Shown here: positions 1 through 64,000 of the stretch, one piece after another
How positions within the stretch are numbered: the stretch's first letter is position 1
Layout of the letters: every line of letters starts with the position of its first letter
Assembly: GCF_044324875.1 (NCBI RefSeq)
Contig: NZ_CP172185.1
Reading direction: 5' to 3' (one strand)
DNA: 64,000 nt
Origin: Escherichia coli
GTDB taxonomy: Bacteria > Pseudomonadota > Gammaproteobacteria > Enterobacterales > Enterobacteriaceae
Made by a program: the position numbers and the translations under genes
Notes under the pieces: model-generated
Told to the model about the DNA's origin: nothing
The model's database searches: none
Seen by the model: only the letters and a program-made list of their open reading frames with translations

Positions 1-8
1 AATCAAAA

Positions 9-35
9 AGCCCGCAGCAATGTGCGGGCGTTAGT
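9..35 (-). terminator. intrinsic terminator downstream of uspF
   Basis: Inverted repeat gcccgcagcaatgtgcgggc followed by a T-run on the minus strand, immediately 3' of the uspF stop. Confidence 0.5.
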
Positions 36-36
36 G

Positions 37-552
<516 letters not shown>

Positions 553-611
553 TTAGATCAAAGGAGGGAGAATAAGCAGAAAAAGCCCGCCATAACAGCG
601 GGCAGGAGGAT

Positions 612-1730
612 TTAGAACTGATAAACCAGACCTAAAGCGACAATATCATCGGTAGAGATGCCGTTGGCAGCGTAGAAGCTGTCATCTTCATCCAACAGGT
701 TGATTTTATAGTCAACGTAGGTGGACATATTTTTGTTGAAATAGTAAGTCGCGCCAACATCGGCGTATTTAACCAGATCTTTATCACCGTCGGTACCGAC
801 CAAATCCTTGCCTTTAGACATCAGGAAAGAGACTGCCGGACGCAGCCCAAAATCGAACTGATACTGCGCAGTAACTTCAAAGTTCTGGGTTTTGTTGGCA
901 ATCGTATTTGTTGAATCACCGTAAGGTGTCATGTTACGCGTTTCAGAATACATGGTCGCCAGGTAGATATTGTTAGCATCGTATTTTGCCCCGGCAGTCC
1001 AGGCGTCAGCCTTATCGCCTTTTGCGGTAGAGAATTCAGCCTGCTGGTTAGTGCGATCGGAGCTGGTATAGGCGGCACCAAAACTCATGCCCATACCTAA
1101 GTCGTAGGTAGTGGAGATGCCAAAACCGTCGCCATTGGCGTTCTTAATGTTTCGATCACCACCGTTTGCGGTACCTTCTTGCTCATGGGTGACCTGGTTT
1201 TCATTCGCGCCCTGGTACTGTAACGCAAAATTCAGACCATCAACCAGACCGAAGAAATCAGTATTACGATAGGTTGCTACGCCATTGGCTCGACCGGTCA
1301 TATAGTTATCGGCTTTGGTATAAGAGTCACCACCGAATTCCGGTAGCATATCGGTCCAGCCTTCGATGTCGTACATTACGCCATAATTACGACCATAGTC
1401 GAATGAACCCAATTCACCAAATTTCAGACCGGCAAAAGCAAGACGAGTCCAGGAATCACCTTTATCACCTTCAGAGCCATTAGCCTGCACGTTATATTCC
1501 CACTGGCCATACCCAACCAGTTGATCCGTGATTTGCGTTTCACCCTTAAAACCAAAACGCACATAAGTTTGATCACCATCACTATTGGCATTATCAGAAA
1601 AATAATGCAGGCCATCAACTTTGCCATACAGATCTAATTTGTTGCCGTCTTTATTATAAACTTCGGCTGCATGTGCAGCACCTGCGGCGAGCAGGGCAGG
1701 AATTAAAAGTGCCAGTACTTTGCTTTTCAT
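612..1730 (-). CDS. ompN: outer membrane porin N
   Basis: 372-aa ORF with signal peptide [21 protein letters not shown] and the OmpC/OmpF-type porin start [17 protein letters not shown]-terminal F typical of beta-barrel porins; intrinsic terminator hairpin at about 583..606. Confidence 0.9.
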
Positions 1731-1958
1731 TGAATAAATCCTTTAGTTATTTTATTTGCCTTTTCATCCCCATTTTGGGGAGTGAAAGCATCCTAAAGGA
1801 GAAGTTCAGTTAGCCGATAAATATCATTTGTTACGCCTTAAGTAAAACCTTAATCAAATAATTCTTCTGAAATGATAATAAGTCTGGTGAATGTATTGAA
1901 GATAATACATACAAAATAAAAATTATACTTTTAATTTGCTATACGTTATTCTGCGCGG

Positions 1959-2067
1959 GTTATATGCCTTTATTGTCACAGATTTTATTTTCTGTTGGGC
2001 CATTGCGTTGCTACTGATTTTCCAACATATAAAAAGACAAGCCCGAACAGTCGTCCGGGCTTTTTTT
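1959..2067 (+). ncRNA. micC: MicC small regulatory RNA (ompC-targeting, Hfq-dependent)
   Basis: Sequence gttatatgcctttattgtcacagattttattttctgttgggccattgc...caagcccgaacagtcgtccgggcttttttt matches the MicC sequence as I remember it, ending in a hairpin plus T-run; lies in the ompN-ydbK intergenic region as in K-12. Confidence 0.85.
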
Positions 2068-2096
2068 TAGAATTGGATAATTCTTATCCAGAGCAT

Positions 2097-5000
2097 TTAA
2101 TCGGTGTTGCTTTTTTCCGCTTTTCCGGCCATTTGTGCCAGGAAGTCATAGCGTTTTTGCAAATCAGCTGCAGCATCTTTCCATAACTGCTCTGCCACTT
2201 CTGGCTGCTGCGAATTCAGACGACGGAAACGTTGCTCATGAAGTAACGTTTCTTCCAGTGCTTCTGACGGCGGGCGTGAATCCAGTGCCAGCGGCAGTTT
2301 GCCTTCATCGGCTCGACGTGGATCGAAGCGATATAGCGGCCAGAAGCCGGTGGCAGTGAGTTGGCGCATCTGGTCGTGACTGAGTGCCAGATCGTAACCA
2401 TGCTCTTCACACGGGCTATAAGCGATGATCAGCGATGGTCCCGGATACGCTTCTGCTTCCTGAATCGCTTTCACTGTCTGGTTCAGCTGTGCACCAAGAG
2501 ATATCTGCGCCACATAAACATGACCGTACATCATCATACTGACGCCAAGATCTTTACGCGCTTTACGTTTGCCGTGCTCGCCAAACTTAGTCACCGCGCC
2601 AAGCGGCGTGGCTTTTGACGCCTGACCACCGGTATTGGAATAGCATTGCGTATCCAGCACCAGAATGTTGACGTTTTCCGTCAAACTCAATACATGATCC
2701 AGACCGCCAAAGCCGATATCGTAAGCCCAGCCGTCGCCACCAATCAGCCAGATTGATTTTTCCACCAGTGCATCTGCGTCACGTAGCAGTTCATGTGCTT
2801 CGGCAACATCGTTGAGTTGCTGGCGTAAAGCTGCGACCTGTTCTCGACGAACCTCTGGCGTGGCGTCTGATTTCAACGCAGTCAGTAATTCCGCCGGGAT
2901 TTTATCGGCAAATTGATCCAGCAGACGCAGCACGCGGACACGGTGTTGATCGACCGTCAGGCGGAAACCAAGGCCAAATTCGGCGTTATCTTCAAATAGC
3001 GAGTTCGCCCATGCCGGTCCACGACCGTTGGCATCGGTGGTATACGGTGTAGAGGGCAGGTTACCGCCATAAATTGAAGAACAGCCGGTGGCGTTAGCGA
3101 TCAACATCCGGTCACCATAGAGCTGAGTCAGCAATTTAATATACGGCGTCTCGCCACAACCGGAGCAAGCACCTGAATATTCAAACAGTGGTGTAATCAG
3201 CTGCGATGTACGAATATCAATACGTTCCAGTTTGCTACGGTCGATTTCTGGGAGGTTGAGGAAGAAATCGTAATTGATTTTCTCTTCTTCGACATGTTCC
3301 AGGCGAGACATCATATTGATGGCTTTAATCTCTGGATTCTGACGGTCTTTCGCCGGGCAAACTTCGACGCACAGGTTACAACCGGTGCAATCTTCCGGAG
3401 CCACCTGCAAGACATATTTCTGCCCGCGCATATCACGCGATTTCACATCCAGCGAATGCAGGCTGGCAGGGGCGTTTTCCATCGCTTCAGGCGGTACCAC
3501 TTTTGCGCGAATAGCTGAGTGTGGGCAAGCAGCGACGCAGTGGTTACATTGGGTACAGAGTTCCTCTTTCCAGATGGGGATCTCTTCGGCGATATTGCGT
3601 TTTTCCCAGCGCGTGGTGCCCATCGGCCAGGTGCCGTCTGGCGGCAGCGCCGAAACGGGGAGGGCATCACCAAGCCCGGCGAGCATCGCCGCGGTAACGG
3701 TTTTCACGAAATCAGGAGCGGCATCGGAAACCACAGGCGGTCGATTGGCGCTGTGCGGATTAACCGGCTGCAACGGAACTTCTTCTACGGATTCACGCGC
3801 CAGCGCCAGAGCCTGCCAGTTGCGCTCCACCAGATCCTGACCTTTGCTACTGTAACTTTTGGCAATCGCACCCTGCAATTCTGCGAGGGCGCTATCGCCA
3901 GGCAGAATTTGCGTCAGATGGAAAAAAGCCATCTGCATGACGGTATTAATACGGGCCGCCAGGCCACATTCGCGGGCGATTTTCGCCGCGTTAATCACAT
4001 AGAAGCGCGCTTTTTTCTGATTTAACACGGCCTGAACTTCTTGCGGCAAGCGCGACCACACTTCATCTGCGCTGTACGGCGTGTTGAGCAGGAAAATGCC
4101 GCCAGGTTTTAAACGCTCAGCCATCTGATATTTATCGATAAACTGCAACTGGTGGCAGCCAACAAAATCAGCCTGGGAAATGAGATAAGCGGAACGAATC
4201 GGCTGTTCGCTCACGCGAAGGTGAGAAACCGTCAGGCCGCCCGCCTTTTTGGAGTCGTAAACAAAATAGCCCTGTGCGTACCACGGCGTGGAATTACCGA
4301 TAATCTTGATATTGTTTTTGGTCGCGGAAACGCTGCCATCACTACCAAGGCCATAAAACAAGGCTTCCAGTTTCGCCGAGTTTGGCAGGGTGTTTTCCGG
4401 CAACGGCAGTGACAGATTGGTTACATCATCGTAAATACCAACCGTAAAGCGCGCTTTCGGTTTAGCCGCGTTGAGCTCGGCAAATACCGCCAGTACACAG
4501 TCCGGGCCAAATTCTTTGGATGAAAGACCATAGCGCCCACCAATGACACGGGGCAGGGTTTCGCGCTCGCCATTATTAAAGGCTTCTGCCAGTGCGGTCA
4601 TCACATCCAGATAGAGCGGTTCTGCCTGGGCACCGGGTTCTTTGGTTCTGTCCAGTACCGCCACGCTGCGTACGGATCCCGGCAGAGCTTGCAACAAGTG
4701 TTTGGCGGAGAAGGGACGGTACAGGCGAACTTTCAGCACGCCGACTTTTTCGCCACGGGTTAGCAATTCATCAACCACTTCTTCACAGGTGCCAATGGCA
4801 GAGCCCATCAGGATAATCACCCGTTCCGCTTGCGGATGCCCGTAATACTCAAACGGCTGATACTGACGACCTGTCGCGGCAGCGAAATCATTCATCGCCT
4901 GTTCAACATGGTCGTAAACTGCGTTGTACCACGGGTTGGTGGCTTCACGTGACTGGAAGTAGGTGTCCGGGTTAGCCGAGGTACCGCGAATCACCGGATG

Positions 5001-5621
5001 CTCCGGATTCAGCGCGCGGGCGCGATGAGCATCAATTTCGGCCTGCGGCATCAGTTCAAGAATCGTGTCATCGGCCAGCGGGACAATTTTATTGATCTCG
5101 TGGGACGTGCGGAAACCATCAAAGAAATGAATAAATGGCACGCGACTCTTCAGCGTCGCGATGTGCGAAATAAGAGCAAAGTCTTGCGCTTCCTGGACGT
5201 TTGCTGCACACAACATCGCGCAACCCGTCTGGCGCACCGCCATAACGTCGGAATGATCGCCAAAAATAGAGAGTGCATGTGTGGCAACGGTACGTGCCGC
5301 TACATGCAGGACAAATGGCGTCAGTTCGCCTGCCAGTTTGTACAGCGTCGGGATCATCAGCAGCAAACCCTGCGATGACGTAAACGATGTTGAAAGGGCA
5401 CCCGTCTGCAAAGCGCCATGCACGGTAGCGATAGCACCCGCTTCCGACTGCATTTCAACCACGCGTGGTGTGTCTCCCCAAACGTTCTTCAAGCCGTTTC
5501 CGGCCCAGGCATCAGCCTGTTCTGCCATCGTGGAACTGGGGGTAATAGGGTAGATGGCGATAACTTCACTGGTGCGAAACGCCACCGAAGCAACCGCGCC
5601 ATTACCGTCAATAGTAATCAT
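2097..5621 (-). CDS. ydbK: pyruvate:flavodoxin/ferredoxin oxidoreductase (PFOR, NifJ-like)
   Basis: 1174-aa ORF; N-terminal MITIDGNGAVASVAFR; 4Fe-4S ferredoxin motifs CTQCNHCVAACP and CTGCNLCVEVCP; thiamine-diphosphate-domain motif GGDGW. Confidence 0.9.
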   Translation of the reverse strand: MITIDGNGAVASVAFRTSEVIAIYPITPSSTMAEQADAWAGNGLKNVWGDTPRVVEMQSEAGAIATVHGALQTGALSTSFTSSQGLLLMIPTLYKLAGELTPFVLHVAARTVATHALSIFGDHSDVMAVRQTGCAMLCAANVQEAQDFALISHIATLKSRVPFIHFFDGFRTSHEINKIVPLADDTILELMPQAEIDAHRARALNPEHPVIRGTSANPDTYFQSREATNPWYNAVYDHVEQAMNDFAAATGRQYQPFEYYGHPQAERVIILMGSAIGTCEEVVDELLTRGEKVGVLKVRLYRPFSAKHLLQALPGSVRSVAVLDRTKEPGAQAEPLYLDVMTALAEAFNNGERETLPRVIGGRYGLSSKEFGPDCVLAVFAELNAAKPKARFTVGIYDDVTNLSLPLPENTLPNSAKLEALFYGLGSDGSVSATKNNIKIIGNSTPWYAQGYFVYDSKKAGGLTVSHLRVSEQPIRSAYLISQADFVGCHQLQFIDKYQMAERLKPGGIFLLNTPYSADEVWSRLPQEVQAVLNQKKARFYVINAAKIARECGLAARINTVMQMAFFHLTQILPGDSALAELQGAIAKSYSSKGQDLVERNWQALALARESVEEVPLQPVNPHSANRPPVVSDAAPDFVKTVTAAMLAGLGDALPVSALPPDGTWPMGTTRWEKRNIAEEIPIWKEELCTQCNHCVAACPHSAIRAKVVPPEAMENAPASLHSLDVKSRDMRGQKYVLQVAPEDCTGCNLCVEVCPAKDRQNPEIKAINMMSRLEHVEEEKINYDFFLNLPEIDRSKLERIDIRTSQLITPLFEYSGACSGCGETPYIKLLTQLYGDRMLIANATGCSSIYGGNLPSTPYTTDANGRGPAWANSLFEDNAEFGLGFRLTVDQHRVRVLRLLDQFADKIPAELLTALKSDATPEVRREQVAALRQQLNDVAEAHELLRDADALVEKSIWLIGGDGWAYDIGFGGLDHVLSLTENVNILVLDTQCYSNTGGQASKATPLGAVTKFGEHGKRKARKDLGVSMMMYGHVYVAQISLGAQLNQTVKAIQEAEAYPGPSLIIAYSPCEEHGYDLALSHDQMRQLTATGFWPLYRFDPRRADEGKLPLALDSRPPSEALEETLLHEQRFRRLNSQQPEVAEQLWKDAAADLQKRYDFLAQMAGKAEKSNTD

Positions 5622-5894
5622 ATGACACCCTTACATTGCGCAAATGAGGGGCGCACGAAATTGCTGCGCGCCCAGTAGTTATCTTTCAATTTTAGCAAAT
5701 GGCTTTCTTCTGCATTTTCGCTTTTGTGTCCCCCACATCAGCGTAATGAATGTTTTGATCAAACAGAGGGCAAAAAAATAGCCATAAAAAAGTAAAAATG
5801 CGGGGCAACGCGCAGGACAGCTCTCGACGCCGCCCTCTGTGCTGCCTATTATTTATGGCGGTGTCGTTTGGCTTGAAGATCAGAGGAAGAAAAG

Positions 5895-6161
5895 ATGCGA
5901 GCAGCGTTTTGGGTAGGGTGTGCCGCTTTATTATTGTCGGCGTGTAGTAGTGAACCTGTTCAGCAGGCGACTGCGGCGCACGTAGCGCCAGGTTTAAAAG
6001 CGTCGATGTCCAGTAGTGGAGAAGCAAATTGTGCAATGATCGGCGGTTCGCTTTCTGTTGCCCGTCAACTGGATGGTACGGCGATTGGGATGTGTGCATT
6101 ACCCAACGGCAAACGCTGTAGCGAACAGTCACTTGCCGCCGGGAGCTGTGGCAGCTATTAA
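5895..6161 (+). CDS. ydbJ: small lipoprotein (DUF333 family)
   Basis: 88-aa ORF with lipoprotein-type signal (LLLSAC); conserved position between ydbK and hslJ. Confidence 0.75.
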   Translation: MRAAFWVGCAALLLSACSSEPVQQATAAHVAPGLKASMSSSGEANCAMIGGSLSVARQLDGTAIGMCALPNGKRCSEQSLAAGSCGSY

Positions 6162-6580
6162 TTCATTAAATCCGCCAGCTTATAAGTTAATGTCTGTTTC
6201 GCGGTCGCCAGCGTTAACTGGTTCGCGGTCAGATCCACTTGTGCACCTTCTTTCAGCATTTCGCTAATGGTGTTATCGAGTTCATTAAGCTGCGGGTTAG
6301 CGCACATCATACGGGTCATTGCCAGCCCTTTGGCTGTCAGTTCACCATTAGACAGTTTGCCTTCACCGCTAAAGCGGTTACACATGCTGCCGGAAATCAT
6401 CATCTTTTCACCAAAGCTGATTTCTGGCGGATTTTTATCGCTGGTCACGGGCTTACCGTTTACGCTTTCCAGCACAAAGCGATGATGCTGTAGCTGTTCT
6501 GGGGTTACAGCAATTTTGTCATTACTTACACATCCCGCCATCAGCAGGCTTAGCGCAACGAGCGCGGCTACTTTCTTCAT
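6158..6580 (-). CDS. hslJ: heat-shock lipoprotein HslJ (META domain)
   Basis: ORF 6158..6592(-); likely start at MKKVAALVALSLLMAGC (lipobox); conserved position next to ldhA. Confidence 0.8.
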   Translation of the reverse strand: MKKVAALVALSLLMAGCVSNDKIAVTPEQLQHHRFVLESVNGKPVTSDKNPPEISFGEKMMISGSMCNRFSGEGKLSNGELTAKGLAMTRMMCANPQLNELDNTISEMLKEGAQVDLTANQLTLATAKQTLTYKLADLMN

Positions 6581-6690
6581 TGTGGTTCTCAATTACAGTT
6601 TCTGACTCAGGACTATTTTAAGAATAGAGGATGAAAGGTCTTTGGGGATTATCTGAATAAGCTCCCCTGGAATGCAGGGGAGCGGCAAGA

Positions 6691-7680
6691 TTAAACCAGT
6701 TCGTTCGGGCAGGTTTCGCCTTTTTCCAGATTGCTTAAGTTTTGCAGCGTAGTCTGAGAAATACTGGTCAGTGCTTCTGCTGTCAGGAATGCCTGGTGCC
6801 CGGTAAACAGCACGTTGTGGCAGGCAGACAGACGACGGAATACGTCATCCTGGATCACGTCGTTGGATTTGTCTTCAAAGAACAGATCGCGTTCGTTCTC
6901 ATACACGTCCATACCCAACGAACCAATTTTCTGATTTTTCAGCGCTTCAATTGCCGCCTGAGAATCAATCAATGCACCGCGACTGGTATTGACGATCATC
7001 ACGCCATTTTTCATCTGATCGAAGGCGGCTTCGTTCAACAGATGGTAGTTTTCCGGTGTCAGCGGGCAGTGCAGAGAGATAACGTCTGATTCAGAGAACA
7101 GGGTTGGCAGATCGACATACTCCACACCGAGTTCCAGTGCCGCCGCACTTGGATACGGATCGAACGCCAGCAGACGCATACCAAAACCTTTCAGAATGCG
7201 CAGCATCGCCACACCGATTTTACCGGTACCGATAACGCCTGCCGTTTTGCCATACATAGTAAAGCCGGTCAGACCTTCCAGAGAGAAGTTGGCGTCACGA
7301 GTACGCTGATACGCGCGATGAATACGGCGGTTCAGCGTCATCATCATACCGATGGCGTGTTCAGCAACGGCTTCTGGATCATAGGCTGGAACACGGACTA
7401 CTTTCAGCCCCAGTTCTTTTGCCGCGTCAAGGTCGACGTTATTGAAACCGGCACAGCGCAGGGCGATATATTTAACGCCGTGCTTTTTCAGCTCTTCCAG
7501 CACCGGGCGGCTGCCGTCATCGTTTACGAAAATACATACCGCTTCGCAGCCATTGGCGGTTTTAGCGGTTTTTTCCGTCAGCAGAAAGTCAAAAAATTCC
7601 AGCTCAAAGCCAAAGGACTCGTTCACCTGTTGCAGGTACTTCTTGTCGTACTGTTTTGTGCTATAAACGGCGAGTTTCAT
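6691..7680 (-). CDS. ldhA: fermentative D-lactate dehydrogenase, NAD-dependent
   Basis: 329-aa ORF MKLAVYSTKQYDKKYLQQVNE...; D-isomer 2-hydroxyacid dehydrogenase family with NAD-binding motif GVIGTGKIG. Confidence 0.9.
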   Translation of the reverse strand: MKLAVYSTKQYDKKYLQQVNESFGFELEFFDFLLTEKTAKTANGCEAVCIFVNDDGSRPVLEELKKHGVKYIALRCAGFNNVDLDAAKELGLKVVRVPAYDPEAVAEHAIGMMMTLNRRIHRAYQRTRDANFSLEGLTGFTMYGKTAGVIGTGKIGVAMLRILKGFGMRLLAFDPYPSAAALELGVEYVDLPTLFSESDVISLHCPLTPENYHLLNEAAFDQMKNGVMIVNTSRGALIDSQAAIEALKNQKIGSLGMDVYENERDLFFEDKSNDVIQDDVFRRLSACHNVLFTGHQAFLTAEALTSISQTTLQNLSNLEKGETCPNELV

Positions 7681-7887
7681 AAGACTTTCTCCAGTGATGT
7701 TGAATCACATTTAAGCTACTAAAAATATTTTACAAAATTTCAAATATAATTGAAAGCTATGGCGATATTGAAAAATTCATCAACAACTATGCTTAGTGTA
7801 GGCGCAACCTTCAACTGAACGGTTAAACATGCCACAATACCCGTATTGAATGCTTAATTTTTCGCTAAATCAGGATATTAACTACCC

Positions 7888-10527
7888 ATGCTGGGTAAAT
7901 ATAAAGCCGTTCTCGCGCTGTTATTACTGATTATTCTTGTGCCGTTGACGCTGCTGATGACGCTCGGCCTGTGGGTTCCCACGCTGGCGGGCATCTGGCT
8001 ACCGCTCGGGACACGTATTGCATTAGATGAAAGCCCACGCATTACGCGTAAAGGTTTAATCATCCCCGATCTCCGTTATCTGGTGGGAGATTGTCAGCTT
8101 GCGCATATCACCAACGCCAGCCTTTCACATCCCAGCCGCTGGTTATTGAACGTCGGCACGGTAGAACTTGATTCTGCTTGTCTGGCGAAATTGCCGCAGA
8201 CGGAGCAATCGCCTGCCGCTCCAAAAACCCTCGCGCAGTGGCAGGCCATGTTGCCTAACACCTGGATCAATATCGATAAACTGATTTTTTCTCCCTGGCA
8301 GGAGTGGCAGGGAAAACTCTCTCTCGCGTTAACCTCTGATATCCAGCAACTGCGTTATCAGGGCGAAAAAGTTAAATTTCAAGGCCAGCTGAAAGGGCAA
8401 CAACTTACAGTCAGCGAACTGGATGTCGTCGCGTTTGAAAATCAGCCGCCGGTTAAACTGGTGGGGGAATTTACTATGCCGCTCGTGCCGGATGGACTTC
8501 CTGTAAGTGGTCATGCTACTGCGACGTTAAACTTGCCGCAGGAGCCTTCACTGGTGGATGCCGAGCTGGACTGGCAGGAAAATAGCGGGCAATTGATTGT
8601 GCTGGCACGGGATAACGGCGATCCGTTGCTCGATTTGCCGTGGCAAATTACTCGCCAACAATTGACCGTAAGCGATGGTCGCTGGAGCTGGCCGTATGCA
8701 GGTTTTCCTTTGAGTGGCCGACTGGGTGTTAAAGTCGACAACTGGCAGGCAGGGCTTGAGAACGCTCTGGTCAGCGGACGACTGAGTGTGCTGACCCAGG
8801 GGCAAGCGGGTAAGGGCAACGCGGTGCTTAATTTTGGCCCTGGAAAATTAAGCATGGATAACAGCCAGCTGCCTTTGCAGCTGACCGGTGAAGCGAAACA
8901 GGCGGATCTCATTTTATATGCCCGCTTACCTGCGCAGCTAAGCGGAAGTCTGACTGACCCAACGTTGGCCTTTGAGCCAGGTGCGTTATTACGTTCGAAG
9001 GGAAGAGTCATCGATTCGCTGGACATCGATGAAATCCGCTGGCCTTTAGCGGGTGTAAAAGTCACCCAACGTGGTGTTGACGGACGTTTGCAGGCCATTT
9101 TGCAGGCGCATGAAAATGAACTGGGCGATTTCGTGCTGCATATGGATGGACTGGCGAATGATTTTCTCCCTGACGCTGGCCGCTGGCAGTGGCGCTACTG
9201 GGGAAAAGGCAGTTTTACACCGATGAATGCCACCTGGGATGTCGCAGGAAAGGGTGAGTGGCATGACAGCACGATTACGCTGACCGATCTCTCCACCGGT
9301 TTCGACCAGTTACAATACGGTACGATGACGGTAGAAAAGCCGCGACTAATTCTCGATAAGCCCGTCGTCTGGGTACGTGACGCACAGCATCCCTCCTTTA
9401 GCGGCGCGCTGTCACTGGACGCCGGGCAAACGCTGTTTACTGGCGGCAGTGTGTTACCGCCATCAACCTTAAAATTTAGCGTCGATGGACGCGATCCGAC
9501 GTATTTCCTCTTTAAAGGCGATTTACATGCTGGTGAGATTGGCCCGGTTCGGGTAAATGGTCGCTGGGACGGTATTCGTCTGCGCGGTAACGCCTGGTGG
9601 CCTAAACAATCACTGACTGTATTCCAGCCGCTGGTGCCACCCGACTGGAAGATGAACTTACGCGATGGTGAACTGTATGCTCAGGTTGCATTTTCTGCTG
9701 CGCCTGAACAAGGATTCCGCGCGGGAGGGCACGGCGTGTTGAAAGGCGGTAGTGCCTGGATGCCAGATAATCAGGTTAACGGTGTCGATTTTGTCCTGCC
9801 TTTCCGTTTTGCTGATGGAGCCTGGCATCTGGGGACTCGCGGCCCCGTTACGTTGCGAATTGCCGAAGTGATTAATCTGGTGACAGCGAAAAATATTACG
9901 GCTGATTTGCAAGGGCGCTATCCGTGGACTGAAGAAGAACCATTGCTGTTGACTGATGTTAGCGTCGATGTGTTAGGCGGTAACGTGCTGATGAAACAAT
10001 TACGTATGCCGCAACATGACCCGGCGCTGTTGCGGCTGAATAATCTCTCATCCAGCGAACTGGTTAGCGCCGTCAATCCGAAACAATTCGCCATGTCCGG
10101 GGCATTTAGTGGTGCATTGCCGTTATGGCTAAACAACGAAAAATGGATAGTGAAGGATGGTTGGCTGGCAAATAGCGGGCCAATGACCTTGCGACTGGAT
10201 AAAGACACCGCAGATGCGGTAGTGAAAGACAATATGACCGCGGGTTCAGCAATTAACTGGTTGCGCTATATGGAAATTAGCCGTTCATCGACAAAAATTA
10301 ACTTAGATAATCTCGGTTTATTAACCATGCAGGCCAACATTACAGGTACCAGTCGCGTTGATGGTAAAAGCGGTACGGTAAACCTTAATTACCATCATGA
10401 AGAGAATATTTTTACGCTGTGGCGCAGTTTACGCTTTGGCGATAATCTCCAGGCATGGTTGGAGCAGAACGCACGTCTGCCGGGAAATGACTGTCCGCAA
10501 GGAAAAGAGTGTGAGGAAAAACAATGA
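7888..10527 (+). CDS. ydbH: AsmA-like large inner-membrane-anchored protein
   Basis: 879-aa ORF with N-terminal transmembrane segment; first gene of a ydbH-ynbE-ydbL arrangement in which the stop overlaps the ynbE start. Confidence 0.85.
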   Translation: MLGKYKAVLALLLLIILVPLTLLMTLGLWVPTLAGIWLPLGTRIALDESPRITRKGLIIPDLRYLVGDCQLAHITNASLSHPSRWLLNVGTVELDSACLAKLPQTEQSPAAPKTLAQWQAMLPNTWINIDKLIFSPWQEWQGKLSLALTSDIQQLRYQGEKVKFQGQLKGQQLTVSELDVVAFENQPPVKLVGEFTMPLVPDGLPVSGHATATLNLPQEPSLVDAELDWQENSGQLIVLARDNGDPLLDLPWQITRQQLTVSDGRWSWPYAGFPLSGRLGVKVDNWQAGLENALVSGRLSVLTQGQAGKGNAVLNFGPGKLSMDNSQLPLQLTGEAKQADLILYARLPAQLSGSLTDPTLAFEPGALLRSKGRVIDSLDIDEIRWPLAGVKVTQRGVDGRLQAILQAHENELGDFVLHMDGLANDFLPDAGRWQWRYWGKGSFTPMNATWDVAGKGEWHDSTITLTDLSTGFDQLQYGTMTVEKPRLILDKPVVWVRDAQHPSFSGALSLDAGQTLFTGGSVLPPSTLKFSVDGRDPTYFLFKGDLHAGEIGPVRVNGRWDGIRLRGNAWWPKQSLTVFQPLVPPDWKMNLRDGELYAQVAFSAAPEQGFRAGGHGVLKGGSAWMPDNQVNGVDFVLPFRFADGAWHLGTRGPVTLRIAEVINLVTAKNITADLQGRYPWTEEEPLLLTDVSVDVLGGNVLMKQLRMPQHDPALLRLNNLSSSELVSAVNPKQFAMSGAFSGALPLWLNNEKWIVKDGWLANSGPMTLRLDKDTADAVVKDNMTAGSAINWLRYMEISRSSTKINLDNLGLLTMQANITGTSRVDGKSGTVNLNYHHEENIFTLWRSLRFGDNLQAWLEQNARLPGNDCPQGKECEEKQ

Positions 10528-10709
10528 AAATTTTACTGGCTGCGTTGACGTCATCTTTTATGCTGGTTGGCTGTACGCCTCGCATTGAAGTCGCTGCACC
10601 TAAGGAACCGATCACTATCAATATGAACGTTAAAATTGAGCATGAGATCATCATCAAGGCAGACAAAGATGTCGAAGAGCTGCTTGAGACTCGTAGCGAT
10701 CTTTTCTGA
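10524..10709 (+). CDS. ynbE: small lipoprotein YnbE
   Basis: 61-aa ORF MKILLAALTSSFMLVGC (lipobox); start overlaps the ydbH stop. Confidence 0.8.
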   Translation: MKILLAALTSSFMLVGCTPRIEVAAPKEPITINMNVKIEHEIIIKADKDVEELLETRSDLF

Positions 10710-10713
10710 GGCG

Positions 10714-11040
10714 ATGATGAAGAGAAATTTAATGCTGTGTTTTGTCATTAATGCCTTATTTAGCACCAGTGCGATGGCTCTGACGCTGAATGACGCTCGA
10801 ACTCAGGGGCGTGTTGGCGAAACGTATAATGGTTATCTGGTTGCATTAAAGGCGGATACCGAAACACAGATGTTAGTCAAAAGGATTAATGAATCGCGTA
10901 ATAAGAGCTATCAACAACTCGCCATGAAAAATAATCTGCCGGTTGCGGAAGTGGAAAAATTGGCGGGGCAAAAACTGGTAGCAAAAGCTAAGCCTGGAGA
11001 ATACATTCGCGGGATAAACGGGATGTGGTTGCAAAAATAA
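10714..11040 (+). CDS. ydbL: periplasmic protein YdbL (DUF1318)
   Basis: Reading frame of ORF 10636..11040; start placed at ATGATG (10714), 4 bp after the ynbE stop, giving 108 aa with signal peptide MMKRNLMLCFVINALFSTSAMA. Confidence 0.8.
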   Translation: MMKRNLMLCFVINALFSTSAMALTLNDARTQGRVGETYNGYLVALKADTETQMLVKRINESRNKSYQQLAMKNNLPVAEVEKLAGQKLVAKAKPGEYIRGINGMWLQK

Positions 11041-47390: not shown

Positions 47391-47930
47391 ATGACTGAAA
47401 CGATAAAAGTAAGCGAATCACTTGAATTACATGCTGTTGCAGAAAATCACGTCACACCTCTTTATCAGTTAATCTGTAAAAATAAAACCTGGTTACAGCA
47501 GTCGCTAAACTGGCCGCAGTTTGTTCAAATTGAAGAGGACACACGAAAAACGGTGCAGGGCAATGTAATGTTGCATCAACGCGGCTATGCCAAAATGTTC
47601 ATGATTTTCAAAGAAGATGAACTTATCGGCGTTATCTCGTTTAATCGTATTGAACCACTGAATAAAACCGCTGAAATCGGCTACTGGCTGGACGAATCTC
47701 ATCAGGGGGAGGGGATCATTTCTCAGGCGCTGCAGGCATTGATTCATCATTATGCTCAGTCTGGTGAACTTAGACGCTTCGTGATCAAATGTCGGGTGGA
47801 CAATGCGCAAAGCAACCAGGTCGCTTTGCGCAATGGTTTTATCCTTGAAGGTTGCCTGAAACAGGCTGAGTTTCTGAATGATGCCTATGATGATGTGAAC
47901 TTATACGCGCGTATTATCGATTCACAATAA
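47391..47930 (+). CDS. rimL: ribosomal-protein L7/L12 serine N-acetyltransferase
   Basis: Start [16 protein letters not shown] within ORF 47376..47930 (179 aa); GNAT acetyltransferase fold. Confidence 0.85.
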
Positions 47931-48902
47931 CCCTGCCAGCGGCGTTCGCGTAATGCGCTCTTCGCCGTTAATGACTTTTGGACCACGGACATGAACCGTG
48001 TCGCCATCAAAGGCTTCAACGACGGCGTGGTCGGTTAACTCCACATGGTTTTCAATTATCACCGCACCTGTAATACGGCTCTCACCTTGTATTACAACGT
48101 GCTCGTCGAGCAGAATCGGTCCGCCACGTACCACGGCATTTCCGCCAATCAAGACATGATGTTTTAACACACAATTACCTTCCACAATGGCATATTCCGC
48201 TACCTGCGAACTGTAATGAATTGTCGGAATGGCATCTTCTTCTATGCCAGCTTTCACCTGCGCGTGACCGTAGACTTTAGCACAATCGCATAGCCAGACG
48301 TTGTTCTCTTCATTACCTTCAACGCTGGCAAAATCAAAAACTTCGGCGCGATGTTCAATAAAAGCATACCGGACGACGGCATCGCCATAAATTTGTGCCT
48401 GGTGAACAATACGCGAGGCGCTAACCCTTGCGCGATCATAAATTTGTAGCAGGAGTTGATGGTCGGAGGTTAAGCCTTGCGCGGCGACGATCATAGAATG
48501 TTGATCAATTAAGGCGTGACCAAATATTCTACATTGACCGCAAACTAATGCGTCACGAATGGTGACGCTGTCACTTATATGTGCACCCTGACTGATTTCA
48601 CTATTATCGATCCAGACGTTATCCGTTGCGTAAACCTCTCCCCAAAGGACGCTGGTGCCGGTGATACGCGTATTACCGGAAATCACCGTTCCGCCGAACG
48701 CAATAGCATTCTGATCGTAAATCCAGCAATTTCCTTCCTGCGCTAACACCGTTTCGCGATCGATCCAGCCGCCAGCGGTTCCTGCTATCACATCGTTAAA
48801 ATCGCTCATGGCGATAATTTGCCGTAATAACACACTTTTTTTAGTGCCATCATCCTGATAACTAAAGGCTCGCTGTTCTTCACTTAGACGATATTTGCGC
48901 AT
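47922..48902 (-). CDS. ydcK: hexapeptide-repeat (left-handed beta-helix) protein YdcK
   Basis: 326-aa ORF with repeated hexapeptide-like pattern; conserved position between rimL and tehA. Confidence 0.8.
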
Positions 48903-49025
48903 AGCGTTTTCCCACAGGTGACTTACTATAACCGTAGCAAATTCTGCGGCTCTGGCTATGCTCGAGAAAATTCCATAAAATGCATTTCAAATATACTTTA
49001 TAAATTAAACAAAATGAGTAAGAAG

Positions 49026-50018
49026 ATGCAGAGCGATAAAGTGCTCAATTTGCCGGCAGGCTACTTTGGTATTGTGTTGGGGACGATAGGGATGGGATTT
49101 GCCTGGCGCTATGCCAGCCAGGTTTGGCAGGTCAGCCACTGGTTAGGGGATGGGCTAGTGATTCTGGCGATGATCATCTGGGGATTATTGACTAGCGCAT
49201 TTATTACCCGACTCATACGCTTTCCGCATAGCGTGCTGGCGGAAGTGCGTCATCCAGTGATGAGCAGTTTTGTGAGTTTGTTTCCGGCAACGACGATGCT
49301 GGTGGCGATTGGTTTTGTTCCGTGGTTTCGCCCACTGGCGGTGTGCCTGTTCAGTTTTGGCGTCGTGGTGCAACTGGCTTATGCCGCCTGGCAAACTGCG
49401 GGATTATGGCGCGGATCTCATCCTGAAGAAGCTACCACGCCTGGACTGTATCTGCCGACAGTTGCCAACAACTTTATCAGCGCAATGGCCTGTGGTGCAT
49501 TGGGCTACACCGACGCTGGTCTGGTGTTTTTAGGCGCAGGCGTTTTCTCATGGTTAAGCCTGGAACCGGTGATCTTGCAGCGTCTGCGCAGTTCGGGAGA
49601 ATTACCCACGGCGCTGCGGACATCACTCGGCATTCAGCTCGCTCCTGCGCTGGTGGCCTGTAGTGCCTGGCTGAGCGTCAACGGCGGCGAGGGTGACACG
49701 CTGGCGAAAATGCTTTTCGGTTATGGGCTGCTGCAACTGCTGTTTATGCTACGTCTGATGCCATGGTATCTCTCCCAGCCATTTAATGCTTCATTCTGGA
49801 GTTTCTCGTTCGGCGTATCTGCACTGGCAACCACCGGTTTGCATCTGGGGAGTGGCAGCGATAATGGATTTTTCCATACGCTGGCGGTGCCGCTGTTTAT
49901 CTTTACCAATTTTATAATTGCAATACTGCTCATCCGTACTTTCGCGCTTCTGATGCAGGGGAAATTGTTAATCAGAACCGAGCGCGCCGTTTTAATGAAA
50001 GCTGAGGACAAAGAATGA
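49026..50018 (+). CDS. tehA: tellurite resistance / C4-dicarboxylate-transporter-family membrane protein TehA
   Basis: Start [19 protein letters not shown] within ORF 48918..50018 (330 aa); polytopic membrane protein. Confidence 0.85.
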
Positions 50019-50618
50019 TCATTCGTGACGAAAACTATTTTACTGATAAGTATGAATTAACCCGCACACACTCTGAAGTACTGGAAGCGGTGAAAGTGGT
50101 TAAACCCGGTAAAACGCTGGATCTGGGCTGTGGCAATGGTCGTAATAGTCTTTACCTGGCAGCCAATGGTTATGAAGTTGACGCATGGGATAAAAATGCC
50201 ATGAGTATCGCCAACGTCGAGCGTATTAAATCCATTGAAAATCTGGATAATTTACACACCCGGGTCGTTGATCTGAATAACCTTACGTTTGATGGGCAAT
50301 ACGATTTTATTCTTTCGACTGTGGTGCTGATGTTCCTTGAGGCTAAAACCATCCCAGGGCTGATTGCCAATATGCAACGTTGCACTAAACCTGGCGGTTA
50401 CAACCTGATTGTGGCGGCGATGGATACCGCTGATTATCCATGTACCGTCGTGTACCGTCGGCTTCCCGTTTGCCTTCAAAGAGGGAGAATTACGTCGATA
50501 TTACGAAGGCTGGGAGATGGTGAAATACAATGAAGACGTCGGCGAGCTGCACCGCACCGACGCCAACGGTAATCGTATTAAACTGCGTTTCGCCACGATG
50601 CTGGCACGTAAAAAATAA
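50015..50618 (+). pseudogene. tehB: tellurite methyltransferase TehB, frameshifted by a 10-bp tandem duplication
   Basis: Frame 1 (50015..50533) encodes the N-terminal SAM-methyltransferase part; frame 2 (50409..50618) encodes the C-terminal [19 protein letters not shown]...ATMLARKK; tgtaccgtcg is directly repeated at 50441..50450 and 50451..50460; total length minus 10 bp equals 198 codons. Confidence 0.85.
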
Positions 50619-50920
50619 CCTGGTAAGAACAAGGCGCGTGAAAATTCCCCACGCTGAGATGGTCTACTGTTCTTCTTTTCGGTAAGCATAATTTTTATCG
50701 AATGGATGTGAAATTAATCACAGTAGTCGAAGTTTTTTAGCAGCTTAACTTACTGAAATTTAACTACTGATGATTGACTTAGCCCCTTTTTCGGCATTGA
50801 CTATGTCGTCTGAAAAGGGGCTGAAAAATTTATTTTCACCAACACTTTTTTTGCCACAACACGAAGCGGCGCTTTTTGCTATAACTTAGAAAGTAATATA
50901 ATCATCTCAGGAAACTATTC

Positions 50921-51589
50921 ATGCGTACCACATCAATTGCGAAAGTTGCAGCTTTATGCGGCTTGTTGGCTCTGTCTGGTTGTGCCTCTAAAATCACCCA
51001 GCCAGATAAATATTCTGGTTTTTTAAACAATTACTCTGATTTAAAAGAAACAACCTCAGCAACAGGTAAACCTGTTTTACGTTGGGTAGACCCGAGTTTT
51101 GATCAAAGCAAATATGACAGCATCGTCTGGAACCCAGTCACTTATTATCCGGTACCGAAACCATCTACCCAGGTAGGGCAGAAAGTTCTGGATAAAATTT
51201 TGAGTTATACCAACACCGAAATGAAAGAAGCGATTGCGCAGCGTAAACCACTGGTTACCACCGCTGGGCCGCGTAGTCTGATTTTCCGTGGGGCCATTAC
51301 CGGTGTTGATACCAGCAAAGAAGGGCTGCAATTCTATGAAGTGGTTCCTGTCGCATTAGTGGTCGCGGGGACGCAAATGGCGACGGGCCACCGTACCATG
51401 GATACTCGCCTGTATTTTGAAGGTGAGCTGATTGATGCAGCTACTAATAAACCGGTTATCAAAGTCGTTCGTCAGGGCGAAGGTAAAGACCTGAATAACG
51501 AAAGTACGCCAATGGCTTTCGAAAATATTAAACAAGTTATTGATGACATGGCGACCGATGCCACCATGTTTGACGTTAACAAAAAGTAA
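50921..51589 (+). CDS. ydcL: lipoprotein YdcL (DUF3313)
   Basis: 222-aa ORF with lipobox LALSGCAS. Confidence 0.85.
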   Translation: MRTTSIAKVAALCGLLALSGCASKITQPDKYSGFLNNYSDLKETTSATGKPVLRWVDPSFDQSKYDSIVWNPVTYYPVPKPSTQVGQKVLDKILSYTNTEMKEAIAQRKPLVTTAGPRSLIFRGAITGVDTSKEGLQFYEVVPVALVVAGTQMATGHRTMDTRLYFEGELIDAATNKPVIKVVRQGEGKDLNNESTPMAFENIKQVIDDMATDATMFDVNKK

Positions 51590-51622
51590 TTCCAGCCGCG
51601 CCATCGTAAGATGCGCTTTTTA

Positions 51623-52795
51623 TTATCGGTTTCTGTGAGCGATTAAATTCAACACCACGTAACAAACGCCTCCGGCAATTAATCCCCAGAACGCAGAACC
51701 AATCCCGACCAGCGTCAATCCACTTGCCGTTACCAGAAATGCCACCACCGCCGCGTCGCGCTCACGCTCATTATGCAGCGCCTGATACAAACTGCCGCCA
51801 ATGGTACTCAACAGCGCCAGACCTGCCAGCATCTGGATCCAACTTACGGGCAGGGCAGCCATCATCCCGGTAATGGCACTACCAAAAAGACCTGCGAGCA
51901 AATAAAAAATGCCTGCAACGGCAGCTGCCAGCCAACGTTGATCTTTATCCGGATGCGCTTCCGGGCTTTGACAAATAGCCGCGGTGAGTGCCGCAATACC
52001 GACGGAATAAACGCCGAAAGGGGAAAAAACAAGCGCCAGCAATCCAGTAAACACAATCAACGGCGAAACAGGAGCCGAATACCCGGCTGCTTTCATTGCT
52101 GCGATACCTGGAGCGTTTTGCGATGCCATCGTCACCAGAAAAAGGGGGAGTGCAACGCTCAGACTGTGAGCAAACGAAAAATCAGGGGTAATATAAGTGG
52201 GGAGAACGGGTTTAAAGACAACATCATTTGTGACAACGTCACCTTGCGCCATAACGATCACGATCCCAATAATCATCGCGGCAATTACCGCATAGCGCGG
52301 CGCAACGGCCCTGGTTGCCAGCCATACCAGCAACATACTGCCACACAACGTAAATTGACCATCCAGACTGGCAAACGCCTGTAAACCAAAGCGTAATAAA
52401 ATCCCGGCAAGCATTGCTGCCGCAAGCGAGTGCGGAATAATGCGCATCAGACGAGCAAAGAGTCCCGTTATGCCGCAGAGGACTATTAACGCGTTGGTGA
52501 CAATAAAAACGCCGATGGCTTCGTTAAGTGTTAGTCCCTGTAATCCGGTGACCAACAAAGCCGCGCCAGGCGTTGACCATGCGGTGAGAACAGGTACGCG
52601 ATACCATAATGTCAGAGTCAGCGTACTGACGCCCATTGCCAGCCCCAGCGCCGTCATCCAGCCAGAGATTTGTGCAGTGGTGGCTCCGGCGACAATCGCT
52701 GCTTGCCAGATTATTGCCGCTGAACTGGCGTAGCCAATTAATACCGCCAGAAACCCCGCCAGTAGCGTGGGTGGAGGAATAGAAAACAGACGCAT
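51623..52795 (-). CDS. ydcO: BenE-family (benzoate-transporter-like) membrane protein
   Basis: Frame of ORF 51623..53056(-); probable start MRLFSIPPPTLLAGFLAVLIGYASS at 52795 (about 390 aa); polytopic membrane protein. Confidence 0.8.
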   Translation of the reverse strand: MRLFSIPPPTLLAGFLAVLIGYASSAAIIWQAAIVAGATTAQISGWMTALGLAMGVSTLTLTLWYRVPVLTAWSTPGAALLVTGLQGLTLNEAIGVFIVTNALIVLCGITGLFARLMRIIPHSLAAAMLAGILLRFGLQAFASLDGQFTLCGSMLLVWLATRAVAPRYAVIAAMIIGIVIVMAQGDVVTNDVVFKPVLPTYITPDFSFAHSLSVALPLFLVTMASQNAPGIAAMKAAGYSAPVSPLIVFTGLLALVFSPFGVYSVGIAALTAAICQSPEAHPDKDQRWLAAAVAGIFYLLAGLFGSAITGMMAALPVSWIQMLAGLALLSTIGGSLYQALHNERERDAAVVAFLVTASGLTLVGIGSAFWGLIAGGVCYVVLNLIAHRNR

Positions 52796-52886
52796 AGTCA
52801 CCTCGTGCGTTATAGCGTACAGGTACCGTAGCATTTGTCCGTTATAACGCACAAGTGATAAACTTCCGTTTTGCCGGAGGAGTCGC

Positions 52887-53423
52887 ATGGAAAATCTCGC
52901 TCGCTTTTTATCCACCACACTTAAACAACTACGCCAGCAGCGCGGCTGGAGTCTTTCGCGACTGGCCGAAGCGACAGGCGTTTCTAAAGCGATGTTAGGG
53001 CAGATTGAGCGTAATGAGTCCAGCCCGACGGTCGCGACATTATGGAAAATTGCCACCGGGTTGAATGTGCCATTTTCGACATTTATTTCTCCGCCGCAGT
53101 CCGCTACGCCTTCAGTTTATGATCCGCAACAGCAGGCGATGGTGATCACTTCGCTGTTTCCTTATGATCCACAACTCTGCTTTGAACACTTCTCGATTCA
53201 GATGGCACCTGGTGCAATAAGTGAATCGACGCCCCATGAGAAGGGAGTAATCGAACATGTTGTCGTCATTGATGGGCAACTTGATCTGTGCGTTGATGGT
53301 GAATGGCAGAGCCTTAATTGTGGAGAAGGCGCTCGATTTGCTGCAGACGTTACGCATGTCTATCGTAATGGTGGGGAGCAAATCGTACATTTTCATTCCC
53401 TCATCCATTACCCACGCAGTTAA
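52887..53423 (+). CDS. ydcN: XRE-family HTH regulator with C-terminal cupin domain
   Basis: 178-aa ORF; HTH region RQQRGWSLSRLAEATGVSKAMLGQIERNESSPT; divergent from ydcO. Confidence 0.85.
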   Translation: MENLARFLSTTLKQLRQQRGWSLSRLAEATGVSKAMLGQIERNESSPTVATLWKIATGLNVPFSTFISPPQSATPSVYDPQQQAMVITSLFPYDPQLCFEHFSIQMAPGAISESTPHEKGVIEHVVVIDGQLDLCVDGEWQSLNCGEGARFAADVTHVYRNGGEQIVHFHSLIHYPRS

Positions 53424-53495
53424 GCGGGAAAACTATTTCGCAACGTCGCGCTTGTGGCTAAAATAGCCGCCATTTTTCAGCTACTGGATAAGAAT

Positions 53496-55457
53496 GTGAC
53501 CGTATCTTCTCATCGACTTGAACTGTTAAGCCCGGCACGCGATGCCGCCATTGCCCGCGAAGCTATTTTGCACGGTGCCGATGCTGTTTATATCGGCGGC
53601 CCTGGTTTTGGTGCCCGTCATAATGCCAGTAATAGCCTGAAAGATATTGCCGAACTGGTGCCGTTTGCCCATCGTTATGGTGCAAAAATTTTCGTCACGC
53701 TTAACACCATTTTGCATGATGATGAGCTGGAACCTGCGCAACGGCTGATTACCGACCTCTACCAGACCGGCGTCGATGCGCTGATTGTTCAGGATATGGG
53801 GATTCTGGAACTTGATATTCCGCCGATTGAACTGCACGCCAGTACGCAGTGCGATATTCGCACAGTAGAAAAAGCGAAGTTCCTCTCTGATGTTGGCTTT
53901 ACGCAGATTGTGCTGGCGCGAGAGCTGAATCTTGAGCAGATCCGCGCGATTCACCAGGCCACGGACGCGACCATTGAATTCTTTATTCATGGTGCATTGT
54001 GCGTGGCCTATTCTGGTCAGTGCTACATTTCTCATGCGCAAACAGGGCGTAGCGCCAACCGTGGCGATTGCTCGCAGGCATGCCGTTTGCCATACACATT
54101 GAAAGACGATCAGGGGCGGGTGGTTTCTTATGAAAAACATCTGCTGTCGATGAAAGATAACGATCAGACTGCCAACCTTGGCGCGCTGATTGATGCTGGC
54201 GTGCGCTCCTTCAAGATTGAAGGGCGTTACAAAGATATGAGCTACGTGAAGAATATCACCGCGCATTATCGCCAAATGCTGGATGCCATTATTGAAGAAC
54301 GTGGCGATCTGGCGCGTGCTTCATCAGGTCGTACTGAACATTTCTTTGTTCCATCGACGGAAAAGACTTTCCACCGTGGTAGCACAGATTATTTTGTGAA
54401 TGCCCGTAAAGGGGATATCGGCGCGTTCGATTCGCCGAAATTTATCGGCCTGCCGGTGGGTGAAGTATTGAAAGTGGCGAAAGATCATCTTGATGTTGCC
54501 GTCACCGAGCCACTGGCAAATGGCGATGGCCTGAACGTGATGATTAAACGTGAAGTAGTCGGTTTTCGTGCCAATACGGTAGAAAAAACCGGAGAAAATC
54601 AGTACCGCGTCTGGCCAAATGAGATGCCTGCGGATTTGCATAAAATTCGTCCGCATCATCCGCTTAATCGTAATCTGGACCATAACTGGCAGCAGGCGTT
54701 GACCAAAACATCCAGCGAACGTCGCGTAGCGGTAGACATTGAACTGGGCGGATGGCAGGAACAACTGATTCTGACCCTGACCAGTGAAGAGGGCGTCAGC
54801 GTCACGCATACGCTGGATGGACAATTCGACGAAGCTAATAACGCCGAAAAAGCGCTTAATAACCTGAAAGATGGTCTGGCTAAGCTGGGGCAAACCATCT
54901 ATTACGCCCGCGATGTGCAAATTAACCTGCCTGGTGCGCTGTTTGTACCGAACAGTCTGTTAAATCAGTTCCGCCGTGAGGCCGCCGAAATGCTGGATGC
55001 TGCGCGTCTTGCCAGTTATCAGCGCGGCAGTCGTAAACCGGTTGCTGATCCTGCGCCGGTTTATCCGCAAACGCATCTGAGTTTCCTCGCGAACGTTTAC
55101 AACCAGAAAGCGCGTGAATTTTATCATCGCTATGGTGTGCAGCTGATTGACGCGGCGTATGAGGCACATGAAGAGAAGGGCGAAGTCCCGGTGATGATCA
55201 CCAAGCATTGTCTGCGCTTTGCCTTTAATCTGTGCCCGAAACAGGCGAAAGGCAATATCAAAAGCTGGAAGGCGACGCCAATGCAACTGGTTAATGGCGA
55301 TGAAGTGTTAACGCTGAAATTTGATTGCCGTCCGTGTGAGATGCACGTCATCGGCAAAATTAAAAATCACATTCTGAAAATGCCGTTACCGGGAAGCGTA
55401 GTGGCATCCGTAAGTCCGGATGATCTGCTGAAAACATTGCCGAAGCGAAAAGGGTAA
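53496..55457 (+). CDS. ydcP: peptidase U32-family protein
   Basis: Frame of ORF 53454..55457; start uncertain (GTG at 53496 gives about 653 aa); collagenase-like U32 family features. Confidence 0.8.
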   Translation: MTVSSHRLELLSPARDAAIAREAILHGADAVYIGGPGFGARHNASNSLKDIAELVPFAHRYGAKIFVTLNTILHDDELEPAQRLITDLYQTGVDALIVQDMGILELDIPPIELHASTQCDIRTVEKAKFLSDVGFTQIVLARELNLEQIRAIHQATDATIEFFIHGALCVAYSGQCYISHAQTGRSANRGDCSQACRLPYTLKDDQGRVVSYEKHLLSMKDNDQTANLGALIDAGVRSFKIEGRYKDMSYVKNITAHYRQMLDAIIEERGDLARASSGRTEHFFVPSTEKTFHRGSTDYFVNARKGDIGAFDSPKFIGLPVGEVLKVAKDHLDVAVTEPLANGDGLNVMIKREVVGFRANTVEKTGENQYRVWPNEMPADLHKIRPHHPLNRNLDHNWQQALTKTSSERRVAVDIELGGWQEQLILTLTSEEGVSVTHTLDGQFDEANNAEKALNNLKDGLAKLGQTIYYARDVQINLPGALFVPNSLLNQFRREAAEMLDAARLASYQRGSRKPVADPAPVYPQTHLSFLANVYNQKAREFYHRYGVQLIDAAYEAHEEKGEVPVMITKHCLRFAFNLCPKQAKGNIKSWKATPMQLVNGDEVLTLKFDCRPCEMHVIGKIKNHILKMPLPGSVVASVSPDDLLKTLPKRKG

Positions 55458-55548
55458 AACGCCAGTTTTCTGGTTACTCACAACTTATCAAATCTGCATG
55501 ATATTGTTGGCCGGGTAAGGCGTTACGCCGCATCCGGCAATAAATGAC

Positions 55549-55779
55549 TCAACGTTGTCCCGCTTCTGGTTTGCGCGATTTTTGCCAGTAAAAATGCTCG
55601 CGCAAACCTTCCGCCGACTCTTCCGCCACAGCACGCAATTCATCGCTGTCCGCTTCATGACGCAGTTGATGATCCACATTCTTTACCCACATAAATTCAT
55701 GTCCTTTGTGCCCTGCCATGAGTTGTCCTGAGAACAGCGCACACGTTAATAAGACAACCGATAACGCCTTCGTAAACAT
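55549..55779 (-). CDS. yncJ: small periplasmic protein YncJ (DUF2554)
   Basis: 76-aa ORF with signal peptide MFTKALSVVLLTCALFSGQLMA. Confidence 0.8.
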   Translation of the reverse strand: MFTKALSVVLLTCALFSGQLMAGHKGHEFMWVKNVDHQLRHEADSDELRAVAEESAEGLREHFYWQKSRKPEAGQR

Positions 55780-56000
55780 CCCGCCACCTTTTTCTCACCT
55801 TTTGCCGCTATGATGCCGATCGTTTCTTGAGGTTATTATTCAGTTTTGCAAATTAGCGCAAAGAAATTCTGGAATCTTCCTTCCTGATTTTGCATTGCAT
55901 TCTGCCGTTGCGGCGATTAAGTGCTATTTTCGAGAAAATTACACACGGAGGTAAACAATAATGTTTACTTTGTTGATATACTCAGCGGCAGGGAGGCGAT

Positions 56001-56177
56001 GTGAAACAAAGCGAGTTCAGACGTTGGCTCGAATCTCAGGGCGTCAATGTAGCAAATGGCAGCAACCATTTAAAACTCAGGTTTCACGGGAGGCGCAGTG
56101 TCATGCCGCGTCACCCCAGCGAAGAGATTAAAGAACCATTACGTAAAGCCATTCTGAAACAACTCGGTTTGAGTTAA
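56001..56177 (+). CDS. hicA: type II toxin HicA (mRNA interferase), GTG start
   Basis: Hand-translated 58-codon ORF from GTG at 56001: (M)KQSEFRRWLESQGVNVANGSNHLKLRFHGRRSVMPRHPSEEIKEPLRKAILKQLGLS; adjacent to hicB. Confidence 0.8.
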   Translation: MKQSEFRRWLESQGVNVANGSNHLKLRFHGRRSVMPRHPSEEIKEPLRKAILKQLGLS

Positions 56178-56222
56178 TCGCCAATTAAAAAGGTTAATGA
56201 CATGCGAGAGACAGTCGAAATT

Positions 56223-56639
<417 letters not shown>

Positions 56640-56717
56640 TAACAGTTAATGAAAAGTTGTCATTTTTAACAACTGATATAGACTGCCGAATCACCTGCAC
56701 ATAATAACGATTCGATA

Positions 56718-58124
56718 ATGAAAAAATACCAGCAGCTTGCAGAACAATTACGCGAGCAGATTGCGTCGGGTATCTGGCAACCCGGAGATCGTTTGCCTTC
56801 GTTGCGTGACCAGGTGGCGCTTTCTGGCATGAGCTTTATGACTGTCAGCCATGCCTATCAGTTGCTCGAAAGTCAGGGATATATTATCGCGCGACCGCAG
56901 TCGGGTTATTACGTTGCGCCACAGGCAATAAAAATGCCGAAAGCGCCAGTCATTCCAGTCACACGAGATGAAGCAGTCGATATCAACACCTATATTTTTG
57001 ATATGTTGCAGGCCAGTCGTGATCCGTCGGTAGTTCCGTTTGCCTCGGCCTTTCCCGACCCGCGACTTTTCCCCCTCCAACAACTAAACCGCTCGCTGGC
57101 GCAGGTAAGCAAAACCGCCACGGCGATGAGCGTGATTGAAAACTTACCGCCAGGAAACGCAGAACTGCGTCAGGCTATTGCTCGTCGCTATGCCTTACAG
57201 GGCATCACTATTTCTCCTGATGAAATTGTCATTACCGCCGGGGCGTTAGAGGCATTAAACCTCAGTTTACAAGCGGTAACGGAACCAGGCGATTGGGTGA
57301 TAGTAGAGAATCCTTGTTTCTACGGCGCGTTGCAGGCGCTGGAGCGGTTACGGCTGAAGGCGTTATCGGTGGCGACGGATGTTAAAGAAGGGATCGATCT
57401 TCAGGCGCTGGAACTGGCGTTGCAGGAGTATCCGGTGAAAGCGTGCTGGCTGATGACTAATAGCCAGAATCCACTCGGATTTACCTTAACGCCGCAAAAA
57501 AAAGCACAACTGGTGGCGTTGCTCAATCAGTACAACGTAACGCTGATTGAAGATGACGTGTACAGCGAACTTTATTTTGGACGGGAAAAACCGCTGCCTG
57601 CGAAAGCGTGGGATCGCCACGATGGTGTTTTGCATTGCTCTTCGTTTTCGAAATGTCTGGTGCCTGGTTTTCGTATTGGTTGGGTCGCCGCCGGAAAACA
57701 TGCACGTAAAATTCAACGATTGCAGTTGATGAGTACGCTTTCCACCAGCTCACCGATGCAGCTTGCGCTGGTGGATTACCTTTCCACGCGCCGATACGAC
57801 GCCCATCTTCGTCGCCTGCGTCGCCAGCTTGCGGAACGTAAACAACGTGCCTGGCAGGCACTGCTGCGTTATCTGCCTGCGGAAGTGAAAATTCATCATA
57901 ATGACAGCGGTTATTTTCTCTGGCTGGAACTCCCCGCGCCGTTAGATGCGGGCGAATTAAGCCTGGCGGCACTGACGCATCATATCAGTATTGCGCCGGG
58001 TAAAATGTTTTCTACCGGTGAAAACTGGTCACGTTTTTTTCGTTTTAATACCGCGTGGCAGTGGGGAGAACGTGAAGAACAGGCGGTAAAACAATTAGGC
58101 AAATTTATTCAAGAACGGCTGTAA
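56718..58124 (+). CDS. ydcR: MocR/GntR-family regulator with aminotransferase-like domain
   Basis: 468-aa ORF; N-terminal GntR-type winged HTH (LPSLRDQVALSGMSFMTVSHAYQLLESQGYI) and C-terminal PLP-aminotransferase-like domain. Confidence 0.85.
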   Translation: MKKYQQLAEQLREQIASGIWQPGDRLPSLRDQVALSGMSFMTVSHAYQLLESQGYIIARPQSGYYVAPQAIKMPKAPVIPVTRDEAVDINTYIFDMLQASRDPSVVPFASAFPDPRLFPLQQLNRSLAQVSKTATAMSVIENLPPGNAELRQAIARRYALQGITISPDEIVITAGALEALNLSLQAVTEPGDWVIVENPCFYGALQALERLRLKALSVATDVKEGIDLQALELALQEYPVKACWLMTNSQNPLGFTLTPQKKAQLVALLNQYNVTLIEDDVYSELYFGREKPLPAKAWDRHDGVLHCSSFSKCLVPGFRIGWVAAGKHARKIQRLQLMSTLSTSSPMQLALVDYLSTRRYDAHLRRLRRQLAERKQRAWQALLRYLPAEVKIHHNDSGYFLWLELPAPLDAGELSLAALTHHISIAPGKMFSTGENWSRFFRFNTAWQWGEREEQAVKQLGKFIQERL

Positions 58125-58368
58125 TAGCGTTTAATTAAATTCCTCTCAGGTTGGGTAATATGAATTTCGAATAGCAGTCATATTTCCTAACTCCTTGTCT
58201 ATACTCCAGAAGATAACCTTACAGACGGCATAATGCGCGGTAGCTCACAACCTGATTAAATTTTCTCAGGGGCGAAGGTGTGCCTGCAAGCCGCCGTCTA
58301 TGGTTAAACAAGGAGATATTTTTACGGCACGGCGGCTGAACAATTAATTACGACAGGAGTAAGACCTT

Positions 58369-64000: not shown

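What the first reader, a model, noticed from the sequence alone, without database searches (positions are those of the whole stretch)
1959..2067. Two conserved Hfq-dependent small RNAs (MicC and RydC) recognised by sequence
Neither small RNA appears in the ORF track. Both match the sequences I remember and sit in their expected intergenic positions (micC in ompN-ydbK, rydC at 39118..39181 in cybB-ydcA). They are useful anchors for judging which intergenic regions are ancestral and which are acquired.
Basis: partly seen in the sequence, partly recalled or inferred. Interest (0 to 1): 0.2.

Follow-up and report, generated by a model that had tools for sequence, protein, structure and literature searches.

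The report
Known sRNA genes micC and rydC
The two stretches are ordinary copies of the well-studied E. coli regulatory RNAs MicC and RydC in their usual places, and the only unusual feature is an IS1 element inserted about 155 bases upstream of rydC.

Summary
An Rfam scan of the whole window gives MicC (RF00121) at 1956..2076 on the + strand, 126.1 bits against a gathering score of 90, E 1.4e-19. It gives RydC (RF00505) at 39118..39181 on the - strand, 92.5 bits against 48, E 5.2e-17. RydC is 64/64 identical to K-12 rydC. MicC differs from K-12 at two loop positions (2007, 2012) and has one U fewer in its tail.

Both lie in the K-12 gene order: ompN<-micC->ydbK and cybB->rydC<-ydcA. The MicC seed pairs with the K-12 ompC leader (-47..-14) and the RydC seed with the K-12 cfa leader (-109..-99). 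Both pairings beat all 300 shuffled controls. The two RydC pseudoknot helices and the MicC terminator are intact. The MicC central stem covaries across 30 enterobacterial loci.

The cybB-ydcA spacer is not purely ancestral, because it holds an IS1 (39337..40104, 9-bp duplication GATTCGATA). No junction-spanning match was listed among 5,426 complete E. coli genomes. The core rydC promoter is untouched.

These are already-known genes of low interest.

The parts
1959..2068 (+). micC gene (MicC sRNA, about 109-110 nt)
   Evidence: Rfam RF00121, 126.1 bits vs gathering 90. Aligns to K-12 micC b4427 with 2 substitutions and one T fewer in the tail.
1959..1980 (+). MicC 5' seed (nt 1-22), antisense to the ompC leader
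   Evidence: Identical to K-12. RNAduplex against the K-12 ompC leader gives -26.5 kcal/mol at -47..-14; 0 of 300 shuffles do as well, z = -5.2. A 22-bp duplex is described in PMC5745476.
1993..2027 (+). MicC central hairpin (stem nt 35-40 with 64-69; loop carries the two differences from K-12 at 2007 A>G and 2012 C>T)
   Evidence: Rfam consensus structure. On 31 sequences, 5 of 7 stem pairs change on both sides and 84.8% of cells are paired; slid controls reach 28-50%.
2039..2068 (+). MicC Rho-independent terminator: stem 2039-2048 with 2053-2062 (one A.C mismatch, as in K-12), then U8 tail. Also scores as a minus-strand terminator 35 nt after the ydbK stop.
   Evidence: Folds; RNAalifold consensus with 99% of cells paired; minus-strand terminator-like site 2062..2039.
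1775..1958 (+). micC promoter region, equivalent to the 184-nt fragment that drives micC-lacZ in K-12
   Evidence: The primer sequences in PMC5745476 map to these ends. The whole 228-nt ompN-micC spacer (1731..1958) has 5 differences from K-12 (4 substitutions and one 1-base indel), of which 4 fall inside this fragment. No strong sigma-70 consensus was found by the scan.
612..1730 (-). ompN (porin), divergent upstream neighbour of micC
   Evidence: ORF; K-12 annotation; Porin_1. The same arrangement is seen in 24 of 30 other loci.
2097..5621 (-). ydbK/nifJ (pyruvate:flavodoxin oxidoreductase), convergent downstream neighbour of micC
   Evidence: ORF; annotation. Present downstream in 29 of 30 other loci.
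39118..39181 (-). rydC gene (RydC sRNA, 64 nt; 65 if the next U at 39117 is counted)
   Evidence: Rfam RF00505, 92.5 bits vs gathering 48. 64/64 identical to K-12 rydC b4597. Identical in 4063 of 5426 E. coli genomes.
39169..39180 (-). RydC 5' seed (nt 2-13)
   Evidence: RNAduplex against the K-12 cfa leader gives -17.7 kcal/mol, pairing at -109..-99; 0 of 300 shuffles do as well, z = -3.9.
39141..39170 (-). RydC pseudoknot helix 1 (nt 12-18 with 35-41)
   Evidence: Exact 7-bp complement GACCCGU/ACGGGUC; Rfam consensus stem; G37 and G39 of helix 1 are required for stability (PMC4337610).
39125..39157 (-). RydC pseudoknot helix 2 / terminator hairpin (nt 25-33 with 49-57), followed by the U-rich tail 39118-39124
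   Evidence: Exact 9-bp complement CGCCUGUAC/GUACAGGCG, interleaved with helix 1. It is the minimum-free-energy hairpin, -14.4 kcal/mol.
39187..39192 (-). rydC -10 box, a perfect TATAAT at -11..-6, with no recognisable -35
   Evidence: Read from the sequence. The same description is given for rydC promoters in PMC11340327.
39337..40104 (+). IS1 inserted in the rydC-ydcA spacer, flanked by the 9-bp target duplication GATTCGATA (39328-39336 and 40105-40113)
   Evidence: IS1 end sequence; IS1 transposase NF033558, E 1.8e-42; K-12 is continuous across the site; no junction-spanning match listed in the search of complete E. coli genomes.
38541..39107 (+). cybB, convergent neighbour; its stop lies 10 nt from the rydC 3' end
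   Evidence: ORF; K-12 annotation.
40129..40302 (+). ydcA, the other flank of the rydC spacer, intact but cut off from its upstream DNA by IS1
   Evidence: 57-aa ORF; K-12 annotation.

Best explanation
The window carries the chromosomal genes for two known trans-acting enterobacterial sRNAs.

MicC (1959..2068, +) is transcribed divergently from ompN and ends at a Rho-independent terminator that also faces the end of ydbK. Its single-stranded 5' end (nt 1-22) pairs with the ompC mRNA leader just upstream of the ribosome-binding site and blocks 30S binding. This lowers OmpC porin synthesis. The U-rich internal stretch and the terminator U-tail are the expected Hfq contact sites.

[quoted passage not shown] It folds into an H-type pseudoknot that leaves nt 1-11 free. 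That seed pairs about 100 nt upstream of the cfa start codon in the long cfa mRNA isoform and stabilises it, which raises cyclopropane fatty-acid synthase.

Shown here: family membership, sequence identity with K-12, synteny, structural elements, and seed complementarity to the K-12 targets. Inferred from the literature: transcription, Hfq dependence, and the regulatory outcome. The IS1 155 nt upstream of rydC most likely leaves rydC function unchanged.
For: Rfam scores are far above gathering for both families, with full-length model matches.

RydC is 64/64 identical to K-12 and identical in 4063 of 5426 complete E. coli genomes. MicC differs from K-12 only at nt 49 and 54, in the apical loop, and by one tail U. 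The exact or near-exact allele (>=99%) occurs in 85 complete genomes and in 4 of 6 public loci that share the window's exact OmpN.

Gene order matches the K-12 annotation. The porin-micC-ydbK arrangement recurs in Escherichia, Citrobacter, Superficieibacter and Pseudocitrobacter loci.

Seed-target duplexes: MicC/ompC -26.5 kcal/mol, z -5.2; RydC/cfa -17.7 kcal/mol, z -3.9. In both cases 0 of 300 shuffles do as well, and the sites lie at the published positions (PMC5745476, PMC4337610).

Structure: the two interleaved RydC helices are present. The MicC terminator is 99% paired and its central stem covaries. The Hfq-contacting U23/U24, U46/U47 and the U-rich 3' tail of RydC are present (sequence read against PMC4337610). 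The perfect TATAAT is at -11..-6 (PMC11340327).
Against: Nothing in the sequence argues against it. The limits are these. Expression, Hfq binding and regulation cannot be tested from DNA. The targets ompC, cfa and hfq lie outside the window, so pairing was tested against K-12 sequences, and with seeds identical to K-12 that is close to a K-12-versus-K-12 test. The invariance of the MicC seed across the 30 collected loci is by construction, because they were found by searching for that seed. The promoter scan found no sigma-70 consensus upstream of micC. The rydC upstream region differs from K-12 at four positions and is truncated by IS1 at -156. The reporter used to define YieP repression carried 171 nt upstream (PMC11340327), so 16 distal nt of that fragment are displaced here.
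Confidence: 0.97

Rival explanations
1. The genes are present but rydC regulation is altered by the adjacent IS1. An outward-facing hybrid promoter (a -35 in the IS1 left end and a native -10) could read into rydC and yield a 5'-extended transcript. Alternatively, the insertion could displace an upstream operator, so RydC would be mis-expressed compared with K-12.
For: IS1 lies at 39337..40104 with a clean 9-bp duplication. A promoter-like site, TTGGCA-18 nt-TATGTT, lies on the minus strand at 39350..39321, spans the junction and points at rydC. Hybrid promoters created by IS1 ends are known; this is from my own knowledge (Prentki et al. 1986) and was not checked here. The 171-nt rydC reporter fragment of PMC11340327 extends 16 nt beyond the insertion point.
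Against: The match is only 9 of 12 with a long 18-nt spacer, and the scan expects about 1.0 such site by chance in this stretch. Sequence upstream of the core rydC promoter is little conserved between species (PMC11340327). The 155 nt next to rydC are intact. A 5'-extended RydC would bury the seed and would probably be inactive, not a new regulator.
Confidence: 0.07
2. One or both stretches are decaying remnants: sequence-conserved but no longer functional sRNA genes in an IS-laden, Shigella-like genome that is undergoing reduction.
For: The window carries three IS1 copies and an IS256-family element. ydbA and ydbD are split by IS1, and the fea/tyn/paa block is missing. The MicC allele carries two substitutions and a shorter U tail relative to K-12.
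Against: RydC is base-for-base identical to the functional K-12 RNA. The MicC changes lie in a loop that varies freely among species. The seed, stem, terminator and 8 U residues are intact. The same or a near-identical MicC allele (>=99%) is present in 85 complete E. coli genomes.
Confidence: 0.02
3. The stretches encode small proteins, not RNAs. Mechanical ORFs 1995..2186 (+, 63 aa) and 39078..39239 (-, 53 aa) overlap them.
For: The ORFs exist in the six-frame list.
Against: The ORFs use TTG or arbitrary starts and run across terminators and into neighbouring genes on the other strand. The conservation pattern is that of RNA: seed and stems are conserved, loops are free, and indels are not in multiples of three. 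Covariance models score both far above threshold.
Confidence: 0.01

Closest known systems
MicC sRNA of E. coli K-12 (micC, b4427; Rfam RF00121)
   Same: Same locus (ompN-micC-ydbK), same strand relations, identical 5' seed nt 1-22, and the same terminator including its A.C mismatch. 107 of 109 nt are identical.
   Different: A49G and C54U in the apical loop of the central hairpin (2007, 2012). U8 instead of U9 in the tail. Five differences (4 substitutions, one 1-base indel) in the 228-nt ompN-micC spacer.
RydC sRNA of E. coli K-12 / Salmonella (rydC, b4597; Rfam RF00505; Hfq co-crystal described in PMC4337610)
   Same: 64/64 nt identical to K-12. Same pseudoknot helices, seed, conserved UU steps, U-rich tail and perfect -10 box. 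Convergent with cybB.
   Different: Four substitutions in the 155 nt upstream of +1. A 768-bp IS1 separates the gene from the rest of the spacer and from ydcA.
MicF sRNA (micF, divergent from ompC)
   Same: Same design: a porin-repressing antisense sRNA encoded divergently from another porin gene, acting through a 5' seed near the target's ribosome-binding site (PMC5745476).
   Different: Different sequence family, target (ompF) and locus. No MicF hit in the window.

Membership tests
MicC (Rfam RF00121) | Covariance-model score at or above the curated gathering score, over the full model | tested here: met
   126.1 bits vs 90, model 1-123/123, E 1.4e-19.
MicC (Rfam RF00121) | 5' about 22 nt complementary to the ompC mRNA leader next to the ribosome-binding site | tested here: met
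   Duplex -26.5 kcal/mol at -47..-14 of K-12 ompC, z -5.2, 0 of 300 shuffles. Caveat: the K-12 ompC was used because this genome's ompC is outside the window.
MicC (Rfam RF00121) | Position between a divergent ompN-type porin gene and convergent ydbK/nifJ | tested here: met
   The same order is seen in other genera.
MicC (Rfam RF00121) | Central hairpin and Rho-independent terminator with a U tail | tested here: met
   terminator 99% paired; central stem covaries at 5 of 7 pairs.
MicC (Rfam RF00121) | Binding to Hfq and dependence on it; repression of OmpC | not testable with these tools
   Known for the K-12 RNA (PMC5745476 and references in it). Needs experiments in this strain.
RydC (Rfam RF00505) | Covariance-model score at or above the curated gathering score, over the full model | tested here: met
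   92.5 bits vs 48, model 1-64/64, E 5.2e-17.
RydC (Rfam RF00505) | H-type pseudoknot formed by two interleaved helices that leave the 5' end free | tested here: met
   nt 12-18/35-41 (7 bp) and nt 25-33/49-57 (9 bp) are exact complements in interleaved order. The fold is described in PMC4337610 and PMC3985669.
RydC (Rfam RF00505) | 5' seed complementary to the long cfa 5' UTR about 100 nt upstream of the start codon | tested here: met
   Duplex -17.7 kcal/mol at -109..-99 of K-12 cfa, z -3.9, 0 of 300 shuffles. The K-12 cfa was used.
RydC (Rfam RF00505) | Hfq contact elements: U23/U24, U46/U47 and the U-rich 3' tail | tested here: met
   All are present in the sequence printed. Their roles are taken from PMC4337610.
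RydC (Rfam RF00505) | Position downstream of cybB and convergent with it, in the cybB-ydcA spacer; perfect -10 box and no -35 | tested here: met
   PMC11340327. The spacer is interrupted by IS1 155 nt upstream of +1.
RydC (Rfam RF00505) | Hfq-dependent stability, activation of cfa, repression by YieP | not testable with these tools
   Literature only (PMC4337610, PMC11340327).

The most novel reading that the evidence does not exclude
The lineage-specific IS1 insertion 155 nt upstream of rydC rewires RydC expression. It could do this through the junction-spanning hybrid promoter (TTGGCA-18-TATGTT, 39350..39321, minus strand) or by displacing distal upstream DNA, so that RydC, and through it cfa and membrane cyclopropanation, escapes normal YieP control in this IS-rich strain.
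Probability: 0.05. Interest if true: 0.3.

Novelty: already known. Interest (0 to 1): 0.08.

Why it matters
It matters little beyond annotation. MicC and RydC are textbook Hfq-associated sRNAs, and finding them intact in their usual loci is expected for any Escherichia or Shigella chromosome. They do serve as reliable ancestral landmarks. Using them, the window can be read as the K-12 uspF-patD stretch with lineage-specific changes: three IS1 copies, one IS256-family element, loss of the fea/tyn/paa block, and a 1.5-kb insert between hrpA and ydcF. There is one practical lesson for the scan. An intergenic region that holds a conserved sRNA can still contain acquired DNA, as the IS1 beside rydC shows.

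Tried and rejected
1. Finding the source organism. An exact search for the rydC-side IS1 junction in 100,044 species-representative genomes found nothing. The best complete E. coli genomes are only 97.9-98.9% identical. Loci that share the window's exact OmpN are 98.8-99.4% identical. The nearest representative found through the MicC seed, Escherichia sp. MOD1-EC7003, is 94.5% identical. The strain stays unidentified. The IS load suggests a Shigella-like lineage, but this was not shown.

2. RNAalifold on the MAFFT alignment of 31 MicC sequences recovered only the terminator. The central stem had to be tested as a named structure.

3. The sigma-70 scan found no promoter for micC. It also missed the rydC promoter because there is no -35. 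The rydC -10 box was read directly from the sequence.

4. The terminator scan missed the plus-strand MicC terminator, because an A.C mismatch makes its loop too long for the rule. It reported only the minus-strand version. The fold shows the plus-strand hairpin.

5. My first Python call failed on a file-name assumption.

6. The small-protein and pseudogene readings were considered and rejected; see the rival explanations.

Full report
**Observation.** An Rfam 15 scan of the whole 64-kb window at gathering thresholds returns exactly three hits.
- MicC (RF00121) at 1956..2076 on the + strand: 126.1 bits against a gathering score of 90, E 1.4e-19, model positions 1-123 of 123.
- RydC (RF00505) at 39118..39181 on the - strand: 92.5 bits against 48, E 5.2e-17, model positions 1-64 of 64.
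- A sok/hok family hit at 40519..40670 on the - strand.

1959 is the G that begins K-12 MicC, and 2067 lies inside the terminal T run 2061..2068. 39118..39181 is the Rfam RydC hit to the base.

**Comparison with the reference.** The K-12 MG1655 record annotates micC (b4427, +) between ompN (-) and ydbK (-). It annotates rydC (b4597, -) between cybB (+) and ydcA (+), followed by hokB/mokB/sokB and trg. The window has the same genes in the same order and orientation:
- ompN 612..1730 (-)
- ydbK 2097..5621 (-)
- cybB 38541..39107 (+)
- ydcA 40129..40302 (+)
- hokB 40375..40524 (-)
- trg 40923..42563 (+)

Base-by-base alignment shows RydC identical to K-12 at 64 of 64 positions. MicC is identical except for A>G at 2007 (nt 49), C>T at 2012 (nt 54), and eight T's instead of nine in the tail.

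Across 5,426 complete E. coli genomes the RydC sequence is found at >=99% identity in 4,063 and is present in 5,411. The window's MicC allele is found at >=99% in 85 genomes and at 95-99% in 4,825. RefSeq lists no feature under these matches in most genomes. That is an annotation habit, not evidence of absence.

**MicC anatomy.** Nucleotides 1-22 (1959..1980) form the seed. Against the K-12 ompC leader they form a duplex of -26.5 kcal/mol at -47..-14 relative to the start codon, with a contiguous run at about -30..-15. None of 300 shuffled seeds does as well (z = -5.2). This is the 22-bp duplex near the ompC start that blocks 30S binding, as summarised in PMC5745476.

To test structure independently of Rfam I collected 30 loci from other species by searching for the seed. 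They come from Escherichia, Salmonella, Citrobacter, Superficieibacter and Pseudocitrobacter. I aligned them with the window copy. The invariance of the seed in this set is by construction and proves nothing. The 3' terminator was not part of the query, and it is nearly invariant and 99% paired.

The central stem runs from window nt 35-40 to nt 64-69, that is 1993..1998 with 2022..2027. It shows changes on both sides at 5 of 7 tested pairs and is 84.8% paired. For the whole tested structure (central stem plus terminator), the slid controls reach only 28-50% paired cells against 93.1%, and no shuffle reaches the observed covariation score. The two substitutions relative to K-12 fall in the apical loop, which varies freely among species.

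The terminator stem (2039..2048 with 2053..2062) has one A.C mismatch, the same as in K-12. It also scores as a terminator on the minus strand, 35 nt after the ydbK stop, so it probably serves both genes; this is an inference.

In every collected locus with enough flank, ydbK/nifJ lies convergent downstream (29 of 30). An OmpN-type porin lies divergent upstream in 24 of 30. The two Salmonella loci are among those where none was found.

The promoter fragment used in PMC5745476 maps to 1775..1958. Four of the five differences from K-12 in the ompN-micC spacer fall inside it. That paper reports silencing by H-NS and induction by beta-lactams or sigma-E depletion. No sigma-70 consensus was detected by the simple scan.

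**RydC anatomy.** The RNA has two exact internal complements: nt 12-18 with 35-41 (GACCCGU/ACGGGUC) and nt 25-33 with 49-57 (CGCCUGUAC/GUACAGGCG). Their order is interleaved, which gives an H-type pseudoknot with a free 5' end. This is the fold reported in PMC4337610 and PMC3985669.

G37 and G39 of helix 1, U23/U24, U46/U47 and the U-rich 3' tail are the elements that PMC4337610 shows to contact Hfq or to be needed for stability. All are present (sequence).

Seed nt 2-13 pair with the K-12 cfa leader at -109..-99 (-17.7 kcal/mol, z = -3.9, 0 of 300 shuffles). This is the site through which RydC stabilises the long cfa isoform (PMC4337610, PMC11340327).

Upstream of +1 (39181) there is a perfect TATAAT at -11..-6 (39187..39192) and no recognisable -35. 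PMC11340327 describes rydC promoters in just this way. The same paper identifies the GntR-family protein YieP as the repressor.

The cybB-ydcA spacer is not intact. A 768-bp IS1 lies at 39337..40104. Its terminal sequence occurs three times in the window, and its transposase matches NF033558 at E 1.8e-42. It is flanked by a 9-bp direct duplication, GATTCGATA, at 39328..39336 and 40105..40113, and K-12 is continuous across the site.

The insertion lies 155 nt upstream of the rydC start and 15 nt upstream of the ydcA start codon. A 100-nt probe spanning the junction brought up no junction-spanning match in the 5,426 complete E. coli genomes. Only 13 genomes cover 80% or more of it, and the eight of these listed are 88%-identical matches at unrelated IS1 sites. 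No species-representative genome has the junction either. The insertion is therefore recent and specific to this lineage.

[quoted passage not shown] I therefore expect no effect on rydC.

A weak promoter-like site (TTGGCA in the IS1 end, 18-nt spacer, TATGTT in native DNA; 9 of 12 matches) spans the junction and points toward rydC. About one such site is expected by chance in this stretch, so I give the idea that it changes RydC expression a probability of only about 5%.

**Wider context.** A local BLAST against K-12 shows the window collinear with K-12 1,435,149-1,517,003 at 92.6-97.7% identity, with these differences:
- The feaR-feaB-tynA-paa block is absent, and ydbL joins a ydbA/BigA-type autotransporter gene at about 11.0-11.4 kb.
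- That autotransporter gene is split by an IS1 at 15664.
- An IS256-family element sits at about 18.4-19.7 kb.
- ydbD is split by an IS1 ending at 22809.
- A 1.5-kb segment without family hits lies between hrpA and ydcF (33295..34836).
- K-12's IS609 is absent.

This explains why micC and rydC are 37 kb apart here and 54 kb apart in K-12. The source strain was not identified; see 'tried and rejected'.

**Verdict.** Both the observation and the interpretation are correct. These are the known genes micC and rydC, intact, in their ancestral positions and with all sequence-level hallmarks of function. Expression, Hfq dependence and regulatory effect are inferred from the literature on identical or near-identical RNAs and were not tested. 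Novelty: already known. Interest: low. The only addition is the lineage-specific IS1 beside rydC, which probably has no effect on it.

Noticed in passing
window 39337..40104 (TSD 39328..39336 and 40105..40113): IS1 inserted in the rydC-ydcA spacer with a 9-bp duplication GATTCGATA. It lies 155 nt upstream of the rydC +1 and 15 nt upstream of the ydcA ATG, so ydcA is cut off from its native upstream DNA. No junction-spanning match was listed among 5,426 complete E. coli genomes.
   Followed up: yes
window 39350..39321 (- strand): Promoter-like site TTGGCA-18 nt-TATGTT formed by the IS1 left end plus native DNA, pointing toward rydC. It is a weak match (9 of 12), and about one such site is expected by chance in this stretch.
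   Followed up: partly
window 40519..40670 (- strand): The Rfam 'sok' hit (109.7 bits vs 59) lies on the hokB/mokB mRNA strand and ends at the hokB start codon. The hokB ORF (40375..40524) and mokB ORF (40415..40582) are intact. In K-12 the SokB RNA itself is annotated on the opposite strand.
   Followed up: partly
window 15664..~16431 (+) and ~22042..22809 (-): Two further IS1 copies. One splits a ydbA/BigA-type autotransporter gene (11442..15668 and 16509..18299). The other splits ydbD (20748..22046 and 22858..23727).
   Followed up: partly
window 18416..19730: Insertion absent from K-12 that encodes an IS256-family transposase (ORF 18488..19696, NF033543, E 1.5e-127), lying between ydbA and pdxI.
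   Followed up: partly
window ~11038..11442: The K-12 block feaR-feaB-tynA-paaZ..paaY (about 19 kb) is absent, and ydbL is followed directly by the ydbA-like gene. This accounts for most of the shorter micC-rydC distance: 37 kb here against 54 kb in K-12. The best-matching complete E. coli genomes (e.g. WCHEC040047) list ydbH, the autotransporter gene and ydbD under a match that covers 92% of the query in about its own length, which suggests the same layout.
   Followed up: partly
window 33295..34836: A 1.5-kb segment between hrpA and ydcF with no counterpart in K-12. Its ORFs (130, 152 and 125 aa) have no NCBIfam match.
   Followed up: partly
window 37387..38388 (- strand): gapC is an uninterrupted 333-aa ORF here, whereas it is annotated as a pseudogene in K-12.
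   Followed up: no
window 51623/51624: K-12's IS609 (1,503,161-1,504,908) is absent, and ydcL and ydcO are adjacent.
   Followed up: no
window 2039..2062: The MicC terminator hairpin also scores as a minus-strand intrinsic terminator (tail GTCTTTTTAT) 35 nt after the ydbK stop codon, so it is probably bidirectional.
   Followed up: partly
whole window: The source strain was not identified. Identity is 92.6-97.7% to K-12 and at best 97.9-98.9% to any complete E. coli genome (phylogroup-D-like strains such as 042). There are four IS copies within about 25 kb, a Shigella-like load, but this assignment is unproven.
   Followed up: partly

What the first reader, a model, noticed from the sequence alone, without database searches (positions are those of the whole stretch)
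7888..11040. ydbH-ynbE-ydbL: AsmA-like giant protein coupled to two small envelope proteins
The ydbH stop overlaps the ynbE start and ydbL begins 4 bp after ynbE. This pairs a large AsmA/TamB-like membrane-anchored protein with a 61-aa lipoprotein and a 108-aa periplasmic protein, suggesting an envelope lipid-transport complex with dedicated partners.
Basis: partly seen in the sequence, partly recalled or inferred. Interest (0 to 1): 0.25.

Follow-up and report, generated by a model that had tools for sequence, protein, structure and literature searches.

The report
Known YdbH-YnbE-YdbL envelope lipid bridge operon
This is the ordinary E. coli ydbH-ynbE-ydbL operon, already shown experimentally to build an inner-to-outer-membrane bridge thought to carry phospholipids; the only unusual thing here is a rare, very divergent but intact-looking version of the small helper gene ydbL.

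Summary
Three same-strand genes lie at 7888-11040: ydbH (879 aa), ynbE (61 aa, its ATG overlapping the ydbH stop as ATGA) and ydbL. Each matches its Pfam family strongly, and the locus is in 5417 of 5426 complete E. coli genomes. The order YdbH-like, YnbE-like, DUF1318 also holds in all 6 places sampled from YdbL relatives of 32-43% identity.

Kumar, Davis and Ruiz (PNAS 2024) showed that YdbH and the lipoprotein YnbE form an intermembrane bridge. They showed that YdbL acts as a chaperone-like regulator of YnbE multimerisation. A 2026 preprint gives the YdbL crystal structure and its binding site on YnbE.

One correction: the better-supported ydbL start is the second ATG (10717), giving a 7-nt gap and 107 aa, not 4 nt and 108 aa.

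One new detail: YdbH is 99.5% and YnbE 100% identical to K-12, but YdbL is only 63% identical (dS about 1.6). This rare allele occurs in about 2% of complete E. coli genomes and starts a divergent tract in which the fea-tynA-paa genes found at this position in K-12 are absent. It keeps every family-conserved residue and nearly every functionally tested one, so it is probably functional.

Novelty: already known. Interest: low.

The parts
7681..7887 (+). ldhA-ydbH divergent intergenic region, which presumably holds the operon promoter
   Evidence: ldhA ends at 7680 on the minus strand and ydbH starts at 7888. The simple sigma-70 consensus scan found no site here, so the promoter is not located.
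7888..10527 (+). ydbH: 879-aa inner-membrane-anchored AsmA-like (repeating beta-groove) protein
   Evidence: PF11739 YdbH-like E=1.7e-291, covering residues 14-862. NCBIfam equivalog NF007971 at 1400.6 bits against a cut-off of 824. 875/879 identical to K-12 YdbH.
7903..7971 (+). codons for the N-terminal transmembrane anchor of YdbH (about residues 6-28)
   Evidence: The five highest Kyte-Doolittle 19-residue windows start at residues 6-10. The sequence is KAVLALLLLIILVPLTLLMTLGL.
10513..10527 (+). ydbH/ynbE translational-coupling junction: GAGG, a 7-nt spacer, then ATGA (overlapping stop and start)
   Evidence: Read directly from the sequence. The junction is identical in K-12. PMC11126948 notes this ATGA coupling and the intragenic SD.
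10524..10709 (+). ynbE: 61-aa outer-membrane lipoprotein that extends the YdbH groove
   Evidence: PF13617 YnbE-like lipoprotein E=3e-16. 100% amino-acid identity to K-12 YnbE. Lipobox LVGC at residues 14-17.
10611..10637 (+). codons for YnbE I30-I38, the strand predicted to pair with the last YdbH beta-strand
   Evidence: The residues ITINMNVKI are identical to K-12. Their role comes from AlphaFold-Multimer models, cross-linking and proline mutants in PMC11126948.
10656..10706 (+). codons for the YnbE C-terminal helix K45-F61, the YdbL-binding segment
   Evidence: Sequence identical to K-12. Binding of the E39-F61 peptide to YdbL was shown by NMR and native MS in the 2026 preprint.
10708..10719 (+). 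ynbE/ydbL junction: GAGG (overlapping the ynbE stop) followed by tandem ATGs at 10714 and 10717
   Evidence: The SD spacing is 5 nt to 10717 and 2 nt to 10714. The first ATG is absent in L009.
10717..11040 (+). ydbL: 107-aa periplasmic DUF1318 protein, a chaperone-like regulator of YnbE, present here as a rare divergent allele
   Evidence: PF07027 E=4.6e-29. Matches PDB 28oj_A 'Probable chaperone-like protein YdbL' at E=7.9e-34. 63% amino-acid and 68% nucleotide identity to K-12 ydbL. About 114-116 of 5411 genomes carry this allele.
10717..10779 (+). codons for the YdbL signal peptide (residues 1-21, ...SAMA|LTL)
   Evidence: The solved YdbL chain aligns from L22 onward. Only 9 of these 21 residues match K-12.
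10720..15661 (+). context: a divergent tract that begins at the ydbL start and runs into a BigA/YdbA-type autotransporter gene; fea-tynA-paa are absent
   Evidence: Mismatches to K-12 jump from about 1-5% to 31-33% per 150 nt at ydbL. Window 11039-15368 has no K-12 match and similarity returns stepwise after that. PF25784 BigA_N matches the 11442.. ORF.

Best explanation
The region is the ydbH-ynbE-ydbL operon of E. coli or Shigella. YdbH is held in the inner membrane by one N-terminal helix and extends a long hydrophobic beta-groove into the periplasm. [quoted passage not shown] YnbE is lipid-anchored in the outer membrane. It adds its I30-I38 strand to the last strand of YdbH (beta-strand augmentation) and can stack further copies, which completes an intermembrane bridge. 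Phospholipid acyl chains are thought to slide along this bridge. The system is redundant with TamB and YhdP. YdbL is a small periplasmic protein that binds the C-terminal helix of YnbE. It limits runaway amyloid-like YnbE multimerisation, so enough YnbE remains free to dock on YdbH. The ratio of YdbL to YnbE matters, which fits the tight translational coupling seen in the sequence. Shown experimentally in K-12: genetic co-essentiality of ydbH and ynbE in a tamB yhdP mutant, YdbH-YnbE and YnbE-YnbE cross-links, binding of a YnbE peptide to YdbL, and toxicity of excess YdbL. Inferred: actual phospholipid transfer by YdbH, its direction, and the number of YnbE copies per bridge. In this window the ydbL gene is a rare, deeply divergent allele, most likely brought in by recombination together with the neighbouring autotransporter region. 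It is most likely still functional.
For: Gene calls and junctions. Family assignment. YdbH is 875/879 identical to K-12, including W791 and W857, the positions that cross-link to YnbE. YnbE is 100% identical. The locus is near-universal in E. coli. Gene order is conserved in 6 of 6 places from distant YdbL relatives. No plus-strand terminator-like site lies between the genes. Literature: PMC11126948, preprint 10.64898/2026.03.16.712125, PMC8593681, and P. aeruginosa PMC12447247. A solved YdbL structure exists in the PDB. For the allele: the synonymous distance to K-12 jumps from 0.096 (ydbH) and 0.025 (ynbE) to 1.63 (ydbL), with dN/dS 0.16. All 25 columns conserved at 70% or more across 133 family representatives are kept. 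Of the residues whose substitution impaired YdbL in the preprint, all are kept except I79 and R90. I79 is V here, which is the family majority. R90 is K here, a change tested and tolerated. The other differences at studied positions are E60S (E60A and E60D were tolerated) and K70M.
Against: No RNA data were available here, so co-transcription rests on gene overlap, conserved synteny and the literature. No convincing sigma-70 promoter was found upstream of ydbH. Direct lipid transport by YdbH-YnbE has not been demonstrated, as PMC11126948 itself states. The modelled bridge with one YnbE is still shorter than the periplasm, and the P. aeruginosa work suggests further outer-membrane partners may exist. 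The divergent YdbL allele differs from the tested protein at 28 of 86 mature positions, and its activity with the K-12-type YnbE has not been tested.
Confidence: 0.9

Rival explanations
1. YdbL is a stable third structural subunit of the bridge, as the first reader's phrase 'complex with dedicated partners' can be read, rather than a transient chaperone-like regulator.
For: AlphaFold-Multimer and MultiFold2 models place YdbL on the YdbH C-terminus together with YnbE. [quoted passage not shown] The gene is kept next to ynbE in every distant locus sampled.
Against: YdbL is not needed for growth of tamB yhdP cells or for YdbH-YnbE cross-links. Excess YdbL is lethal in that background and reduces YnbE multimers. 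Free YdbL is degraded by DegP. ydbL tolerates deep allelic replacement next to an unchanged ynbE and ydbH.
Confidence: 0.12
2. The YdbH-YnbE bridge does not carry bulk phospholipid. Its cargo would be something else, such as lipoproteins or unfolded outer-membrane proteins, as proposed for other AsmA-like proteins.
For: Lipid transfer by YdbH has not been shown biochemically. Other AsmA-like proteins are linked to protein assembly (TAM) or to lipoprotein transport (GspN), going by the titles and abstracts listed.
Against: The literature reports redundancy with TamB and YhdP for outer-membrane lipid homeostasis. A 2025 preprint is titled 'Bacterial lipids traverse the hydrophobic groove of TamB'. 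The strand that YnbE contributes alternates hydrophobic and polar residues, which fits a lipid groove.
Confidence: 0.07
3. The divergent ydbL in this window arose by fast in-place evolution (diversifying or relaxed selection on YdbL), not by import of foreign DNA.
For: ydbL has a higher dN/dS (0.16-0.22) than ydbH and ynbE (0.03-0.05) in every comparison. ydbL is polymorphic across E. coli: 635 of 5411 genomes are below 90% nucleotide identity to K-12.
Against: Synonymous sites are saturated (dS 1.63) next to a ynbE with dS 0.025, and the switch falls within about 10 nt. The divergent tract continues for several kb downstream, with different gene content. The allele is as far from other Escherichia alleles (70-72%) as it is from Citrobacter alleles (71-73%). 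Other alleles have different recombination breakpoints, including a mosaic within ydbL.
Confidence: 0.05

Closest known systems
E. coli K-12 YdbH-YnbE-YdbL system (b1381-b1383; Kumar, Davis and Ruiz, PNAS 2024, PMC11126948; De'Ath et al., bioRxiv 2026)
   Same: Same locus between ldhA and the variable fea/paa/ydbA region. Same gene order and the same ATGA overlap. YdbH is 99.5% and YnbE 100% identical. The ynbE-ydbL junction is the same apart from one base.
   Different: YdbL is only 63% identical (107 aa against 108 aa). The genes downstream of ydbL differ: a BigA/YdbA-type autotransporter split by IS1 sits where K-12 has feaR, feaB, tynA and the paa genes.
TamA-TamB (TAM) and YhdP, the other two redundant AsmA-like bridges of E. 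coli
   Same: All are inner-membrane-anchored proteins with a beta-groove. The literature proposes that all move phospholipid to the outer membrane, and they are collectively essential.
   Different: YdbH is shorter. Its outer-membrane partner is a 61-aa lipoprotein that extends the groove by strand addition, rather than an Omp85 barrel (TamA) or a built-in C-terminal region (YhdP). It also has a dedicated periplasmic regulator. No sequence-level match to other AsmA-like Pfam families was detected here.
CsgC-CsgA (the curli chaperone that prevents premature amyloid growth)
   Same: The authors of PMC11126948 offer this as the functional analogy for YdbL. Both are small periplasmic proteins that hold back runaway beta-strand polymerisation of a partner.
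   Different: This is an analogy only. Homology to CsgC was not examined here. YdbL binds an alpha-helix of YnbE rather than its polymerising strand.
P. aeruginosa YdbH (PA5307) and YnbE (PA5306)
   Same: The genes are adjacent, and YdbH function depends on YnbE in a tamB yhdP background (PMC12447247).
   Different: The sequences are far apart (YnbE 49% identical; YdbH 24% over one sixth of its length, per that paper). That paper does not discuss YdbL.

Membership tests
YdbH family (Pfam PF11739; NCBIfam NF007971 equivalog) | Full-length match to the family model above the curated cut-off | tested here: met
   PF11739 scores 970.7 bits against a cut-off of 26.3, covering profile positions 1-892 of 893. 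NF007971 scores 1400.6 bits against 824.
YdbH family (Pfam PF11739; NCBIfam NF007971 equivalog) | Single N-terminal transmembrane anchor followed by a large periplasmic domain | tested here: met
   The top hydropathy windows all fall at residues 6-28. The rest of the protein matches the YdbH-like model.
YdbH family (Pfam PF11739; NCBIfam NF007971 equivalog) | C-terminal region that contacts YnbE (cross-linking positions W791 and W857) | tested here: met
   Both tryptophans are present. The four differences from K-12 are at residues 196, 356, 361 and 493.
AsmA-like / repeating beta-groove superfamily | Elongated beta-groove (taco) fold with a hydrophobic interior | not tested
   No structure prediction was run, and no solved structure matches YdbH by sequence. 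The assignment rests on the literature.
AsmA-like / repeating beta-groove superfamily | Detectable sequence relationship to other AsmA-like families (AsmA, TamB/DUF490) | tested here: not met
   hmmscan with the E-value limit raised to 10 gave only PF11739 and a sub-threshold DUF748 hit at E=0.065. Membership is defined by fold and clan, so this result lowers nothing about YdbH identity.
YnbE-like lipoprotein (Pfam PF13617) | Family model match plus a lipobox with the lipidated Cys | tested here: met
   PF13617 scores 59.3 bits against a cut-off of 25.8. LVGC lies at residues 14-17. The protein is 100% identical to K-12 YnbE.
YnbE-like lipoprotein (Pfam PF13617) | Outer-membrane localisation and beta-strand augmentation of YdbH | not testable with these tools
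   Shown for the identical K-12 protein by fractionation, cross-linking and proline mutants.
YdbL / DUF1318 (Pfam PF07027) | Family model match and similarity to the solved YdbL structure | tested here: met
   PF07027 scores 101.2 bits against a cut-off of 27. PDB 28oj_A matches at E=7.9e-34 over residues 22-107.
YdbL / DUF1318 (Pfam PF07027) | Conserved residues required for YdbL function and for YnbE binding | tested here: met
   L24, R28, E35, Y40, N58, R61, Y65, L68, N72, K86, L87, W104 and K107 are kept. I79 is V (the family majority) and R90 is K (tested and tolerated). E60 is S (E60A and E60D were tolerated).
YdbL / DUF1318 (Pfam PF07027) | Actual binding of this allele to YnbE and control of its multimerisation | not testable with these tools
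   This needs biochemistry or genetics. It is only inferred here from residue conservation.
ydbH-ynbE-ydbL operon | Conserved order and strand of the three genes, with short gaps, across distant taxa | tested here: met
   The Lipoprotein_19 then DUF1318 pair was found in 6 of 6 places. A YdbH-like gene lies upstream wherever the contig reaches that far (4 places). In the other two places, L005 and L008, the upstream gene is cut by the contig end.
ydbH-ynbE-ydbL operon | Co-transcription as one mRNA | not testable with these tools
   There are no RNA data. The ATGA overlap, the 7-nt gap and the absence of a plus-strand terminator-like site between the genes are consistent with it. The literature calls it an operon.

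The most novel reading that the evidence does not exclude
The rare ydbL allele in this window is a natural partner-swap experiment. A YdbL as different from the K-12 protein as a Citrobacter YdbL is (63% identity overall, 67% over the mature protein) works beside a YnbE and YdbH that are essentially K-12. YdbL dosage and affinity set how much YnbE is free to dock on YdbH, so this allele could bind YnbE with a different affinity. It could also be translated at a different rate, because its early codons differ. Either change would shift the activity of the YdbH-YnbE bridge in the roughly 2% of E. coli and Shigella lineages that carry it. More broadly, ydbL is a recombination-prone, deeply polymorphic regulator sitting next to two strongly conserved structural genes.
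Probability: 0.15. Interest if true: 0.3.

Novelty: already known. Interest (0 to 1): 0.1.

Why it matters
[quoted passage not shown] That significance belongs to work already published between 2021 and 2026; this window adds no new system. The window does show that ydbL can be replaced by a very divergent allele while its two partners stay unchanged. Every family-conserved residue survives that replacement, and so does nearly every residue that mutagenesis found important. This gives an independent, natural check on which YdbL positions matter. It also offers a ready-made variant for testing how tightly YdbL must match YnbE.

Tried and rejected
1. I looked for a sigma-70 promoter upstream of ydbH and for terminators between or after the genes. 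No promoter-like site was found upstream of ydbH, and no plus-strand terminator-like site lies between or after the genes. Transcript boundaries remain unknown.

2. I looked for sequence-level links from YdbH to other AsmA-like Pfam families at a relaxed threshold. None appeared.

3. I searched the PDB by sequence for YdbH. There was no match.

4. I checked the antisense ORFs inside the region, up to 195 aa, against Pfam. There was no credible hit, so I treat them as chance ORFs.

5. I asked whether the breakpoint at the ydbL start codon is a recurrent, selected boundary. I rejected this because other E. coli alleles break elsewhere. Strain 131 breaks about 2.1 kb into ydbH, and isolate DG342-2 (NZ_OZ392464.1) breaks in the middle of ydbL.

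6. I looked for a donor of the rare allele. No named genus came closer than about 73% identity. The nearest relatives are unnamed metagenome contigs (87% and 77%), so the donor is unidentified.

7. I considered modelling a linker-fused YdbL-YnbE peptide with AlphaFold. I did not run it, because the tool returns no inter-residue contacts or PAE, so the interface could not be read.

8. I did not predict the YdbH structure. At 99.5% identity to the studied protein it would add nothing.
Full report
**Observation.** The ORF list and the raw sequence confirm three consecutive plus-strand genes.
- ydbH is 7888-10527 (879 aa).
- ynbE is 10524-10709 (61 aa).
- ydbL ends at 11040.
- The ynbE ATG (10524-10526) overlaps the ydbH stop (10525-10527) as ATGA. 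A GAGG motif lies 7 nt upstream of that ATG.
- After the ynbE stop the sequence reads GGCG ATG ATG, so there are two possible ydbL starts.

The second ATG (10717; 7-nt gap, 107 aa) is better supported, for three reasons.
- The GAGG at 10708-10711 is 5 nt from 10717 but only 2 nt from 10714.
- The first ATG is missing in L009, the closest relative of this allele.
- RefSeq and the K-12 annotation both use the second ATG.

**Are they real genes?** Yes.
- Pfam matches each protein far above its cut-off. These are PF11739 'Intermembrane phospholipid transport protein YdbH' (E=1.7e-291), PF13617 'YnbE-like lipoprotein' (3e-16) and PF07027 DUF1318 (4.6e-29).
- NCBIfam calls YdbH an equivalog.
- The 3.8-kb stretch is found in 5417 of 5426 complete E. 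coli genomes, annotated as ydbH, ynbE and ydbL.
- YdbH has one N-terminal hydrophobic helix, and YnbE has the lipobox LVGC.
- YdbL has a signal peptide that ends where the solved YdbL chain begins.
- Antisense ORFs within the region have no family support.

**Are the partners dedicated?** I sampled YdbL relatives of only 32-43% identity from a search of 1.8 billion cluster representatives and looked at their contigs.
- In all six places, a Lipoprotein_19 (YnbE-like) gene sits 10-47 nt upstream of the DUF1318 gene on the same strand.
- A YdbH-like gene sits upstream of that in the four places where the contig reaches far enough. In the other two, L005 and L008, the upstream gene is cut by the contig end.
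- Within the window, no plus-strand terminator-like site separates the genes.
- Co-transcription itself cannot be tested with these tools.

**What it is and how it works.** This is the published YdbH-YnbE-YdbL system.

YhdP, TamB and YdbH are redundant but collectively essential for outer-membrane lipid homeostasis (PMC8593681).

Kumar, Davis and Ruiz (PMC11126948) established the following.
- YnbE is in the outer membrane.
- YdbH residues W791 and W857 cross-link to YnbE in vivo, and this does not need YdbL.
- YnbE multimerises.
- Prolines placed in the I30-I38 strand of YnbE abolish function.
- Loss of YdbL increases YnbE multimers and lowers YdbH levels, while excess YdbL kills tamB yhdP cells.
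- The paper explicitly notes the ATGA overlap and the translational coupling.

The 2026 preprint (10.64898/2026.03.16.712125) adds these points.
- It reports a 2.12 Å YdbL crystal structure. A YdbL entry is in the PDB as 28oj.
- It shows by NMR and native mass spectrometry that YdbL binds the YnbE C-terminal helix.
- It reports an alanine scan of YdbL.
- It shows that DegP degrades free YdbL.

The dependence of YdbH on YnbE also holds in P. aeruginosa (PMC12447247).

Three things remain inferred: actual lipid transfer by YdbH, its direction, and the number of YnbE copies per bridge.

The window's YdbH is 875/879 identical to K-12, with W791 and W857 intact. Its YnbE is identical in protein. 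The experimental results therefore transfer directly. [quoted passage not shown]

**What is unusual here.** The ydbL gene is not the K-12 allele.
- Aligned to K-12, the DNA is nearly identical through ynbE and the ATGATGAAGA start. It then drops to about 68% identity.
- The YdbL protein is 63% identical to K-12.
- The synonymous distance to K-12 is 0.096 for ydbH and 0.025 for ynbE. For ydbL it is 1.63, which is saturated, with dN/dS 0.16.
- The mature protein is 70-72% identical to YdbL from other Escherichia species and 71-73% to Citrobacter YdbL. K-12 YdbL is 79-83% identical to those same Escherichia alleles. No donor was identified.
- About 114-116 of 5411 complete E. coli genomes carry this allele.
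- The exact protein occurs on at least 1000 public contigs. Its 24-member 90% cluster also includes a Shigella-labelled sequence.

The divergent tract continues downstream.
- Window 11039-15368 has no K-12 counterpart.
- The 19-kb fea-tynA-paa block of K-12 is absent.
- ydbL is followed directly by a BigA/YdbA-type autotransporter gene that is split by IS1.
- Identity to K-12 climbs back stepwise, from 84% to 93% to 97%, by position 19731.

ydbL is broadly polymorphic in E. coli: 143 genomes are 80-90% and 492 are 60-80% identical to the K-12 gene. Other alleles have other left breakpoints. Strain 131 breaks about 2.1 kb into ydbH and brings a YnbE with E52D and E55K. Isolate DG342-2 (NZ_OZ392464.1) breaks in the middle of ydbL. 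The boundary at the ydbL start codon is therefore one recombination outcome among several at the edge of a variable region, not a special feature.

**Is the rare allele functional?** Probably.
- All 25 columns conserved at 70% or more across 133 family representatives are retained.
- Every residue whose substitution impaired YdbL in the preprint is kept, with two exceptions. I79 is V here, which is the family-majority residue. R90 is K here, a substitution that was tested and tolerated.
- The other differences at studied positions are E60S and K70M. E60A and E60D were tolerated, and K70 was flagged only by an NMR shift.
- All 28 differences in the mature protein fall in variable columns, apart from position 79, where the window has the consensus residue.
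- dN/dS of 0.16 indicates purifying selection.

**Verdict.** The system is already known in detail, so novelty is 'already known' and interest is low. The rare ydbL allele is a minor, apparently unreported detail. It could serve as a natural variant for testing how specifically YdbL must match YnbE.

Noticed in passing
window 10717-11040, with E. coli genome hits H16, H97 and H98: ydbL is deeply polymorphic in E. coli while ydbH and ynbE are conserved. Against the K-12 gene, 143 genomes are 80-90% and 492 are 60-80% identical. At least three allele classes and mosaics exist, each with a different recombination breakpoint.
   Followed up: partly
window 11040-19730: The 19-kb feaR-feaB-tynA-paa block that follows ydbL in K-12 is absent. 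ydbL is followed directly by a BigA/YdbA-type autotransporter gene whose N-terminal 4.3 kb has no K-12 match. Ninety-five complete genomes cover at least 80% of the query window 11041-16500, which includes this gene.
   Followed up: partly
window 15662-16431: An IS1 copy interrupts the autotransporter gene. The K-12 coordinates flanking it overlap by 7 nt, consistent with a target-site duplication. Strain 7/2 has the same gene at 99.9% identity without the IS1.
   Followed up: partly
window 11744-11979: A 30-nt tandem repeat of 7.5 copies in the autotransporter N-terminus encodes repeated PVPPDDGGDT units. This is a likely length-variable linker.
   Followed up: no
window about 22041-22809 and about 39336-40105; also 18488-19693: There are two more IS1 transposase copies, plus a Mutator/IS256-family transposase inserted between the autotransporter gene and pdxI (ydbC). 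This is an unusually IS-rich stretch, reminiscent of Shigella. The best complete E. coli match to the ydbH region is only 99.1%.
   Followed up: no
window 1956-2076 (+), 39118-39181 (-), 40519-40670 (-): Rfam matches above gathering score are the MicC sRNA, the RydC sRNA and the sok antitoxin RNA of a hok/sok locus. An IS1 copy (about 39336-40105) lies just beyond rydC.
   Followed up: no
window 33312-34836: This 1.5-kb segment between hrpA and ydcF has no counterpart in the K-12 region I fetched. It contains a 152-aa ORF (33839-34297) with no Pfam match.
   Followed up: no
locus L004 3249-5354: A distant relative of the system has a much shorter YdbH-like protein (494 aa) followed by YnbE-like and DUF1318 genes. 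The length of the groove protein therefore varies widely between lineages.
   Followed up: no

Follow-up and report, generated by a model that had tools for sequence, protein, structure and literature searches.

A tandem ten-nucleotide duplication interrupts tehB in an Escherichia coli strain related to enteroaggregative E. coli 042

The tehA and tehB genes considered here lie on the + strand of a 64-kb stretch of Escherichia coli DNA, which was analyzed as a whole and is referred to below as the window. TehB, specified by the second gene of the tehAB operon, is a SAM-dependent methyltransferase of tellurite and selenite. The gene order, ydcK-tehA-tehB-ydcL, is that of known E. coli tehAB, as is the junction between the two genes, where the stop codon of tehA overlaps the start codon of tehB in the tetranucleotide ATGA (50015-50018). 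The features that are relevant to the analysis are as follows, with the source of each assignment given where it adds to the description.

49026..50018, + strand: tehA, intact, 330 aa, 993/993 nucleotides identical to tehA of E. coli 042
50015..50618, + strand: tehB pseudogene, full extent of the original coding region, 604 nt long as opposed to 594 nt in the intact gene
50015..50533, + strand: remaining tehB open reading frame (ORF), 172 aa, consisting of TehB residues 1-145 and 27 out-of-frame residues
50441..50450, + strand: first copy of the decamer TGTACCGTCG (sequence, Tandem Repeats Finder)
50451..50460, + strand: second copy of the decamer TGTACCGTCG (sequence, Tandem Repeats Finder, alignment to tehB of 042)
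50461..50618, + strand: stranded C-terminal remnant of tehB, in frame +1 relative to the start codon (frame translations)

The product of tehA scores 572 bits against the NCBIfam model NF008032 (TehA) and covers profile positions 1-327 of 328, and an earlier note on this DNA was thus right to regard tehA as intact. The same note had reported a tandem decamer in the neighboring gene, with coordinates and a description that proved to be exact. In the region 50430-50470, the + strand reads ctgattatcc a TGTACCGTCG TGTACCGTCG gcttcccg, and Tandem Repeats Finder returns an array at 50441-50460 with a period of 10, 2.0 copies and a 100% match. The repeat does not extend by even one further matching base on either side. 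The decamer is found nowhere else in the 64-kb window, for which 0.04 chance matches are expected, and none of 100 shuffled sequences reached two copies. When the 64 kb were scanned exhaustively for units of 9-30 bp duplicated exactly in tandem, the decamer pair was the sole case. The analytic expectation for exact tandem duplications of 10 bp in a sequence of this length is 0.06, while in shuffled sequences duplications with units of 9-12 bp numbered 0.13 on average. It should be noted that the original and the added decamer cannot be told apart.

The duplicated 10-bp segment covers codons 143-146 of tehB. Compared with all other E. coli tehB genes that were examined, the two copies amount to an insertion of 10 nt. 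When aligned to tehB of 042, the gene presents 594 identities and one 10-nt gap, so that its length is not a multiple of three, and the comparison places an internal stop at codon 173. The frame break described in the earlier note was found as stated, with the upstream frame coding for TehB residues 1-145 and the downstream sequence continuing in the +1 frame. The premature stop is a TGA at 50531-50533. In the list of ORFs, a second one in the next frame overlaps that of 172 codons and ends at 50618. The remnant at 50461-50618 encodes TehB residues G146-K197, including H176, R177 and R184, together with the original stop codon.

That the interrupted gene is tehB, as the earlier note had assumed, follows from two family models. 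The 172-aa product scores 282.9 bits against the NCBIfam equivalog NF008405 (cut-off 218), aligning to model positions 1-147 of 198, and matches Pfam PF03848 with E=4.4e-78 over model positions 1-147 of 193. Positions 148-198 of the NF008405 model are left uncovered by this product, and a single full-length ORF is not present. The glycine-rich, class I SAM-binding motif DLGCGNG (residues 36-42) is kept and is identical to that of the solved TehB structures. When one decamer was deleted in silico, a frame of 594 nt was obtained, i.e. 198 codons specifying 197 amino acids and a stop, in agreement with the 198-codon frame and the TehB length of 197 aa that the earlier note had given. The repaired protein aligns over residues 1-197 with PDB entries 4dq0 (E=6e-133) and 2xva/2xvm (E=3e-131). 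Known TehB, as represented by these structures, thus agrees with the present gene over residues 1-145, and over all 197 residues once one decamer is removed. The difference is that known TehB is uninterrupted, while the gene studied here carries a 10-nt tandem duplication and codes for a 172-aa product.

In translation, the extra 10 nt would shift the ribosome by +1 after Val145, such that 27 unrelated residues are added before the stop at 50531-50533. The 172-aa product would retain the N-terminal part of the SAM-binding fold and lose the last 52 residues of the protein, and the enzyme would be expected to be inactive. The lost 52 residues hold a stretch led by GELH(R/K) that is nearly unchanged between the E. 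coli, Salmonella (2i6g) and Haemophilus influenzae (3m70) proteins. This C-terminal segment is the best-conserved part of TehB across large distances, out to the Haemophilus homologue 3m70. Since the most conserved part of the protein is gone, the truncated TehB is almost certainly inactive, as far as can be judged from sequence conservation. H176, R177 and R184 lie within the conserved C-terminal stretch of the repaired protein, and in the present gene they are encoded in the +1 frame, past the premature stop. Choudhury and colleagues are said to have proposed in 2011 that His176, Arg177 and Arg184 bind and orient the chalcogen oxyanion, and we take the same three residues of the repaired TehB to be those that position the substrate. 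The lesion leaves the upstream tehA unaffected. A polar effect is not expected, as the operon ends with tehB and ydcL lies approximately 300 nt further on. Terminator and promoter scans gave no signal above background.

To place the allele among other strains, 5,426 complete E. coli genomes were searched for tehB. The gene was present in 5,412 of them, in each case at a single site that spans 80% or more of the query. This comparison with the tehB of other strains, which had been suggested as a check, revealed no carrier of the duplication among the 5,412 genomes and no match with an identity of 99% or higher. The best matches reach 98.3%, corresponding to 594 of 604 alignment columns, and are therefore identical to the present gene save for the 10-nt gap. 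A 34-nt sequence spanning the junction had no matches in GTDB species-representative genomes and none in JGI metagenome contigs, and two Logan contigs are the only records of the 172-aa allele. The nearest genome in this part of the window is that of enteroaggregative E. coli 042 (NC_017626.1), with an identity of 99.9% over positions 40105-55526. Compared base by base over the 15.4 kb around tehB, the two sequences differ by three SNPs, the decamer insertion and one 1-nt indel. By this measure, the host strain is a close relative of 042 in the tehB part of the chromosome. With the 10 bp removed, tehB is identical to tehB of 042 at 594/594 positions, and secondary decay is absent.

As no carrier is found among the 5,412 genomes and as the gene, apart from the duplication, is identical to the intact 042 allele, the duplicated state is taken to be derived, and the ancestral frame is restorable. 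The identity to the intact 042 allele over the rest of the gene also marks the lesion as young, and the recent origin claimed in the earlier note is borne out in this respect. Taken together, tehB in this strain is very probably a genuine, recent and strain-private frameshift pseudogene of a well-characterized accessory gene, with a predicted loss of function.

A reading of this kind should also consider that the duplication might be an assembly artefact, the genome having one decamer and an intact tehB. Read support for the junction is not provable from a single window, and the allele is missing from the 5,412 complete genomes as well as from the GTDB and JGI contig collections, as would be expected of an error. 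However, the exact 172-aa product is found on two contigs of Logan assemblies of public read sets (two samples). One of these contigs, SRR31072984_16 (35.2 kb, assembled from the SRR31072984 reads), matches positions 45015-55533 of the window at 100% identity over 10,519 nt, duplication included. The neighborhood of tehB also speaks against an artefact, as the 15.4 kb compared with 042 contain only two indels. Furthermore, among approximately 50 genes of 042 and one of strain 7/2 that were compared with the window, tehB was the only one to present a frameshift or an internal stop. A 10-bp non-homopolymeric duplication is generally untypical as a sequencing error, and we know of no platform that characteristically duplicates 10 bp of non-repetitive sequence. 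As an independent assembly agrees and the neighboring genes are free of frameshifts, an artefact is highly improbable.

The Logan contigs should nonetheless not be over-interpreted. As calculated from the coordinates, the Logan contig ends approximately 28 nt inside an IS1 copy of the window (39336-40104), near window positions 40077-40105. Ending at the same IS1 boundary suggests that the Logan samples are the same clone as the source of the window, and they may be the same isolate. The contigs thus confirm the junction in reads but are not an independent population sample. The concern over an artefact, raised in the earlier note, is in this way largely answered by the SRR31072984 assembly and the indel-free neighboring genes, with the reservation that the same isolate may have been sequenced. 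The preferred reading, in which the duplication is carried by the genome itself, is followed from here on.

The window also contains several insertion sequences and regions of differing relatedness to 042. Three IS1 copies are present (15664-16431, 22042-22809 and 39336-40104), which are identical to one another at 768/768 positions and indicate a recent IS1 expansion; all three sites are unoccupied in 042. Inserted into an autotransporter gene of the ydbA type (11442..18299), which it splits, the copy at 15664-16431 is flanked by a 9-bp target duplication, ATGCTGGGG. The copy at 22042-22809 lies in ydbD and shows no target duplication, with approximately 105 bp of ydbD missing relative to 042 (an adjacent deletion). 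The copy at 39336-40104 sits in the intergenic region downstream of cybB and is likewise flanked by a target duplication of 9 bp. An insertion of approximately 1.4 kb (18300-19730), which separates the end of ydbA from pdxI, occupies a site that is empty in 042 and in 7/2, and its ORF at 18488..19696 on the + strand codes for a 402-aa IS256-family transposase (NF033543, 425 bits). With four IS copies in 64 kb, we also considered a Shigella-like decayed genome. This was rejected, as tehB alone is frameshifted among the approximately 50 genes compared.

Identity to 042 is 95.9% over positions 1-11038, 97-99% over 19731-29300 and 99.9-100% over 29336-55526, and for the first 22 kb the best match among complete RefSeq E. 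coli genomes does not exceed 98% (91% coverage). This mosaic relatedness to 042 points to a source strain that is a recombinant unrepresented among the 5,426 complete genomes. The ompN gene (612-1730, - strand) is intact and is 80.7% identical to ompN of 042, with 51 gap columns, while for uspF and nifJ on either side the identity is 98-99%; ompN is presumably a divergent porin allele that would derive from recombination or diversifying selection. Several differences concern lesions in 042 itself: its ydcF has an internal stop at codon 26 and its ynbB is split by an IS1, while both genes are intact in the window (34909-35709 and 24500-25400, respectively), and it carries IS1397 between rlhA and yncJ, where the corresponding window site (55524-55526) is empty. 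Small deletions relative to 042 are found at 51612 (1 bp, in the 33-bp spacer of the convergent ydcL and ydcO) and at approximately 63825 (13 bp, CAGTTATTATGAT, between patD and a catB-like acetyltransferase gene, in a spacer dense in SNPs).

With regard to the origin of the duplication, the 10-bp segment at codons 143-146 was most likely duplicated in tandem by misalignment during replication or repair. Spontaneous-mutation spectra such as that of lacI include small tandem-duplication frameshifts that arise from replication slippage. The tehB allele resembles such classical slippage duplications in that a perfect short unit is repeated head to tail, the frame is shifted and the change is revertible. 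It differs in its starting point, as classical hot spots offer pre-existing repeats or flanking microhomology, while wild-type tehB has one copy of the decamer and no flanking homology. No microhomology between the ends of the decamer and its flanks was found at the borders. A search for a hairpin or quasi-palindrome, in both wild-type strands and in the duplicated sequence, gave folding no better than that of shuffled sequences (z -0.3 to -0.6). As flanking microhomology is absent, classical slippage is not specifically supported. The slipped-strand origin proposed in the earlier note is reasonable, yet it was reached by inference, with neither microhomology nor hairpin potential at the site to support it. 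As both copies are perfect and adjacent, the lesion is revertible in principle, and precise loss of one decamer copy would be expected to restore wild-type tehB.

A different origin would be a transposon footprint, in which the decamer pair is the target-site duplication left after an IS element entered tehB and was exactly removed. A perfect duplication with zero flanking microhomology would fit such an event, and IS activity in the window has been recent, as seen from the three 100% identical IS1 copies and the IS256-family element. Nonetheless, the target duplications present at two of the IS1 copies in the window measure 9 bp and not 10 bp. Moreover, in none of the 5,412 complete genomes is tehB split by an element, all matches covering at least 80% of the gene, so that the intermediate state expected of this route is not found among them. 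Clean two-copy remnants are, in general, rare in E. coli. An excised IS usually takes one target copy with it or leaves a deletion, and to our knowledge classical end-joining is absent from E. coli, where excision breaks are rarely rejoined cleanly. We thus regard a footprint as very unlikely and retain misalignment during replication or repair as the preferred origin.

The perfect tandem arrangement also raises the idea of a functional switch, whether a phase-variable repeat that turns tehB on and off or programmed ribosomal frameshifting by which TehB is still made. Perfect tandem copies could be lost precisely, which would restore tehB, and the out-of-frame C-terminal coding sequence is undamaged. 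Contingency loci, however, are marked by repeats that vary, and here there are just 2.0 copies, with no copy-number variation at the site and no two-copy allele in the 5,412 genomes. For programmed frameshifting, neither a slippery motif nor a structure was apparent, the folding energies being no better than those of shuffled sequences. Rescue by ribosomes that shift to +1 when they reach the premature stop was examined separately and rejected, as the core of the fold would still contain the 27 wrong residues. A switch of either kind is accordingly so improbable as to merit little weight. It is similarly doubtful, to the point of being a very slim prospect, that the loss of tehB in an IS-expanding, 042-like lineage was selected or is reversibly switched and not neutral. 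If this were true, the decamer pair would be the revertible off-state of the methyltransferase. The reading that we favor is that of a plain frameshift pseudogene.

Other truncated tehB alleles, which are not uncommon among E. coli sequences, provide a reference for this one. A 90%-identity cluster of shortened TehB proteins that includes the 172-aa product has 268 members, many of which are merely cut at contig ends. One of them, P0003 (BDY94759.1/BDZ03353.1; 165 aa), reflects a separate tehB frameshift near codon 155. It is found on 13 contigs, one of which is a complete 5.2-Mb E. coli chromosome, and its 11-residue tail is another reading frame of the same tehB DNA. The P0003 frameshift thus falls in the same C-terminal third of tehB as the duplication studied here but is a lesion of another kind and at another position. 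The existence of this allele implies that tehB inactivation recurs in E. coli. Searching the literature for reports of E. coli tehB pseudogenes brought up nothing relevant.

When considering the consequences for the cell, it should be noted that tehAB on the chromosome is reported to confer tellurite resistance only if overexpressed from multicopy plasmids (PMC12348037), and that TehB has been described as the best-studied tellurium methyltransferase (PMC10382350). As resistance through tehAB is reported only on overexpression (PMC12348037), the phenotype of tehB loss is probably slight at single copy, and a comparison of tellurite MICs with a tehB+ relative at single copy may reveal little or no difference. 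The tehB pseudogene is, in this sense, biologically ordinary and of little wider consequence, with tehAB long known as a chromosomal determinant.

For this strain, the correct annotation of tehB is that of a pseudogene, and catalogues of resistance genes that list tehB under tellurite or metal resistance should not count it as functional here. The junction CCGTCGTGTACC, with the junction k-mer CCGTCGTGTACCGTCGG, occurs in none of the 5,412 complete E. coli genomes and is therefore a convenient marker of the clone. The allele is, in addition, a clean natural case of a de novo short tandem duplication that arose without flanking microhomology.

What the first reader, a model, noticed from the sequence alone, without database searches (positions are those of the whole stretch)
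51590..51622. Empty site where K-12 carries an IS609-type element (insQ) between ydcL and ydcO
The ydcL stop and the convergent ydcO stop are only 33 bp apart, with a shared hairpin terminator between them. As I recall, K-12 has an IS609-family transposase gene (insQ) between these two genes, so this would be the uninterrupted ancestral junction.
Basis: partly seen in the sequence, partly recalled or inferred. Interest (0 to 1): 0.25.

Follow-up and report, generated by a model that had tools for sequence, protein, structure and literature searches.

The report
Vacant IS609 site between ydcL and ydcO
This E. coli strain lacks the 1.7-kb IS609 insertion sequence that K-12 carries between the genes ydcL and ydcO; this is a common, already annotated strain-to-strain difference, and here the site looks never occupied.

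Summary
ydcL ends at 51589 and the convergent ydcO stop codon is at 51623-51625, so 33 bp separate them. K-12 MG1655 has an annotated 1748-bp IS609 (yncK, a dead tnpA, plus insQ, a tnpB) exactly there. K-12 flanks align to window 46453-51623 and 51624-56715 with no gap, overlap or duplication.

The insertion point is 51623|51624, just 3' of TTAT and inside the ydcO stop codon. It lies 1 bp outside the reported interval.

Among 5426 complete E. coli genomes, 2135 are empty and about 3250 are filled.

"Ancestral" is well supported but not proven:
- More distant Escherichia and E. albertii are empty.
- Sampled filled alleles cluster as a derived group, except that one empty strain, LHM10-1, nests among them.
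- All filled genomes carry a different flank haplotype from the window, whose flank matches the outgroups.
- Against this, IS200/IS605 excision leaves no scar, and the closest outgroup has an IS609-like remnant at the same TTAT.

The hairpin is real but weakened by a private 1-bp deletion. Only the ydcL strand has a T-run, so it is not a convincing shared terminator.

Verdict: ordinary and already known.

The parts
50921..51589 (+). ydcL, a DUF3313 lipoprotein gene of 222 aa with a TAA stop
   Evidence: ORF. Pfam DUF3313 E 5.7e-63. Annotated as ydcL in relatives.
51590..51622 (.). 33-bp spacer between the ydcL stop and the ydcO stop (34 bp in every other empty allele examined)
51598..51616 (+). 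Hairpin GCGC(C)ATC-GTAA-GATGCGC, the stem of the ydcL intrinsic terminator; weakened by a private 1-bp G deletion in its 3' arm
   Evidence: -9.1 kcal/mol here against -16.2 in relatives. One search shows the deletion. One search shows no other complete genome shares it.
51617..51626 (+). T-rich tail TTTTTATTAT after the hairpin on the ydcL strand; the opposite strand has no U-run directly after the stem
51620..51623 (+). TTAT, the IS609 target (equivalent to a TnpB TAM). In K-12 the IS609 left end starts immediately after it, at 51623|51624
   Evidence: abutting alignments. TTAT precedes the left end at 4 independent IS609 loci, with no target duplication.
51623..52834 (-). ydcO, a BenE-family transporter gene. 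Its stop codon (51623-51625, TAA) is the codon split by IS609 in K-12
   Evidence: the C-terminus is ...HRNR* here...DRNR* in UTI89 and ...DRNRY* in K-12.
51624..51643 (+). Sequence that flanks the IS609 right end in K-12 (TATCGGTTTCTGTGAGCGAT). Together with TTAT it has the layout of a vacant site or donor joint. It has one mismatch (position 14, G instead of C) to the K-12 right-end flank
   Evidence: Its role as a TnpB target is inferred, not tested.

Best explanation
The window, from an E. coli close to strain 042 (phylogroup D by my recollection, not tested here), holds the unoccupied ydcL-ydcO junction.

In K-12, and in about 60% of complete E. coli genomes, a 1748-bp IS609 sits at this junction. 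IS609 is an IS200/IS605-family element; this copy has a dead tnpA (yncK) and an intact tnpB (insQ).

The element went in just 3' of TTAT, at the tail of the ydcL terminator. It made no target duplication. It split the ydcO stop codon, so K-12 YdcO gained one Tyr and a TGA stop supplied by the IS right end.

The window's lineage most likely never carried the element. On that reading the junction is the ancestral state for Escherichia. The element entered once, on a different flank haplotype, in the ancestor of the K-12-like lineages, and was then inherited vertically after its tnpA was inactivated.

Shown here: the exact vacancy, the TTAT target, the absence of a duplication, the population frequencies, the empty outgroups and the haplotype linkage. 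Inferred: that the site was never occupied, and that there was a single origin.
For: -: K-12 annotation of IS609, yncK and insQ between ydcL and ydcO.
- K-12 flanks abut at window 51623|51624 with no gap, overlap or duplication. There is no IS609 sequence anywhere in the 64-kb window.
- 2135 of 5426 genomes are empty and 3252 are filled.
- TTAT precedes the left end at four different loci, and the right flanks are unrelated, so there is no target duplication.
- the effect on the ydcO stop codon.
- Escherichia L004, L005 and L006 and E. albertii L007 are empty. Two of them have GGAT or TGAT in place of TTAT.
- sampled filled alleles cluster together as a derived group in the right-flank tree (with empty LHM10-1 nested beside CT01), and window plus Ecol_316 branch at the base.
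- filled alleles and B2 empty alleles share the 'type-1' flank (TAG stop, GTTA loop). The window has 'type-2' (TAA stop, GTAA loop), like the outgroups.
- none of 3268 filled genomes matches the type-2 flank joined to the IS left end. The best matches are 97.9-98.6%.
- the same nonsense codon at tnpA codon 96 occurs in 4 of the 7 ydcL-ydcO copies examined (the other 3 are frameshifted upstream of it), which suggests early immobilisation.
- no IS609 remnant at this site in any complete E. coli genome.
Against: - IS200/IS605 excision restores the original sequence without a scar, so sequence at the site cannot exclude a past occupation.
- The closest outgroup (L003, 94.6% identical to both the window and K-12) carries a 47-bp left-end/right-end remnant of an IS609-like element after the same TTAT, on a type-2 flank. 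The site was therefore occupied at least twice, or earlier than assumed.
- One empty strain (LHM10-1) nests among filled alleles in the right-flank tree, so recombination or loss does occur at this locus.
- The trees are local (about 6 kb), use about 20 genomes and have no bootstrap support. The left-flank tree is poorly resolved.
Confidence: 0.8

Rival explanations
1. The site was once occupied in this lineage. TnpA, supplied by this copy or by another IS609 copy, excised the element precisely. That would leave a scarless donor joint identical to a never-occupied site.
For: - Excision in this family is scarless.
- The closest outgroup, L003, has an IS609-like remnant at the same TTAT on the same type-2 flank as the window.
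- An intact IS609 tnpA exists in E. coli (strain 115, L099), and a 042-like relative (JSWP006) carries IS609 at another locus.
Against: - None of 3268 filled E. coli genomes has the type-2 flank.
- More distant outgroups are empty.
- The tnpA of the ydcL-ydcO copy carries old shared lesions.
- The scenario needs one early gain plus at least two independent precise losses (D-type and B2-type empty alleles), against two gains.
- The L003 remnant ends are more diverged from K-12 IS609 (83% and 89% identity) than the flanks are (about 95-96%). This suggests a separate insertion of a different variant.
Confidence: 0.12
2. The empty allele reached this lineage by homologous recombination from an empty-site donor and replaced a filled allele.
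For: - LHM10-1 looks like such a recombinant. It has a type-2 left flank, while its right flank clusters with filled alleles.
- Left- and right-flank trees disagree in places.
Against: - The window is 99.6% identical to 042 and its relatives over 3.4 kb, and about 99.8% to Ecol_316 over 8.8 kb spanning the junction.
- It is basal on both flanks, with no mosaic breakpoint visible near the junction.
Confidence: 0.05
3. The absence is an assembly artefact, that is, a collapsed or omitted repeat.
For: The window has two private indels near the site.
Against: - 2135 complete genomes, including the closest relatives, show the same seamless junction.
- The junction is base-exact.
- One of the private indels is a 10-bp tandem duplication, which is not a typical sequencing error.
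Confidence: 0.01

Closest known systems
IS609 of E. coli K-12 MG1655 (NC_000913.3:1503161-1504908; yncK/tnpA pseudogene and insQ/tnpB)
   Same: Same chromosomal position. The window's sequence on either side of 51623|51624 is collinear with the DNA flanking the K-12 element, and the TTAT target is present.
   Different: The window contains none of the element. Its flanks belong to a different haplotype, with 3 SNPs in the 70 bp to the left and 1 in the first 20 bp to the right, and it has a private 1-bp deletion.
Vacant sites and 'donor joints' of IS200/IS605 elements (IS608, ISDra2, ISGst), as described by Karvelis et al. 2021 (PMC8612924) and Meers et al. 2023 (bioRxiv 10.1101/2023.03.14.532601)
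   Same: The layout is a target motif (TTAT here) directly abutting the sequence that flanks the right end in occupied alleles, with no target-site duplication.
   Different: Nothing shows that this site was ever produced by excision or is ever cleaved by InsQ. Activity of the E. coli InsQ and its guide RNA was not tested. The only RNA evidence is a sub-threshold Rfam HgcC match in K-12 (22 bits against a cut-off of 50).
Rho-independent terminator between convergent genes
   Same: A GC-rich stem-loop followed by a T-run directly after the ydcL stop. In relatives it is a perfect 8-bp stem at -16.2 kcal/mol, z -4.9.
   Different: In the window the stem is interrupted by a 1-bp deletion (-9.1 kcal/mol). 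On the ydcO strand the stem is followed by GGCUGGAAUUAC rather than a U-run, so bidirectional use is not supported. The consensus scan did not call it.

Membership tests
Vacant target site of an IS200/IS605-family element (IS609) | Flanks of an occupied allele are exactly collinear with the candidate site, and only the element is missing | tested here: met
   K-12 1-5161 = window 46453-51623 and K-12 6910-12001 = window 51624-56715. The 1748 bp in between are absent.
Vacant target site of an IS200/IS605-family element (IS609) | A family-typical short target motif lies immediately 5' of the left end, and there is no target-site duplication | tested here: met
   TTAT precedes the left end at four independent loci (ydcL/ydcO, a DUF3251 gene, gltX/yfeD, TetR/ytfB), and the right flanks are unrelated. 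The window has TTAT at 51620-51623.
Vacant target site of an IS200/IS605-family element (IS609) | The element is a true IS200/IS605 member, with a Y1 transposase tnpA and a tnpB | tested here: met
   InsQ matches OrfB_IS605, Cas12f1-like_TNB and HTH_OrfB_IS605. RefSeq annotates an intact 'IS609 family transposase' tnpA in strain 115; one search shows it reads through as a 143-aa ORF. tnpA itself was not run against Pfam.
Never-occupied (ancestral) state as opposed to an excision product | Outgroups are empty, filled alleles are derived and monophyletic, and no filled allele sits on this haplotype | tested here: inconclusive
   In favour. Against: the L003 remnant, the scarless excision mechanism, and empty LHM10-1 nesting among filled alleles. 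The trees are local and have no support values.
Target of RNA-guided TnpB (InsQ) cleavage | A TAM followed by about 16-20 nt complementary to the guide of the element's omega RNA, with demonstrated nuclease activity | not testable with these tools
   TTAT plus 19 of 20 matches to the K-12 right-end flank are present. Guide length, TAM and InsQ activity were not determined. The Rfam HgcC match is below threshold.
Intrinsic (rho-independent) terminator of ydcL | A GC-rich hairpin directly followed by a U-run on the transcript | tested here: met
   stem at 51598-51616 followed by UUUUUAUUAU, z -2.1 (4 of 200 shuffles fold as well). It is weaker than in relatives (z -4.9). The pattern scan missed it.
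Bidirectional terminator shared with ydcO | A U-run after the hairpin on the opposite strand as well | tested here: not met
   on the minus strand the stem is followed by GGCUGGAAUUACUUUUUG. The fold energy is not different from shuffles in the window (z -0.73).

The most novel reading that the evidence does not exclude
The empty/filled polymorphism may be kept in place by InsQ acting as an RNA-guided homing nuclease.

On this reading, the K-12-type element has a long-dead tnpA but an insQ that is intact in all 7 sampled copies, with pN/pS of about 0.2-0.5. It would cut vacant alleles (TTAT plus TATCGGTTTCTGTCAGCGAT) that it meets after recombination.

The substitutions seen only in empty alleles would then be escape variants. 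These are position 14 of that 20-mer (G in the window, T in ST131-type strains, C in all filled alleles and in the outgroups) and position 1 (C in LHM10-1).

The window's junction would be a nuclease-resistant vacant site, not merely an untouched one.
Probability: 0.07. Interest if true: 0.5.

Novelty: already known. Interest (0 to 1): 0.08.

Why it matters
It matters little in itself. The K-12 IS609 between ydcL and ydcO is annotated in the reference genome, and about 40% of complete E. coli genomes lack it.

The check still yields some modestly useful points:
- It fixes the exact insertion point: after TTAT, inside the ydcO stop codon.
- It shows that K-12 YdcO carries one extra C-terminal residue because of the IS.
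- It shows that the filled state is linked to one flank haplotype.
- It provides a clean natural pair of vacant and occupied alleles. These could be used to test whether E. coli InsQ/TnpB cuts its own vacant site.

Tried and rejected
- IS609 elsewhere in the window: blastn with word size 7 gave only chance matches of 25 nt or less.
- Rfam on the window junction: no match at E <= 1.
- Rfam on the K-12 IS609: only sub-threshold matches, HgcC 22 bits, RAGATH-18 25 bits and sot0042 15 bits. I treat these as a hint of an omega RNA, not as evidence.
- Consensus promoter and terminator scan: it did not call the hairpin, because the bulged stem fails its rule. I folded the hairpin directly instead.
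- Literature on IS609/insQ at this locus: 120 papers mention the terms, but those listed were mostly resistome surveys or unrelated uses of 'INSQ', and none of the listed titles concerned this junction. One search failed on syntax.
- An IS609 remnant of the L003 type in complete E. coli genomes: none found.
- An insQ relative between ydcL and ydcO in 80 other Enterobacteriaceae loci: none found. The roughly 2-kb gap there is an EamA transporter plus AraC regulator pair, not an IS.
- Assembly artefact: rejected, because 2135 complete genomes share the seamless junction.
- Left-flank tree: poorly resolved, and distorted by partial sequences (CT01 has an IS1 insertion, L003 is a short contig), so I relied mainly on the right-flank tree and on haplotype markers.

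Full report
**1. What is in the window**

The region reads tehA, tehB, ydcL (50921-51589, +), then the convergent ydcO (stop codon 51623-51625, -), then sutR and rlhA. The order matches the RefSeq annotation of close relatives. Pfam assigns the two genes to DUF3313 and BenE.

They contain a stem-loop at 51598-51616 followed by TTTTTATTAT.

**2. The K-12 comparison**

NC_000913.3 annotates a mobile element 'insertion sequence:IS609' at 1503161-1504908. It holds the pseudogene yncK (a tnpA remnant) and insQ ('putative RNA-guided DNA endonuclease'), and it lies between ydcL and ydcO.

Aligning the 12-kb K-12 stretch to the window gives two blocks. K-12 1-5161 equals window 46453-51623 (97.4% identity). 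K-12 6910-12001 equals window 51624-56715 (96.4%). The 1748 bp between them are missing from the window, and the two blocks abut without gap, overlap or duplicated bases.

- K-12 reads GCGCTTTTTAT | CCGGTGCGCC ... GGATGTCAA | TATCGGTTTCTG.
- The window reads GCGCTTTTTAT TATCGGTTTCTG.

K-12 has 1779 bp there. No IS609 sequence occurs anywhere else in the window.

**3. Exact anatomy of the site**

The break is at 51623|51624, immediately 3' of TTAT (51620-51623). This is one base beyond the reported interval and inside the ydcO stop codon.
- The window's YdcO ends ...NLIAHRNR* (TAA).
- UTI89, another empty strain, ends ...NLIADRNR*.
- K-12 ends ...NLIADRNRY*, with the Tyr codon straddling the junction and the TGA stop supplied by the IS right end.

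Four independent IS609 insertions were examined: ydcL/ydcO, a DUF3251 gene, gltX/yfeD and TetR/ytfB. In all four the left end is preceded by TTTAT and the right flanks are unrelated to one another. That gives a TTAT target and no target-site duplication. This is the known behaviour of IS200/IS605 elements, which insert 3' of a short motif and excise without a scar (Meers et al., bioRxiv 10.1101/2023.03.14.532601; Karvelis et al., PMC8612924, listed).

**4. How common it is**

Of 5426 complete E. coli genomes:
- 2135 hold the contiguous junction.
- 3252 hold the IS609-filled junction; a left-junction query gave 3268.
- A few dozen hold other arrangements.

The window is closest to strain 042 and its relatives, at 99.6% over 3.4 kb. 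I recall 042 as phylogroup D. That rests on memory and was not tested here.

**5. Ancestral or not**

For this section I used the YdcL protein to fetch the locus from other species.
- Three Escherichia lineages that are 86-89% identical to E. coli in this region (L004, L005, L006) and E. albertii (L007) have no element. Their junctions read ...CTTCGGAT|TATCGG...CTTCTGAT|TATCGG and ...CTTCTTAT|TATCGG.
- A neighbour-joining tree of about 3.8 kb to the right of the junction from about 20 genomes puts window plus Ecol_316 at the base of E. coli. The sampled filled alleles cluster in one derived group.
- The 70 bp left of the junction come in two haplotypes. Type 1 (ydcL stop TAG, loop GTTA) is shared by all sampled filled alleles and by B2-type empty alleles such as UTI89, which is base-for-base K-12 minus the IS. 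Type 2 (stop TAA, loop GTAA) is found in the window, in 042-like strains and in the outgroups.
- A chimeric query of type-2 flank plus IS609 left end found no full-length match better than 97.9-98.6% among 3268 filled genomes. The insertion is therefore linked to type 1.
- The tnpA of the ydcL-ydcO copy carries the same nonsense codon at position 96 in the four of seven sampled copies that are not frameshifted upstream of it, plus later frameshifts in the other three. This fits an old, immobilised, vertically inherited copy.

Together these points favour a single insertion on the type-1 background and a never-occupied site in the window's lineage.

**6. Why 'ancestral' is not proven**
- Excision in this family regenerates the original sequence, so the site itself carries no memory.
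- The closest outgroup (L003, Escherichia sp. MOD1-EC7003, 94.6% identical to both K-12 and the window) has a 47-bp sequence after the same TTAT, on a type-2 flank. It matches the IS609 left end (83%) and right end (89%), fused at their shared TCCTTCAG hairpin core. It is followed by a deletion that removes most of ydcO and sutR.
- The site has therefore been hit at least twice, or was occupied earlier than the simple model says. The stronger divergence of the remnant compared with its flanks favours a separate insertion.
- No such remnant exists in complete E. coli genomes.
- One empty strain (LHM10-1) groups with filled alleles on the right flank but has a type-2 left flank, which suggests recombination at the locus.
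- The trees are local and have no support values.

I put 'never occupied' at about 0.8, scarless excision at about 0.12 and recombinational replacement at about 0.05.

**7. The hairpin**

In relatives the stem is a perfect 8 bp (GCGCCATC/GATGGCGC) with loop GTAA or GTTA, at -16.2 kcal/mol and z -4.9. The window lacks one G in the 3' arm, giving -9.1 kcal/mol and z -2.1.

No complete genome shares that deletion, so the '33 bp' is private to this sequence and the usual spacing is 34 bp.

The T-run follows the stem only on the ydcL strand. On the ydcO strand the stem is followed by GGCUGGAAUUAC. It is a ydcL terminator. 'Shared' is not supported.

**8. Comparison with what is known, and novelty**

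This is the vacant counterpart of an annotated insertion sequence, and a frequent presence/absence polymorphism. It has the layout of an IS200/IS605 vacant site (target motif abutting the right-end flank), but it contains no mobile DNA and is not a member of any element family.

InsQ has the OrfB_IS605 and Cas12f1-like_TNB domains of TnpB nucleases. The 3' end of the K-12 element gives only a sub-threshold match to Rfam HgcC, running 10 nt into the ydcO flank.

By analogy with the TnpB systems tested by Meers et al. and Karvelis et al., the window's TTAT plus TATCGGTTTCTGTGAGCGAT would be the natural target of a K-12-type InsQ-guide complex, with one mismatch at position 14. Nothing here shows that this happens.

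The finding is already known and of low interest.

Noticed in passing
window 50441-50460: tehB carries a 10-bp tandem duplication (TGTACCGTCG twice). It shifts the frame after residue 145, so the tellurite methyltransferase gene is a pseudogene here. The closest relatives (Ecol_316, 042) lack the duplication.
   Followed up: partly
window 51613|51614: A 1-bp G deletion in the 3' arm of the ydcL terminator hairpin. No complete E. coli genome shares it over the full junction query. The stem energy drops from -16.2 to -9.1 kcal/mol. It could be a real private mutation or an assembly error.
   Followed up: partly
L083 (NZ_CP069957.1, FDAARGOS_1279) 4418-5128; window-equivalent 51621|51622: A different IS200/IS605-family element, IS200C (711 bp), sits in the same spacer, 2 bp to the left of the IS609 point and directly after the T-run of the terminator. 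The tail of this terminator has therefore been hit by two family members.
   Followed up: partly
L003 (Escherichia sp. MOD1-EC7003) 4204-4275: A 47-bp fusion of IS609-like left and right ends lies after the same TTAT. It is followed by a deletion that joins 30 bp of the ydcO 3' end to the 3' end of sutR. No equivalent was found in complete E. coli genomes.
   Followed up: partly
L009-L082, e.g. L059 (K. pneumoniae ATCC 13883) 4216-6162: In most of the Citrobacter, Enterobacter, Klebsiella, Kluyvera and Raoultella loci fetched, ydcL and ydcO are separated by about 2 kb. In L059 this gap encodes an EamA-family transporter and an AraC-family regulator. The tight ydcL-ydcO junction occurs in Escherichia and in some loci outside it (e.g. 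Salmonella diarizonae L008, Atlantibacter L062/L065, two Citrobacter L024/L026). Which arrangement is older was not determined.
   Followed up: partly
L001 5219-6866 and L084, L092-L096: In all 7 sampled ydcL-ydcO IS609 copies tnpA is dead: a shared nonsense codon at position 96 in four, and frameshifts in the other three. In contrast, insQ is a full 402-aa ORF in all 7, with pN/pS of about 0.2-0.5 between the more divergent copies. This suggests selection on the TnpB gene without its transposase.
   Followed up: partly
window 51637 (position 14 after the junction): This base has three alleles among the empty alleles: C in UTI89 (the same as all filled alleles and the outgroups), G in the window and T in ST131-type strains. 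It changes YdcO residue -4 between D, H and N. LHM10-1 has C instead of T at position 1 after the junction. Whether this is more than chance was not tested.
   Followed up: no
L001 6803-6919: A sub-threshold Rfam match to HgcC (22 bits, E 0.02) covers the insQ 3' end and the IS609 right end and runs 10 nt into the ydcO flank. sot0042 also matches weakly. This is the place where a TnpB guide RNA would be expected.
   Followed up: no
L087 (NZ_CP037903.1, LHM10-1): This empty-site strain has a frameshifted ydcO that is about 136 bp shorter, and a TnAs1 transposase truncating ydcK upstream. Its left and right flanks belong to different haplotype groups.
   Followed up: no
L007 (E. albertii NBRC 107761) from about 4227: E. 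albertii keeps only about 25 bp of the ydcO 3' end after the ydcL terminator and then diverges. ydcO was not found within the locus.
   Followed up: no
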